Below, in pieces: positions 1-64,000 of a stretch of DNA of 64,000 bases. Both the position numbers and the translations under genes were made by a program. Origin of the DNA: a virus; IMG/VR virus record IMGVR_UViG_3300045988_113151; one strand, given 5' to 3'. Below the pieces are notes generated by a model, which saw nothing but the letters and a program-made list of their open reading frames with translations, did not search any database and had not been told where the DNA came from. Position 1 is the stretch's first letter; each line of letters starts with the position of its first letter.

Positions 1-716
1 TCTATAGAATGTTTAAAATCATAGACATTTACAGTAGTTTTTAAGTCAATAAGAATTATCTTTTTATTAACATGATCAAAACAAACTCTATCAAGCAAAG
101 ATTTACATTTAATGTTATTAATTCTATCAACTTGCCAATTAATATGAAATTCGTTATGAGTTTCAAAAGTAGATGGTAAATTAAAAAGCAATTCGTTAGC
201 TTTTTTATGATTCTGAATATTTTCTTTTATCTTCTTTAAAGTCTGTAAATCAGTATAACTAATTACAATCTTATTGTTATCTTTATTATCTAAATACTGT
301 AGATAATCTTGATATAACATAATAAGATCTTCAGCTTCTTCAATACATTTTTCATCAGATTTCTTATTATTATAAGCTTTTCTGTAAGCTTCTAATTTAA
401 GTTTATCTTGAGACTCTAAAGGATTTAATAATACTAATTTATGATATTCTTCTAATAAATCTTTTTGCTGTTTTACTTTAGGTATTGCAAAATCAAGAAT
501 AACATAATCTTTCCAGAATTCTTCTGGTTGAAGTAAATATTCATGAATCATTGTTCCTTTTTTTAAAAAAGAGAAATCCAATTTTTCTCCTTTTCCAGAT
601 AACATGTTATAATAATACTTAGGACCATTATTAATATAATATCCTATAGCAGAATTTGACACACGTGAGTTATCCTCATAATAAGGAACACTTATATCCA
701 TCTTTTTATTTTGCAT
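1..716 (-). CDS. PD-(D/E)XK (RecB/Cas4-like) exonuclease, C-terminus outside window
   Basis: Manual translation from ATG at 716-714: MQNKKMDISVPYYEDNSRVSNSAIGYY... The frame stays open to the window edge and ends ...NKKIILIDLKTTVNVYDFKHSI (D-x-K nuclease core). It is missing from the ORF track because it runs off the window. Confidence 0.6.
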   Translation of the reverse strand, partial: MQNKKMDISVPYYEDNSRVSNSAIGYYINNGPKYYYNMLSGKGEKLDFSFLKKGTMIHEYLLQPEEFWKDYVILDFAIPKVKQQKDLLEEYHKLVLLNPLESQDKLKLEAYRKAYNNKKSDEKCIEEAEDLIMLYQDYLQYLDNKDNNKIVISYTDLQTLKKIKENIQNHKKANELLFNLPSTFETHNEFHINWQVDRINNIKCKSLLDRVCFDHVNKKIILIDLKTTVNVYDFKHSI

Positions 717-837
717 AATTAATAGTTACTTTTTCTTCTTCAGCTTGTATAGCTAAAGTATTATCAATAACATTATTATATTTAGCTTCAATAGCTATTA
801 TCTCTTCGTCAAATAAAATTGATTTAATGTCTTTCAT
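706..837 (-). CDS. small hypothetical protein (43 aa)
   Basis: Manual translation MKDIKSILFDEEIIAIEAKYNNVIDNTLAIQAEEEKVTINYAK. Its stop overlaps the ATG of the downstream nuclease gene and its start abuts the upstream gene. Confidence 0.35.
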   Translation of the reverse strand: MKDIKSILFDEEIIAIEAKYNNVIDNTLAIQAEEEKVTINYAK

Positions 838-839
838 TT

Positions 840-1667
840 TTAATCCTCCATATCATTAATTACAGCTGAATCAAGAATTTCTGCTGAAGTATTCCATTCT
901 ACTTCATCTTCTTTGTCTTGCGGCAGATTAATAACTTTATAAGCTGATAACCACTCTTCAATATCAGGATGAGTATTGTGAGCCTTATTAATCAAACTAT
1001 CTAGAAATTCTTGTTCTACTTGTTTCTTTTCTTTTTCAGTCATAATATCTAGAATTACAAATTCGTAGTTCTTTTTAAAATTATAGTGATCATCTAATCT
1101 AGAACAATTATAACATCTTAGATTAACATCACTATCTCCATCATGCCAGTGACCATATAAATGGTATTTATATTTTCCAAATGTTATAAATCCTAGTGCA
1201 TGATTTTTTATAGGATTATCATGAGTAAGTAATATATCACAATTAGGTATTAATTGATATTTATTATTAGCATCTTTACTAAATGCCCATTTATCTTCCT
1301 GGAACATAATAGGAGCTATCCATGGAGATCCATAGAATTTAATACCTTCATACTTATAACATTGATCAATTAAAAATACTAACTTTTTATTAGTAGTTTT
1401 ATACATTTCTTTACGAAATTGCTCAAACGAACCATTATTATAAATATGTTCTAAATAAAAATCATGATTACCTGGAATAACAATTACTTTTTTACAAGGT
1501 AACTTTTCAACCCACTTTACGAATTTGTTCTTCCACCAACGTTCAGATCTTTCATTATCACGCTGAATATTTAGTTCTACAATATCTCCGCAAATACACA
1601 ACATATCACATTCAGGTATATTAGTAATTAAATTACCATGTATGTCACTTATTCCGCATATTTTCAT
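840..1667 (-). CDS. calcineurin-like metallophosphoesterase
   Basis: Motifs ISDIHGN, CGDIVE, PGNHDF and GHWHDG appear in the canonical order. Confidence 0.85.
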   Translation of the reverse strand: MKICGISDIHGNLITNIPECDMLCICGDIVELNIQRDNERSERWWKNKFVKWVEKLPCKKVIVIPGNHDFYLEHIYNNGSFEQFRKEMYKTTNKKLVFLIDQCYKYEGIKFYGSPWIAPIMFQEDKWAFSKDANNKYQLIPNCDILLTHDNPIKNHALGFITFGKYKYHLYGHWHDGDSDVNLRCYNCSRLDDHYNFKKNYEFVILDIMTEKEKKQVEQEFLDSLINKAHNTHPDIEEWLSAYKVINLPQDKEDEVEWNTSAEILDSAVINDMED

Positions 1668-1668
1668 A

Positions 1669-2169
1669 CTATTTAGTTGAAATATTTAAATATTGTATTA
1701 TATCTTGTAAAGATATATCTTCGTCTTCAAGAGATTTTACTTCTTGCATAAAAGCTATAATATTATCTATAGATAATAAGCAAATATTATCGTTACAAAA
1801 TTTAATTACTTCTTCTTTATTTTTAATATTAAGATTATCTGCTATTATAGGCAATAACTCAATATTTTCATTAGCGTCATAATTGCGTACATAACGAACT
1901 CGTGAACATCTATCTTCCATATATTCACTTATATTACTTGTATCATTACAAGTCATAATTATAAGCTTTTTAGCAGTCTTTTCAACTCCATCTAAGAAAT
2001 CTAACATCTTTGTAGTATTAAATTTCTTTTCTATTTCATCAAATAAAATACATACTGGAGTTTCAAAAGTTTTAAAGAAGTTTATTAATTTATTTTCAGG
2101 AAATTTAGGGTCTATTATAATAATTGGCAAATTAGATTCTTTAGCTAATAATTTAGCTGTTACTGTTTT
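1669..2169 (-). CDS. AAA+ ATPase, exon 2 (starts inside the Walker A codons)
   Basis: The frame begins KTVTAKLLAKESNLPIIIID... with Walker B-like CILFDEIE. There is no ATG; the ORF track M is a TTG at the junction. It joins exon 1 to give GVLLAGTKGTG-KTV. It ends at TAG. Confidence 0.7.
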   Translation of the reverse strand, partial: KTVTAKLLAKESNLPIIIIDPKFPENKLINFFKTFETPVCILFDEIEKKFNTTKMLDFLDGVEKTAKKLIIMTCNDTSNISEYMEDRCSRVRYVRNYDANENIELLPIIADNLNIKNKEEVIKFCNDNICLLSIDNIIAFMQEVKSLEDEDISLQDIIQYLNISTK

Positions 2170-3253
2170 CAATTTTGTTATCGTTAGGTTTTTTATCCTA
2201 ACTTCTATAACTTCTAATTTGTTATAGTTCAGCGTACATTTTCATCTTTCTAAAAATAGTTAAGATGGAGAACACTCTTGGGAATATTATATTTATTCAA
2301 TTCCTACGCGTTACGCAGCTATAGATCCTTGCGAAATATCTATAGTTTGCTCGGTATTAGCATCACAGCCTTCACCGATTTTGCTCTCTAATAATTCATA
2401 CAATTTCTTATATGAACGGCAATATTGTTTATATAATTTATATTTTCTTTCTAAATATATAGTACTATTTTGATATAAAAAATTACATATTATAAAACCA
2501 GATCCTCTTGTAAAAATAAGTTCTGGAACAGAATGAGTAATTATAATTTTATGATTATTTAGTGGTAAATAATTTTGATATTTATTCAAAAATTCTACTG
2601 TACCACAAATTTTTATAGCAATTATGGTATGTTCTTTATTGCAATGTGTAATACATCCATCCCCATCAAAATATCCACGTAAAAAATCTTTTATTAAGTC
2701 TTTGCAACTAAATATATTTTCATTTGGAAACTTAAGTATATTAGATTTTTGTGGAACGCATCCATATTGTTTTAATGTATTACAAAAATGTTTGCTATTA
2801 AAAGAGCATCTATAAGCATTAAATACTTTATTATTTAATTTTACTTTTTTAAGTTTAATATTTCTACTGTGATTTATAAAATTATTAAACTTCTCAAGAT
2901 GTTCTTTATCTTTTTCAGCTAAAGACATTTCAAAACAGTTATCTCTCTTACTTATATTTCCATCTGCAAAAATAAAACCTAACCAATAAGCTTTTTCTTC
3001 TGTATCTATTGTATCAAACACATGTTCATTAATTTTTATCAAATTTTGACGATTTACTACTTTATATCCAGCTTTCTTAATTGCTCTAGAAATAGTCATT
3101 GCGTCTTTTTTATATTTTTTTGCTAAAAACTGAATGCTACATTTAGTATCTATATATTCTTTTATTATGTCTTCCATATCTATTAATTTAATTTTCTAAT
3201 AGAACGGGAAAAGTTATAATAAGTTATAAAAATTGTTAATAAATTATATTATT
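2170..3253 (-). mobile_element. self-splicing intron (probably group I) carrying a LAGLIDADG homing endonuclease
   Basis: It interrupts the P-loop GxxGxGK|T of the ATPase. The 5' exon ends in U (..GGAACUGGU|AAUAAU) and the insert ends in G (..AAAAUUG|AAAACA). Both match group I splice-site rules. Flanking non-ORF parts contain hairpins (ggaat..attcc, gttagg..cctaac). Confidence 0.6.
2311..3177 (-). CDS. LAGLIDADG homing endonuclease (intron-encoded)
   Basis: Two LAGLIDADG motifs, YWLGFIFADGN and FLRGYFDGDGC, plus an N-terminal HTH-like region. The C-terminus is ..QGSIAA. Confidence 0.9.
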   Translation of the reverse strand: MEDIIKEYIDTKCSIQFLAKKYKKDAMTISRAIKKAGYKVVNRQNLIKINEHVFDTIDTEEKAYWLGFIFADGNISKRDNCFEMSLAEKDKEHLEKFNNFINHSRNIKLKKVKLNNKVFNAYRCSFNSKHFCNTLKQYGCVPQKSNILKFPNENIFSCKDLIKDFLRGYFDGDGCITHCNKEHTIIAIKICGTVEFLNKYQNYLPLNNHKIIITHSVPELIFTRGSGFIICNFLYQNSTIYLERKYKLYKQYCRSYKKLYELLESKIGEGCDANTEQTIDISQGSIAA

Positions 3254-3526
3254 ACCAGTTCCTTTAGTTCCTGCTAATAATACTCCTGTTGTATTACTAG
3301 TAGTAGTGTTAAAATAGTTAATTATTCTTTTTCTAAAAATACTATCACTTTTAGTTTCATATATAGTACTAGGTAAATTTAGTTCACCATTTTCCTTAAA
3401 TATACTTCGCTCATTCCATCCATCCCACTCTAGATTATATACTTGATTAGGTATTAATTCATATTCATTACCTTTAGGTACAACAAATATTTCTTTACCT
3501 ATCTTAACAAATTCTTTTTTATTCAT
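3254..3526 (-). CDS. AAA+ ATPase, exon 1
   Basis: MNKKEFVKIG...TGVLLAGTKGTG, followed by a few intron codons and a stop in the ORF track. This is the Walker A N-half. Confidence 0.7.
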
Positions 3527-3529
3527 ATA

Positions 3530-3904
3530 TTATGATTTTAGTATATTAATTAAATTATCAACATCTTTATTATTGCGAACTATATAAAATTTAGTATTTG
3601 GTTCATTTAGACTTAAATAATATTTAAATAGTTTTTCCCTATTTGCCCAAGCGTCATTAGGGTATCCTTTACATTCAATAACAAAGTCTTTTCCTACAAA
3701 GTCAGGTAAATAAGTAATAGCTCTAATCTTAGAGCTATTATAAATAAAAGCTGGTAGCAAAGTATATCTATGTAATTCATAGTCTACTTTAATATCAGCT
3801 TCTTTTAATTTCTAGTACATATAAGCTTCTAGTTTAGATCGAAATATTATTCCATCTATTTCTTGTTTAGTAGCATTACGTACTTTCTTATTTTGTTTTA
3901 ACAT
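3530..3904 (-). CDS. PD-(D/E)XK nuclease (resolvase/VSR-like fold) with one in-frame TAG
   Basis: Manual translation from ATG 3904: MLKQNKKVRNATKQEIDGIIFRSKLEAYMY-TAG-KLKEADIKVDYELHRYTLLPAFIY...PDFVGKDFVIECKG. The TAG is at 3812-3814. The D..ExK core lies downstream of the TAG. Confidence 0.6.
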
Positions 3905-4205
3905 ATTTTACAGAATGAGTAAGATTTCCCTTAAAAAGAGCAAAATGTTCCAACCGTTCATAATATTTTCCTTCTTTAGTATAACCAACAGTTATTAAAA
4001 ATGAATAATCTTTTCCATTACGAAATGAATTAAATAATGCTGATATAGAACTACCTAAAAACTTACGTTTTTGGTTCCATTCAGTAAATTCACCACTTAA
4101 TATTTTACTAATAATAGTAGCAGGAAGTAACAATATTTTTCCTAGGATAACAGTTAAGTCAAAAGGTATAGCTAATATTTTACCTATAGTTTTTAATAGT
4201 TTCAT
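3888..4205 (-). CDS. hypothetical protein
   Basis: ORF track entry with short overlaps to both neighbours on the same strand. Confidence 0.5.
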   Translation of the reverse strand: MKLLKTIGKILAIPFDLTVILGKILLLPATIISKILSGEFTEWNQKRKFLGSSISALFNSFRNGKDYSFLITVGYTKEGKYYERLEHFALFKGNLTHSVKYVKTK

Positions 4206-5151
4206 ATAACCAATTTTTTATGTTTTCAAATCCATTTAATTTTATAGCATCAGATATATCCTTTGCATTCCATTTCTTATGCACTAATAGTGGTTTTAAA
4301 CCTGTTTTAAGGCTTATTTTACGAAGATATTTAATTCCAGCTGTATCTCTATCAAAACATATTAAAATGTGTTTAAAACGCTTCTTAAGGTTATCTAGAA
4401 CATCATCTGGAATAAATGTAGATTCTGATGCTGGAGAAATAGCAGATATACCCATTTCATACAAACACATAACATCTTTTAGTGATTTAGTAATTATGAG
4501 TAGATTATCAGTTTTAGGCAACTGTTTAAATCCTTGTATATCATACTGTCCTAAATTATTTCTCCATTTAGTATATTTATCTGCTAAAGGTCTGTATATT
4601 TTAAAGTTATTATAAACTTTATAAGCATACATGGGATTTTCTTTTTTATAAATCCCTTTCACTATACCATTGCAGAGATAATATTTAATACTATTTACAT
4701 TAAATTTCTTTAGTGTGTCGATACAGATATTAAATTGCGACCAGTAATTGATGTCTTCAGCTGTAAAATCTTGCCGAACTACACCAATTACTGTTTCTGT
4801 TGACGCTATATATTGCTTAGAGCTAACGAGTTTGGTATCGCTAGTAATTTTAAGTTTGTCTACTATGTCTAGTAATATATCATTATAATTGATTATTCCA
4901 GTATATAATGACACAAACTTTATAACATTACCGCAATCACCTGTTCCATGATCTTTAAAAAGTAGTTGTTTTGTACGTTTAGAATAGAATATCCCAAATG
5001 AAGGATTTTTATCCTTTCTAAATGGACTATTATAAATCATACCTACTTTAAATTGACCTAAATAATGAGCATATATATCATACTCTGTTACTCTAGATAA
5101 TATCCAATCTAAAGTAATATCGCTAAGTTTAGCTTTTTCTTTATCGTACAT
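4180..5151 (-). CDS. DNA primase (Toprim domain)
   Basis: Toprim-like LIITKSLKDVMCLYEMGISAIS ... ICFDRDTAG, in a replication-gene neighbourhood. Confidence 0.75.
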   Translation of the reverse strand: MYDKEKAKLSDITLDWILSRVTEYDIYAHYLGQFKVGMIYNSPFRKDKNPSFGIFYSKRTKQLLFKDHGTGDCGNVIKFVSLYTGIINYNDILLDIVDKLKITSDTKLVSSKQYIASTETVIGVVRQDFTAEDINYWSQFNICIDTLKKFNVNSIKYYLCNGIVKGIYKKENPMYAYKVYNNFKIYRPLADKYTKWRNNLGQYDIQGFKQLPKTDNLLIITKSLKDVMCLYEMGISAISPASESTFIPDDVLDNLKKRFKHILICFDRDTAGIKYLRKISLKTGLKPLLVHKKWNAKDISDAIKLNGFENIKNWLYETIKNYR

Positions 5152-5171
5152 ATGCTTTCTGATTTTGTTTG

Positions 5172-5225
5172 TCTAAGTAAAAGGACTCGAACCTTTTGAT
5201 GTAGCCTTATTCTACAGTTACTTAG
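5172..5225 (-). ncRNA. D-armless tRNA-like minihelix
   Basis: Minus strand: CTAAGTA-AC-TGTAG-AATAAGG-CTACA-TCA-AAAGG-TTCGAGT-CCTTT-TACTTAG-A. It has a perfect 7-bp acceptor stem, a canonical T-loop TTCGAGT and one further 5-bp/7-nt hairpin. There is no D arm. Confidence 0.5.
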
Positions 5226-5323
5226 TAATAACGTGTGCCTAATTTTAGGCACACTTATCAATTCCTAAAAACGAGGCTATTTCTAGCTTACGTAAATATT
5301 ACTTTTTTCTAAATTTTTTTAGT

Positions 5324-5944
5324 TTAGAAAGGTAGATCGTCTTCTTGCTTACTTAAAGCATCTTCTGCTTCTGCTGGAGATGACATGGTAGCTTGTAACG
5401 GATCTACCTGCTTTTCTGCATCTGCTTCAATAGGTTTAGTAAATTGGTCAATACCTAAAGCTACAATAGCAGAACTTTGTCCTTCTGGAAGTTCCATTGG
5501 TTCAATAAATGTATATGTTGAATGTCCAGGTAAAGTAGTATAACCATTTCTGTTATATACTACTTTAACACGTAATAAAGTATCTTTATTTGCATTATTC
5601 AACATATCTACGATAAATTGAGCAAATTCTTCAAATGAAGATCCAGTAAAGTTAATTTCTTCATCTTTATAGAAACACCAAAGAATTTGTAACATACGCT
5701 TAAACTGTCGATTTTCAGCTTGTTGTAAGTCTTCGTCTGTTACTATATATTGTCCTTTCTTAGGTTTCCATTCAGTGTGTTTCAAAGTAGCTCCATCTTT
5801 TTCAAAAGTAATCTCTAAAAAGGTTAAACCTGTAGGACTTACTTCAGTACGAGCTGATTTTAATTTTACATTTTCTTGAATACCTGCACCAATATATTTA
5901 ATATCTTTTGTTTCAATGCTTTTTGCTAATTCCTTGTTATACAT
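5324..5944 (-). CDS. ssb: single-stranded DNA-binding protein
   Basis: The acidic C-terminal tip ...KQEDDLPF resembles the SSB tail consensus D-D-D-I-P-F. It lies among replication genes. Confidence 0.65.
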   Translation of the reverse strand: MYNKELAKSIETKDIKYIGAGIQENVKLKSARTEVSPTGLTFLEITFEKDGATLKHTEWKPKKGQYIVTDEDLQQAENRQFKRMLQILWCFYKDEEINFTGSSFEEFAQFIVDMLNNANKDTLLRVKVVYNRNGYTTLPGHSTYTFIEPMELPEGQSSAIVALGIDQFTKPIEADAEKQVDPLQATMSSPAEAEDALSKQEDDLPF

Positions 5945-5957
5945 AACTTTCTAATTT

Positions 5958-6362
5958 TTAAGCTGCTAAATAAATTTTATCCCAATACGTTTTAATGTTA
6001 TTGTTTTCATCACTATCAGCAATAACAATTTTTTGTCCTCTTAAATGAGGAGCTCTAGCTTCTCTTACAGAGTTATCTCCACCTTCAAATGAAATAATAG
6101 TTTCATTCTTTTTACGATAGACATAACCTACTGCATCAGCTTCACCACAGACAATATCTCCTAGTCTTCCAACTAAGTCTATAGCCATTTCAGTTAATTC
6201 TTCTCCTTCCTTGTTAATCATTTTATCTTTAGTATGACCAACAAGAATAAAGTTATCACATAAGTCTTTAAACATATTAATAACTTTTTTAACTGCTTCT
6301 CTTAGATATAGATATCCAGAACCATTAGGTAATTGTCTAACATCAGTTCCAGTATATGTCTT
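5958..6362 (-). CDS. Sak4/AAA_24-like ATPase, exon 2 (boundary approximate)
   Basis: ..KTYTGTDVRQLPNGSGYLYLREA...FILVGHTKD...; this is the C-terminal half of a RecA-fold ATPase whose N-half is at 7227-7538. It ends ..KIYLAA. Confidence 0.65.
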   Translation of the reverse strand, partial: KTYTGTDVRQLPNGSGYLYLREAVKKVINMFKDLCDNFILVGHTKDKMINKEGEELTEMAIDLVGRLGDIVCGEADAVGYVYRKKNETIISFEGGDNSVREARAPHLRGQKIVIADSDENNNIKTYWDKIYLAA

Positions 6363-7226
6363 CCCCATTGGGGTTTGGCGATCTTTGTATTCTGTATAAG
6401 ACGCAACTCTTATACACGTTCTCTTATGAACTGCTATATGTCACCATATAGAATAGACTATATCATCTCCTTTTACCTTAAGCGGCAGTCAGGAGTTCCC
6501 CGTTTCCATTACCATTAGCTTGTAATGTACTCTCTTTCGAGATAGTCGTTGAACTTTCATTATGAAAATTGTTATAAATTTGTTCTACTTTTTGTAAAAA
6601 TAAATCTTTTTCAAATTTATTTTTCATTATATTGCAATACTTACAACAAGAAACACAGTTTTCTATAGTATAATCTTTTTTAGAATTTACTCTATCTATT
6701 CCAAATGCTCGTGGACAATTACAGTAATAACAGTTATTAGATAATAACTGCTTCATTTGTTCATCTGTAAGTTTTATAAGATAGCCTCTAGATTTAGCAT
6801 TACTTTTAATACTATTTATCTTATCTCTATAAGACTTAGTACTAGAAATTTTATATTTATTTTCAGCTGTTTCTTTTTGTCTATCTATAACGCAATTTGA
6901 ACAAGATACTGGTATATAAGTTCTACTTTTAGAAAATCTATCAGCTCGTACAACTGTAAATTTTCCGCATCTATTGCATTTACATTTGAAATAACTTCTT
7001 TTAATTTGTTTTTCTTTATCGTAAGTTTCATGATCTAACTCTATTATAGTTAGACATCCTACGGTAATTCCAATATATTTATCTAACGTTTCTTTTTTCA
7101 TAATGCTTAGCTTCTGATTGTTTTTACCACTATGTGTATATAACGTATGTAGTGGTAAAAATGTTCCAGAAATTAAGGGAATTTTTCGATAAGATTTTCA
7201 TCTTAAAGCTCCAATTATTTTTAGAG
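6363..7226 (-). mobile_element. intron (probably group I) carrying an HNH homing endonuclease; boundaries +/- about 15 nt
   Basis: It separates the two halves of one ATPase gene. The non-ORF flanks (6363-6477 and 7102-7226) are more GC-rich and hairpin-rich, for example ggtaaaaaca..tgtttttacc-type pairing at 7120-7160. Confidence 0.5.
6478..7101 (-). CDS. HNH homing endonuclease
   Basis: Cys-rich zinc motifs CKCNRCGK, CSNC and an HNH core CYYCNCPRAFGIDRVNSKKDYTIENCVSCCKYCNIMKN. The C-terminus is ..ELLTAA. Confidence 0.85.
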   Translation of the reverse strand: MKKETLDKYIGITVGCLTIIELDHETYDKEKQIKRSYFKCKCNRCGKFTVVRADRFSKSRTYIPVSCSNCVIDRQKETAENKYKISSTKSYRDKINSIKSNAKSRGYLIKLTDEQMKQLLSNNCYYCNCPRAFGIDRVNSKKDYTIENCVSCCKYCNIMKNKFEKDLFLQKVEQIYNNFHNESSTTISKESTLQANGNGNGELLTAA

Positions 7227-7538
7227 AGTCGCTGCATACGGCAGACACATTTCCTCTAATCTAGTAGCATTATCAATAGCTATATACTTATAAGGATTTG
7301 TGCCTGTTTCTTTAATCTTAGCTCTAATTGCATTAGCAATTTCTCCAAGATCAGCTACACTCCTAGCTTGTACAGATAGAGCTTCAAGAAACTCAGAACC
7401 ACCCTCTAAATCTACTATTAGACAGTTATCTAATGTAGATAATAGAGTAGTCTTTCCTGATTTTGGTTTACCAAAAATAATTAAAAATCTAGGATTTTGT
7501 ACTTTTGGTTTATTTTTTTCTGTAGGTAGTACTAACAT
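7227..7538 (-). CDS. Sak4/AAA_24-like ATPase, exon 1
   Basis: Walker A FLIIFGKPKSGKTTL, followed by LIVDLEGG and IAIDNATRLEE. Confidence 0.7.
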
Positions 7539-7614
7539 ATTTTTATTATTAGTACTTTACTTAGCAATGATATTATTCTGATATTTTATGATAGTATAAG
7601 TAAAGCAAGGTTTA

Positions 7615-8169
7615 TTATGCTGCAATATTAATATTAATGTTAATAATAACATTATTAATAGTTTCTTTTTGTTTTTCACTTAAGTTCTTAGGTAAGATAT
7701 AATAATTACCATATTTAGGAACATAAGTATTACCAACTTGAACAAAGTTCTGATAGAAACGAACAGGTACACCAAGCCATTTAAAATCATAACCTTTATC
7801 AAAGTTACCATTTACCGATTTAGCATAGTCATCAAGTTTCTTCATAGCTATATCAAATTGGTCAAGAAGATTATATTTTTCATACTTATAGACACTATTA
7901 AATGGACAAGTATAGCATGGCATATCTGCGCAAGGACATGTCCAAGACGATGGACGTAATGCAGATACGTGATATTTAGGAGAGATACCAAATGCAATAT
8001 AGTCATTAGGACCTGCATATTGCATACTAGTTTGTTCATTTTTAGGACCATCTATACCATCCATAGTTAAGTATGGATATTTATTAGCAATTGTATTAAT
8101 CAAGAAATTCTTCAATTCACCTGTTTTATCGTATTTCTTTTCCGGAAGTTCAATCAAAAATTGTTTCAT
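7615..8169 (-). CDS. hypothetical protein (Cys-rich centre, ends ..NINIAA)
   Basis: ORF track; the antisense and alternative-frame ORFs inside it were rejected. Confidence 0.6.
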   Translation of the reverse strand: MKQFLIELPEKKYDKTGELKNFLINTIANKYPYLTMDGIDGPKNEQTSMQYAGPNDYIAFGISPKYHVSALRPSSWTCPCADMPCYTCPFNSVYKYEKYNLLDQFDIAMKKLDDYAKSVNGNFDKGYDFKWLGVPVRFYQNFVQVGNTYVPKYGNYYILPKNLSEKQKETINNVIINININIAA

Positions 8170-8180
8170 AATTTCAGCCT

Positions 8181-9131
8181 TTAAATTTTTTTAAAAATAA
8201 CTTTTTCTTTATTTACTTCTGCGTTTGTTTCAATCAAGTTACCGTATTTTAGTTCATTATCAAATGCTAATATGCAAGGTTCTCCAGCATCTCTTACTTT
8301 TAAGAAATGTAGATATACTTTATTTTTTACAGGTAAACGATTAACACCATAAATTGCTAACCCCAGCAATTCTGGTCTTGATAATGCCATAACAAAGTCA
8401 CTAGCTTGAAATATAGCATCAGAAGCTGCTAAGTCACTCCTCATCGGATAATGGCTACTTGGATTATTAAGTCTATCAGGTTGTTCAATATTTCGATTCA
8501 TCTGTGAAATCTGTATTATACTAGTAAAAGATAATTTCTTCATTCGTATAAACATTTTCTGTAAATCTACTATTGTACCTCTTTCACTATCTCCTTCGAC
8601 AAGAAGAGCATGGTCTAATATTATAATTAACCACTTGTCTTTTGCAATATTATCGTGAAAGTATTTTATAGTTTCTTCTATCTTTTCTACACTGCAAGGA
8701 GTATCTACATAATATATTGGATACTTCTTAATAGATTCTACTGTAGTTTTTACCTTAGTAAAATCTTCATCAGATAAATCTGCTTCAGCACTATATAATT
8801 CTGAAGTTGTTTTTCGTAACTTATTACTTAGTTTTCTACCTATTTGTCTATAACTAAGCATTTCGAAACTAAAACTGAGAATAACTATATCCTGATCAGA
8901 ATTAAGGTCAATTAAATCAGTTTCTAATGTATTAGCAAATGCTGATTTACCAGAACCAGAACCTCCTGCTATTGTTAATATCATATTTGGTTCGATTCCG
9001 CCACACGTAACTCTATTGAATTTACTCCAACGAGTCTTTAGTGGTACTATAGTATGGTTTTTCCTATTTTCTATATATTTAACAGATTCATCTGCTACTT
9101 GAGAAATAGTTTTAAATAATATTGGCTCCAT
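8181..9131 (-). CDS. DnaB-like replicative helicase (RecA-fold domain)
   Basis: Walker A ILTIAGGSGSGKSAF and Walker B LIIILDHALL, in a replication context. Confidence 0.7.
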   Translation of the reverse strand: MEPILFKTISQVADESVKYIENRKNHTIVPLKTRWSKFNRVTCGGIEPNMILTIAGGSGSGKSAFANTLETDLIDLNSDQDIVILSFSFEMLSYRQIGRKLSNKLRKTTSELYSAEADLSDEDFTKVKTTVESIKKYPIYYVDTPCSVEKIEETIKYFHDNIAKDKWLIIILDHALLVEGDSERGTIVDLQKMFIRMKKLSFTSIIQISQMNRNIEQPDRLNNPSSHYPMRSDLAASDAIFQASDFVMALSRPELLGLAIYGVNRLPVKNKVYLHFLKVRDAGEPCILAFDNELKYGNLIETNAEVNKEKVIFKKI

Positions 9132-9687
9132 AAGCTATTTCATTATTTATATCTTGTTCCATACTAAATTGCATTTCTTCTTCAGTAACTTCCCACTCTC
9201 GTTGAGTGAGCCATTTCCACATTGTTTTCATATATCCTATTTTACCAGTTATCATCTTATTATCAATTTCAAACTGAAGACATTTGATTAAATGTTCATG
9301 CATTGCTCTAGATTTTCCGACAATCCTATTGTATTCCTTTCTACATTTGTTAATATTAGAACGTAGGAATCCTTTAGTACCATCAGGTCTAGTAACATAC
9401 ACTGGAAATACTTCATAGAATTCATCAAACCAAGATTTATCTTGTTTAAGACGTTTTCTTGTATCTTCTGAAATACTATAAATTTTACTATCACCAGAAG
9501 TTATAACTGTGATAATGTTACTGTCGACTAACTCTTGAATTTCGTTCTCACTAATTCGGCTGAGAAATTGGTGAATGTCTTGATTATTACTTTGATTCTC
9601 ATTCAAAACAAGAGTTAGAAATACTAATTGATTAATTGACATTTTTCCATAAATGTCGAATAACGATGTATCTAATTCTAGTATCAT
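9112..9687 (-). CDS. hypothetical protein (possible helicase loader or replication organiser by position)
   Basis: ORF track; it overlaps the helicase gene start. Confidence 0.5.
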   Translation of the reverse strand: MILELDTSLFDIYGKMSINQLVFLTLVLNENQSNNQDIHQFLSRISENEIQELVDSNIITVITSGDSKIYSISEDTRKRLKQDKSWFDEFYEVFPVYVTRPDGTKGFLRSNINKCRKEYNRIVGKSRAMHEHLIKCLQFEIDNKMITGKIGYMKTMWKWLTQREWEVTEEEMQFSMEQDINNEIAYGANII

Positions 9688-9736
9688 AATATAGTTTTAT
9701 TTTTATGAGCTAGCTGATATCATCTGAAAATATTTG

Positions 9737-11746
9737 TTAAAATAAGCTCAACTGTTTAGGTTCAAGCTCTTCTATTATCTTAAGGCACTCTTTTAAATAG
9801 TACCGATAATTAATCTTTCTTTCTTCTATAGGTTTGTTATCAAATTTGTTTAATATAGTAATACCAGATGCCGTTAATAGATTAGTAAAATTAGTTCTTC
9901 TACCTTCAGAATCTACTAAACATTTATATAAATAAGGACCATTAGTAGATGCATAAAACCTATTTATACGTTGTATAAGGTTATTATTATATTCTACAGA
10001 GAACTTCTTATCTACTTTCTGGTAAGTGAGAAACTTATTAATATCTTTACAATTATAAATAGTATCTCTTACTGGTATATTATCAACAAAATAATCTCTA
10101 ATTGCTTCAGGAATTATCTTAGGAGACATACCTTTGCCGAGTAATACTTTAGTAATAAACATACCTTTTTCTTTTATATAATCATCTTTAATTGCATCTA
10201 AAGATGTATAAGGTTTGCCTTTTTTATTTAAAGCTTTTTCAGGATTTGTTTTAAATAGTTTCTTCATTTCCTGATATCCTTCAGATACTGCTATATAATC
10301 ATTAATAGCATACTGATACATAGCTTCAAAACGGTCTTCTTCTAATACAAGTTTAGTTTGTTGTTCCCAACTTCTACATATTTCTTGTACTTTACTATAA
10401 TAATCTTTTTTAAGTAATACAAATAGACCATCTGTGTTAGCTTGTACTATTCTACAACCTATATCTGTTAATGATTCAGCTAACATAAGTAATAACAGCT
10501 GACCATTAATTCGGATTTGCATAACTGCAAATGGACTATAACAAAAGTTATGTTCATTTTGTAAGTTACCACTTAATCCATTTAAAGCTAATTTTAAGGT
10601 TTCGTTTTTAACTTTATTACCTGTATGTTTAGCTTCAATTCGTTCGTTCTTAATCTGTGAATATACTTCTAAGAACTCTGGACCTAAATGTTTAGGATAA
10701 AACTTATATTCTATTAGCATACTAGGATATAGAGATGCAACGTCAATGTCTATTAACATTTCATCTTCCTTAGGAATAATTATTTCTGGATTATTTACAG
10801 AATGTATTCCTCCAACTCCTACTGAATATCTTAAACCTCTAAATACAAACTTATTTTCGTATCCTTTTCTTCCTGGAGAAACTATTTGTTTCTTCATATC
10901 AGATAATACATTTTTTAGTATAGGATCTCTATATTCAATAAAAGGTAATATTACTTCATTTAGTGCTATAACATCTGCTGGACTTCTTAAATCTTTAATA
11001 TCCCACCAAGTTAAACCTGTTTTTTCGAGATACTTTTGAGTTAAGATTTTCATGCCAATATTTACACCATCTTTACTTAATACTCTTACTCCATATTCAT
11101 CTTCAATTGCTATTCTTAATTCAACTTTATCTTTACATTTATTTAGTAATGCTTCAGTTGAATCTACATCATTTATATTATATTCAATCATTTCATCAAT
11201 TAAATCTGTATCTAGAGGTTTTGTCCAATCATGAGCAAACTCTAATACATTTTTGTATTGCATAGTTACTTGTATTTCTTTTAGACCTACACGTAACTTT
11301 TGAGAATATAACATAGTAAGAATATCAAATGTTTCAAAATTAACAGCATATTTCCACCTTTTCCAAGCAGATATATCGTCAGAAGTAGTTATAATTTTAC
11401 TTAGGTTATATAAACTATCACAAATTCTTAGATAGTTCATATTAATCATTTTATCGTAATAACTTATTATATAATTTATAATAGCATTATCATAATGAAG
11501 ATTATTATACCCAGCAAATATTTTATTAGTATTAAATTGTATATCTGTAGTATATATATCATTCCAACTATAAGAATTATTTCTTATAGTATAGAAGAAA
11601 TCTACAAGTTGTCTTAACTCATTTTTTCTACATGATATTTCAAATTTATAATATTGTCCAGTTTCTGTATTTTTAGCAGTACAATGAAACACATTTTGGA
11701 AGACTTCGATATCATATACATATACTGTTTTTCCTCTTATCTTCAT
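9737..11746 (-). CDS. family B DNA polymerase
   Basis: Exo motifs YVYDIEV, YNNLHYDN and YNINDVDST. Polymerase motifs DVASLYPS, KLALNGLSGN and QANTDGLFV. The start is set at MKIRGK (11746) because the longer ORF-track start overlaps the tRNA. Confidence 0.9.
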   Translation of the reverse strand: MKIRGKTVYVYDIEVFQNVFHCTAKNTETGQYYKFEISCRKNELRQLVDFFYTIRNNSYSWNDIYTTDIQFNTNKIFAGYNNLHYDNAIINYIISYYDKMINMNYLRICDSLYNLSKIITTSDDISAWKRWKYAVNFETFDILTMLYSQKLRVGLKEIQVTMQYKNVLEFAHDWTKPLDTDLIDEMIEYNINDVDSTEALLNKCKDKVELRIAIEDEYGVRVLSKDGVNIGMKILTQKYLEKTGLTWWDIKDLRSPADVIALNEVILPFIEYRDPILKNVLSDMKKQIVSPGRKGYENKFVFRGLRYSVGVGGIHSVNNPEIIIPKEDEMLIDIDVASLYPSMLIEYKFYPKHLGPEFLEVYSQIKNERIEAKHTGNKVKNETLKLALNGLSGNLQNEHNFCYSPFAVMQIRINGQLLLLMLAESLTDIGCRIVQANTDGLFVLLKKDYYSKVQEICRSWEQQTKLVLEEDRFEAMYQYAINDYIAVSEGYQEMKKLFKTNPEKALNKKGKPYTSLDAIKDDYIKEKGMFITKVLLGKGMSPKIIPEAIRDYFVDNIPVRDTIYNCKDINKFLTYQKVDKKFSVEYNNNLIQRINRFYASTNGPYLYKCLVDSEGRRTNFTNLLTASGITILNKFDNKPIEERKINYRYYLKECLKIIEELEPKQLSLF

Positions 11747-11763
11747 AAAATATAGTTTTATAG

Positions 11764-11837
11764 TGATTCTATTGCGATTCGAACGCAAAACCTACACTTT
11801 AGAAGAGTGTTGCTCTATCCAATTGAGCTATAGAATC
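11764..11837 (-). tRNA. tRNA-Arg (anticodon UCU)
   Basis: Minus strand: GATTCTA-TA-GCTC-AATTGGATA-GAGC-A-ACACT-CTTCTAA-AGTGT-AGGTT-TTGCG-TTCGAAT-CGCAA-TAGAATC-A. This is a complete cloverleaf with no encoded CCA. Confidence 0.85.
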
Positions 11838-11875
11838 AAGTGAGGCATTAAAATTTATGCCTCGTATAAATTATT

Positions 11876-12880
11876 TTAAACTGCTTCTGCTGTGTAATAG
11901 TCAGGATATAAATTCTTAAGTTCTTTAAGTTTTATTTCATAATCTTTTGATGAAGCAGTCCATCCAGTACATATTCGCAATAGTTGATCTGTAGCATTAT
12001 CATAAATATTAATGCTAATAAAATCTTCTATTTTATCTACTAACTTAGCAGATAAAGCTGTTAATGAATCATGCAAATATGCTAAGGTTTTATTAGAATA
12101 ATTCTTAACAAATACTACTGGTTTATGTTCTGAGTTAAATTTTCTGAACTCTAAACGATACTTAAATCTAGCTAGTTTCTTTTCTCGTATCGCTTTTATC
12201 AGTTTTTGTATTTTAGTTTCATGTGCAGATTCTTCTGCTGCATGCTTTAAATAGTTATTAGCTTTACCGTATTCTTCACTGTTCGAGACTAAATCTTTAC
12301 GCCATAAACTAAATTCTCGGCTATCTAATTTACTGAGTTTTAGTAATTTAGCAGAATCTCTTCTTTTCTTATTTTCAGATTGAATATTCATTTTATCAGC
12401 CTCATTTATAGCTGATTTTAAATATCGGATATCTTTTACTTTTGATATATTATTTTTAGTAGCAAAAGAAATATCTTTTAGTGTTGGCTGTCTTCTTATA
12501 GTTTTACTATAAGTTTTATTTTCAGTGTTAAAGTTAATAGTATAAGTAATTTTCTGATTAGCTAACGCAGCTTTTGCAGCTTTAGCTACAGTATTCCATT
12601 CAAAAACGATATCTGTCTTTGCTCCTTTACTTGGATTAGGTTTTGTAGTAACTATTTTAATTTTCTTATCAATAGTTTCTTCTTCTATTTCGTATAGTTC
12701 TTCTAATTTCTTATTCTTCTCCATCAAGGCATTTATCTTGCGATTACGATTTTCTGAATATCGTTTCATCTTTGCCTCATATCTTTCTAGAGGAGTTTTT
12801 ACTGCTTTTTCCTGAATTACGAAATATTTTTCACCTGTTTCTTTATTTCTTTTATTTAATTTGATAGTATATTTTTCCAT
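11876..12880 (-). CDS. hypothetical protein (Lys-rich, 334 aa)
   Basis: ORF track. Confidence 0.6.
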   Translation of the reverse strand: MEKYTIKLNKRNKETGEKYFVIQEKAVKTPLERYEAKMKRYSENRNRKINALMEKNKKLEELYEIEEETIDKKIKIVTTKPNPSKGAKTDIVFEWNTVAKAAKAALANQKITYTINFNTENKTYSKTIRRQPTLKDISFATKNNISKVKDIRYLKSAINEADKMNIQSENKKRRDSAKLLKLSKLDSREFSLWRKDLVSNSEEYGKANNYLKHAAEESAHETKIQKLIKAIREKKLARFKYRLEFRKFNSEHKPVVFVKNYSNKTLAYLHDSLTALSAKLVDKIEDFISINIYDNATDQLLRICTGWTASSKDYEIKLKELKNLYPDYYTAEAV

Positions 12881-12900
12881 ATTGATTACGAATTTTAATT

Positions 12901-12941
12901 AATAAAAAAGTAGTTAGTAAGTAATATACCTACTAACTACT
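12901..12941 (-). terminator. intrinsic terminator-like hairpin
   Basis: A 15-bp stem with one mismatch (agtagttagtaagta / tacctactaactact) and a 3-nt loop. On the minus strand it is followed by CTTTTTTATT. Confidence 0.5.
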
Positions 12942-12976
12942 AACTACTAAAAATAAACACACAACAATAAAAACAA

Positions 12977-13483
12977 CTAAGCTGCCAAGCTTAAAGGAGC
13001 GATAGTATCATCAAACTCCGTTTCGTTATTAAACTTTTCAAGTTTATTGTTCAATTCAATTATTTGTAAATCTAGTTCTTTAATACGTGCAAATTTCCAG
13101 TTAGAAGTAAAAATTTCTGTACGATTTAAATTTTTCTTACCTTTCTTTGCTTTAAGAACAGGATTTAATGTTCGAAAACTATTTGAACTAATTTTATTAC
13201 GAATTTCTTTTAGCTCACATAGACGAAAAATGTCTAACTGATTACAATCTTTCGGTAAATCACTTAGTTTCTTAAGTCCCATATTAATAGCAAGTAACTT
13301 AAGTTTAATCAATGCACGCTTTTCAGCAAGCATTTTGATTTCTTCAAATAAAACTTTTAGGTCATATTTACGCATATAGTTTTTATTTACTACATTTTCT
13401 GCATAAATAATGTCCCAATATTGTTTTAACTGATATGATATATTATTACGTTCTTCTATAAAATTCTTTGATTTCTTTGTCAT
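12977..13483 (-). CDS. hypothetical protein (ends ..PLSLAA, TAG stop)
   Basis: ORF track. Confidence 0.6.
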   Translation of the reverse strand: MTKKSKNFIEERNNISYQLKQYWDIIYAENVVNKNYMRKYDLKVLFEEIKMLAEKRALIKLKLLAINMGLKKLSDLPKDCNQLDIFRLCELKEIRNKISSNSFRTLNPVLKAKKGKKNLNRTEIFTSNWKFARIKELDLQIIELNNKLEKFNNETEFDDTIAPLSLAA

Positions 13484-13770
13484 ATATTTTGAGTTTTAAT
13501 TGATTAGTACTAAAGTTATATAACATATTAGAAATCGTTTACCTGTGCCGTGGTATCCATATTGAAATGGCAGCATAGTTCTTATTCTCCTAGCTTTCCA
13601 GTTATTCCCTATCAGTTACGGTAGGATTATTACCACGATAATAATAACTAGAGACCCATCATCTCTAGTTATTAGAAATTATTTTTGTTTGACTTTCGTC
13701 GAATTTTCAATCTAAGGTTTAAAGTTCCATCAACATATACTTAAATTAAAAATTGGTTTATAAAGAAATA

Positions 13771-14316
13771 TTATGGTTTCCGTACTAGTATTTCCACATC
13801 TCCTATTACTTCACCACTATTTAATATAACAGATGCTTGTTTTTGTGAAAAAGCAATTGTTTCAAGACCTTCATTTTTTCTAGTAGGTCTAGAACTAGAC
13901 ATATTTATATATTGGCTAGTATATTCTCCATCCATATTACCGCCATATCTTAGAACATCAAAAAGCATATCAATTACATATTCATAGTTATTATTCCGAA
14001 CAGCTTTATCCATAAAATCCTTAGTCATCCCATCAAACACAGGATTAGAATAATTACCATTTGGAACTGATATAACATCCATAATTGTTAATGCTAAATC
14101 ACGAAAACTTATATCTTTATAGTCACTAAACCATAAGCATAACCATTTAAATCGCCGTCTTTTAGTATAGAAACGAACTGATCCATCATCATGAATTTCT
14201 ATACTACCAACAACCTTATCACCCATCGTGATATGTTTATAGACATACTTATTATTTAGTATAAAACGTAATAAGTCTTTATGAACTTCACTAATTTTTA
14301 CTTCTGTGTTGTTCAT
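13771..14316 (-). CDS. hypothetical protein
   Basis: ORF track. Confidence 0.6.
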   Translation of the reverse strand: MNNTEVKISEVHKDLLRFILNNKYVYKHITMGDKVVGSIEIHDDGSVRFYTKRRRFKWLCLWFSDYKDISFRDLALTIMDVISVPNGNYSNPVFDGMTKDFMDKAVRNNNYEYVIDMLFDVLRYGGNMDGEYTSQYINMSSSRPTRKNEGLETIAFSQKQASVILNSGEVIGDVEILVRKP

Positions 14317-14327
14317 TTTTATTTATA

Positions 14328-14888
14328 TTAAAGTCCATATTGACGATAATATTCGTCACAGCTCTGCTGCTGACCTTTAATAAGTTCTTTAAGCATAGTC
14401 ATCTGTGCTAAGAAATCATTAGCAAGTGCCTCTGCCTTCTCTGCTTCCTGTTTGTTACGGAAATTAGCTTCATCTGTCAATCGTTTCCGATCGGCAAAGA
14501 ATAGCGGAGTCTGATTATTCTTAGCTCGAATACATGCTTCTTCAATTGCCGAATTATCTGTTGCTTCTGCAAAGAATTTCGGTTCTTGAACAATCTTAGC
14601 CCGTAATTCTGGCTTTTCGTTGAACTCAATGAAAATCTCATCATTAATAACAAGAAGTCGTTGAGATGACACAAGAACAGTGTTAACCATATATTTTAAT
14701 AGTGGTTCTACTAACCGTGGATGTTGATTAGTAAGTTCCTTCTCACGATGAGAAAGATCAACATTGTCAACTTGCAAATAACAGATAGTCTTACCTAAAA
14801 GGCTACCCATATTACTTACTACCTTACGAGCATCCCGTAAGCGTGCTTCAATTTTCTGTTCGTTTCCTTGATTATAATTATTTTCCAT
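14328..14888 (-). CDS. hypothetical protein
   Basis: ORF track. Confidence 0.6.
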   Translation of the reverse strand: MENNYNQGNEQKIEARLRDARKVVSNMGSLLGKTICYLQVDNVDLSHREKELTNQHPRLVEPLLKYMVNTVLVSSQRLLVINDEIFIEFNEKPELRAKIVQEPKFFAEATDNSAIEEACIRAKNNQTPLFFADRKRLTDEANFRNKQEAEKAEALANDFLAQMTMLKELIKGQQQSCDEYYRQYGL

Positions 14889-16938
14889 TTTGATAAAATT
14901 TTTATTTAATTGCAGAACCCATCGTTCCTAAGTAACACACTAGCAGTTCTCTTAATTCAGTATAATTAATAGGCGTCTTATATCCTATCGCTTTTAAAAA
15001 GCTTAGAAATAATTATAGTAAATCTCTAATTCAATAGATACTATACATATTACCATTATAAAAAATCTGATACAGTATGATAAAACTCGACATTTAATTC
15101 TTATTTACCTTCACTGATACTATTCTGATAACTTCTGCAATTAAGGTTGTTTGAAATTATTTGTTAATTCTCTGATATTTATTATCGTAGTTATATTCTA
15201 GAGCTCTTGGTAGAGGTGCATACAACAGGGACTCTAATGGTAAGAGATATATACCCCGTAAGATAATTGGTTTAGCTGATTATTTAAAGAGCCTAACAGT
15301 AAATACCTAAAAACGTGCTCTACTCATTTTTATCCATTCGTCAGTTGAGTGCTGGGTTTCTGATACTGTATATTATATCTACCGAGACAGGGTAGACCTT
15401 TTGTCGACATCAGCGCTGCCGGTTTTGTTATGAGCTGTTTATGTTTCAAAACACCCACTCTATAGCCTTGTATTACTCACAGGCTGCGTGTACTTACGAC
15501 TTTGTTCTTATCCTGCACATAATTCTAGGATTTCCACCTATCATCCCTTAATGGAGGGAATCAGTGTCACTTTACATATATTGTTGCGCAATATACTTTA
15601 AGTGGTTCTAGTGTTAGCAATTATATTGTACAGTCGAGGGTGGCTCGATATAGCTTTTAACTATACACTATACTACCATTGGACTTCCTCATTGCTTTAG
15701 TTGAACATGTTAATAATCTCACAAAAAGAAACCCTTACATATTAGACTTACTATCTACATTTAGTGTCAGTAAAGTGTAGCTGCTAAAATGGGGAATGCA
15801 CAGATTATACTCCGATCTGCTTCGTCCTCTAGGTTAAAATATTTCACGACTTTCCTTACTGGTTGTAAGGCTCAATGTTTTTAAATATACAACGTTATCT
15901 CAATGTTGCCAACTCGAATTTGATCAGGGAGTTATTTCTCCACTAGCTTTAGATTTTCTGTTTATACTAATTACTTCTAATCTATGATATAGAGTTTTCT
16001 GGCTCTTCATCCCATATCTACTTTATTTCCTAGTGCAAAGCACTTTAGGTTTATACTCATCTAAGTAGCAACTGAGTTTAATTATAATATTACTTAGTCC
16101 ACACAATCCCATTAAACTGAGAATTATTTCTTGCAAAATACTTTAATTATACTTCCGATTAGTTATTAAATATAACATTACATATAGGCTTTATACCTAA
16201 TCCAGTTAATCTATATTATATCCATCTTACTTACAACGTAAGTTCTATATAATGATCATAGCTACTCAGCCAAAAGGCATGTAATTTACTACTCACTTAT
16301 CATATAATTAAATAGTGCTATAATATTTATAATTCTACCTTCATACATACTGCTTTAAACATTCTTTCTTTAATGCACACTTCCAATTTAAGCTTTCCAA
16401 AGGCACGTGTCAGTATGGAACACTATAGTAGTATTTTTAGTAACTTTATAGCTACAAGGAAGATTTGGAGTCTACCTAGAATGCTTAACGATTCTATAAA
16501 TACATATCTACTAAAGTTTGGAGCTTTAGTACTTTCTTTATCCTCGCACTTTGCGAGTTTGCGACTCGTGTAAGGTAACATTCCCTTTTGATATTCAGTT
16601 TGATAACTGGTATTCGAATGTATTAACGATACCTGGCATTGTTTAACTTCATAAATCTGCTGATTTAATCGTTGCGTCTTTAGTCACCAATCGGTTCTCA
16701 CTGAGGATGTGCCACGCTCTTCCTCTTTCTCGTCATTTCTTCAGTCTTAAACAGTAAATTCGACATGATCAAGTTATTATACCTTCGTTCACTCAATAAT
16801 AGTGGTAGCTATTATTCCAGCCTCTAGTATTATGTACTGTTAATGCTTACTTTACTCAATTTCAGCATTCCTCTTCCTATTTGAATAGGAGCGTCTAGGC
16901 GAAGCAATTACGTTGCTAACGAATGCAGTTTATAGCTC
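14889..16938. other. about 2.05-kb ORF-free island, candidate large structured RNA(s) or regulatory region
   Basis: Only one 66-aa ORF in six frames. Hand translation of 16621-16938 in two minus-strand frames shows frequent TAA, TGA and TAG. It is visibly more GC-rich than the flanking genes and has many local hairpins (ctaccGAGACAGggtag, tccctTAATGGaggga, tcgagGGTGGctcga). Confidence 0.5.
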
Positions 16939-17361
16939 TTATTTCGCGCTTTGCTGCTCTAGTTGCGCGTCAGTTTTATCTTCACTGATAATATTTACCT
17001 TACATGTGTTAAGGTCTAGAAATCCGACATAGTTAGTTCCTTTTACTAAGTCTATTGTTTTATGTTTGATATCATACGAAGATACAAACGAAATAGGGTC
17101 AAATACAGTAGCATCGAATTCATCTAATTTCTTAGATAGTTCTTCTACTCTATATTCTAACTTCTTAATAAGTAAACTAGATTGATTAAGTATCTCATTA
17201 ATTTGTTTGTTAAACTCATGAGATACTTTACCATCTTCTATGACAATTCTAGTAGCAGAAGAAGCTTTAGACAACTCTATTCTGCTGTTCTTTAAATTGC
17301 GAATAACTTCTGAAGTACGAAGCATGTGTTGAACGACTAGTCTATTTCTCGTCATCTTCAT
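16939..17361 (-). CDS. hypothetical protein
   Basis: ORF track. Confidence 0.55.
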   Translation of the reverse strand: MKMTRNRLVVQHMLRTSEVIRNLKNSRIELSKASSATRIVIEDGKVSHEFNKQINEILNQSSLLIKKLEYRVEELSKKLDEFDATVFDPISFVSSYDIKHKTIDLVKGTNYVGFLDLNTCKVNIISEDKTDAQLEQQSAK

Positions 17362-17752
17362 TATTATTCCAAATTAAAGGTTCTACATTATTTCGTATAA
17401 TTACCTTGTTCTCCAATACGAGAGGAGCAACACGATATGGCGCAGGTCGATTATCCACTACGACAGGCTTCTCAACTATACGCTCAATATACTTTTTAAT
17501 TGTTCGTATACTATCTTTCTTAACAATGTTTACATTAGCAGTAGCTGTACCTTCTACTGTAACTTCTTCATTCTTAAGGTCAATATTAATAGTAGATGGT
17601 AAGATTGTTTCAACAGGTCTTGGAACATCTACATAACGAGGGACAGGAGCCAGTTCTGCCTTTGGTGCAGTTTGTTTAAGTGCATCATAGCTAACAAAGC
17701 TTCCGAAAGTTAAGATACCTAGTATCATTAACATATTAATACGGTTATTCAT
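17342..17752 (-). CDS. hypothetical N-terminally membrane-anchored protein (TAG stop)
   Basis: Hydrophobic N-terminus MLMILGILTFGSFV. Confidence 0.55.
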   Translation of the reverse strand: MNNRINMLMILGILTFGSFVSYDALKQTAPKAELAPVPRYVDVPRPVETILPSTINIDLKNEEVTVEGTATANVNIVKKDSIRTIKKYIERIVEKPVVVDNRPAPYRVAPLVLENKVIIRNNVEPLIWNNNEDDEK

Positions 17753-17758
17753 ATTTGA

Positions 17759-19306
17759 TTATGCTTTAGAGTATGCAGATTCATCAATGTAATTTGCTAA
17801 TCGTTTTACAGGATCTTTATACAATCCAGCTATTTCAGTAAGTTTATTTTGAACTAGCTGAGTAGAATCTCCTAGGTTATACATATTATTAATTACAGAG
17901 AAAATCTTATCTCCTTTAATTTTATTTACAAAGTCTTTATTGTACTTACCTTCAATCATTCCTTCAATAGTTACTGGAATATTCTCTTCTTTATTAGCAA
18001 TCTTTTTGATTATTTCATCAGTAGATGATTTGCTTAGCATATCATTAAAGATTGTAACAGAGGCGTCCGCTCCAGTCTTTTCTGTAGCAAATTCTTCAGC
18101 ACTATTAGCAAGCATTACCTTAATAAAATCAGCAATCTGTTGTTCATTATATCCAAGACCTTCAAAGTCTTTATACAACAAACTGTGTGCAATATATGGA
18201 GAATTATTTCCAATCAGAGCACCAGATGCTTTACTCATTAAACCTTTCAAACAAAGTGTTTTTGTTTGATTAAACTTACTGTACATTAGAGCTAAAGTAG
18301 TAGTAGGATTATCAGATTTAACTTCAAATGCTTTATTTGCCCATTCAATAGCATCTTTAACATTCAAAGCCATCCGTTGTGTAGCGTTGATTTTAGTACC
18401 TTCTGCAATATTACTACGACTTAGAATTCCTCTAAGAGCGTTAAGCTTTTCTTCTTCAGTCAGCTTAGGATCTGCTTCAGGTATTTCAAACTTGGTTGCT
18501 TTAGCATCTGCTTTAGCAGCCTTTTTTACATCTTCAGGTACTGTTTCAAATTCAAGATTTAATTGTTTTCCGTCTTTAGTTGGTAAGGCTTTAACATCTA
18601 CTCCATACATATTTAAGAATTGATTCTTAATCTGTGGATATACATCTTTAGTTATAGTAATACCCTTAAGAATAGACTTACCTTCTTGTTCTAGTTGCAT
18701 TGCATATAACAAACACAACTGACACAATCCTCCACTATATACTTCCTTCATTGCGGCAACTTGTTCGCGAGGCAAGTCTTCGTCAGTATCAATATAAGTT
18801 TTACGGATTAGTGATAACAATTCTACTTGATGGTTTTCATCAATACGTTCCTTATTTGCAATCATAGCTACTCCACGTGTAATATCAATAGGTAGTTGTT
18901 TTTCGGTCTTTTCCTTGTTGATATCTACAGTCTCTGGAATAATAGTTTCAACTTTTTCTTCCTTTTTCTTTTCTTCCTTCTTCTGAGATTTCTCAGATTC
19001 AGGTTTTTTGTCTTCTTTTTTACCTCCTTCTTTTTCTGGTTTTACACTAGCCTTAGTTTCCTCAGGCTTCTTCTCCGTTTTCTTTTCTTCTTTAGAAGTA
19101 TTTTTAACTTCTTCTTTTGGTTTTTCTACAGGCTTCTTTTCCTGTTCTTTAGGTTTATTACTTGGTTGAACTTCTTCTTTCTTTTCAACCTTTTCAGTCT
19201 CTTTTTCTTTTGTAGGTTCTTCTACTTTTACAGTATTAACCTTATTTTCTTTAATCTTTGCTGCTAAGTTAGATTTGTTTTCTTTTCCTTTATTACGTTT
19301 TGACAT
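17759..19306 (-). CDS. hypothetical protein with Lys/Glu-rich N-terminal third
   Basis: ORF track; the plus-strand ORFs inside it are antisense shadows. Confidence 0.6.
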   Translation of the reverse strand: MSKRNKGKENKSNLAAKIKENKVNTVKVEEPTKEKETEKVEKKEEVQPSNKPKEQEKKPVEKPKEEVKNTSKEEKKTEKKPEETKASVKPEKEGGKKEDKKPESEKSQKKEEKKKEEKVETIIPETVDINKEKTEKQLPIDITRGVAMIANKERIDENHQVELLSLIRKTYIDTDEDLPREQVAAMKEVYSGGLCQLCLLYAMQLEQEGKSILKGITITKDVYPQIKNQFLNMYGVDVKALPTKDGKQLNLEFETVPEDVKKAAKADAKATKFEIPEADPKLTEEEKLNALRGILSRSNIAEGTKINATQRMALNVKDAIEWANKAFEVKSDNPTTTLALMYSKFNQTKTLCLKGLMSKASGALIGNNSPYIAHSLLYKDFEGLGYNEQQIADFIKVMLANSAEEFATEKTGADASVTIFNDMLSKSSTDEIIKKIANKEENIPVTIEGMIEGKYNKDFVNKIKGDKIFSVINNMYNLGDSTQLVQNKLTEIAGLYKDPVKRLANYIDESAYSKA

Positions 19307-19396
19307 TTTGATATGTTTACGACAGTCCTTTCTGCCTTTTAAGTTAAAAAATAAATTAATAATTTAATGGTTTAAAAACTTGATAGTAGAAGCATT

Positions 19397-19780
19397 TCAA
19401 CTATCGTTAACAATCTCTGGTAGGTTTAACACTTTATTAGGTGTGCCTATTGATTTAGCTACAATGTCACTCTCCATTTCCTTACCCATTACCTTGTATG
19501 TAGCTTTATTTTCTATTTCCTGGTAATTATTACTAGGAATAGTAAATAAAACATAAGATAATGTGGGATTAGGAGTTGTAGCTTTATCTACTACAGCTTT
19601 CTCAGGCTTACTATTATCATCACTATTAGTGATAAAATAGTATCCTGCACCTAATAACAAACCTAATGCTAATGTAGTTAGCATTCTTGTACAAGCATCA
19701 ATTCTTTGTTCAGTTTTCATTACTCTAGATATAATGAAAATGATGATGATTGCAAGCAACAAATAAATTATCGTTGACAT
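19397..19780 (-). CDS. membrane protein (two predicted TM helices); possible sigma-factor partner by position
   Basis: Hydrophobic segments IIYLLLAIIIIFIISRV and LTTLALGLLLGAGYYFI. It lies directly downstream of the sigma gene. Confidence 0.5.
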   Translation of the reverse strand: MSTIIYLLLAIIIIFIISRVMKTEQRIDACTRMLTTLALGLLLGAGYYFITNSDDNSKPEKAVVDKATTPNPTLSYVLFTIPSNNYQEIENKATYKVMGKEMESDIVAKSIGTPNKVLNLPEIVNDS

Positions 19781-19793
19781 GATTTGTTAGGTA

Positions 19794-20351
19794 TTAGTAA
19801 ATATTTGCTATTTTTTGTTTTAATCGTTGTCTTGCTTTATTTAAATCTGATTTAACTTTAGATTCTGGTAAAGCAAATTTTTCAGATATCTCATTATAAG
19901 ATAGACCTTCTATTCGAGCGTTTATTAAATCTCTATATTTCTTTCTAAGTGTTAGAATAGCTTGTTCAACTATTTTTACTTTTTCTTGTAAAACTAATTG
20001 TTCTTCAGGACTTTTTTCGATATTTTCTAATTGAATAGTATTATCTTCATCGTCCATATAGTTATTTAATTGCTCTTTCTTATTTCTTCTTATATAATCT
20101 ATTGAACTGTTAACTGCAATAGTTTTTAACCACATTTCAAATGAAATATGTTGTACATAAGAATCTAATTTTTGATAAGCTTTAGTAAATACTACAGATG
20201 TTAAATCATCTGCTATATCTGTATTCTTTACTATATTATAAATAGTAAACCAAATATTTGATTTATATAATTTATAAAGCTTAGTAAAGGCACTTTCTGA
20301 ACCTTGTTTAGCCTGTTCTACTAAAGTAATTACTTCTTGTGTCATAGGCAT
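19794..20351 (-). CDS. ECF-type sigma-70 family RNA polymerase sigma factor
   Basis: Region 2-like DIADDLTSVVFTKAYQKLDSY...FEMWLKTIAVNSSIDYIRR and a region 4 HTH LSYNEISEKFALPESKVKSDLNKARQRLK. Confidence 0.8.
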   Translation of the reverse strand: MPMTQEVITLVEQAKQGSESAFTKLYKLYKSNIWFTIYNIVKNTDIADDLTSVVFTKAYQKLDSYVQHISFEMWLKTIAVNSSIDYIRRNKKEQLNNYMDDEDNTIQLENIEKSPEEQLVLQEKVKIVEQAILTLRKKYRDLINARIEGLSYNEISEKFALPESKVKSDLNKARQRLKQKIANIY

Positions 20352-20397
20352 AAAATATTAGTGAGCTATAGTCTACCCAACGACTATAGCCCTAAGT

Positions 20398-20808
20398 CTA
20401 AAATGGTAAAGTCGATATATAGTATCTACTACATTCAGCAAATCTAAAGTTAAACAAAAGAAGTATATGATTTCCCCAGTATATTTTAGCAATCTCTGGT
20501 ATTTGTAATTTATCTATCATATTTATTACAATTCTAAGTTTTACTCTAGATGTACTTTCTGTAATAGTAAATCCTTTATCATTTATTAGACAATCTACAA
20601 TAGGTTGAAATATAGTTCTATTTGCATATCTAGCTAATTCTACTACTTCTTTACTTCTATGAATAGTAAAATCTAAAGGATAGATATGCGGATCATCTTC
20701 TATGTTATAATACTTATCACTAAGATATTTTTCACATATAGGATTATAATTGAACATATATTCATAAGGTAGATTTTTGTTAATAGTATCTAAAACTTCG
20801 ATAAGCAT
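20398..20808 (-). CDS. hypothetical protein (TAG stop)
   Basis: ORF track. Confidence 0.55.
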   Translation of the reverse strand: MLIEVLDTINKNLPYEYMFNYNPICEKYLSDKYYNIEDDPHIYPLDFTIHRSKEVVELARYANRTIFQPIVDCLINDKGFTITESTSRVKLRIVINMIDKLQIPEIAKIYWGNHILLLFNFRFAECSRYYISTLPF

Positions 20809-20812
20809 ACTA

Positions 20813-21268
20813 CTAAATATAATTAAGAAATTTCTTAATTTTATTTTCTAAGATATTTGATGCTTGCCCAACATCAATCTTATACTCTTTACAAATTGTA
20901 ATAATGAATTTGTTGTCACATTCTGCTGTTCCATACATCTCCATATACGCTTTGTACTTTTCTGTGAGTTCTTTGATTTCCTCATCTGTTATTACTTCAC
21001 ACTTTTTAAAAGTACGAGTACCAATTCCTAATAAACTATTAACAGCACTAGTTACGGTTAATTTATCAAATGTATATTGGTCGGGATTTTGAACAATATG
21101 TTGTACTTCAATAGAATTTTCACCTAATTCTTTTACTCTTCCAGTATTAAAGAATTCATTCATTGAGATACCTTTTAAAATTTTGATAAATGGAGCCTCA
21201 CCTACTGCTTTAATAATTATGTTCTGGCTAGGTCCCTGAGCCATCCATACTCCTTCTTTTAATGCCAT
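20813..21268 (-). CDS. hypothetical protein (TAG stop)
   Basis: ORF track. Confidence 0.55.
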   Translation of the reverse strand: MALKEGVWMAQGPSQNIIIKAVGEAPFIKILKGISMNEFFNTGRVKELGENSIEVQHIVQNPDQYTFDKLTVTSAVNSLLGIGTRTFKKCEVITDEEIKELTEKYKAYMEMYGTAECDNKFIITICKEYKIDVGQASNILENKIKKFLNYI

Positions 21269-21270
21269 AG

Positions 21271-21462
21271 TTACTTACTTTTTGATTTGTAAAACTTTTG
21301 TGAAATTTGATATGCCATTGTTAAATCAATGCCATATTTTGTTATTAACTTTTGTCTAAAGTCATCTATATCTTCAGATTGTTCTCCTAGTTTAATGACT
21401 TCATCTTTTAAACCTGGCTTATTAAATTTAATCCAAGTTACAGTTTCAAATAATTTTTCCAT
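21271..21462 (-). CDS. hypothetical protein
   Basis: ORF track. Confidence 0.45.
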   Translation of the reverse strand: MEKLFETVTWIKFNKPGLKDEVIKLGEQSEDIDDFRQKLITKYGIDLTMAYQISQKFYKSKSK

Positions 21463-21465
21463 TAA

Positions 21466-21756
21466 TTACTGACAGTTATATTCATAGTTTGATACTTGTT
21501 CTTGAATATTACTCCAAAAACTTAGTCCTTCTTCTAAACTAAGTGATACACATATTGCTTGGATAGAATATGTTGTATACAAACGATTTATCATATTAAT
21601 AGCTTCCTTATAATGATATTTATCTTTTAAGTTACTAGGTATGTATTTTTGATATACTTGTTTAGTAAAGCTACAATAACATTTATTACGTTTCATAATA
21701 GTACGCCATGATTCTGGCATTCTATCTTTACAAGCTTGTCTAATACTTTTTTCCAT
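21466..21756 (-). CDS. hypothetical protein
   Basis: ORF track. Confidence 0.5.
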   Translation of the reverse strand: MEKSIRQACKDRMPESWRTIMKRNKCYCSFTKQVYQKYIPSNLKDKYHYKEAINMINRLYTTYSIQAICVSLSLEEGLSFWSNIQEQVSNYEYNCQ

Positions 21757-21770
21757 AATATTATAATTAT

Positions 21771-22052
21771 TTAAAGTTTTTGTACATTAGTACTATTTTT
21801 TTGCTCCTTTCTCTGTTTCATTAGTTTTTTTATTTTACCTAATATATTATCCCAATATTCAAATCCTTCTTTAGTACTACTCCAAGAAAATCCACCACTC
21901 CATGATCCTGCTGTGGGATTTTTTTCAAATACTTGTAAATCAGGTTTATTTCCATGTCTTGCTTGATTCTTAAGCATTTTCTGTTTTATTTCTGGTGGTA
22001 AAGTCTGAATACTATAAAATTCTGTTTTCTTTCTATGTCTTCCTCTATTCAT
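21771..22052 (-). CDS. hypothetical protein
   Basis: The start is moved to MNRGRHRKK (22052) because the longer ORF-track start overlaps the tRNA-like element. Confidence 0.5.
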   Translation of the reverse strand: MNRGRHRKKTEFYSIQTLPPEIKQKMLKNQARHGNKPDLQVFEKNPTAGSWSGGFSWSSTKEGFEYWDNILGKIKKLMKQRKEQKNSTNVQKL

Positions 22053-22067
22053 AATATTAAAGTTTAG

Positions 22068-22141
22068 TTCACGGAGCAGGATTCGAACCTGCACTCATTT
22101 CCCATATCCGTTCTGTGTCTAACCAATTGCACCATCCGTGA
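22068..22141 (-). ncRNA. tRNA-like element without a canonical anticodon stem
   Basis: Minus strand: TCACGGA...GCAGG-TTCGAAT-CCTGC-TCCGTGA-A. It has a 7-bp acceptor stem, a perfect T arm and a D-loop-like AATTGGTTA. The 22 nt where the anticodon arm should be (AGAACGGATATGGGAAATGAGT) cannot form a stem. Confidence 0.45.
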
Positions 22142-22283
22142 CCTGCTTTTTACGACATTAGCTTAGCCGTTGACTTATCGTATTACGCTGCAATACGAGT
22201 ATAGTCTGTTACAAAAGATTTGTCATTTCTGACGTCTATTGACCTATTCATTTTCATCCTCGCTGTCAAATCCATAATACCCC
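22142..22283 (-). ncRNA. ssrA: tmRNA-like coding piece (5' acceptor strand, tag reading frame)
   Basis: Minus strand: GGGGTATTATGGATTTGACAGCGAGG... (compare E. coli GGGGCUGAUUCUGGAUUCGACGGG). AATAGAC-GTC precedes the frame GTC AGA AAT GAC AAA TCT TTT GTA ACA GAC TAT ACT CGT ATT GCA GCG TAA (compare E. coli AAUAGUC-GCA AAC GAC ... GCA GCU UAA). The 3' limit is uncertain. Confidence 0.6.
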
Positions 22284-22382
22284 ATTAGTAGGATTTTCAC
22301 CTACTTTGAAGCTTTGCGACATTTAGTCTAGGAGTGGTTTATACCCTTGCCAAGAGGAATCGAACCTCTATGCTTCTGACCG

Positions 22383-22440
22383 TGGAGTATGAGGGAGTCG
22401 AACCCTCGTCCAAACGATTCATCCAATGACCTAACAGTCA
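22383..22440 (-). ncRNA. ssrA: tmRNA-like acceptor piece (P2 3' strand, T arm, 3' acceptor strand)
   Basis: Minus strand: ...ATCGTTTGGAC-GAGGG-TTCGACT-CCCTC-ATACTCC-A. ATACTCC pairs with GGGGTAT at 22283-22277, including a G3.U70 pair. GGAC precedes the T stem as in E. coli tmRNA (..UUUCGGAC-GCGGG). UCGUU can pair with AGCGA next to the GAC of the coding piece. The 5' limit is uncertain. Confidence 0.55.
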
Positions 22441-22997
22441 ATATAGTAGTATATAGTTAAATCAATAACTATATACTTAAATATGAATAAACTGTAGGTA
22501 AGTATAATAAAAATAATAATCGGAAATATACTTTAAATACAGAGGCAGATAACTTACTATATGTTTAAAGATTTACTTCTATATCTAAGAGTAGCATCAA
22601 CTATTACTTTATTATAGGCTCTAGGCTCGCTTACTCTACAGTTTTAAATAGGCTTTGATTGCATGTATAGTATAGCAAGTGCTCATGTAAAACAGACTCG
22701 ATTGAACTATAGGCATAAAGCTCTCTATACATATACAATTTGATTTTGTGTACTGTTTATCGTCATAAGACTATTCATAGTACAAACTTCGCCAGTTTTA
22801 TACCCTCGTGGCTTATAGCTCTTGAGTTTAGAACGATCTTTAGGCTCATGATCAGTGGCACGTTTTTTACCCAGCAAAATGGGTCAAGCCTCTATTGCTT
22901 GTTGTCAATTCAACTGTGTACAACATCCTGCATCAAAAGACGACTTATCATGTTCTATGTACAGATTTGTCATAAAGACTTCTTCTTGGGTTGTCGA

Positions 22998-23423
22998 TTA
23001 ATAACGCCAAGCGTCATCACCGTAAATATCACGTTTTCCTTTTTCAATAGCTTTATCTCGGGTTTCTTCAGCCTTTGATATAGCACTGTCATAGGTTTCG
23101 TAATTACCTGTGGTTTCGAGGTCTTTTCTTGCTTCACTCACTTCTTTCAGATAGATTTTCTGAGCTGCTTCTTTTATACGAGCCATACGAAGACCCTTCA
23201 AAGCATCATCTTCTTTGCTTTCTGAATTACGCAAGCGCTGTTCAATTCGTTGAGTTTCTTCTTTCAGTTTACGTTCTGCAATATTATTCTTTGCAGCTTC
23301 AATTGCTTCTTTAGAACCAACTTTCTGTTTTTCAGATTGAGCAGTAATAGCAGCTTCAACATCGAATTCAGCACACAAAACGTTTGCGCCTAAGATAGCG
23401 CTTGTAAAATTTACATTTTTCAT
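22998..23423 (-). CDS. hypothetical protein (coiled-coil-like, higher GC)
   Basis: ORF track. Confidence 0.6.
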   Translation of the reverse strand: MKNVNFTSAILGANVLCAEFDVEAAITAQSEKQKVGSKEAIEAAKNNIAERKLKEETQRIEQRLRNSESKEDDALKGLRMARIKEAAQKIYLKEVSEARKDLETTGNYETYDSAISKAEETRDKAIEKGKRDIYGDDAWRY

Positions 23424-24000
23424 AATTGTTTGAAATTTTAATTGTTAATAATTGATTTATTTAAGAAATGAATATTAATAGTATATCTCACTAAGTTCAT
23501 TACTGAGTTCTTTATTTTCCTCTGTAAGATATTCAATTTCTACTTGAGATTCTAATATAATTTCTATTAGTTCTTCTTTTGTTTCTGTTTCTAATTCTTC
23601 TTGTGTCCACATAGACTTTTAAATTTAAGAGAGTTATCTGTCTATTCGTACGTCTTATTCAACAGAAGCCCTTTTCCTTCTCCTGACCTATTACTAGGTT
23701 GACCGTTGTATAGTCCGTAGTACTCTATCTGTTAAGATTCCTTTAGGGGTTTGGCTTTATAACTCTCTAGGCTTAACTTCACCATAACTTAATAATTAAG
23801 TTAAAAACAAATTATCTGGCATGATAATATTAGTTGTTATAATAAATATTACTTTATTACTACACGCATGGAGATTTTACCTTCCACGTTTATAAGGCTC
23901 TAATTTCTTATGCCTTATTTTCTTTTTAGATTGATACTCGTAAGCTTTTTCAGATTGCTTAGATCCTGGAAAATGAGATTCCTTGTAAGTCTTTCCCATA

Positions 24001-24381
24001 TTACATATCCATTATATAATACATTTTAGCTGCTAACTCTGGTATATAACTAGCTTTGATATTAGTTAGATAACTAAGATCAGATGTACTAGGTGTCATT
24101 AATATACGCAAAGCTTCTTTGTTATTAGTACTAATAATAGATGCTTTCAAATAGTCTTTAAACTTACTAGAACTTGGATGATATCCGGATTTAGCTTCAA
24201 ATTGTTTAACAAGTTTAACAAATTCAGAATCTTTAGCATTTAATCTTTCTTGAGATGCATCTTCCTCTGACAATAATACAGGTTTAGTATTAAAACCAAT
24301 TTGTTCAGAGAATTTAACCATAGCATTTTTAATACTTGATTCACTTACCTCATTAGGTATGCATATTACGACTACTTTCAT
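24001..24381 (-). CDS. hypothetical protein
   Basis: ORF track. Confidence 0.55.
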   Translation of the reverse strand: MKVVVICIPNEVSESSIKNAMVKFSEQIGFNTKPVLLSEEDASQERLNAKDSEFVKLVKQFEAKSGYHPSSSKFKDYLKASIISTNNKEALRILMTPSTSDLSYLTNIKASYIPELAAKMYYIMDM

Positions 24382-24391
24382 AATTTTGATA

Positions 24392-24652
24392 TTATTTAAT
24401 TTCAGTTAGTTTACTTTTTTTATTTGTATTACGACTGTTAACATCAGCGTATTTATCTCTATTGTGTATTTTACCACAACGAATACAGAAGACTCTATCT
24501 TCTCCATTTTCTGATGGAGAGATTCTAGTACCCCAGATATGACCATATTTAATACAGTCAATTCTTCTTAATTTCTCTATTTCTTCTAGAGTTGTTCTTT
24601 TGCTACACACGTTAGCTAATTTCATAAAGAACTTTGTTAAATATTTTCTCAT
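24392..24652 (-). CDS. hypothetical zinc-ribbon protein
   Basis: CIKYGH ... CIRCGKIH. Confidence 0.5.
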   Translation of the reverse strand: MRKYLTKFFMKLANVCSKRTTLEEIEKLRRIDCIKYGHIWGTRISPSENGEDRVFCIRCGKIHNRDKYADVNSRNTNKKSKLTEIK

Positions 24653-24885
24653 TTACATATAAATTAATAGTTTAAAAGTTAATATTAATGATGGCGTCTC
24701 ATAGTTGCAGCTATGAGATTGTAATCAGTTTAATTGAAAAAGATTTAAAGTTGATACAGTATACTGCAATATACTTACCAGTTCTCCAATAGGATAGCTT
24801 TTGTTAATAGAGCGAACTATTTTACATTTTTGACTCTCACATATTTAAACACATGCAGAAAAGCTGTCAAACCAATCTTACTGTG

Positions 24886-25013
24886 TACATGATTTTAACG
24901 CCCGCACGATCATAAATACATTTAATCAATAGGTTATTTATAATTTGCATACGTATGTCTCACTAATTTTAATCAACTATCATAGTATTTACTTACGCCC
25001 CACATGTTTGTCA
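24886..25013 (-). repeat. bipartite conserved intergenic element, copy 1
   Basis: Plus-strand boxes tacatgattttaacgcccgcac (24886-24907) and gccccacatgtttgtca (24997-25013). The same two boxes occur in the same order at 26927-27020. Confidence 0.7.
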
Positions 25014-25077
25014 TCTTCTGAAGGAGCTATATTCCTGTTTCTCAACTGTAATATAGCAAAGACAATTTTAAAATAAA

Positions 25078-25503
25078 CTAAAATGAAGATTTTAAAGAGT
25101 CGTTCTTTGGTTCAGGTATACTTGGTTTAGGCATACTGTCTGGTAAATATTGTTTTTGCACATCCATAGCATGTTTAATAATCTTATCATAGAACTCTTT
25201 ATTTGTAATATAAGTATTTACAATATCTTGAATAGATATTTGTGTTCCTTTTGTTACAAGTATTTGAGTAACTATTTGAGTAGGCATATCTAAGTATACA
25301 CTATCACAATAGCGATAAAATCTCATTTCTTCTCTTTCTTGCAATACTTCCTTTACAGAAGGAATGTATTCTTGTTCAATAGAATCCGTATCAGGGATAT
25401 CATTGATTGCTTGTGGTTTTTTCACACAGCTTGTTAGTATAGTTATTAACATAACTATTGCTAAAATAGCAAATAATTTTAAAGATTTAAATTTTTCTTT
25501 CAT
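25078..25503 (-). CDS. lipoprotein (TAG stop)
   Basis: Signal peptide with lipobox MKEKFKSLKLFAILAIVMLITILTSC. Confidence 0.65.
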   Translation of the reverse strand: MKEKFKSLKLFAILAIVMLITILTSCVKKPQAINDIPDTDSIEQEYIPSVKEVLQEREEMRFYRYCDSVYLDMPTQIVTQILVTKGTQISIQDIVNTYITNKEFYDKIIKHAMDVQKQYLPDSMPKPSIPEPKNDSLKSSF

Positions 25504-25527
25504 TTTTGATAATGTTTTTAATTAATT

Positions 25528-25719
25528 TTACTGTAACATTGAATAGATTTCAGCAGCACTTTCTTTAACTTCTGCTATAACTACTTCTTCTTCGCCTAAA
25601 TTAGTATAAATATAAGTACAGTCTTCTCCATCACAAATAGATGAAATTATTTCTGTATTTATTACTGTATTACCTAGCGTTTCTGGATCAGCGTTAGTTA
25701 ATAATATAAATTTCTTCAT
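25528..25719 (-). CDS. hypothetical protein
   Basis: ORF track. Confidence 0.45.
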   Translation of the reverse strand: MKKFILLTNADPETLGNTVINTEIISSICDGEDCTYIYTNLGEEEVVIAEVKESAAEIYSMLQ

Positions 25720-25836
25720 TGTGGTATAATATTATAAATTATTACTAATAGTGATACTAATATATATAAACTAATCATAATAGTTTTATGATTGTCTATA
25801 AATTGTAACATTTTATCTAATAAGATGTCACAAATA

Positions 25837-26112
25837 TCAGGGTTTGAATCTGTCTTCATACTTCTCACTGTTTTTATTATCTAAATTGTGATTAGCAGAA
25901 GCTCCTAGTTCGTATATAAATCTAATTACGCAGAATATGCATAACGTGATTATAATAACACACCACCATTTGTAATAGTCATATAGACTACCATGCTTTA
26001 GCTCAAAGGCTAAACTTTCATCTAAAACTGCATCAATATTAGCTTTTAACCATAGTGTTACTATAGTAAGAGCTACTATAAATCCAGCTAAAAAATTGAT
26101 TAAACTTTTCAT
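25837..26112 (-). CDS. hypothetical membrane protein
   Basis: Two hydrophobic helices (FLAGFIVALTIVTLWL, WWCVIIITLCIFCVIRFI). Confidence 0.5.
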   Translation of the reverse strand: MKSLINFLAGFIVALTIVTLWLKANIDAVLDESLAFELKHGSLYDYYKWWCVIIITLCIFCVIRFIYELGASANHNLDNKNSEKYEDRFKP

Positions 26113-26333
26113 TCTTTAATTTGATTTAATAGTTGATTACTAGAATTCTTCCAATTAGAAAGTAATTCATTAAATTTATCTCTTAATTCTAACAATTGTT
26201 CTTTCTCTTCATCTGTTATACATTTATAATCAGATTCAAGAGTAATAAGTAAAGAAGATAGATTACATTTTAGACCAAATAATCTAAAATAAGTAAAATT
26301 CCTATACCTATTTAGCTTTGATTTCTTGTTCAT
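26109..26333 (-). CDS. hypothetical protein
   Basis: ORF track; it has a 4-nt overlap with the upstream gene. Confidence 0.45.
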   Translation of the reverse strand: MNKKSKLNRYRNFTYFRLFGLKCNLSSLLITLESDYKCITDEEKEQLLELRDKFNELLSNWKNSSNQLLNQIKE

Positions 26334-26640
26334 ACTTTGCTATTTTATTATAAATTATATTCCAATAGTGAATACCTTTTATTGAATCTTTCCAAGAAAA
26401 AGTAGTTATTATATAAAATATTACATAATTACTTCTTTTTTTATATAGGTTGAGACCTCTATAATTATAATTACGAAAACTCATATTATAATGTATTACT
26501 TCGGAAACAAATTCACTCAAACAATTAAAATGAATTAAAGCGTGTAACAAGTTATATGACATGTTTGTCATAATGTGATGTCTCATATCCTGCTTAATTC
26601 GTTTTAAATCTTTGTCTGTATAATCTACAATATTTTCCAT
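26308..26640 (-). CDS. hypothetical protein (TAG stop)
   Basis: ORF track. Confidence 0.5.
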   Translation of the reverse strand: MENIVDYTDKDLKRIKQDMRHHIMTNMSYNLLHALIHFNCLSEFVSEVIHYNMSFRNYNYRGLNLYKKRSNYVIFYIITTFSWKDSIKGIHYWNIIYNKIAKYEQEIKAK

Positions 26641-26926
26641 AATTACTTTTTAATAAGGAATACTAAGTTTTGATTTGTACAAATAGCAAGATGTGAATAC
26701 TTTCTAATAAATTTCTTTTTCATATTGATTATGTTTTAATGGTTAGTAAATTCTAATAAAATGAAGATTGCTACTTTCACAAGCAACAACCTTCTATAAA
26801 CCAAATTTTAATAAAGAGAATGGCAAATGTAACTAACATCTGAGGACTAGGATACGCTAATCCCTATAAATGATGCAATTAAAAATAGCGAAGAGTTACT
26901 AACGTAGTACAATATAGTTTGCATCA

Positions 26927-27020
26927 TACATGATTTTAAAGTCTGCACTAATGCTAGTTCAAGTGAGCTGTATAAATCAATATACATTTCAGACTAGACA
27001 TAAGCCCCACATGTTTGTCA
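26927..27020 (-). repeat. bipartite conserved intergenic element, copy 2
   Basis: Boxes tacatgattttaaagtctgcac (26927-26948) and gccccacatgtttgtca (27004-27020). Confidence 0.7.
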
Positions 27021-27047
27021 AGGATTCTCACCTTAATAACTTATAGT

Positions 27048-27170
27048 TTAATTACCATTAATAATGTAGAAGATATAACCTACAGCAAATAATGCTATAA
27101 GAACATAAATAATTGCAACTCCTACAAATGCAATTATTCTTTCAAATAAATCGTCATCGTCTTTTTTCAT
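27048..27170 (-). CDS. small single-pass membrane protein (40 aa)
   Basis: Manual translation MKKDDDDLFERIIAFVGVAIIYVLIALFAVGYIFYIINGN. Confidence 0.4.
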   Translation of the reverse strand: MKKDDDDLFERIIAFVGVAIIYVLIALFAVGYIFYIINGN

Positions 27171-28117
27171 AATTTAATAATTTTATAAATTTGCATTTTA
27201 CACCTAAAACTTATAAGGGTAATAGGACTCGAAATTAATCTATCCTAAAACTTTATTTATTACCTACTAAAAGAAGTAGAACTTATAAGAAACTGGTGTC
27301 CTCAATGTCTTGGAAGGTTATTGAGTTTTTTAAATATCTGTCTTTCCAGATCGCCAATATTAGTTTATACTCCTAATATTAGAGTTTACTATCTTTAATA
27401 CCTAGAATAAGATAGCAGATTGTTTAAAAGAATAGTATAATCTTCCAAAACTATACTATTCTTTTGTATTATCAACACTCACTATTACACACAGTAGCTA
27501 ATTGTGTTTATTTAGTGACTAGATTCATAGTGGAAATGATTCCTTATGAGAATCCTACTTACTAGCTAGACTCTTGCGCTCGATATTGACGTTGTGGCAA
27601 TCAACAACAATATTTTTCACAATCGAGGGTCTTATTTCTCGGCAACTCCTACTTAATTTAAATTTGAATATATTTATATATCCCAAGTAATCAACAGATA
27701 TTTGGAGCACTATTTTACATCATTGTTTTCACGCTGATTGCTCGTTTTTGATCTTTTAATCAATATATACTTGATCAGTATGTATATATCTATGCTTCTT
27801 ACTTTCTGAGCGAGTTTGCGATTCTCAGATTTCATATTTTCTATTACCACGCATTGGCTAATTAGAAGAGCCTTAATTAAATTAAAATAACATAACTTGC
27901 ACAGTTTGTTTAGTTATGACTAACCAGCCTGTGACTAACTTCTGGTTAGTCTTAATTTAATTACTAGTCTTTACAGCGCTAGCTCTCTGTTTAGTTATTA
28001 TAAAGATAATTAAATTAGAAAAAATTGCTATAATGATGACTCAATTGTAGTGATATGCAGAAGCGATGGACACTTTCATGTCCACGCTCTGATTGACGAA
28101 TAAGCTATATATTAGTA
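27171..28117. other. about 0.95-kb ORF-free, hairpin-dense island
   Basis: No ORF of 60 aa or more. Perfect 10-bp stem gactaaccag/ctggttagtc, 9-bp aatagtata/tatactatt, a gcgtggaca..tgtccatcgc hairpin right after the stop of 28118-28798, and the motif gcgagtttgcga shared with 16551. Confidence 0.45.
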
Positions 28118-28798
28118 TCATTCATCATAGTCATCATCTGCATTAATGTTGGATTTCGTGGGTGGAGTGACAGTACCACCCTTACTCTCATCTCCCTTGT
28201 CAACTTTTTTCAATACCCAATAAATCCCACGGTTTAGATTGCTGTCTGTATTCCTCTTGATTACTTCCTCAACTGTGCCACCATTTAATTCGGTGTCCCA
28301 TTCGTTAGTATCGTCGAATCCTACGACTTCATCATTCTCCCCAATTATAGGTACAACCTTAGAATACCCAACAGCGTTAAGTGTACGTAATTCTGTTTGA
28401 CTGCCATTTTTGTCGTAGTAGTAAAAACTTTCAATGTCATATAATTCACTGACTTTCATAGTTTTGTACACTAGAGGTAAAGAAAATTGACAATCTTCTA
28501 ACTTAACTACTTCACCCTTCTTAGTTGTAAACTGTTTTTCATCCGATTCCATGCACTTAATAAACCTATCTAGTAGCTTCTTGTATGCCTTAGCAGTTTC
28601 GTCCTCTGTTGGAAACAGGCATTTAACTAAGTTTACGTCTCGAATTGCCGCAGCTTGAGGGTTAAGTACACGCACACCATTAATCATAATGAACGGCTCG
28701 CAATTTTTGTCTCCCGTAGTGTAAGAGAATGTACATACGTAGTACTCATTTCCATTTTCTCTTACACGTTTTTCTGCTTGAATTAATTTACTTAACAT
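28118..28798 (-). CDS. hypothetical protein, first gene of the leftward arm (higher GC, acidic tail DDDYDE)
   Basis: ORF track. Confidence 0.6.
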   Translation of the reverse strand: MLSKLIQAEKRVRENGNEYYVCTFSYTTGDKNCEPFIMINGVRVLNPQAAAIRDVNLVKCLFPTEDETAKAYKKLLDRFIKCMESDEKQFTTKKGEVVKLEDCQFSLPLVYKTMKVSELYDIESFYYYDKNGSQTELRTLNAVGYSKVVPIIGENDEVVGFDDTNEWDTELNGGTVEEVIKRNTDSNLNRGIYWVLKKVDKGDESKGGTVTPPTKSNINADDDYDE

Positions 28799-28850
28799 AA
28801 TTGTAATTTTTTTGATAAAACCTAATACTTAAAATACTTGATTGAGGAAG

Positions 28851-28936
28851 AAACACGCCGTTGAGTGAACCCCGCGGGGGTGTTCCTTCCGAAACAAGGT
28901 AGAGGGGTATGATCTTTTGCTGGTCCACACACTCAC
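28851..28936 (-). promoter_or_regulatory. GC-rich structured element in the leader of the leftward arm
   Basis: It contains gtgaaCCCCGCGGGGgtgttcc and ggtagaggggtatg, standing out sharply from the AT-rich divergent region. It lies 50-140 nt upstream of the ATG at 28798. Confidence 0.4.
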
Positions 28937-29582
28937 AATTATTCGCAAAATTTTTTTTAATATATATAATTTTTGTTAAATTTTGGCTATTAAACATACA
29001 TAAACTTTTATAAAAAACGTTAACAATTTATCACAATAAGCAACAAATGTAGCATATAATACGTTACTGTATTAGTACAGTCTAACACAGTAAATACAGT
29101 AAGTAGTATAAATAAGTAAATGTAGCCACTACTTACTTAATATTATAAGTAACATGTATACTAGTAAAGAAGTAACTTTTATAGCTAACCAAGTAATTAA
29201 ACTAAGTACTCTTACTTAGATAACACTAATGAAATCATATGAATTTATAATATCAGAAGCATGAATTACTATTATATTAGAAAGAAAGACTAGCAATATT
29301 CTAACTGCATTTACTTAGCTAATATAAGTAAGAAAGCTAGATATAATGACGATTATAGAACTTTTACTATACCAGGTAAAATAGAGTACACATTTACTGA
29401 ATAGTTATACAAAGAATTCAAAGAAGACATTTTAAAGAAACATTCCTGAAGTACAAAGGATCGTAGCCACCTAAGCATACCATTAGAACTGCTCAACGTA
29501 GGTCTGAATCGTAAAAGTCAGTAGAGTTATTCCCTATCTTTGGGTATATTAAAATAGGGACCCCATTAAAATATTAGTTAGT

Positions 29583-29786
29583 ATGGCACAAGATAATAAC
29601 AAAAAAAACTACCCAGAATATCATTTTCAAAAGAAAGTATATTTAGCAGTACCAGAAATCAGTGAAGGAGCGTGCGTTGGCTGCGCTTTCTACAATAAAC
29701 TTGATTGTTCAAAGTACCCAGAACGTATAGCATTGTGTAGACAAGGTAATATTTTCAAAAGAAAGTTGCAACATATAGACGATTAA
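29583..29786 (+). CDS. small Cys-rich protein
   Basis: ACVGCAFYNKLDCSKYPERIALC; first ORF of the rightward arm. Confidence 0.5.
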   Translation: MAQDNNKKNYPEYHFQKKVYLAVPEISEGACVGCAFYNKLDCSKYPERIALCRQGNIFKRKLQHIDD

Positions 29787-29811
29787 TACGTTTAACAAAG
29801 AAAAATTATTT

Positions 29812-30192
29812 ATGGAAGACAAAGTACTTAAGACAGTAGTAGATAGTATTAAATACTCATTTAAAAAAGATATACTAGTAAAACCATTGCCAACTACGAA
29901 GGTTACTGTAGAATATACAGAACAAATACCTACTGGTGAAAAGGACGAGGAAGGTTTCAATAAATATGAAACTAAGAGTCACACCAAAGAAGTAGATTCA
30001 GAATTTTCAAGAGGTATTGTTATATCTTTACCTACTAGCAAGGCAATAAATGAAGCTAATGATATGGACATTAATCTTGGCGATACTATAGTTTATGTAT
30101 CTAAATTTGCTAAGAATTTTGATCTATTCAAAGACTCGCAACTGGTTAAACCATACGATGTAATTGCAGTTGAGTCTGCTGAAAAAAAGTAA
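29812..30192 (+). CDS. GroES/Gp31-like co-chaperonin
   Basis: The pattern ILVKPL ... RGIVISLP ... LGDTIVYVS ... LVKPYDVIAVE parallels GroES RVIVKR ... RGEVLAVG ... VGDIVIF ... ILAIVE, with a long mobile-loop-like insert. Confidence 0.55.
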   Translation: MEDKVLKTVVDSIKYSFKKDILVKPLPTTKVTVEYTEQIPTGEKDEEGFNKYETKSHTKEVDSEFSRGIVISLPTSKAINEANDMDINLGDTIVYVSKFAKNFDLFKDSQLVKPYDVIAVESAEKK

Positions 30193-30267
30193 TTATTTAA
30201 GAGTGCTCGTGCGAGCTTAGTCGTCGCATCTGCACTATAAAAATTTTATTCATATATTTACATTCTA

Positions 30268-30299
30268 AATACCCAGGGTTAAAAGCTCTGGGTATTTTT
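30268..30299 (+). terminator. intrinsic terminator
   Basis: A 9-bp stem aatacccag/ctgggtatt with an 11-nt loop, then TTTTTA. Confidence 0.6.
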
Positions 30300-30350
30300 A
30301 TATAGTATACTTACTTAATAAATGTTAAATATTATAACCATTTACTTATA

Positions 30351-30554
30351 ATGCCGTTTTATAGGCATATGGTAACAATGATTATGATATTAATTATAAC
30401 CGTAGTAAGTATTATCTTATGCATGCATTGTAAGAATATAGGCTATAACAAAGGATATTCAGACGGTTATGAAGAATGTAAAAAGAATTTTGAAAAGATA
30501 GAAAGATATAAAAGATCTATGAGTTCAAAATTCTTAGAAAAATTAAAACATTAA
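30351..30554 (+). CDS. small membrane protein
   Basis: Hydrophobic segment MVTMIMILIITVVSIILCM. Confidence 0.5.
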   Translation: MPFYRHMVTMIMILIITVVSIILCMHCKNIGYNKGYSDGYEECKKNFEKIERYKRSMSSKFLEKLKH

Positions 30555-30558
30555 TGAT

Positions 30559-30966
30559 ATGAAACAGTATAAAGTTATTAAAGAATTTGGTTGTGCCAAA
30601 AAAGGAGATATTTTCTATGAAACATCTGAGGGACATTTTGAAATGGATAACACATCTGAGTGCGTGGATATGTATAGCAATCGTAATATGTGTATCAGCC
30701 CCAATATTATTAACACACTATTGGATGCAAAATTTGTTGAAGAATTTAACTCAGAAACGAAAGAAGAAGAATTCGCAAAAGATAAACTGACTAGTATAAG
30801 TAACTTTATCTATGAAGCTAAAGAACAGTATAAGAAAGACCATGATAGTTTAGTTGATGAATATAATGAAGGCAACTTACCTGCATGTGTAAAAGTAGAA
30901 GCTGATACTGTTTACTTTAATATGAATAAGATACTAACTAAAATTGAGGAACTAATAAATGAATAA
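30559..30966 (+). CDS. hypothetical protein
   Basis: ORF track. Confidence 0.55.
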   Translation: MKQYKVIKEFGCAKKGDIFYETSEGHFEMDNTSECVDMYSNRNMCISPNIINTLLDAKFVEEFNSETKEEEFAKDKLTSISNFIYEAKEQYKKDHDSLVDEYNEGNLPACVKVEADTVYFNMNKILTKIEELINE

Positions 30967-31333
30967 ACTAGTTAAGGAATGTAAGAAGAAAGATCTATAT
31001 TCTGAATTCTTGAGGTCCTTAAACGGTATTATTCAACTACCAGACAGGGAGTTACAGCTACTTACTACTTTAGTAGACTTATAGATAAATAAGCAAAAAC
31101 TCCCTGGTACTAGTGAGAGTGTAATTAGTACAGAAAATAGAAAGTATATCACTCATACTTTAGGTATTACTCCTGATAATTTGAGTAGATATTTAAGTAA
31201 ATTCAAAGAACAAGGACTCCTAGTAAGAGGAAAAATAGATAATGAGTGGTTAGTAAATAAAATACTTATACCTGAAATAATTAAAGATAGAGTACAAATA
31301 ACTATTATACTTAAAGTAAACAATGAAGAATAA
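30959..31333 (+). pseudogene. winged-HTH DNA-binding protein gene whose frame is broken twice (pseudogene or recoded)
   Basis: Frame 1 gives MNKLVKECKKKDLYSEF. The -1 frame gives LEVLNGIIQLPDRELQLLTTLVDLIDK-TAA. Frame 1 resumes with INKQKLPGTSESVISTENRKYITHTLGITPDNLSRYLSKFKEQGLLVRGK...NNEE-TAA. The last 82-codon segment has no start codon. Confidence 0.4.
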
Positions 31334-31667
31334 GAACGTACTATATAAACTATATTCAGATGGTTTAATCATAAAAGTAACATATCATAATTGGTTTAAG
31401 TCTATCATTGATCTTATAAGTAATAGACCTGATTTTGACATTGATTGTTACGTTCCAATCAAACAATATAATAACTCAGAGCAATCAAAACTACACGAAT
31501 TACTTAGAAGAAATACTAATTTAAACTTTGATGATATTACTGTTTTAGTTAATAGTATAAGACCTAACTCTATTATACCAAACTCTAAATTAGATTGTAA
31601 TCCAAACTATGTCAATACAACAAAGAAGGAAGATATCGATCTACTCAGAATTAGCAAACAAATATAA
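31323..31667 (+). CDS. hypothetical protein
   Basis: ORF track. Confidence 0.5.
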   Translation: MKNKNVLYKLYSDGLIIKVTYHNWFKSIIDLISNRPDFDIDCYVPIKQYNNSEQSKLHELLRRNTNLNFDDITVLVNSIRPNSIIPNSKLDCNPNYVNTTKKEDIDLLRISKQI

Positions 31668-31857
31668 TCTGCCATATCCAGTAATCGAAGTAATATGTAA
31701 CAGCCCGTTTAAATTTGCTAAGTAGATTATAGCTGACGATGCTGATAAAAAAGACATAATGTTTGCTTACTTATTTAAACTAAAACTAAAGAAATTATAC
31801 AAATGCAAAGATACGCAGAAATTATAGAGCAAGGAAGAGGCAGAAGAGGAACAATAA
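31609..31857 (+). CDS. hypothetical protein with in-frame TAG (31723); the end is either TAG 31825 or TAA 31855
   Basis: Manual translation MSIQQRRKISIYSELANKYNLPYPVIEVICNSPFKFAK-TAG-IIADDADKKDIMFAYLFKLKLKKLYK... Confidence 0.4.
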
Positions 31858-31988
31858 CTTACAGATTAAAAATACTTGCTGAAGATGGGGATCATTTCTT
31901 ACTTGAGGATGAAGAAGGACCAGTATGGTTTTTAAAAGAACAAGTAAATAATATAATAATTAAAGACGATGAAACTGATAGAAAGTAA
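31803..31988 (+). CDS. hypothetical protein
   Basis: ORF track; it overlaps the alternative-frame candidate 31609-31857, so one of the two may be spurious. Confidence 0.4.
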   Translation: MQRYAEIIEQGRGRRGTITYRLKILAEDGDHFLLEDEEGPVWFLKEQVNNIIIKDDETDRK

Positions 31989-33744
31989 AGTAGAGATGCT
32001 AATACAAGGTAGTGGTATAGAAGGGATTTATAAGCAAATAGAGTTAGCTGGTCGTACTTGTTATAAATCTGAGGATAAAATTACTCCTACTTCAGCTAAA
32101 GAGTTTACAGATAGAATGATTAAATCAAAACACTGTTATACTGGAGAAACAGAAGTGCTAACTGAGAAAGGTTGGATTAAATTTAGAAATTATAACGGAG
32201 AAAAGGTCGCAGTAATAAACAAAAATTGCTCCTTTAAAGGATTTGAGTCTCCCAGCAGAATAGTAAATTATTCTTATAAAGGAAATTTCTATTATTACCC
32301 ATCATTAGGTATTGAAGTAACAGATGGTCATAATATGTTTGGAGTATTTAGAGAAAGTAAAAATAACTTCTATACTAATTCTTCCTATAATTTATTTAGT
32401 TGTAATACTCCATATAGAGATAATAACGGTAGAGAAAAAACATTAGGAGAAAGAATGTTTAAATCCCCAAGGCACTGTGTTAAACCCATATCTCTGAATC
32501 CTTATGGTGAATTAATTGGATTTTGGTTAGGAGACGGCTGTTATTCTCCTGAAACTAAAAATAAATTAGTATTTCATCTAAAGAAAGAGAGAAAAATAGA
32601 ATATCTTAGACGAATATGTAATGAATTAGGATATATTTTTGAGAAAAAAAAATCTAATTATTACACAGTTACTAATAATAACATAGGAAGTTCTTTTAGT
32701 TCATTATTTTATAATAATGGGAAAAGATTATCCTTACAATATTTTCCTTCTATAGACATTGCATATTCTATTATAAACGGATTAATAAACTCAGATGGAA
32801 GTTTGGGAATTAACACCAAAACTATCACTTTTACTAATACTAGTAAAAGTATAATAGACTGGTTATTAATGTATGCTCCTATATGCGGTTACTCTATCTC
32901 TGATAGAGGAATATCTCATAATACCTCCTTAAACAATCCTGTATATAAAGTATTATTGTTAGATACTAATTATACTCTAAACAATGATTCTAGGAATAAA
33001 GATTCTAAGGTTATTATTACTAATAAAGTGGAAGAGGTGTATTGTGTAACAGTATCTACAGGTTTAATAATGGTTAGAGGAACTAATGGTGTTACTACTA
33101 TCTGCGGGAATTGTGCTATGCTTGAACACGGTACTATTTATCTTACTATTGCTAAGACAGTTACAAACATTGGAGATCCTATATTCTATGTTAGAAATAA
33201 ATACTCTAAAGTAAATGAGGATGATCTATTTTACTTCATAACTACTAATATGCGTGTACTAGTAGAGAATAATAGACTAGATGATTTACAATATCAAGTG
33301 GAACCTACAGAATTTCATGAGAAACGCATTACTGTTAAGTTTATATGTGATAGAGGAGTAAGTCATGAGTTTGTAAGACATCGTGTATTTAGTTTCGCTC
33401 AAGAAAGTACTCGTTATTGCAACTATAGTAAGGATAAATTTAATAACGAGCTTACTTTTATCACACCTACTACAAAAGAAATAGGAGCAAAAGGACCGTA
33501 TGAACCTAATGATACATTTACAGTAGCTTTAATGCAAGCAGAAAAGAACTATTTTGTTCTTATTCAAGAAGGATGGAAACCTCAACAGGCAAGACAAGTG
33601 CTACCTAACGCTTTAAAGACAGAACTAGTAATGACAGGATTTATAAGTGATTGGGAACACTTCTTTGAACTGAGATGTAGTAAAGCAGCCCATCCTGATG
33701 CACAGAAGTTAGCTAATGAATTAAAAGAACTAATTTACAAGTAA
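31969..33744 (+). CDS. thyX: FAD-dependent thymidylate synthase ThyX, interrupted by an intein
   Basis: Extein motifs AGRTCYKS, KSKH|CAMLEHGTIY (compare KHGHETPFEH in ThyX) and the ThyX signature FVRHRVFSFAQESTRY. Confidence 0.85.
   Translation: MKLIESKVEMLIQGSGIEGIYKQIELAGRTCYKSEDKITPTSAKEFTDRMIKSKHCYTGETEVLTEKGWIKFRNYNGEKVAVINKNCSFKGFESPSRIVNYSYKGNFYYYPSLGIEVTDGHNMFGVFRESKNNFYTNSSYNLFSCNTPYRDNNGREKTLGERMFKSPRHCVKPISLNPYGELIGFWLGDGCYSPETKNKLVFHLKKERKIEYLRRICNELGYIFEKKKSNYYTVTNNNIGSSFSSLFYNNGKRLSLQYFPSIDIAYSIINGLINSDGSLGINTKTITFTNTSKSIIDWLLMYAPICGYSISDRGISHNTSLNNPVYKVLLLDTNYTLNNDSRNKDSKVIITNKVEEVYCVTVSTGLIMVRGTNGVTTICGNCAMLEHGTIYLTIAKTVTNIGDPIFYVRNKYSKVNEDDLFYFITTNMRVLVENNRLDDLQYQVEPTEFHEKRITVKFICDRGVSHEFVRHRVFSFAQESTRYCNYSKDKFNNELTFITPTTKEIGAKGPYEPNDTFTVALMQAEKNYFVLIQEGWKPQQARQVLPNALKTELVMTGFISDWEHFFELRCSKAAHPDAQKLANELKELIYK
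32134..33111 (+). mobile_element. intein with LAGLIDADG homing endonuclease in ThyX (326 aa)
   Basis: It starts CYTGETEVLTEKG. Block B is VTDGHNMF. LAGLIDADG motifs are LIGFWLGDGCYS and IINGLINSDGSL. It ends ..VTTICGN followed by +1 Cys. Confidence 0.8.
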
Positions 33745-33745
33745 T

Positions 33746-33883
33746 ATGCATATATTTATAGAAGAATGTCTAGCACCACTATATAGACTACAATCTCTTA
33801 GAGAGATACATTTTGATCCTGTATTAATGAACGATATAATGCTATTTATAGCAATGCAAGATAATAGACTATTGAAAGTATGA
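33746..33883 (+). CDS. small hypothetical protein (45 aa)
   Basis: Manual translation MHIFIEECLAPLYRLQSLREIHFDPVLMNDIMLFIAMQDNRLLKV. It has an ATGA overlap with the next gene. Confidence 0.35.
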   Translation: MHIFIEECLAPLYRLQSLREIHFDPVLMNDIMLFIAMQDNRLLKV

Positions 33884-34332
33884 AAATAGATAAATATGAA
33901 TGCAGCTTTCCTGGTAATTTATGGGTAGTAATATTAGATTATAATGAACCATTGGGTAAGATAGTAAACAAGTTCAACTTCTATAAAATGGATGGTAAAT
34001 TTAATCAATTTAATGAGGAAATAGAAACAGGTTTACTAGAAGACAGACGTAGAGCTATAGCTGGTTGTTATTCAGTAATGGAAAAAAGTAGCGGAGACCT
34101 AGGTATACTTTGTTTAGTATTTATAATAGATCTAATGGATGCTAATACTATTGCACATGAATCAGTGCATATAGCTGATTACTATTATGAAGTTGGCGGG
34201 ATATACTCAGAGTCATTTTCAGATGGAAACGAATCTTATGCTTACTTAGTAGGTTGGTCAGCAGGCAATATATCTAAAACAGTAATAGACTATGAAAGAA
34301 GAAGAGATAAGAAACAACGAGAGCACATCTAA
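33880..34332 (+). CDS. putative zinc metallopeptidase (HExxH)
   Basis: Motif IAHESVHIADY. Confidence 0.5.
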   Translation: MKIDKYECSFPGNLWVVILDYNEPLGKIVNKFNFYKMDGKFNQFNEEIETGLLEDRRRAIAGCYSVMEKSSGDLGILCLVFIIDLMDANTIAHESVHIADYYYEVGGIYSESFSDGNESYAYLVGWSAGNISKTVIDYERRRDKKQREHI

Positions 34333-35257
34333 AAAGAATGATTTTAAAGATAATAAACTTAGATGGGACTTACTCCCGTTAGAAACTATTGAAAACTTAG
34401 TAAAAGTTTATTCATTCGGTAGCAAAAAATATTCAGATAATAGTTGGCAGAATCTTGACAATTTCTGGGAAAGATACAAAGCAGCATTACTTAGACATTT
34501 GACAGCGATAGAAAAAGGTGAATTCTATGACAAAGAAAGTGGATTACCGCATTCGTCGCATCTAATGTGGAATGCAGTAGCTCTGGACTATGGGTTTACT
34601 CACGGTAAAGGTAAAGTAGTATATAAGGATATCCCTGGTTATGAAGAGTTCTACTATGCAGATAGTAATGGGAACATCTATTCGAAAGACAGGTTTCATA
34701 ACACCTCTCAAGGAGGATTCATTAAAAAGGGTAGAATGTTGAAACCTTTCAAAAACAATCGAGGGTATTTGAATGTATCATTATGTGGTAACAATGGACA
34801 AAAGACCGAAAAAGTGCACCGACTGATCGCAAAAACGTTTTTAGATAATCCAAACAACTATCAAGAAATTAACCACAAAAATGAAATAAAGGATGACAAT
34901 CGTGTTATAAATTTGGAATGGTGCGACAGATTATACAATATGAATTATGGTACAATAAGATCCAGATTAAGCGAACACGCTGATTCTAAGAATAGAGTAA
35001 AACCAATAGTAAGATTAAATAAGAATGGAGATGTTATCCGCAAATATGAGTCGATTACTTCTGTAAAAGAAGACGGATTTGACCCAAGTTATGTTTTGAA
35101 AGTTTGTAGAGGTACTAAACAAGAAGCATACGGGTTTGTTTGGAAATACGACGACTTAAATGACAACAGTCTGTTAGAAAAGTTAAACAAACGTATAGAA
35201 GAAAAGATAAATAATTGCAATAAGATATTAGACGAGTTAGAAACAACTCAAAAATAA
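34292..35257 (+). CDS. MazG-like dNTP pyrophosphohydrolase domain (DUF5664-type) fused to a NUMOD4/HNH homing endonuclease
   Basis: N-terminal part NKLRWDLLPLETIENLVKVYSFGSKKYSDNSWQN...LRHLTAIEKGEFYDKESGLPHSSHLMWNAVAL. Then YKDIPGYEEFYYADSNGNIYS (NUMOD4-like), GYLNVSL...KVHRLIAKTF...INHKNEIKDDNRVINLEW (HNH_3-like) and GFVWKY. Confidence 0.65.
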   Translation: MKEEEIRNNESTSKKNDFKDNKLRWDLLPLETIENLVKVYSFGSKKYSDNSWQNLDNFWERYKAALLRHLTAIEKGEFYDKESGLPHSSHLMWNAVALDYGFTHGKGKVVYKDIPGYEEFYYADSNGNIYSKDRFHNTSQGGFIKKGRMLKPFKNNRGYLNVSLCGNNGQKTEKVHRLIAKTFLDNPNNYQEINHKNEIKDDNRVINLEWCDRLYNMNYGTIRSRLSEHADSKNRVKPIVRLNKNGDVIRKYESITSVKEDGFDPSYVLKVCRGTKQEAYGFVWKYDDLNDNSLLEKLNKRIEEKINNCNKILDELETTQK

Positions 35258-35269
35258 AGAAACTAGAAT

Positions 35270-35773
35270 ATGGAACGATTGAAATTTAAGAAATTAGATT
35301 ACTCTGTAAAAAATGCAGAGGGAGTAGAAGAGATTAAGAAGTCAGAGGGTGTATTACCAACTAGAGCTACAGCGGGAGATGCTGGTTTAGATTTATATTC
35401 TACTCGTATGACACAAGAAGTAGATAATAGTGGCAAATTAGTTTTAGTATATCATACTGATATCGCTGTAGAAATCCCAGAAGGTTATTGCGGCTTACTT
35501 ATGATGAAGTCTTCTGTAAGTAATAGATCTATCTGTTTGACTAATGCCGTAGGGCTAATTGACTGCTTTTATAGAGGGGAGATAATGGCTAAGTTCAAAG
35601 TTACAACAGATGCAGTGCCTACTGTATACTCAGTTGGTGAAGCATTCGCTCAATTAGTAATAGTTCCGTGTTCAATCCTTGAACCAGTATTTGTAGAAGA
35701 ATTAAGCGAAACCGAAAGAGGCACTAAAGGATTTGGAGAAGCCGATGTAATTATTCCGGAAGAGGTAAAATAA
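35270..35773 (+). CDS. dut: dUTP diphosphatase (trimeric dUTPase)
   Basis: Motifs ATAGDAGLDLYS, GLIDCFYRGE and RGTKGFG. Confidence 0.9.
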   Translation: MERLKFKKLDYSVKNAEGVEEIKKSEGVLPTRATAGDAGLDLYSTRMTQEVDNSGKLVLVYHTDIAVEIPEGYCGLLMMKSSVSNRSICLTNAVGLIDCFYRGEIMAKFKVTTDAVPTVYSVGEAFAQLVIVPCSILEPVFVEELSETERGTKGFGEADVIIPEEVK

Positions 35774-35774
35774 T

Positions 35775-36323
35775 ATGTTACATTTCTTTGATATAGTAGG
35801 AGGAGAAGTAGTAATACATGCAGACTTATGGGCACTACCGCCATTTGAAAAACTATGGAATCTAGATAAAGATCCTACTAAAGCTCACGCTAATAAGGTA
35901 GTAAAATTTATTATACTATGTGATTACTGGAATAGCCCATATGTAAAGAGTATTAGTAGCACTGAGCTTAGAGAAAAGAAGTTAAAAGAAAGGATATTTA
36001 AAGATGAAAATTACTCTCTTACTTTAGATGAATAGATAAGCAGAGATGAGTATAAAGAGCTTATTAACACTAGAAACCTTAAGATGCTAACTTCTATTAT
36101 GAACAAATTAGATACTATCAGTAATTACTACGAATCCTCCTTAGAGGAAGAATTAGATGAAACCAAAATAGGTAAGTTGTTAGCAGGATTTGAGAAAGTA
36201 AAAGGTACAATGCAAACTATAGATTTTCTAGAAAAGTCTGTTAAAGCAGAAGAGCTCGATAATACTAAAGTTAAAGGTAATTCTCAGATTAATCCATACG
36301 AGTTGGTAAAAAAAGTACAGTAA
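35775..36323 (+). CDS. hypothetical protein with in-frame TAG at 36033
   Basis: ORF-track fragments 35775-36035 and 36084-36323 share one frame and are separated only by TAG plus 16 sense codons. Confidence 0.55.
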
Positions 36324-36373
36324 CCTGTAACATAAAAAATAAAGTTACGTTTTACAGAAAAAATAAAGAAACT

Positions 36374-36592
36374 ATGAAAAAGAAGAAATTTTATACCAAG
36401 AAAGAAGAAGTTTATTTAGATTTGACAAATCCTAATCAGACAGTTGGTGAAGCTATTGCACAATCGAATGCTGAAAGAAATGCTATCAAAGAATCTGTTT
36501 ATGAAATTATAGAAGAAAAGATGGCTGAAGAACCAACAAAAAAATCTAAATGGTATACTAAGTTTTGGAATAAATTAAAGAACTTATTTTAA
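36374..36592 (+). CDS. hypothetical protein
   Basis: ORF track. Confidence 0.5.
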   Translation: MKKKKFYTKKEEVYLDLTNPNQTVGEAIAQSNAERNAIKESVYEIIEEKMAEEPTKKSKWYTKFWNKLKNLF

Positions 36593-36635
36593 AATATATG
36601 TCTAACGGGGATAGACATTAAACATTCCCCGGCAC

Positions 36636-36707
36636 TCTCCTGTGATGTAAAGGTAACATATTGAGCTCTAACCTCAAAATTGTCCGTTCGAGTCGAGACC
36701 AGGAGGA
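36636..36707 (+). tRNA. amber suppressor tRNA (anticodon CUA), probably Gln-type
   Basis: TCTCCTG-TG-ATGT-AAAGGTA-ACAT-A-TTGAG-CTCTAAC-CTCAA-AATT-GTCCG-TTCGAGT-CG(A)GAC-CAGGAGG-A. The anticodon CTA is at 36668-36670. There is a U1.G72 wobble and a one-nt bulge in the T stem. U1 and the GGTAA D-loop resemble tRNA-Gln. Confidence 0.75.
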
Positions 36708-36742
36708 CTAATAAAAAATAATTTAATGTTACTATCACAAAT

Positions 36743-39700
36743 ATGATAGACTTCTAGAAAAAAATATTAAATAGCAATAAGTTTAGACAAGCCTGTATTC
36801 AATTTTAGAATACAGGCTCTTATTGTTCATATCCTTCAGGAACATCTGAATACTATCAATTCTGGGATGAAGAAATGAACAGATGTATTAATGGTTATAC
36901 TACCGATGATGGTGATTACATCACAGGGTATAACTATTTTTATATAAACTATTGCCCTATACAAAGAATAGTACATACAGTAAAGAAGTTGCCAGATGGT
37001 ACTACTAAAGTAATAAAAACTAGATCATTATAGTTTCCAGACTTTTATGACTATGACTATTACTTTTTCTTAGCAATGACAGAAGCTGAAGAAAAAGGTA
37101 AACATATGTGTGTACTTAAATCACGTCGTAAAGGTTACTCTTATAAGAATGCAGCAATGGCATGTCGTAACTATTACTTAATACCTAACAGTAAGACTTA
37201 TATATACGCTTCAAATAAACAATATCTAACAGAGGATGGTATACTTACTAAAGCATGGGATTACATGGACTTTATAGATAAAAATACTGCTTGGGGTAAG
37301 AAGAGATCTGTGAATACATCAATGCGTAAAAGAGCTGGTTTCTTTACTAAAGATGAATTTGGTAATGAAATAGAAATGGGTTACAAGTCTGAAATAATTG
37401 GGGTATCCCTAAAAGACAATCCAGATGCAACTCGTGGTAAAGCTGGTAAACTTATTATATTTGAGGAAGCTGGTTCTTTTCCAGAATTAGGAGCTGCATG
37501 GTAGATTGCTAGACCTTCTGTAGAACAAGATGGTATAGCATTCGGAACAATGGTAGCATTTGGATGTGTGTGTGCTGGTACTAAAGTATGGACAGCTAAT
37601 GGTAAGTGTGTATCTATTGAGGAACTCAATCCTAAAGATGGTATAATGGGGTGGGATACATATTAGGCTTATCCTCAAAATATATCTAATGTAAATCCTC
37701 CAGCAAAAAAACCATGTTTAAGAATAACTACTAATACTGGTAGAACACTAGAGTGTAGCACAGATCACCCGTTGTTATGGTCTACTCCAGGTAAAACAAA
37801 AAGAGTACCTGGAAAAAGGAAAGAAAATGAACGCATGAAATCATGGTTATGGCACAAAGCTGAACTATGTAAAGTGGGAGATCAGGTTGGAGTTATTGAT
37901 GAAGTACCTTATTTTGGTGACAAGAAAATGTGGGAACCAAGATTAGTAGGATGGTTGATAGGAGATGGTAGTTATGGTAATAATAAGACACCAATACTTA
38001 GTAATTGCGATGAATATATAAACAATTATATATTTGAGAACTTTAATGCTAAAGTAGAAAAATCCTATCTTACTAAAGATAATAAATTATACTGTGAAAC
38101 TAGGATCAAGGGTATATGTAAGAATTTAAGAGAACTAGGTATATATGGACAAACTAGAGGTAATAAAACATTACCTATTAACATAGATGATTATGATTTT
38201 GAAAGCTTATCAGAATTAATAGGAGGACTATACGATACAGATGGCTATATTAGAGTAGACAAAGATGGGAGAGTGAGAGTAATACTTACTCAAGCTTATG
38301 ATACTTTATTAAAACAGCTTCAGATATTGTTAATTAAATTTGGTATAAGCAGTTCTATTCGTTATATAAAATATAAAAATGAAAGAGTTCATATATCAAA
38401 CGGGAAAACTATTAGATCTAAGAATGGGGAGTACAGATTAGAAATAAACGATATTACAAGTGTGTGTAAGTTTGCTGATAGAATTCCTCTAACAGTTCAA
38501 TACAAGTAGTCAGCTTTAGATATGATATTACTATTTTCTTAGAAACATATAAATAAGTATAATAAGTATTTATGTGGCGTTCACGCTGAAAGAATAGTAA
38601 GTATAGAAGACATAGGACTACAAACAATCTACAATCTTACTGCAAAAGAACAAAATAATTACATAGCTAATGGTATAGTAACTCATAACACTGGCGGTGA
38701 TCCAGGTAGTAGTTTTGAAGCTCTTAGAGACATGTTCTATAATCCAGACGGATATAATTGTTTATCATTTGAAAATATATGGGATAGTGCAGTAAGTAAT
38801 ACTAAATGTGGGTTCTTTATACCTCAGTATACCAATCTAGATATACGTAATGAGGATGGCAAAAGAATATATATGGATGATGATGGTAACACTAATGTTA
38901 AGCTGTCTCTACAATATATACTCGATGAGCGTAAAATAGTAATACAAAATGCTACTAGTTCTGTTGCTGTTGATAGATATGTTGCTGAAAGATGTATTAC
39001 TCCTTAGGAAGCTTGTTTGGAATTTAACGGTAATATATTCCCTAAAAAAGAACTTCAAGAATAGCTTGGTTTAATACGTACAAATAAAGCACTGTAGAAC
39101 CATAAACAAGTTGGAGATCTTATATTTGATCAGTCTGGGTAGTTGAAATGGATACCTAAGAAACTTGGTGATATTACTAAATATCCTTTAGGTAAGGATG
39201 ATGACCCAAAAGGTGCAATAGTAATATGGGAACATCCAGTTAAAGATGCTCCTTCAGGATTATATATAATAGGAGTAGACCCTTATGATCATGATTAGTC
39301 TGGTACAAATTCTTTAGGATCATCTATAGTGTATAAAAGATTTCAGAGCTTTGAATCTTATTATGATATTATAGTAGCTGAATATACTGGTAGACCTGCA
39401 ACAGCGGAAGAGTATTATGAGAATTTACGCAAGCTAGCGATTTACTATAATGGTAGAATAATGTATGAAAATGAACGTAAAGGTTTGTTCCCTTATTTTA
39501 CAGCAAAGCATTGTGATTACTTATTAGCAGATCAGCCTGATATAATAAACGATATAGTAGGTAATTCTAAAGTACAACGCAAAAAAGGCTGCCATATGAA
39601 TAAGCAAATAAAACAATGGGGTGAAGGCATGATTAAAGACTGGTTAAATGAGGAGTATGCACCAGGTAAGAAAAATCTTACTAGAATACTATCTGAACCA

Positions 39701-39925
39701 TTATTAGAAGAACTAATAAGCTATAATGATACTGGAAATTTTGATAGAGTGATGGCTTTAATGCAGGTAATGATATACAAAGAGTAGTTATATAACGTTG
39801 TTGTAAAACAGAAAGAAAAAGAGAATAAAGCTAAGCTGTTATTTGATGGGCCAATCTTTGCGCAGAGTTGGTTCCAAGATGACAAACCAAATATCAGTAA
39901 TGACGATAATGTATATACATTTTAA
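36743..39925 (+). CDS. terL: terminase large subunit (TerL), intein-containing, about 13 in-frame TAG codons
   Basis: All fragments (37076, 37772, 38732, 39329 and the manual 36743 start) share one frame. Motifs: GYNYFYINYCPI, FPDFYDYDYYFF, CVLKSRRKGYSY, KLIIFEEAG, FG|TGGDPGSS, IIGVDPYDHD. It ends at TAA 39923-39925. Confidence 0.85.
37565..38689 (+). mobile_element. intein with LAGLIDADG homing endonuclease in TerL (375 aa, three in-frame TAG)
   Basis: It starts CVCAGTKVWTANGK. Block B is LECSTDHPLL. LAGLIDADG motifs are LVGWLIGDGSYG and LIGGLYDTDGYI. It ends ..NYIANGIVTHN followed by +1 Thr. The extein junction reads MVAFG|TGGDPG. Confidence 0.85.
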
Positions 39926-39927
39926 TT

Positions 39928-42417
39928 ATGAAGAATTTAAAATCAATGCCGATTTAGAAACTCTCTATGTTCAAAAAGAATAAGGAGTGGAGGCAAGCTT
40001 GTGTAGACTATATCATAGGTGCTAGTGATTCTGGCTAGGGTAATTTAAATAGAGATAGATCTGATGAAATGCAGACTTACTATGATTTGTACAATAGTAT
40101 ATATAATGAAAAGGATCTAAAGTATGTTACTAATCCATTTAAACAAGATGATGGATTCCCTGCTACAGCTTAGGACTATAATATAATAAAGCCATACATA
40201 GATCAGTTACTAGGAGAAGAAACTAAAAGACCGTTTAACTTCTATATAGCTAGAACTAGTGATGATGCTGCTAGTGAACTTCAAGAGAAAATGAAACAAA
40301 TGCTAATGGACTATATCTATGCTACTATTACTAGTAAACTAAGCCCAGAGCAAGCAGCTAGATATGAACAAGCATTAGCTACTGGAGAAATTATGACTCC
40401 TGAGTAGATACAAAAATATGTTAATAAAGATTATAAGGATATAGCAGAAACCACAGCATATCATACGCTATAGTATCTTAAGCGTAAATTGAATTTGATA
40501 CACGAATTCTATAAAGGGTGGAAAGATGCGTTAATAGCTGGTGAAGAGATTTATTATGTTGGTATAGTAAACGGTTAGCCATATACAGAAAGAGTAAATC
40601 CTATGTACTTTAGGTATGAACAATCTTTAGACTTAGAATTTATTCATGAGGCTTCATGGTGTTGTAGGAAAATGATTATGTCGGCTACAGAACTATATGA
40701 TAGATTTTATGATAAAATGTCAGAAAAACAGCTGAACGATTTACTAGATTTAATAGATGAAAAACCAGGTACTTCTCCTGAAATAAGGAAAACATCTATG
40801 GATTACACTCACTATAAAATGTCTAGCATAAATGGTTTTACTGCCAACCCTTTTGATGCTAATCATATTACTGTATATCACTGTTGTTGGAAATCATTTA
40901 AAAAGATAGGTTTTGTAAGTATAACAGATCCATAGACTGGAGAAATAGAAGAGATACAAGTAGATGAAACTTATAAACCTACTGGTAGAGAAAACTATGT
41001 AGAATGGAAATGGATAGTTGAAACTTGGGAGGGTTATAGAGCTAATGATGATGAATATATAGGTATTCAACCAATAGAATATCAACATATATCAGCAGAC
41101 AATCCTAATTCATAGAAGTTACCATATACTGGTGTTGTATATAATAATACTAATAGCAGACCTAGATCTTTAGTAAGCATGATGAAACCTTTACAATATA
41201 TGTATATTGTAGTATGGTACAGACTTGAATTAGCTATGTCTAGAGATAAAGGTAAAGTAGCTTTGATAGATGTTACTTAGATACCTAAAGGATTAGGTAT
41301 AGATGTAAATAAATGGATGCATTACTTAGGAGCATTAGGTGTAGCATTTATTAATCCTTATGAAGAAGGTTGGGATGTTCCAGGACGTGAAGGTGGTAGA
41401 CCAGCTCAGTTTAATCAGTTTCAATCATGGGATCTTAGCATGGCTAATGTGATAGACCAGTATGTAAACCTAATGGCTAAAATAGAAGATATGGTAGCTA
41501 AACTTACTGGTATTACTCCTTAGAGATAGGGGCAAATAGCTCCAAATGAGCTTGTGTCTAATGCTAGTACAGCAGTAAGTATGTCTTATCATATTACTGA
41601 ACCTTGGTTCTGGACACATAATCAAGTAAAGAGAGAGGTTTTAACAATGCTATTAAATACAGCTAAGGTAGCTTGGAAAGACAATAAAATGTGCTTGAAT
41701 TATATACTAGACGATGCTACCAGAGCTTTTCTTAAATTATCTGATAGATTCTTCTATGAAGATATGGATGTGTTTATTGACGATAGTACTAAGAATAGAC
41801 AAGACTTAGATGCTCTTAGAAATCTTATGTAGCCTGCTATGCAAAATGGTGCTAGTTTACTTGATATAGCTGAAATAGTTACATTAGACAATGTAAATAT
41901 GATTAAGAGTAGATTAGAGGAAATTGAGCAGAAACGTATGGAACAAATGCAGCAACAACAACAAGCTGAGCAGCAAGCTCAACAAGAACTAGTTGAAAAA
42001 CAAAATCAAATAAAAGAAGAGGAGTTGATGATTAAAGAAGCTGAAATGGATCTTGAAAAATATAAGATAGATCAAGATAATGCTACTAAAATTACAGTTG
42101 CTCAATTAAATGCTTATAGAGGGTCTGAGAATATGGATCAAAATGAAAACGGCATACCAGATCCTATGGAAATAGCAGCTCAGGCTTTAGAAGAAAGAAA
42201 ACAGGCATCAGAAGAAGCTTCTAAACAATTTGAGTTCAATAATAAGCGTAGAGAAGTAGAGATGAAGAAAGAGATTGAAGATAAAAAAATTCAACTTGAA
42301 AAGGATAAAATCCAAGCTTAGAAAGAATTACAAGCTCAAAAAGATAAAGCTGCAATGGAAAGAGAGAGATTAAAAGCTAAGACTGCAATTAGGAATAAAG
42401 TAACAGGAGAGCGTTAA
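39928..42417 (+). CDS. portal protein (829 codons, about 13 in-frame TAG)
   Basis: Fragments 40603, 41317, 41554 and 41839 are in the same frame as ATG 39928. It follows TerL. It has a Q-rich coiled C-terminus and the sequence ITP-TAG-R-TAG-GQIAPNE. Confidence 0.75.
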
Positions 42418-42418
42418 T

Positions 42419-42772
42419 ATGAAGATAATTCAGAACAAACTAATTCCTTTTAAAGGATATAAATATATTAACTTATTTGGGTTATTGTTTACTAGAGATA
42501 AATCTAAAATAACAGATATAGAGTATAATCATGAGAAGATTCATCTTAAGTAGATGCAAGAAATGTTGTGGTTGCCATTTTATATCTGGTATGGAGTTGA
42601 ATACTTGGTTATAACAGTAGCTAGGTTATTTGATAAATAGGGAGATAGGTATCATGATATATCTTTTGAAGAAGAAGCTTATAATAATGAAACTAATCTG
42701 AACTATTGTAGTGACAGAAAGCATTTTGCTTGGTTAAAATATATAGGTATTAAAAGTAATTAGGAGGAATAA
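42419..42772 (+). CDS. small membrane protein with HExxH (NHEKIH), in-frame TAGs
   Basis: Manual translation MKIIQNKLIPFKGYKYINLFGLLFTRDK...HEKIHLK-TAG-MQEMLWLPFYIWYGVEYLVITVA... The end is ambiguous: TAG 42761 or TAA 42770. Confidence 0.45.
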
Positions 42773-42830
42773 TTATGGCATGCGGAAGTAAGAAAGGCTC
42801 TAAAAAGGGCGGTAAAAAGAGTAAGTAATT

Positions 42831-43190
42831 ATGGAACGTGAAGCATTTAGATAGAGAATGCAACAGTATAAGTAGGCTAGGGAAAGCAATCCCTAGCTGA
42901 AGTACTGGGATTGGAAGAAGTATGCAGATGGTGGTACTATAGAAGAGGATCCTCCAACTACTAGCGAAAGACCTATTATAAATTTTGATCCTAAAGGAAA
43001 TCCGTACGAAGCTAAATATGGTTATAATCCTGGAGCTGGATTTACTAGAGATCCGTTTAGTCTATATGATGCTCCTGTTATAGGTGACGCTTTAAGTATA
43101 TATGATGCATCAGAGGCTTTAAAGAATAAAGACTTGTTAGGTGCAAGTTTAGCAGCATTAGGAGTAGTGCCGTTTGTCCCTAGTAATTAA
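42831..43190 (+). CDS. hypothetical virion-module protein (three in-frame TAG, TAA stop)
   Basis: Manual translation MEREAFR-TAG-RMQQYK-TAG-ARESNP-TAG-LKYWDWKKYADGG... Confidence 0.5.
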
Positions 43191-43247
43191 AGAGCTAGAG
43201 CTATTGATAGTAGATATGGTACTAGTTATGAAGCTGTTTATAAAGGT

Positions 43248-43829
43248 ATGAATGAAAGGTATCAAGATCCTATGGAATATTTTATGTCTAGTTATGAACC
43301 AGTATTAGATGCTAATCTAAGTAGTAGTACTAAAGCTCAAGTAAGTAGTAATCCTAAGAATAGAGATATAAGATTCAGTAAAGGAGTTAATACTGGAGAA
43401 TATAACATAGATACTGGATTAATTAGACACGAAATAGGTCATAAAGTAGATATAGATGCTACTAGAGGAGCTGTCAATACTAATCCATTTATGTAGGATT
43501 TAGCTAAAGACATATTACCTTATGATCAAGCTAGATATATGTTACACGGAATAGAAAATCCTGTTGAATCATACAAGTACTTGACTACTCCTACAGAAAT
43601 TAAAAGTCACATGAATCAATTTAGATAGTATCTGATTGATAATAAGATAATGAAACCTGGAGATAAAGTTGATGATGTTCCTAATTTCTTTATGCATTTA
43701 TAGGCAGCTCCAGATGAATACAAAGGAATAAAATTATTGCAAAATTTATTTAAGACTGATAGAGCCTTTAAGAAAAGGTTTGATTAGATACCGTTAACGA
43801 ATATCAAAGATAACAGAGTAATAGCATGA
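43248..43829 (+). CDS. putative zinc metallopeptidase (HEIGH), in-frame TAGs
   Basis: Motif LIRHEIGHKVD. The frame continues through the TAG at 43494 to TGA at 43827. Confidence 0.5.
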
Positions 43830-43895
43830 TATTATTAATGCTACATGCTGTAATAAAGGTAAAAAGAAGAAATAAATCTAATTAATATATTAATT

Positions 43896-45104
43896 ATGGA
43901 AAAAGAAAATAAGATTACTTTAGGTGGATTTGACGCTATACTTGATAGCTTCATCCCTAATGTAAATAAAAATGTTGAAAATATCATTGCAGACGATTCT
44001 GTTGAAGAAGATGAATTAGATAATATTAAAAAGAATCAATTCGATCCTATTACAGATAATATAAAAAAACAAAAGGACAAGAAGGACGATAAGGCAGAAG
44101 ATTCTAAAGACGATGTTGCTGATCCTGATGAAACAGATGATAAGTTAGATATAAAATAGAAGTCTAACGATTCTAAAAAGAATAACAAAACTATAGATAA
44201 AGTAGATGAAAAAGATGAATTAGATGGTGACGTCGATGATGAATCTACTGAAGTAGATAGTAATGTAGTAAGTAACTTCTTTGACGCTATTGCTGAGAAA
44301 TTAGGTTGGGATATTAATGAAGAGGATGAAGATAGTAAACCTAAGGATGTAGACAGTCTTATTAAATATTTTCAAGATATTATAGAAGAAGAAAGCAAAC
44401 CTACTTATGCTAGTGAGGAAGTAGAAGCACTTGATAACTTCGTAAAACAAGGTGGAGATCTTAAACAATACTTACAGATAGATGCAGAGTTGGATCTAGA
44501 TGATATTGATATGGAAGATGAGTCTAATCAAAAGTTAGTAGTAAAACAGTTCTTAAAAGAAAAAGGTATTAGTGCTAAACAAATAGAAAAGAAAATATCC
44601 AAGTATGAAGAAGCTGGTTTACTTGAAGATGAGGCTCAGGATGCATTAGAAAGTCTTAAGGAGATAAAGGAAGATAAAAAAGAACAGCTATTATTGGAAC
44701 AGAAAAAACAATATGAGCGAATGGTTGCTAACCAACAGAAATTCTATAATAGCGTTGTCTCTGAAATAAAAGGCTTAAAAAATATACGTGGTATTACGGT
44801 CCCTGAAAAAGACAAAAAAGTATTAATAGATTATATACTTAAGCCAGACACCGACGGTAAAACTAAGTACCAAAAGGACTATGCTAAAGGTGGTGTAAAG
44901 AACTTAATAGAATCAGCATACTTTACTATGAATGCAGATAAACTATTAGAAGCTGCAAAAAAAGCTGGAAGTAACTCAGCTATTGATAAGTTTAAAAATA
45001 GTTTAAAAACAACATCTGTAAATACTCGATCTAAACAAATATCAAAGAGTAATGATGATGAGCCTATTTGGTCAAATATTGCACGAAAACTGCGTATATC
45101 ATAA
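43896..45104 (+). CDS. scaffolding-like protein (acidic, coiled-coil; TAG at 44157)
   Basis: Fragments 43896 and 44490 share a frame. It has D/E/K-rich composition and lies immediately upstream of the capsid gene. Confidence 0.55.
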
Positions 45105-45142
45105 TAAATTAATAACAAATAAAATTAAATTACTAGTATTTT

Positions 45143-46612
45143 ATGGATAACAATATTTTGAACTCGTTGGTCCTTTATAAAGGAAAATGGTTTAGCGATT
45201 TGATTGATACTAATAAAATCAGTCTCGCTTCTCAGCAAAGACCTTACGAGGTATCTACTATCCTGTCATACGTATTTGGTACTAAAGATAATGGTTACAG
45301 TACTTCTCTGGATATGTTGACAGGAGGTCTTGGTAACGTAATGACTATTGACAAACCGTCATTTGAATGGGGCGTAATGATTGATCAGGACAGAGCCGTT
45401 ACAATTCGTGATGCAAAATGGAATGGAACTACTATTTCTGAAGATTCTACTCCTGGTCTTGGTAATACCCCTATCACACTGTGGTTAGAAGATAGCTGGT
45501 TTGGACCTGGTGCTACAGTAGAACTTGATGACAAGAGTCAGTTGCGTTTCGCTGATGCTCCTTATCAGGATGGTAACTTATTCGTTTATACAGGTTTCAT
45601 TGCTAATGGTAACCCTGCTTCTTACATTAATCCTCGTTATTTGCAAGCTGGTTGTCAAGTATCTCGTTTGGCATCTGCTTATGAAGAATACAGTGAAGAG
45701 GCTGATATCCTGAACTACAATACTCACTTCAAGATGCGTAACTATTTGACTACAGTTCGTTTGTCTTATGATATTACAGGTTCTGCATACTCTGAAGTAA
45801 TGGCCATTGCTTTGAGAGATCCTAAATCAGGTAAGACTTCTTACTTATGGTCAACTTTCCAGGAATGGGTAGCTATGCGTGAATGGTATAAGCGTCTCGA
45901 AAGAGCTTTGGTATATAATCAGAACAACGTAAATAAGGATGGTTCTTGTAACTTGAAAGGTAAGAACGGTCGCCCTGTATTTATTGGTGCTGGTTTGTTG
46001 GAACAGATTGCTCCGTCTAACAGACGTTATTACACTCGTTTGACAGCAGAATTACTGGAAGACTTCTTGTCAGATTTGTCTTACAATGTACTTGGTACTA
46101 ACGAACGTAAATTCATCGGTTTGACTGGTGAAATGGGTCTTCGTGAATTTGACCGTGTACTGAAAGAAAAGATGGCTAACTTGAACATGATTGATACTGT
46201 ATTTGTATCTGGTTCTGGTGAAAACTTGAAATTTGGTGGTCAGTTCAAAACTTATGCTATGAGCAACGGTATTGAACTTACTTTGAAGTACTTCCCGTTG
46301 TATGACGATTTGACTCACAACCGTCAGTTGCATCCTGTAACATTGAAACCGCTGGAATCTTACCGTATTACTTTCTTGGATCTTGGTCGTCGTGACGGTG
46401 AAGCTAACGTAGTTAAAGTAGTTCGTAAAGATCGTGAATTCGTTAGCTGGTGTACTGCTGGTTCTGTAACTCCTGCTGGTTACGCTCACTCTAATACTGA
46501 AGTTCGTTCTAACGCTAAGGACGGTTATGCAGTACATTTCTTGGGTGAATGCGGTATTATGTTGAAAGATCCTCGGGCGTGTGGGGAATTGATAATGGAT
46601 TCACAAGATTGA
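45143..46612 (+). CDS. major capsid protein
   Basis: A 489-aa ORF after the scaffold gene. Codon usage is distinct (cgt/ggt/ctg-rich, higher GC), typical of the most expressed gene. It contains no TAG. Confidence 0.65.
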   Translation: MDNNILNSLVLYKGKWFSDLIDTNKISLASQQRPYEVSTILSYVFGTKDNGYSTSLDMLTGGLGNVMTIDKPSFEWGVMIDQDRAVTIRDAKWNGTTISEDSTPGLGNTPITLWLEDSWFGPGATVELDDKSQLRFADAPYQDGNLFVYTGFIANGNPASYINPRYLQAGCQVSRLASAYEEYSEEADILNYNTHFKMRNYLTTVRLSYDITGSAYSEVMAIALRDPKSGKTSYLWSTFQEWVAMREWYKRLERALVYNQNNVNKDGSCNLKGKNGRPVFIGAGLLEQIAPSNRRYYTRLTAELLEDFLSDLSYNVLGTNERKFIGLTGEMGLREFDRVLKEKMANLNMIDTVFVSGSGENLKFGGQFKTYAMSNGIELTLKYFPLYDDLTHNRQLHPVTLKPLESYRITFLDLGRRDGEANVVKVVRKDREFVSWCTAGSVTPAGYAHSNTEVRSNAKDGYAVHFLGECGIMLKDPRACGELIMDSQD

Positions 46613-46694
46613 TCAGCTATTATAATAAGTTAAATTTGTAACCTAATTATGTTTCCTGCGTTATGAGAATATAAACTTAAAAAAATTATATTCT

Positions 46695-47357
46695 ATGAAA
46701 AGTAATGAAGTATACAAAATAACAAATAAAGTAACTGGGAAAATATATATAGGCATAACAAATCAGGGCTCTGGTGCGAGATATAGACATCACTGGTATG
46801 AGTCTCGCATCGGAGAACCTTCTCCAATTCATAAGTCAATGGCTAAATATGGTGAAGAAAATTTCACTTTAGAAGTTATAGATTTCGCTGAAACTTATGA
46901 AGAGTTAAAAGAAAAAGAAAAACTTTGGATTAAAAAATTTAATTCTAACGATCGCAAAATTGGATACAATCTTACAGAAGGAGGAGATGGAACATTTGGA
47001 AGAATGCATTCTGATGAAACTAAAGAAAAAATCCGTCAAAAAGCTATTGGTAGGAAACTATCAGAAGAAACTAAAAAGAAAATGTCTGAAATACGAACTG
47101 GTAAATGCTCAGATAAACAAAAGGAACATTTAAAAAGAATATCAGTTCAGAATAGGGCGATTCCAGTATTACAGTTCTCTAAGACTGGAGAATTTATAGC
47201 TAAATACGAATCTATATCAGAAGCTGCGAGACAAACTGGAATAAACAGTGATACAATTGAGCGTCAATTGAAAAAACCTCTAAAGAATCCTAACGATTGG
47301 AGAATTAAATTTATATGGAAATCTGAAAGAACAGAAGATGCAGCAAATGCTGCTTAA
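46695..47357 (+). CDS. GIY-YIG homing endonuclease (free-standing)
   Basis: VYKITNKVTGKIYIGIT...RYRHHW...YNLTEGG, repeated NUMOD3-like basic motifs, and a C-terminal IENR1-like FSKTGEFIAKYESISEAAR. It ends ..DAANAA. Confidence 0.85.
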   Translation: MKSNEVYKITNKVTGKIYIGITNQGSGARYRHHWYESRIGEPSPIHKSMAKYGEENFTLEVIDFAETYEELKEKEKLWIKKFNSNDRKIGYNLTEGGDGTFGRMHSDETKEKIRQKAIGRKLSEETKKKMSEIRTGKCSDKQKEHLKRISVQNRAIPVLQFSKTGEFIAKYESISEAARQTGINSDTIERQLKKPLKNPNDWRIKFIWKSERTEDAANAA

Positions 47358-47381
47358 CTTGAATACTCTAATTATATAATT

Positions 47382-48134
47382 ATGGAAGTAATCGTTAAAT
47401 TAACAAAAATAAATCCTTGGACGGGATTAATAAAATGGTCCAACTGTTTTGATTATGTAAGTACTTACTGGACTAGATCAGGTAGTAGATATACTGGTTT
47501 AACTACAGAGAAAGCCAGAGAGTTAGAATAGAAAATGGGTAAGGCAGAAGGTGAACTAGACCCAGGTAGTACATTTTGGGATACATTTGCAATCAAAATT
47601 GGTAAGAGAGAACTAGTTATTAATACAGATAGACCAGAAGGAGAATTACAATATTTATTCTTATTGAAGCATAAGAGAGTAGCTAACGGATTAGATAAAG
47701 TAACTCCTGCTACTGATTATGTACTAATTAATAAAGAAGCTGAAGCCGAACAAGCTAATAAGATTAATAAGATTAAACGTGACGCTTATAGAGCATTGGA
47801 TAAGATGAGTCTTGAAGATATGCGTAAATGTCTTAGACTGTTTGGTATTAAAGCTGATACAATGTCTAATGAATTAGTTGAAGCTAGACTTACTGAAAAT
47901 ATTGAAAGAGATCCAGCTAAATTTATTAGAATTTGGGTAGAAAACCCTAACAAAGAAATTAACTTCATTATTGAAGAAGCATTAAGTAAGAACATTATTC
48001 GTAAGAATAGATCTGCATATTACTTTGGTACAGATCTAATAGGCAACGGTCTTGAAGACGTAATTGCATATTTGAAGGACAAAAAGAATCAAGACTTGTA
48101 CTTGAGTATAATTGGAGAGATAAAATCTAAATAA
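47382..48134 (+). CDS. hypothetical structural-module protein (TAG at 47532)
   Basis: The manual start MEVIVKLTKINPWTG... is in frame with ORF-track fragment 47535-48134. Confidence 0.5.
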
Positions 48135-48136
48135 TA

Positions 48137-48814
48137 ATGACACGATCTGAATTTCACTCATACTTTAAGATAGCAATGGACAAGAACTCCTAGAGTGTAG
48201 CTTTTGGAGGATGTCCATCTTTCTTACCATAGGAAATAGACTATTGGTTAAATCAAGGTTTATATCAAGAAGTGAGTAATAAATTCACAGGTAACAATTC
48301 TCTATAGACCCCATTTGAAAAGTCAGTTAAACGAGTGCATGATTTAGAAAAGTTAGTTAAAACAGATAGCGGGTTAGTTGCATCGAAAGTATCAGATTCA
48401 AATCAATGCAAGTTAGAAAACTTATTTGGAGGTTAGAGAATGTTCTTTGTGGATGCTACTTTAAACTACAATAATAAGAAAGCTGATATTAAGCTTATTG
48501 ACCACGATAGTGCTAAACGTTTTAAGAAGACTTACAATAATAATCCTTGGATTGAAGAGCCAGTAGGCGTTATCCAAGATAATACATTGATAGTTTATAT
48601 AGATGATCTATCTATGGATAGTACATCTTACTCAATAGATCTTACTTACGTAAAAACTCCTACTAAGATAGAGAATTTACCAGCTAGTGGCATGAGTGAA
48701 ATACCAGAATATATGTAGTTTGAAGTTATTAATAGAGCTGTAGAATTAGCTCTTGAAGACATAGAATCTAAAAGAGTTCAAACTAAATCACAGCTTAATC
48801 AAATTGATGAATAA
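48137..48814 (+). CDS. hypothetical head-completion/connector-like protein (in-frame TAGs)
   Basis: The manual start MTRSEFHSYFKIAMDKNS-TAG-... is in frame with fragment 48440-48718. It ends at TAA 48812. Confidence 0.5.
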
Positions 48815-48816
48815 TT

Positions 48817-49539
48817 ATGACAGAAAGATAGATGCAAATAGAAGTAGAACGTAGACTACAACTAATGGACCCAAGTCTAGTAGTAGAGAACAAATTAAGT
48901 TCCGATACTATTATAGCATTCATCAATGAAGCAATAGATAAATACTATAAGACTAGATATTCTGGAATAAATTTTAAACAGTAGGGATTTGAACAGACTC
49001 AAAAACGTATAGACGATCTACGTACTTTAGTAAAATCTAAAGTATTCTCTAACGAGATCAATGAGTAGGACAATACTTATACTGTTACACTACCTTCTGA
49101 TTATGTATTATTACTTGGTGATACTGCTGGTATAACTCCTAAAGGCATCAATGATTGCTGGGAGAAAGACAATAAAGGAGATTATAAAGTAAAATATACA
49201 GATACATTAGAATCTACTATTGAAACTATAGATAGGCAATTGAGTAATACTTTATCAGAACATAAATTAAAATACTGTTCAGCTAGACCTTTAAAACTAA
49301 TCCATGATAATAGTATAACTTTATATACAGATGGTAATTATAAAGTAAGTAATTATAAGATAACTTACTTATCTAAACCTGCTAAGATAAATGCAAGTAA
49401 TATTACTAATACTGAATATACTAGTTTACCTGAACATACTCACTTAGAAATAGTAAAGATAGCTATACAGTTATACTTAGCTACCAAGCCTATGTAGAAT
49501 TACTCGGTATACTCCAACGAGGTTAATCAAATGGAGTAA
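48817..49539 (+). CDS. hypothetical head-completion/connector-like protein (in-frame TAGs)
   Basis: The manual start MTER-TAG-MQIEVERRLQ... is in frame with fragment 49240-49497. It ends at TAA 49537. Confidence 0.5.
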
Positions 49540-49638
49540 ATAAATTAATGCGCTTGTTGACGTGGAAATCTGCAATAAGGAAAGTAGAAGACAAGCAGAC
49601 TAGCGCTAAGTCTAATAATTAATTATTTTTATAGATAT

Positions 49639-50619
49639 ATGATAACTAGAGTTGACACCGTACTTATCGGTAAAAATTGTCCAGGATCTTACACTAATAT
49701 TGATTCCTTGGCTGCTGGTGATGTTGCTTTATTTGATAAAAATAAGGTATTGATCAAATCTGCTGCTGAAGCAGTTAAAGCTTCTGCTGTATACATTGGT
49801 GTATGTGATAAGAAAGTAAACATCACACTTCCTAATGGTAATCCAGCTTCAAAAAATATTTTTGAATATTCAAACATTATTCAGAAAGCATCTAAACCTT
49901 CATACGTAATTGGTAAATACGAAGCTCCTGCTTAGGAAAAGATTGAAATTGATTTTACTAATGCTTCTGTTGTTATTGGTCACAGATACGTTCTTCGTAT
50001 TGTTTACAAGGATGTTTATGAAGCTCCAGGTCAGTTCACTCATACTTATGAAGCTATTGCAACATCTGAAACTGCTGACGATCTTGGTAATGCATTGCTG
50101 AAGAAGATCAATGCTCACGCTAATCGTCGTATCACAGCATCTTTCTCAGCACATAAACTTACTTTAACAGCTATGGAAAAAGATGACAATGAAGGAGTAA
50201 ACTCATTGAATGAATATTCAATTGTATCCATGTCTGCTTCTTTATATGTTACTATCCCTGGTGCTTTGTTATCTAATGTACCTGAATCAGTACCTGGTGT
50301 TGTTATTAAAGACATTGAAGGCAAACCTGGTAAAGGTTACTGGAAACAAGTTCGTGATGCTGAAGTACGTATGATGGGTTATAAAGGTATCGTAATGACA
50401 GGTGCTTATCCTGCTGTTGAATAGGATAGAAAAGTATCTGAAGGTACTACATACGATTACGTTACTATTGAAAACGATAACTTGTATTTGAGTCCCGATA
50501 ACCAGTACATCAAAACTACTCCGCTTACTACCGAATTGTATGTAGAAGCTGGTAGCTTGAGTGATTCTGTATTTGCTAAAGCTTTGAAGTCATTTGTTAC
50601 TGGTGTTGTTGCTGAGTAA
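49639..50619 (+). CDS. abundant virion protein candidate (auxiliary capsid or tail-tube-like), two in-frame TAG
   Basis: Fragments 49639 and 50095 share a frame. Codon usage resembles the capsid gene, and a strong terminator follows. Confidence 0.5.
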
Positions 50620-50656
50620 TTTAACAACAAAATAACGGTTTCTTTATTTAAAACCT

Positions 50657-50693
50657 GGCGAGGTTGAGGTTTATCCTCGGCTTCGCCTTTTTA
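50657..50693 (+). terminator. intrinsic terminator
   Basis: ggcgaggttgagg-tttat-cctcggcttcgcc, followed by TTTTTAATTTT. Confidence 0.7.
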
Positions 50694-50704
50694 ATTTTAT
50701 AGAT

Positions 50705-51238
50705 ATGAAAATAATTAATGCTGTATTAAAAGATAACAATCTTACTATAACTTTAGATGCTAATGCTAATGTTAGTAAGGTGTACTTAGATTCTGTATTG
50801 AATCAAAACAATATGTACTCTGATGAAGATACTAAACACACACATACTATAACTGACATAGCTATAGAGGATAATGAAATTATTGTTGACGTTAGTGAGT
50901 ATGAAGAAACTTCTTTTATTGTGAGCGTTTTAACTACAAACGGAGATAGAGACGAAATCATAGCAATAGACCAACAAGAGTTGTACTTAGCTAAGGTAAA
51001 TCTATTGAATGCTTACTGTAGCACATGCTTAGATAAACATCAAAAACATGTTATAACGATGTGTGATTTTAAATCACAATTATTAAACTATGCTTTAGAT
51101 AATAATCTTACTGAAGATGCTATAAGTCATTATATTGATTTAAGTAGATTATTAGGCATGCACAGTTGTCATAATTGCAGTAAGTGTACTAATAATAGAA
51201 TATGTAATAAATGTTGTAATGGAATGTGTGCGTTATGA
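50705..51238 (+). CDS. hypothetical protein with Cys-rich C-terminus
   Basis: CSTCLDKHQKH...CHNCSKCTNNRICNKCCNGMC. Confidence 0.55.
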   Translation: MKIINAVLKDNNLTITLDANANVSKVYLDSVLNQNNMYSDEDTKHTHTITDIAIEDNEIIVDVSEYEETSFIVSVLTTNGDRDEIIAIDQQELYLAKVNLLNAYCSTCLDKHQKHVITMCDFKSQLLNYALDNNLTEDAISHYIDLSRLLGMHSCHNCSKCTNNRICNKCCNGMCAL

Positions 51239-51774
51239 TAAAAGGAGAATATAAAACTGCATGTAGGCTAAAAGAATAGACTAAGTATAATATTGACTAT
51301 GATAGCTGTCAAATACTTAATTTAACTTGTGCTAATTACATATATGATTTAATTTAGCAGTCTACTAAATATGAAATAAGTTTAGAATCTATAAAGAAAA
51401 TGTTAGCTATGATATATGAACTACTAGGTCATGAAATAAAATATACTATTCCGCAATATATTGGAGATAAAAAGGAGTGCTATTATGGAGTTGTAGCTAA
51501 TGACTTTGTAACAGATTCTGAGAATATAAAACAATTAAGTAGTGTATTTCAAAGTTCTAATAATTTTACTGATATTTTTAGTACCAACTATCAAAAAATA
51601 CTATATGCATACCCTAGTGAGTTTGGGGATATTAGTAGTATTAAAGATTAGAATCAATTTGAAATAAGAGAGTCATTTGAAAAGAAAACAGTAATCATAG
51701 ATAATATACAATACAATGTGTATATATTAAAAGATGCGAGTTCTGTTGATAATTATAAAATATATTTTGTATGA
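51235..51774 (+). CDS. hypothetical protein (in-frame TAGs)
   Basis: The manual start MIKGEYKTACRLKE-TAG-... is in frame with fragment 51400-51651. It ends at TGA 51772. Confidence 0.45.
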
Positions 51775-54700
51775 TACAAGTAGCTGATAATTTTAATTAT
51801 AAAAGTATGAAAGACTACTCGGATAATAATATAGATGAAGGTCATATATCATATTGCATAGAAACTGATAAACATTATAAGTTCAATTCAAATAACGATA
51901 TAGATTCTACTACTGGTAAGTTTAGAGAGTTTATAGAAGGAGTATTACCTGATGAAGAAGATATAACATCAAACAACGATGATAAGTTAAAGTTTGCAGA
52001 TAGAAAGTACAATCCTGAGAAGTTTAGCGGTAAAGGCTACAAAATACTTAGAAAGAACATACAAGATGGTAAGAACATACTATCACAAAGTATGATAAAC
52101 CAACAGAATACTGTATATGAAATTAGATATGATTATGATCTGGATAACTAGGAAATTACTATACCTGAAGGTAGTACTTTGAAGTTTGAAGGTGGTAGTT
52201 TAAGTAATGGTACATTAATAAATTGTAGTAGTATAGACGGAAATAAAGTTTTCAGAAACATTAAGCTAGACAATAGTGTAAATGTAGATAATCTTTCAGA
52301 TTCTATTTTCGGAAATGACTATATAATAGTCAATAACGAATTAGAGTTACAGTAGGCTATACAACATTTTAATGAAAGTAATTTGAATATTACTATATAT
52401 ATAAGAAATAATATATATAGCAGTGGATTAAATATAACAAATAAGATAAATACTTTAAAGATAATTGGAGGTAAAATTATATACTCTAAGTAGATTATAA
52501 ATATAACTAAACAAAATTCAGAAACTCCTACACATTATATAGTAAAATTATCTTCAGATTATAGCATAATGGATCAATTTCAAAGCGACAATAAACTTTT
52601 ATATTGTGGTGAAAATGATACATACATGTTAAATGACAAGATGAAAGCTTATAATATAAGTTCTAACATAGAAATTGATAATTTATACGAGTCTGTTACT
52701 AATGAAGATGTATATATAAGAGCTAAAATAGATAATGATCTTTATACAAAATTAGGTGATTTAGATGTTGAAGATTGCAGAAACTTAATATTTACATATA
52801 CATCAGCTTGGGTAAATTTTTATGTTAATGTGCACCATATATCTGAGGGATATCTATATTTTAAAAATATTATAAATGACTCAGATGTTTATAATATGTA
52901 TATTAATGGAGACTGGTCACACAATACTAAAGCTAGATATAAAATATTAAACTCTATCAAACTATTGACTTCTGATACAATTTGTGTAGATAAGAATAAT
53001 AATTTGTATATACCTAAATATATAACTAATGTTTATTACACAGATAAAGGAAGTTATATTATAAACGGCTCATCTAATCTAGAAATATATAATTGTGAAT
53101 TTTTTGGTGGTGATATCCAAATAAACAATAGCAATAATTTAACAGTGGAATCATGTACATTTAGTAATTGCTATTAGAGTATTGTTATACCAGCTAACTC
53201 CTCAAATAAAATTAGTATACAAAATAGTAACTTCACAGATATTTACAAAGAAGGCATTTTTGTAAGCAACGGCAATGACAATTGCAATATTATTAATAAT
53301 TACTTTAAAAATACAGGAATTATAATATATAATGATGGCGCTAGTATAAATGTTAATTCTGATAATTGTTATATATATAATAATAAAATAGTTAATACAT
53401 ATACTGGTATTAGAGTAGGTAATACTAGGTCATTTTCATCTTATAATATAAGTGCGGGTATATATCATAATGAAATAATAATAGAAGAAGATTTTATAAA
53501 TGGTAATAACAGTCTCAATGACTTAGGCGTTATTTATATTTTTACCCATCAAAATGGACATAATCCTTTAGGAGATGGAACAATAGTCAAAGAAAATATT
53601 ATAATAAACAAATCTTCTTCAAATAATGCAAATGGCATATATTTTGATGATGGAGCTTATAATTCTTCTGCTATAGGCAATTATATTAAGGGGTTCTCTA
53701 TAGGTCTAACTTCTAGAACTGTAGAAAGTACCTCTACTCCAAACAATAACCTAAATAAGAATAATAAATTTGAATACAATATTATTATAGAAGGTATAAT
53801 AGTTATAGGTGGTAGAACTGATAAAATTAATTTACCTGTAGTATATTCTAATATTATTTTTACTAAAACCAAATTAATTAATATTTTTACTAACTTAAAC
53901 GAATAGAACAATAGCGTTCTTCTATGTAATTATTATAGATTAAATGGTGATACTATATATGTTCCTAAATCTTTAATAAGTTACTTATGTAGTTATATTG
54001 GATTAAGCTCTTTTATTTCTAAGAAATTATTAGATATTAGAGCAGATAGAGAAGCTGGTTATTTAACTAAAGTAGAGCTTCCAGTTGATTGCGAATTCCA
54101 ATATCTAAACGATTCTAGTATTAGTTATAAATATGTTGTAACACGATTCAAATTATCTTATGAAGATTCTAAAAGTACCACAATATATAAATTAAGTATT
54201 AATAGTGACGTATTCAATCTTGCTGGTGAAGTAAGAACTAGATATATTTCAGATAGATGGTATGTAGATTTTGTTCCTGTTAGTATATCTACTTTTATAA
54301 ATTTAATAGAATATAAAATAGATAATACGTATTTATATATTAGATTTAGCGCTAATACTGAACTTTTAAATAGTGCTTTTTCCAGTGAATTATATTCAAA
54401 AATATGGAATTAGTTATTGTTTGGCTATTGTACAGCTATGAAACCCACTTCTACTTTATAGGGTAAAAGTGATGACAGTACTGATATATCTTATATTCAA
54501 TCTTATTGTTTTCAGCAAGAGGCTCTTTATATGAAAGCATATTATGAGAATGAAGACGATGGCGAATGGAAATCTCTATTCAACTCATCTTATTATTTCT
54601 CTAGAAATAATAATAATATATTTATTGAAGGCAAAGATAAAGCTAAATTGTTATTATTTTCTTATAGTACAGCTGCAAATCCAGATGTAGTATATCAATT

Positions 54701-54980
54701 TGCTAGCAAAGATTTAGGCATTAGGAAAAACATATCTAAATTTTATTTTAAAGATAATAATTCTTTAAAATATTATAATGACGGTACTGTATATAATATA
54801 AACGGTGATATAGATAATACTAGAGGCACTTTTGCTTAGAAACCAACTTAGGGTATACAAACAGGTTTTGCTTACTTCTGTACTGATAAGCAGACAACTG
54901 AAGGTTCTAGAGATGGTATTATGATTTATTATGCTGGAGATAACACTTGGGTAGATGCTCTTGGTAGAATAGTTAGTTAA
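51771..54980 (+). CDS. tail fibre/tailspike with right-handed beta-helix-like repeats (1069 codons, about 9 TAG)
   Basis: Fragments 51771, 52569 and 54531 share a frame. It has repetitive N/I/G-rich segments such as NSNFTDIYKEGIFVSNGNDNCNIINNYFKNTGIIIYNDGASINV. It ends at TAA 54978. Confidence 0.65.
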
Positions 54981-55001
54981 CAAACTAAATAAGATATTAA
55001 T

Positions 55002-58000
55002 ATGGCACAGTATGCAACTAAAGATGAATTAAATGAACTAGTAGTACTAGTAAGAAATCTTCAAGGTGATATTAATACTCTAGATACTAGTGTAGGCGAG
55101 CTTGACACACTAGTAGAGAGAATTAACCATCTAGCTACCTTGAAAGATGTTACTATTACCTATATAACTGAAGGAGACCTACTATAGTACTCTAGTGATG
55201 GTACATGGCATAATATACAACCATCAGCTTTAGGTATTGGAGGTGAAGGAGGTGGTGGTATTGTTGATACTTCCGTAGTTAAAGCAATGATTAAACAAGA
55301 AGGATCTAAACTGTTCCTTAGTAAACTACAGGATGATCAAGCTGCTGGAATTATTACCTTCAATAATGGTTTAGTAAGTAATAAAATGACTTATTTAAAA
55401 GAAGGTGTACAAATAGGTCATTTCGTATCAGGTATGATTGGTGGTACAGGAGCTCAAATAGACAAGGATGGTAGAGGTGAAATGACCAGTTTGATCCTTA
55501 GAGAGTTTCTAGAAGTACCTGAGTTGAGATTTAACAAGATAGATGTTGTTAGTGGTGAATTATGGAACTCTATAGCATTTGGTACTATTGAAGATGTAGA
55601 TATAGCAAACTAGATTGTTACTGTTAAACTAGAAGAAGGTGAATATAGCGGCATCAAAGTAAATGATATATGTAGAGGTATATTCCACAATTTAGGTTCT
55701 GGTAATGATACAGAGTCAAAACCTGATGAGAATGGCTTTGATACAGTAGCTGGTTTCAGTACGTCTTACTTTACACCTATTGAAGTATTAGACTCTTTTG
55801 GTAAGTAGTTTAGATATACTTTAAAACCTGGTACTACACAACATCCTAGTAAGTCAATGAAGTTCGTTGTATATGGTAACTTTACAGACCCTAATAGACG
55901 ATCTAGTGCATATGCAACAAGAACATACAAAAGATACTTAAAAGACGTAAATACATGGCAAATAGACTGGACTAATATTGCATCATAGTTTGGTTTACTA
56001 GACGGTCTTAATATACCAGGTGGACCTAATGATGGTAATCTTACTGGTGATGGTGCTTATCTTACTAATGTATATATGACAGGTGCACTTATTCAGTTTA
56101 CTCCTGAATAGATGGATGAAATGAAAGGTCATGATGCATATTCAGTATCATTAAGTAGAGAAACAGCTACTATTATACTTGATAACAATTTAAATATTAT
56201 TGATGAGTATAATCAGTTAAGTCAATTGACATTTGCTATTCAAGCATTTAAAGGTCCAGTAGAATTAGCATATAGTGATGTATACGGTGAAGGTACATAC
56301 TTCGTAGAGTATGAAGCCACTGGTCTTAAGTGTACTATGAGTAATGGAGTATTTAGAATTACTGAAATTACTAATGTTAGTGACATGCGAATAAAGATCA
56401 CTGTAAACTGTGAAGGATTAGCTTTATTTAAAAAGGAATTCTTACTTAATTATCAGTTAGAAGGTGATGCTTTATGGGTAACGTATAATGATAATGATGC
56501 AGTACCTAACAGACCTACTGGTAGAGGTGAAACTGATGGTTGGCATAGAAACTATACAGCCAGTGCTATATGGATGTCAACTAAGAGTTCTAGAAGAATT
56601 GATGAAGGTGAATGGGGAGATCCAGTAAGATTCGTAGGAGCTTCTGTACAGGGTGAAGATGGTCAGTATACAGTATTCTGTTATACTAATTCTAGTGTAC
56701 AACCAGAAACACCTACAAGTACATAGATACCCCCTTCTGATTCATTAACTACTTGGTATATGTATCCACCAGAAAGAGAAAGTACAGATGTATTTACTTG
56801 GATGACTCAAGCTACAGTATATGCAGATAAATCATTATCTGGTTGGACTAAACCTATTAGAATTACAGGTGAAACTGGTGAAGATGGTTCTGATGGTACT
56901 AAGATAGAATTTATATATACTTTGTTTACTCCTACTAATGATAAACCAAGACCTGATACTCCATCTACTAGTCAATAGGATGATTACATACCATTTGGAT
57001 GGTCTGATAATCCACAAGGTGTATCTAAAGAAAAACAGTATGAGTGGATAAGTACACGTGAAAAGAAATCAGCTAAGTTAGGTGAAGGATATTGGGGTGA
57101 ATTTTCATAGCCAGTTGTATGGTCTAAATGGGGAGAAAAAGGTATGGATGGAGATGGTTATGAGTACATATATACTCGTACTTCTGATGTAGATAAAGTT
57201 CCAGCAACCCCTTCTTCTATACAATAGAATGATTATATACCTACTGTATCAAATGGAGGTTCTACAGATTATGATTGGTCTGATGATCCTAAAGGAGTAA
57301 GTGAGACATATAAAGCAGAATGGACATGTAAACGTGTAAGAACTGATGGTGTATGGTCTGACTTTAGTACTCCAGCGTTATGGTCTAACTGGGGAGAGCA
57401 AGGCTTATCAGGAGGTCATTACCAATATAGATGGAAAGTGTCAAGTACTAAACCTTCTACTACTCCAGATAACGATTCTTCATGGTCTACTAATAGTGAA
57501 CAAGCTATTGAGAAAGGTCAATATGTGTGGTAGATTCAACGATTTGTTAATCCAGATGGTACTACTACTGAGTGGAACAATATAATTAGATTAACTGGTG
57601 CTGACGGTAAAGATGGTGAAGATGGTAATAGTATCGAATTCTTATATGCTCGTAATAGTACAGGTAAGATACCACAAAAACCAGCTGATAATCAAATTGA
57701 TGATTGGACAGGTACTGGACCAGATGGTACAGAATGGACTGATAATCCACAAGGAGTTACACCTAATATAATTTATGAGTATGTATGTCAGCGTTATAAG
57801 GATAAAGCTACTCAATTATGGGAACCTTATTCCAATCCTGGTATATGGGCTAGATATACTGAAAGAGGTAAAGATGGTGATGGATATGAATATATCTATA
57901 TAAGACAATCTACATGGAAATCTCAAGGTCAATTGAATCCTAGCTCAGACCCAGTATATATAACAGATGGCAATATATACCCACCAGCAGATGTAGAGTC

Positions 58001-59624
58001 AGACGCTTATCAAACTGATGACTATGTTCCTGTCGGTTATTCTGACAATCCAGAAACTGTAAACAGTTAGATAAGATATCAGTATATGTGGGCTAGAAAG
58101 AAAGAAGGTGGTAAATGGCAAGCTTGGAAGAACGGTTCATTGTGGACTAACTTTGCAGTAGATGGTGAATAGGGTGAGCCTGGTGAACCTGGTACTCCAG
58201 GAGGTAGTATAACAGTTAGCGGTGCTCCAGCTTCTATTAGATCTAGATTAGGTTTCTTACAAACTACTAATTGTACTTTAAGAGCTATTCGTACTAATAC
58301 TTCTGGTATTACTCAATCTGCAAGTGGTAATTATGCTGTTTACTATAAAAGTAGTTCTAGTGGTAGTTGGTCTAAAGCCGATAGTGGTTCAGGTACTAGT
58401 TACTAGTTATCTTGGTCTTCTAGTTTAAATGCCGAATATTTCTGGTTTGGATTTAGTACAGATGTAACTCCTAGTCCTACAGGTACGTATAATGTATGGA
58501 GTGTTGAAGTACCAGTAGTATATGACGGTAAAGATGGTTCTGACGGATCTGATGGTTCTGACGCAGATTCTAGTTATACTCTTATGAGAGATTGTGGTGT
58601 TTGGAACTCTGGAGCATATTATTATAATGATAAAGCTACTAGCGCTATGAACAGTAGTGAGTATATTAAATATCAGAATTATAATAATATGTATGTAGTG
58701 GATTATGTAGTATGGCAAGGCGTTACTTACTTAGCTAAGACAAACCACAGTAATGTTCAACCACCTAACTCTTCATATTGGGAAACTTCATCTAAAGTAA
58801 CAGCTTTGACTGTTAACAATCTATTAGCCAATAATGCTAAACTAGGAGAGTTTAATTTTAGTGGAAACACATTTACATCATCTACTGGTACATTATCTCT
58901 TAATAGTTATAATGGCGAATTATGGTGTAGTAGTGCTCATATAAATGGTGTAATTCATGCAACAAGCGGCTCGTTTACTGGTACAGTAAATGCAACAAGT
59001 GGTACGTTTAATGATATTACTGTATAGTCTGGTAATATAGCTGGCTTTAAAATATCAGGAAATAATTTGGTTAATAATGCTACAAATGCTAGTATACAAT
59101 TCTCATTAACTGGTAGTCAATTTTTGCAGATAAATAATAGTTCTTACACAGGTCTTATAGATGTACGTAGAGATGGAGGTACAGCTATTAGAGCTCAAGC
59201 TTATGGAAGCAATTCAACTGGTTTATCAGTTGCTGCTCAAGCAGGTTATGCTACTAGCGTTAAAGCAATAGACTCTATTGGTAGTTGTCAGTTTGTAACT
59301 AGAGACTCAGAAAGAATATTAATAAACGGTTTATGTGTTAATACTGTAACAGTAACTAGCAGTTATAATGCTAAAACTAGCGATGACTTTATAGTATGTA
59401 ATAATACTGGTGCTATTACCATTAGTCTCCCTAGTGTAGGAACATTCTATAAAGGTAAGATATATTACATAAAACCTACCAATACAGGTAACTGGACCGT
59501 TAGTGGTGGTATCAGGTTAGCTGACCAAAGAGGTACAAAATACTCTCAATCGTATAGTGATAATAAGATAAGAGGATTTATATTTGATGGTAGCTATTGG
59601 AATGAAATGTTCTTTAGTAATTAA
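55002..59624 (+). CDS. giant tail fibre protein (1540 codons, at least 14 TAG) with internal repeat modules
   Basis: Fragments 55002, 55287, 56112, 56760, 58584 and 59067 share a frame. Modules of the type DDYIPFGWSDNPQGVS..YEW recur about five times. There is a short collagen-like GEQGEPGEPGTPGG segment. Confidence 0.7.
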
Positions 59625-59631
59625 TAAATGT

Positions 59632-59934
59632 ATGAAAATAGATTTTAATAAATTAAAAGTATATACAGGGTTAGACAAAAAGGAATGTGTACTAACACAA
59701 GCTGCAAAAGAACTAGCAGATGGTCTTTATAAGACAGCTATGGGAATATCTGGTTATGCTTTAGCATTAAAATTATATAATAGCAAAGGTGAGGAAGAGT
59801 ACACTGAAGAAGAATTTAGTATGATTATGAACTATGCCAATAAATACGGTACTCCATTTTTCATTGATGCATTACAAAGGTTAAAGGAAGATGAAAGATC
59901 AAATGATTTAGAATCAACTGAAACTAATGAGTGA
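59632..59934 (+). CDS. hypothetical protein
   Basis: The start is set at MKIDFNKLKVY because the longer ORF-track start overlaps the fibre gene. Confidence 0.5.
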   Translation: MKIDFNKLKVYTGLDKKECVLTQAAKELADGLYKTAMGISGYALALKLYNSKGEEEYTEEEFSMIMNYANKYGTPFFIDALQRLKEDERSNDLESTETNE

Positions 59935-60109
59935 TAGAGAACTGCTAGAGGGCATCTATATGATGCTCTTAGCAGTTATGCAAGAACAATATATAAGTGA
60001 TAGTAAACAGTTTGGCATAAATATGATAGCTGATTTACTAGTTGATAATATATCTAGGAGCAGAGAAAGAAATGAAAAAGATAACATTGCAACACGTATT
60101 AGGGAATAA
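59927..60109 (+). CDS. hypothetical protein
   Basis: ORF track. Confidence 0.4.
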   Translation: MSDRELLEGIYMMLLAVMQEQYISDSKQFGINMIADLLVDNISRSRERNEKDNIATRIRE

Positions 60110-60203
60110 GATACTAGAGTATGATGTTGATGATAGAGGTGTAATCGTTGATGAAAGAGAAAAAGATCGCTATGCTAAGCAGTAGGATAGTAAGGAGAAA
60201 TTA

Positions 60204-61211
60204 ATGTCTAACTGGATTAAAGAGCATATCGTTTTCTACTATGACGTAAAGAAGCAAGGTGCGACCAACGAAACATTGAAGGAGTCTGCTTACTTGCAGG
60301 ACTTGTCGGGTAAAGGGAGGAGGATGAAATTAAATAACTTCTTGTTTGCCGAAATGAGTGGTGTTGGAGGATACAACGACAACTTTAGTAATTGGAGAAC
60401 AGATTCAAACAATGGAGTCGTAAAAATAGAATCGGACTCATCAATTGTAATACAATCCGTAAAAATAGAATATAGAGGAGCATTATATCAAGATAGTACT
60501 AAAAAAGCAACTTTAAAATGTAATATTACAGGGATAACGGAAGAACTTAAAGGTAAGTTAATCTTTAGATACACAGATGCAGAAGGTGACAAAAATATTA
60601 CATTGGAAAATGGATACTTTGAGTTCAACTCGAGTGAATACGAAGGATTATCCGGGTGGTATGGGTTTAGTTCCAAGCAGCCTATAGACAACTGCAACAT
60701 CACCATTACTCAGATACCCGAATATCCCGGTGCATTAGTGACAGATGGTGTAGATGATTACGGATTGGTAGAGAATCTGAGTAGTGGAGTGAAGATGCTG
60801 TTTATGACGGTTAATCCGATAGGGGACTTTAACATTGGTAAGATGTACTACTCGCAAAGACATAACCCGATAGATATCACTCCATTCTATATCTTTACAG
60901 GCGGTACTAATAATATTGCTTATGCAGGAAATAGGGATGGTGTAACTTATATTAACGGAGTATTAAACAAGTCTATTACGTATAATGAATTGTTTGGAGT
61001 GAAACATACAATTACGACTGTAAACGATAACGTTAAGCCTGAGACAAGTAAAGCTCCTTCTTTCTTTTGGGGAGAAGGGAACACTAAGAATTATTGCTCC
61101 AGACTCGCCTTCTACAACTCCATAGCCTTTGACTCCATACCAACAGAGGCAGACGGATTCACAGAGCAAGAATTAATTGATTACGTAATTGATAAATATG
61201 AATTAAAATGA
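60204..61211 (+). CDS. LamG/concanavalin-like domain protein (possible receptor-binding accessory), TAG-free and higher GC
   Basis: PGALVTDGVDDYGLVEN resembles the LamG-type FDGxDDY motif. Codon usage is distinct (ggg, agg, ccc, ctc). Confidence 0.5.
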   Translation: MSNWIKEHIVFYYDVKKQGATNETLKESAYLQDLSGKGRRMKLNNFLFAEMSGVGGYNDNFSNWRTDSNNGVVKIESDSSIVIQSVKIEYRGALYQDSTKKATLKCNITGITEELKGKLIFRYTDAEGDKNITLENGYFEFNSSEYEGLSGWYGFSSKQPIDNCNITITQIPEYPGALVTDGVDDYGLVENLSSGVKMLFMTVNPIGDFNIGKMYYSQRHNPIDITPFYIFTGGTNNIAYAGNRDGVTYINGVLNKSITYNELFGVKHTITTVNDNVKPETSKAPSFFWGEGNTKNYCSRLAFYNSIAFDSIPTEADGFTEQELIDYVIDKYELK

Positions 61212-61432
61212 GATACGTTATAGTAACAATAGAATGGTGCTTGGAACACGGTATAGTAGTTCCTGAACACGCAAGAAAGAATATTGATGGTACTAAAGTA
61301 ATCTTACACGAAGATTGGTTAAAACCTATTCTTTATAGAGAAGATGAAAAGCAAGTAGAATCTTACTTCTATGACAGTAAAGAATTAAATGATATTCTTA
61401 ACACTGAAGAGTGGAATGGAAAGGAGGAGTAA
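61208..61432 (+). CDS. hypothetical protein
   Basis: ORF track. Confidence 0.45.
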   Translation: MRYVIVTIEWCLEHGIVVPEHARKNIDGTKVILHEDWLKPILYREDEKQVESYFYDSKELNDILNTEEWNGKEE

Positions 61433-61890
61433 TGGATAGAAATAAGTTAATTGAAGAAGTTAGTAAATACTTCAACATAAAAGAACTAGTATGTCCTCAT
61501 TGTTATAATAAGTTTAAAGATAACTCATGGTAGTTCATATCAACCGAGTTACTAAGTACTTTATATGTATTAAGAACTGTAGTAATAAATAAACCAATGG
61601 TAATTAATACTTGGGCTACTAATGGTAGTTATAGTCAGAGAGGTTTAAGATGTAACATGTGTTAGTTAGTAAAGAGTAAAACTAGTATATACATGTCAGC
61701 TCATAGTTTAGGTAAAGCTATAGACTTTCATGTACCTGGTATGGATGCAGAATCTGTTAGAAATCTTATAAGAGCTAACGTAGATAAATTCGAGTATCCT
61801 ATAAGAATAGAGAAGGATACGAATTGGATTCATATCGATAATTACCAGCAAAAGGGCTCTTCTAACAAACTTTCTGAGTTTGTAGGATAA
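61432..61890 (+). CDS. peptidase M15 family endolysin (two in-frame TAG)
   Basis: The manual start MDRNKLIEEVSKYFNIKELVCPHC... is in frame with fragment 61693-61890. Motifs: SAHSLGKAIDF and NWIHID. Confidence 0.7.
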
Positions 61891-61942
61891 GTTAATCAAT
61901 TACACATAGAAAGTGTCTTAAAACGCCTTAAAATGCGTCATT

Positions 61943-62272
61943 ATGGAAAAGCAAACAATATTATATAATATATTATATATTGATGAAAGAGCTAAGAATC
62001 TAATACCAGAAGTAGTAGATGCTTGGAATATTACTCCACATAGATTTAGTAAAAGTGGTGAATCAGTATCATTAAAGTTAAATGATACTATAGAAGAAAT
62101 TAAAGGTTACAGTACTTCAGATTTTGTAGATATAGAAGTTACTAGAAAAAGTATTATTATTACTTTACAACCTAATACTACTCAAGGATCTAGATAGGCT
62201 AGAATTACTTTAAGTATAGGTGGTAGGGAACATTCTACTAAACTGTTGCAATTTGTAATACACTAGAATTGA
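61943..62272 (+). CDS. hypothetical protein (TAG at 62195; end ambiguous, TAG 62264 or TGA 62270)
   Basis: The ORF-track fragment plus an in-frame continuation ARITLSIGGREHSTKLLQFVIH. Confidence 0.45.
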
Positions 62273-62292
62273 TAATTGTAAAATATACGTAT

Positions 62293-62868
62293 ATGGTTAA
62301 AATTATTGAGAGCTATACAGCTCCAAATCCGAAAGAATACACATACTGGGTAGATCTAACCAGTAATCCAAATAAAGGTGTTATTAAGTATTTTAAAGGT
62401 AATGGTAAATGGGCAGATGTCAATGATAAGACTAATGACGATTAGTCTAAAGACATTGAACAGTTACAGAAATCAGTAGATAACTTAAAGTCAACTAAAG
62501 TAGATAAAGTATCAGGTAAAGAACTTTCTAGTAATGACTTTACTGACTCTTATAAGAGTAAGCTTGATGGTATAGCAGCTCAGGCTAATAAATACGTTTT
62601 ACCTGCTGCTACTGCATCTGTTTTAGGTGGTGTAAAGACTGGTGCTAATATCACTAATACTAGTGGTACTATTAGTCTGACTAAAGCGAATGTTACGGCT
62701 GCTTTAGGTTATACTCCTCCTACTGCTGATACTAAAGTTAATGTTAATAATACTCTAACAAGTACTAGTATAGTTGACGCTTTGTCAGCAGCACAAGGTA
62801 AAGTTTTAAAAGATTTAATTGACGCACTAACTGCTAGAGTTTCTGCATTGGAAACTCCAGCTGCATAA
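62293..62868 (+). CDS. fibre protein (191 codons, one TAG, ends ..ETPAA)
   Basis: Manual translation MVKIIESYTAPNPKEYTYWVDLTSNPNKGVIKYFKGNGKWADV... Its N-terminal motif is shared with the next gene. Confidence 0.55.
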
Positions 62869-62878
62869 TATATGAAGT

Positions 62879-64000
62879 ATGGATACAGTAAGATTTTTTG
62901 CTGCTAATACCCAACCTAACCCAGTAGAAGTTGACTACTGGGTTGACCTTTATGATAACCCTTATGGTGGTAGCATTAAATATTATAATGGTACAGAATG
63001 GGTAAGATTAGCAGCTTCTGGAGGTATTCCAGATTTAAGTAAGTACTATACTAAAGTACAAGTAAACTAGTTACTTAATGATAAAGCTAGTGTATAGTCA
63101 GTTGAAAGTAAAGTAGACGATGAAGAGGTAAAAGATGTAGTTAAGAATATCACATTTAGAACTTCTAATCCAAACGAAGTACAAATGGTACTCGCAAAAT
63201 ATGATACTACCACTGTTGCTATATCGTTACCTAAAGCTAGCAATGCTTCTGCTGGTATAGTTACTTCTGATGATTTTAAAGACTTTGTTAAGTAGGCAGA
63301 ACTTCAGCAATTATATCAAGAACTATACGATAGTAATAGTACTATAATTAATACTATTAATGATATAAAAGCTAAATACCAAAAGAAACTGACAGCTGGT
63401 AGTAACATAAAAATATCTGATGATAATGTTATATCAGCTATTATTTCAATTGATGGAAGTGATATAGATATTGATGGTATTAATAGTAAAATAGACGGAC
63501 TGACTGATAAATTACAGGAAGAAGTTACTAGGTCTACTAATGCTGATAATAAACTTACACGCGATTTAAGCGCTGAGTCTACTACTGCTAGAGCTGCTGA
63601 GAAAAAGAACGCTGATAATATCGCTAGCAATACTCAAGCTATTCAGAAAGAGGTAACAGATAGAAATGCTGCCATTAAGGTAGAGACTGACAGAGCTACT
63701 GCTGCTGAAAATAAATTAGCTAATGACATTGTTACTACAGTTGAAACAGAAAAAGATAGAGCAGAAGGTGTAGAATAGGTTATAATTAATGATTTAGCTG
63801 AAGAAGTAACTAGAGCCAAAGCAGCTGAGCAAGCTAATAAGACTTCTATAAATAAAGAAGTTACCGATAGACAATCAGCTATTGCAACTGAAGTAGATAA
63901 TAGAAACGCAGCTATAGAGGTTGAAAAACAAAGAGCTCTCAAAGCAGAAGCTGCATTAGATTCTAAGATTGCTACTCATACTAATGAAATTAATACTGCT
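62879..64000 (+). CDS. long coiled-coil fibre protein, continues beyond window (in-frame TAGs)
   Basis: MDTVRFFAANTQPNPVEVDYWVDLYDNPYGGSIKYYNGTEWVRLA..., followed by repeats of the type EVTDRNAAIKVETDRATAAENKLAND. The frame is still open at 64000. Confidence 0.6.

Follow-up and report, generated by a model that had tools for sequence, protein, structure and literature searches.

A candidate amber-suppressor tRNA gene of the tRNA-Gln type upstream of the large terminase gene in a recoded gut crAss-like phage

Introduction

Suoliviridae genomes in RefSeq already carry annotated tRNA-Gln(CUA) genes, namely those of cr52_1 (KNV46_gt01), cr6_1 (KNV52_gt01), cr60_1 (KNV49_gt02), cr109_1, cr56_1 and cr4_1. 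Genetic code 15, in which TAG specifies glutamine, and phage-encoded suppressor tRNAs are likewise known, as set out in four reports (Ivanova 2014; Yutin 2021, PMC7886860; Borges 2021, 10.1101/2021.08.26.457843; Peters 2022, PMC9523058), one of which reported that the glutamine reading of TAG in crAss-like phages was confirmed by metaproteomics (Peters 2022, PMC9523058). As described there, recoded gut phages combine recoded late structural genes with replication genes in the standard code and a phage-encoded suppressor tRNA, and a host synthetase is assumed to charge it. The code-change machinery described by Borges 2021 is itself written in the standard code and lies directly upstream of the recoded genes.

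Here we analysed a 64,000-nt stretch of DNA (the window) from IMG/VR record IMGVR_UViG_3300045988_113151, which has a tRNA gene with anticodon CUA, hereafter tRNA(CUA), directly upstream of the gene for the large terminase (TerL). Measured against those reports, the window shares the traits of the recoded gut phages without a difference in kind, and its layout is that of Borges 2021. It departs from the latter in that a lone tRNA precedes packaging and head genes, whereas the Borges 2021 machinery precedes lysis genes, and in that no synthetase or release-factor gene was found among the window proteins scanned. Passages obtained from these papers through a keyword search contain no description of a fixed position before TerL (delta group), a bulged T stem, an upstream pseudoknot or the swapping of tRNA cassettes.

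Among suppressors of cellular origin, tRNA(CUA) shares its CUA anticodon with Escherichia coli supE, the glnV amber suppressor, and su7, a tRNA-Trp with a CUA anticodon that is charged with glutamine. In both, GlnRS reads the CUA anticodon, and UAG is decoded as glutamine in competition with RF1. These suppressors are mutant host tRNAs, whereas tRNA(CUA) is a dedicated phage gene; its acceptor and D-stem identity nucleotides are unlike those of E. coli tRNA-Gln, and its discriminator, A73, is as in Bacteroidales.

Results

A tRNA with a CUA anticodon occupies a conserved position before TerL

Based on a Crass_capsid Pfam match (E = 1.6e-203), megablast matches to six ICTV Suoliviridae (TerL and portal, 76–81% identity), and 71–98% identity of the window portal to 80 IMG/VR contigs, we assign the window to a gut crAss-like phage of the Suoliviridae type. 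Among long contigs the closest is IMGVR_UViG_3300045988_025326. ARAGORN, run on the window, called 36636–36708 on the plus strand as a tRNA with anticodon cta at position 33, and Rfam model RF00005 matched 36636–36707 across positions 1–71 of its 71 positions, scoring 42.5 bits where the gathering threshold is 29 (E = 1.2e-5 for the whole window; 4e-8 locally). The original prediction of a 72-nt cloverleaf at 36636–36707 (+), with the CUA anticodon at 36668–36670 (+), was thus confirmed by both programs and by the sequence itself. Covariation and synteny, described below, identify the same gene as a tRNA-Gln-type amber suppressor.

A tRNA(CUA) stands in the same place in each of the seven GenBank relatives, and the six annotated RefSeq records name it tRNA-Gln. 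Across the 88 sources compared, a tRNA(CUA) was called at this place in 69, indicating that the window gene is not a chance match, and six more loci have interrupted or non-canonical versions there (~75/88). The RefSeq genes match that of the window in anticodon, strand and slot, which lies between a small ORF and either TerL or a pre-TerL homing endonuclease. Unlike some of these relatives, the window has no homing endonuclease between tRNA(CUA) and TerL, but it has an intein within TerL. The cr52_1 tRNA shares the T arm GTCCG-TTCGAAT-CG[A]GAC and the U1.G72 pair with the window tRNA, whereas the acceptor, D and anticodon stem sequences of the window tRNA are unlike those of the RefSeq tRNAs. 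Two 50-kb genome halves that were examined had no tRNAs.

tRNA(CUA) is most likely co-transcribed with TerL

We counted 86 in-frame TAG codons in 19 of the 24 late genes downstream of tRNA(CUA), as compared to 4 in total in the 11 upstream genes on the same strand (Fisher p = 1e-4). These counts bear out the prediction that an amber-suppressor tRNA stands at the head of a TAG-rich late module. To place it exactly at the entry to that module was too strong, since a 182-aa gene two genes upstream (35775–36323, +) has a genuine in-frame TAG at codon 87; tblastn homology spans this TAG, and relatives have Q, K or TAG there. The first TAG falls at codon 5 of TerL and codon 10 of the portal gene, and 9 of the 19 TAG-containing late genes have theirs in the opening 10% of the gene (ratio 0.10 or less). 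On the minus strand, TAGs occur mostly at ORF ends, and are therefore probably real stops.

On the upstream side of tRNA(CUA), the ORF list includes a 72-aa ORF without TAG (36374–36592, +), whose TAA stop lies 4 nt before the pseudoknot described below. This ORF has no PHROG match, and relatives likewise have small ORFs annotated at this position; a PHROG scan of the ORFs upstream of tRNA(CUA) identified only a dUTPase, one family of unknown function and a protease. On the downstream side is TerL (36743–39925, +), identified from its translation, from Pfam and from megablast, which matched it to the TerL of several phages including cr6_1. It contains 13 in-frame TAG codons and a Hint/LAGLIDADG intein (Pfam matches Intein_splicing and LAGLIDADG_3); in two contigs, L013 and L015, an intein-less TerL allele follows the same tRNA. 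The TerL start at ATG 36743, which begins an N-terminus (MIDFqKK) conserved in relatives, leaves a gap of 35 nt after tRNA(CUA), exactly as first described, and this gap ranges from 14 to 35 nt in the window and its relatives. A sigma-70 scan revealed no promoter-like site that stands out in the gap, with the region total at background, and one weak 9-of-12 promoter match overlaps the 3' end of tRNA(CUA). The Bacteroides -33/-7 consensus had no matches in 64 kb, versus 3.8 expected. Because the gap is only 14–35 nt and no promoter stands out, tRNA(CUA) and the TerL mRNA most likely come from one transcript, which would couple suppressor supply to late transcription rather than placing it earlier.

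In a published hypothesis (Borges 2021, 10.1101/2021.08.26.457843; Peters 2022, PMC9523058), the suppressor would act as a temporal gate; applied here, tRNA(CUA) would be produced ahead of the late mRNAs or separately from them, and its build-up would fix the point at which TAG-containing genes become translatable, as the original prediction also proposed. Consistent with such a gate, the position at the module boundary is conserved, the TAGs in TerL, portal and other late genes come early, and TAG seems to serve as a stop in the other arm. In addition, the sole terminator-like site in 35700–37000, an 11-bp hairpin in the TerL 5' coding region with a TAG in its loop (36790–36818, +), followed by CTTATTGTT, could allow upstream transcripts to supply tRNA(CUA) and end short of TerL. 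Most relatives retain this hairpin via compensating synonymous codon changes; however, its T-rich tail also encodes the conserved residues S-Y-C, and hence it may not be a terminator. Moreover, the short distance to the TerL ATG leaves no room for a separate late promoter, no promoter was identified, with the Bacteroides consensus absent from the whole window, and the 182-aa gene upstream of tRNA(CUA) already has a TAG. We consider temporal gating of this kind unlikely, though conceivable, and favour a phage-owned suppressor made together with TerL.

TAG is read as glutamine in the late genes

We used the portal gene (39928–42417, +), which has 13 in-frame TAG codons, to read the meaning of TAG. 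In an alignment of 88 portal sequences, the TAG columns of the window are filled in relatives by Q in 465 cases and by E in 176, and Q is the sole alternative to TAG at 6 of the 13 columns, five of the six being invariant. Q is likewise the sole alternative at conserved portal TAG columns in loci whose tRNA(CUA) has a long variable arm. On the strength of these columns we read TAG as glutamine in the late genes, i.e. genetic code 15. With 192 CAA and 79 CAG codons in the downstream late genes, TAG makes up 24% of their glutamine codons; the major capsid gene has none. The locus has the sequence properties of an amber suppressor, with a CUA anticodon, TAG in essential genes (13 each in TerL and portal) and TAG at glutamine positions.

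According to Yutin 2021 (PMC7886860), a phage suppressor may serve as host sabotage or anti-defence, which here would mean that tRNA(CUA) acts mainly by read-through of TAG-ended host and early phage genes, with decoding of the phage's late TAGs secondary. Several minus-strand ORFs do seem to be TAG-ended and would be extended once tRNA(CUA) is present. However, the share of TAG among late-gene glutamine codons, including those of the essential TerL and portal, indicates that the phage depends on decoding, and a capsid gene free of TAG is more in keeping with suppression being imperfect and costly than with an offensive role. We regard a primarily offensive function as improbable, as compared to decoding of the phage's own late genes.

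The tRNA(CUA) cloverleaf is irregular and conserved

The acceptor stem of tRNA(CUA), TCTCCTG/CAGGAGG, includes U1.G72, and the discriminator A at 36707 is followed by CT, such that no CCA is encoded. The D arm is ATGT-AAAGGTA-ACAT and the anticodon arm TTGAG-CTCTAAC-CTCAA, in which the CTCTAA of the loop is without variation across an 8-sequence alignment; a 4-nt variable loop (AATT) leads to the T arm, GTCCG-TTCGAGT-CG[A]GAC, in which A36696 (+) is unpaired. All of the irregularities originally noted (U1.G72, the bulged T-stem A, the 4-nt variable loop and the lack of CCA) are present, and the bulge, which falls between positions 62 and 63 on the 3' side of the T stem, was scored by Infernal as an insertion. 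An extra T-stem nucleotide is found in 10 of 10 relatives of the bulged class (A in 9), and the flanking T-stem pairs vary on both sides. This conserved extra A is one deviation from a canonical cloverleaf, and tRNA(CUA) has the hallmarks of an elongator tRNA: a 7-nt anticodon loop, U33, a purine at position 37, a D loop containing GG and TTCGA in the T loop. The bulge could weaken binding of EF-Tu or of processing enzymes. The cr52_1 homologue with the same bulged T arm is already annotated as tRNA-Gln in RefSeq. The expectation that scanners would score this tRNA poorly was correct in that its 42.5 bits are fewer than the 69.3 bits of the window's tRNA-Arg, but the gene cleared both ARAGORN and Rfam and was not missed.

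The bulged T stem, U1.G72 and missing CCA could together indicate a decayed pseudogene, with suppression provided by something else. The Rfam score below that of tRNA-Arg is consistent with this, as is the minimum-free-energy fold of the lone sequence, which is not a cloverleaf and is no better than those of shuffles (z = -0.51); single-sequence folding is uninformative for tRNA, and our reading rests on covariance models and covariation. By contrast, across 10 relatives, 98.1% of cells in all four stems were paired, with two-sided changes in 17 of 21 pairs, and both U1.G72 and the bulge were kept in every relative. The identical tRNA sequence occurs in four other IMG/VR contigs only (L011, L012, L013 and L015), neither ARAGORN nor Rfam found a second CUA tRNA in the window, and a missing CCA is normal for the host. 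Decay is very improbable on these data.

tRNA(CUA) resembles Bacteroidales tRNA-Gln

We compared tRNA(CUA) with 74 Bacteroidales host tRNA-Gln sequences, a sample that is biased by having been picked by a phage-like D-arm pattern; 68 of the 74 have U1:A72, A73 and no CCA. The phage tRNA likewise has U1 in a weak 1:72 pair, A73 and no CCA, and its 4-nt variable loop is also normal for Bacteroidales tRNA-Gln. The likeness to bacterial tRNA-Gln is stronger than the original prediction claimed, but the discriminator, described there as A rather than G, is no anomaly, A73 being the rule in Bacteroidales. Overall, tRNA(CUA) is only 67–71% identical to cellular tRNA-Gln, although its best matches are still tRNA-Gln. 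Its D arm is GATGTAAAGGTAACAT (A10-U25), whereas the Bacteroidales-type D arm is GGTGTAATGGTAGCAC (G10-C25); the latter is shared by the cr60_1- and MT836538-type tRNAs, which are 78–81% identical to cellular tRNA-Gln. Relative to the E. coli GlnRS identity set of G10, G2-C71 and G3-C70, tRNA(CUA) has A10-U25, C2-G71 and U3-A70. The low identity and these nucleotide differences weigh against our reading, in which tRNA(CUA) is probably descended from a Bacteroidales-type tRNA-Gln.

tRNA-Pyl has a 6-bp anticodon stem, a 3-nt variable loop and a small D loop, and it lacks both the D-loop GG and the TTCGA of the T loop. The ARAGORN label 'tRNA-Pyl', which is how the tool names any CUA anticodon, and the long-variable-arm tRNA(CUA) of relatives L048, L050 and L059 might be taken to mean charging with another amino acid, whether pyrrolysine or the Tyr, Leu or Ser of classical suppressors. 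Such charging has a negligible probability, since tRNA(CUA), unlike tRNA-Pyl, has a 5-bp anticodon stem, a 4-nt variable loop, the D-loop GG and the TTCGA T loop, and since TAG aligns with glutamine, including in the long-arm loci.

A covarying pseudoknot precedes tRNA(CUA)

The predicted cgggg..ccccg hairpin upstream of tRNA(CUA) is present (36606–36610 and 36627–36631), but it is only half of a covarying H-type pseudoknot at 36598–36631 (+), identified by covariation, shuffles, position and host controls. Stem S1 pairs ATGTCTA (36598–36604) with TAGACAT (36612–36618), and S2 pairs CGGGGA (36606–36611) with TCCCCG (36626–36631); loop L1 is A36605 and L3 is TAAACAT. The element ends 4 nt (GCAC) before position 1 of tRNA(CUA). 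MAFFT placed the variants out of structural register, and the alignment was rebuilt with N-padded loops and artificial anchors before pairs were counted. We observed two-sided changes in 11 of 11 pairs, with 99.5% of cells paired, a percentage inflated by the pairing-based finder that supplied the alignment; positional enrichment is unaffected. G.U pairs fit the plus-strand sense only. The two interleaved helices, with compensatory change on the transcribed strand, identify the element as an H-type pseudoknot. It is present in 29 of 32 distinct upstream flanks, as compared to 3 of 1280 shuffles. Over 1.57 Mb, 57 of 77 matches adjoin a called tRNA and 3 more adjoin an uncalled or interrupted tRNA, and none was found upstream of 159 host tRNAs.

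A scan of the whole window revealed a second pseudoknot on the minus strand (11842–11872; AATTTAT/ATAAATT and GAGGC/GCCTC), which begins 3 nt beyond a TAA stop and is separated at its end by 4 nt from tRNA-Arg(UCU) (11763–11837, -; ARAGORN and Rfam), a gene located between protein genes of the standard-code arm. Its S2 is one pair longer in close relatives; relatives of the gene beside tRNA-Arg are only 95–97% identical, too close for covariation. In cr60_1, the pseudoknot precedes an entire tRNA array rather than the CUA tRNA itself.

We considered several known functions for the pseudoknot. A known riboswitch or ribozyme was rejected, there being no non-tRNA Rfam match at E <= 1 in 36560–36780, with the pseudoknot families covered including preQ1-I/II/III, SAM-II/V, fluoride, pistol and others. 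An intrinsic terminator was rejected, as no T run follows (tails are GCAC, ATTT, GCATAT and similar) and the terminator scan was silent. A suppressor-specific gate was rejected given the second copy before tRNA-Arg in the standard-code arm, and a translational read-through signal is unlikely, with the distance from the upstream stop varying from ~3 to 17 nt and no ORF following. Our best guess is that the pseudoknot, forming one unit with tRNA(CUA), would remain after RNase P cleavage as a compact cap at the 3' end of the upstream mRNA; alternatively, it may insulate the tRNA precursor in some other way. The MALAT1/MEN-beta triple helix with mascRNA, and the upstream pseudoknot domain of plant viruses with tRNA-like ends, offer an analogy for the pseudoknot only: in these systems a compact tertiary structure with an A-rich loop lies directly 5' of a tRNA-shaped RNase P substrate, such that after cleavage the upstream RNA would carry this structure at its newly made 3' end. 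They differ from the phage element in organism, lack homology to it, and have a mimic where the phage has a true tRNA. The pseudoknot appears to be phage-specific, without an Rfam family, and both it and the second copy before tRNA-Arg seem to be undescribed.

The tRNA cassette is swapped among near-identical phages

Near-identical phages carry different versions of the tRNA cassette, a swapping that appears to be undescribed. Builds seen included tRNAs with a bulge in the T stem, with a non-canonical T/D elbow, with a long variable arm and with an anticodon loop interrupted by HNH, the last of these in L010, L065 and L077. ARAGORN missed the tRNA(CUA) in the six loci with interrupted or non-canonical versions at this slot. 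The insert in the tRNA of one of the loci, L010, had no group I intron match in Rfam. By analogy with the systems above, we tentatively suggest that a pseudoknot 4–8 nt before a phage tRNA gene, or before the first tRNA of an array, may represent a new class of tRNA-linked element, a nuclease-resistant 3' cap, and may also form the fixed left border of a cassette-exchange hot spot. With such a cap, tRNAs could be placed inside phage operons with no need of a terminator, and cassette exchange at the hot spot would probably be driven by neighbouring homing endonucleases.

Discussion

We propose, with a probability of roughly 0.85, that tRNA(CUA) is the phage's own amber-suppressor gene of the tRNA-Gln type, serving code-15 late genes and co-transcribed with TerL. 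Since the gap is only 35 nt, tRNA(CUA) is probably transcribed in the same plus-strand unit as TerL. Host RNase P and 3' processing enzymes would then excise the tRNA, and the host CCA-adding enzyme would complete its end. Charging would fall to host GlnRS, given that U35 is retained in the CUA anticodon and that a weak 1:72 pair suits this enzyme, an argument based on what is known of E. coli supE and su7. The charged tRNA would compete with RF1 at UAG, and late proteins would be finished only where the phage makes tRNA(CUA), such that without it translation of TerL would end at codon 5 and that of portal at codon 10. Placement at the head of the late operon would tie suppressor supply to late transcription.

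A suppressor tRNA-Gln(CUA) in a Suoliviridae-type phage is of an already known kind, and the window provides one more uncultured example; tRNA(CUA) itself adds little beyond confirming the known use of tRNA-Gln(CUA). Of relevance to annotation, features that are irregular by E. coli standards are typical of the Bacteroidales host. Where a locus has been described as recoded yet lacking a suppressor, the pre-TerL slot may contain an interrupted or non-canonical tRNA, and the six cases missed by ARAGORN bear on the 35–40% detection rate given in Borges 2021 and on a 2026 Segatella phage preprint. Pseudoknot, tRNA, 14–35 nt gap and TerL follow in a fixed order, which gives the timing model a concrete form and points to co-transcription rather than to a tRNA gene timed on its own. 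The pseudoknot is a small, strongly covarying RNA that could serve in RNase P-linked formation of mRNA ends in these phages.

A suppressor tRNA-Gln gene heads the recoded late module

ARAGORN called three RNA genes in the window, including a tRNA with anticodon cta at 36636–36708 (+); its label, "tRNA-Pyl", is merely the tool's name for any CUA anticodon. Independently of ARAGORN, the Rfam tRNA model gave a full-length match at 36636–36707, with a score of 42.5 bits (gathering score 29). With each tool calling a tRNA, the tRNA(CUA) proposed from the sequence alone is real, and the sequence and an Infernal alignment agreed with every structural detail of that proposal. On the + strand, the gene has an acceptor stem TCTCCTG/CAGGAGG with a U1.G72 pair, a D arm ATGT-AAAGGTA-ACAT, an anticodon arm TTGAG-CTCTAAC-CTCAA with CUA at 36668–36670, a 4 nt variable loop (AATT), and a T arm GTCCG-TTCGAGT-CG[A]GAC in which A36696 is unpaired; the discriminator, A36707, is followed by CT, so CCA is not encoded. 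The expectation that standard scanners would score the gene poorly was borne out in part: 42.5 bits is well short of the 69.3 bits of the tRNA-Arg in the window, but the gene clears both ARAGORN and Rfam. The next ATG, at 36743 and 35 nt beyond the tRNA, is the start of the large terminase gene (TerL, 36743–39925).

The gene is widely conserved in this position. Every megablast match to the window was a crAss-like phage classified by ICTV in Suoliviridae (cr6_1, cr60_1, cr109_1, cr56_1, cr4_1 and cr52_1), and 80 IMG/VR contigs encode portal proteins 71–98% identical to that of the window. All six RefSeq relatives have an annotated "tRNA-Gln" just 5' of TerL, or 5' of a homing endonuclease gene inserted before TerL; ARAGORN reads the anticodon as cta in all six and in the unannotated relative MT836538. 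The cr52_1 homologue, with the same bulged T arm, is among those annotated as tRNA-Gln. Across the comparison set, ARAGORN found a same-strand tRNA(cta) 2.1–5.2 kb 5' of the portal start in 69 of 88 sources, representing about 29 distinct sequences; the exact window sequence recurs in four other loci (L011, L012, L013 and L015). In two of these, L013 and L015, TerL is 685 aa and lacks the intein found in the window. The additional T-stem nucleotide is common to ten sequences. An alignment of these ten gives a cloverleaf with 98.1% pairing, in which both partners change in 17 of 21 pairs; past the bulge, all three T-stem pairs change, GC to CG, UA to CG and CG to GU, whereas the unpaired nucleotide is kept (A in nine of ten), as is U1.G72 (ten of ten). 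Being kept amid two-sided pair changes, these irregularities are maintained features rather than decay or sequencing error.

TAG is read as glutamine, mainly downstream of the tRNA

The window has a G+C content of 30.7%, and its long-ORF coverage rises from 48 to 68 kb once TAG is taken as sense. We used an alignment of 88 portal proteins to read TAG. At the 13 columns where the window's portal gene (39928–42417) has TAG, other sequences have Q 465 times, E 176 times and remaining residues more rarely. Six of the 13 columns, of which five are invariant, have Q as the sole alternative to TAG, and the pattern of TAG with Q also holds in loci with very different types of tRNA(CUA).

On the + strand, the 24 genes 3' of the tRNA contain 86 in-frame TAGs, in 19 genes, alongside 192 CAA and 79 CAG, such that TAG makes up 24% of glutamine codons. 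By contrast, the 11 genes 5' of the tRNA contain four in-frame TAGs, in three genes (Fisher p = 1.1e-4 versus downstream). The first TAG is codon 5 in TerL and codon 10 in the portal gene; the major capsid gene (45143–46612; Pfam Crass_capsid, E = 1.6e-203) has none. The original prediction placed the tRNA exactly at the entry to the TAG-rich module. The asymmetry agrees with this placement, but the transition is less than perfectly sharp: a true in-frame TAG, at a position occupied by Q or K in relatives, lies in the 182-aa gene at 35775–36323. Overall, we conclude that a suppressor tRNA-Gln heads the recoded late module.

Most TAGs on the minus strand lie at the extreme start or end of recoded ORFs, and are probably ordinary stops or 5' of the true start. 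ORFs with an in-frame TAG in their last 5–15% include 1645–2007, 12914–13483, 17267–17752, 20308–20985, 25042–25503 and 26263–26640; these genes probably end in TAG, and the presence of the suppressor would add 7–30 residues. The minus-strand arm also carries four Rfam RNAs clustered within 4 kb: two Hatchet ribozymes (24887–25025 and 26928–27040; 85.7 and 89 bits), a RAGATH-9 RNA (23627–23780; 129 bits) and a RAGATH-14 RNA (27414–27650; 169 bits). ARAGORN and Rfam further detected a permuted tmRNA at 22092–22472 (-) (48.5 bits; tag peptide VRNDKSFVTDYTRIAA*) in this stop-codon-reassigning phage. An Rfam tRNA match at 22068–22141 (-) (36 bits) overlaps the tmRNA 3' end and is not a tRNA call in ARAGORN.

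The module upstream of the tRNA encodes ThyX, dUTPase, a dNTP diphosphohydrolase-HNH fusion and proteins of unassigned function; neither a release factor nor a synthetase turned up in the protein scans. The fusion, a single ORF at 34292–35257 (+), combines the N-terminal domain of a dATP/dGTP diphosphohydrolase with NUMOD4 and HNH endonuclease domains. LAGLIDADG inteins split both the ThyX gene (31969–33744) and TerL, in the latter case as a Hint/LAGLIDADG element.

The tRNA follows host tRNA-Gln conventions

We scanned one genome per species for tRNA-Gln genes with the phage-tRNA D arm followed by a YTYTGR anticodon loop; matches were mostly Bacteroidales. In this sample, which is biased by the search pattern, 68 of 74 tRNA-Gln genes on Bacteroidales-type contigs have U1:A72, A73 and no encoded CCA, and their variable loops are 4 nt. 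G73 with CCA was found in other phyla. The likeness to tRNA-Gln noted originally is thus upheld, since the window tRNA obeys the host conventions, and the reservation attached to it, that the discriminator is A rather than G, falls because most of the sampled Bacteroidales-type tRNA-Gln carry A73. The window tRNA has nevertheless diverged, with 67–71% identity to cellular tRNA-Gln and an A10-U25 pair; the cr60_1 and MT836538 types are 78–81% identical.

The tRNA and TerL are most likely transcribed together

The position of the tRNA had been taken to suggest that the timing of its own transcription sets when TAG-containing genes can be translated. In the window and in relatives without an inserted endonuclease gene, the tRNA lies only 14–35 nt from the TerL start, and promoter scans recognised no promoter. 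The Bacteroides consensus TTTG-N17-23-TAnnTTTG had no match on either strand of the 64 kb; shuffled sequences gave a mean of 3.8 matches, and, in the count, 100 of 100 shuffles reached the observed zero. Given the short gap and the lack of a recognised promoter, the sequence suggests that the tRNA and the TerL mRNA most likely derive from one precursor. A single precursor would tie suppressor supply to late transcription rather than place it earlier, and we consider this more likely than separate timing.

A temporal gate might be rescued if transcription past the tRNA were attenuated within TerL. The only nearby terminator-like site, which might act in this way, is an 11-bp hairpin at 36790–36818 (+), 47 nt into the gene, whose loop contains a TAG codon; the hairpin is kept in most relatives via compensating synonymous codon changes. 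However, its T-rich tail doubles as coding sequence for the conserved residues S-Y-C.

A pseudoknot precedes the tRNA

The cgggg..ccccg hairpin seen initially just upstream of the tRNA does pair, but alignment of the flanks showed that it is one of two interleaved helices of an H-type pseudoknot (36598–36631, +). S1 pairs ATGTCTA (36598–604) with TAGACAT (36612–18), and S2 pairs CGGGGA (36606–11) with TCCCCG (36626–31); loop 1 is 1 nt, loop 2 is absent and loop 3 is A-rich (TAAACAT). S2 ends 4 nt before the tRNA. This architecture is common to 19 distinct variants of quite different sequence. In the structural alignment, 11 of 11 pairs are changed on both sides, and G.U pairs occur in the + strand sense only, which points to RNA. 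The alignment was made by a pairing-based finder, which inflates the percentage paired, so the weight rests on controls. Such a pseudoknot ends 3–9 nt before the tRNA in 29 of 32 distinct upstream flanks, whereas 1280 dinucleotide shuffles gave 3. Across related loci totalling 1.57 Mb, 57 of 77 matches adjoin a called tRNA and three more adjoin uncalled or interrupted tRNAs. None of 159 host tRNAs has the pseudoknot, and Rfam has no match to it. In other crAss-like phages, the tRNAs are preceded at 2–10 nt by plain hairpins, some terminator-like.

On the + strand of the whole window, the pseudoknot is the single match at the scan threshold. Of three matches on the minus strand, one (11842–11872) starts 3 nt past a stop codon and ends 4 nt before tRNA-Arg; in cr60_1, the pseudoknot heads a three-tRNA array, not the CUA tRNA itself. 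These two placements show that the element is not specific to suppression. Rather, the pseudoknot is linked to operon-embedded tRNA genes. We favor a role in which either RNase P cleavage would leave it as a compact 3' end of the upstream mRNA or it would insulate the tRNA precursor.

The tRNA slot is a site of cassette swapping

Loci L008 and L009, with 98% identical portals and an identical pseudoknot, carry a quite different tRNA(CUA) gene, the sequences diverging straight after the pseudoknot. One and the same pseudoknot heads at least five tRNA types. In many genomes, the slot is flanked by homing endonuclease genes or a TerL intein, and endonuclease-driven co-conversion is a plausible cause of the swapping.

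Loci negative in ARAGORN retain the pseudoknot, followed by a split or non-canonical tRNA(CUA). In L010 (5593–6665), L065 (6443–7520) and L077 (6469–7545), a 1.0-kb insert, almost wholly a 304-aa HNH endonuclease ORF, splits the gene between anticodon positions 35 and 36; the portal genes still have 12–13 TAGs. As with group I introns, the last nucleotide is U in the 5' exon and G in the insert; Rfam found no ribozyme core in the insert, where too little non-coding RNA remains for one. In L020 (about 7100–7190), L072 (about 6550–6640) and L074 (about 7042–7130), tRNA(CUA)-like genes have normal acceptor and anticodon arms, with T loops lacking TTCGA (e.g. AGCAGAA) and D loops lacking GG. These genes, which ARAGORN misses, are candidate "missing" suppressors in recoded phages. 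L048 (6626–6714), L050 and L059 have in the same slot an 89-nt tRNA(CUA) of class II build, with a long variable arm and a C1-G72 pair, and TAG still aligns with Gln. The cr60_1 array (4727–5163) runs pseudoknot, uncalled tRNA-like gene, tRNA(CUA), about 140 nt, tRNA-Met, then TerL, an order also found in L075 from 4014; the uncalled gene has GGGAGAG...CTCTCCC and the T arm TTCGAATC.

Relation to other recoded phages

Reassignment of TAG to Gln, mostly in late genes, is described for many crAss-like phages, the delta group (now Suoliviridae) among them, as is the encoding of suppressor tRNAs; inteins were also noted in delta-group TerL (Yutin 2021, PMC7886860). Metaproteomics confirmed TAG as Q in crAss-like phages (Peters 2022, PMC9523058). 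Recoding has been proposed to hold back late and lytic genes until the code-change machinery is made, with many suppressors probably going undetected (Borges 2021, 10.1101/2021.08.26.457843). The window tRNA is of the same kind as published code-15 suppressors, and the timing reading is the standing hypothesis, which the local anatomy, with its short tRNA-TerL gap and no recognised promoter, qualifies. Of these findings, the upstream pseudoknot and the cassette swapping merit follow-up.
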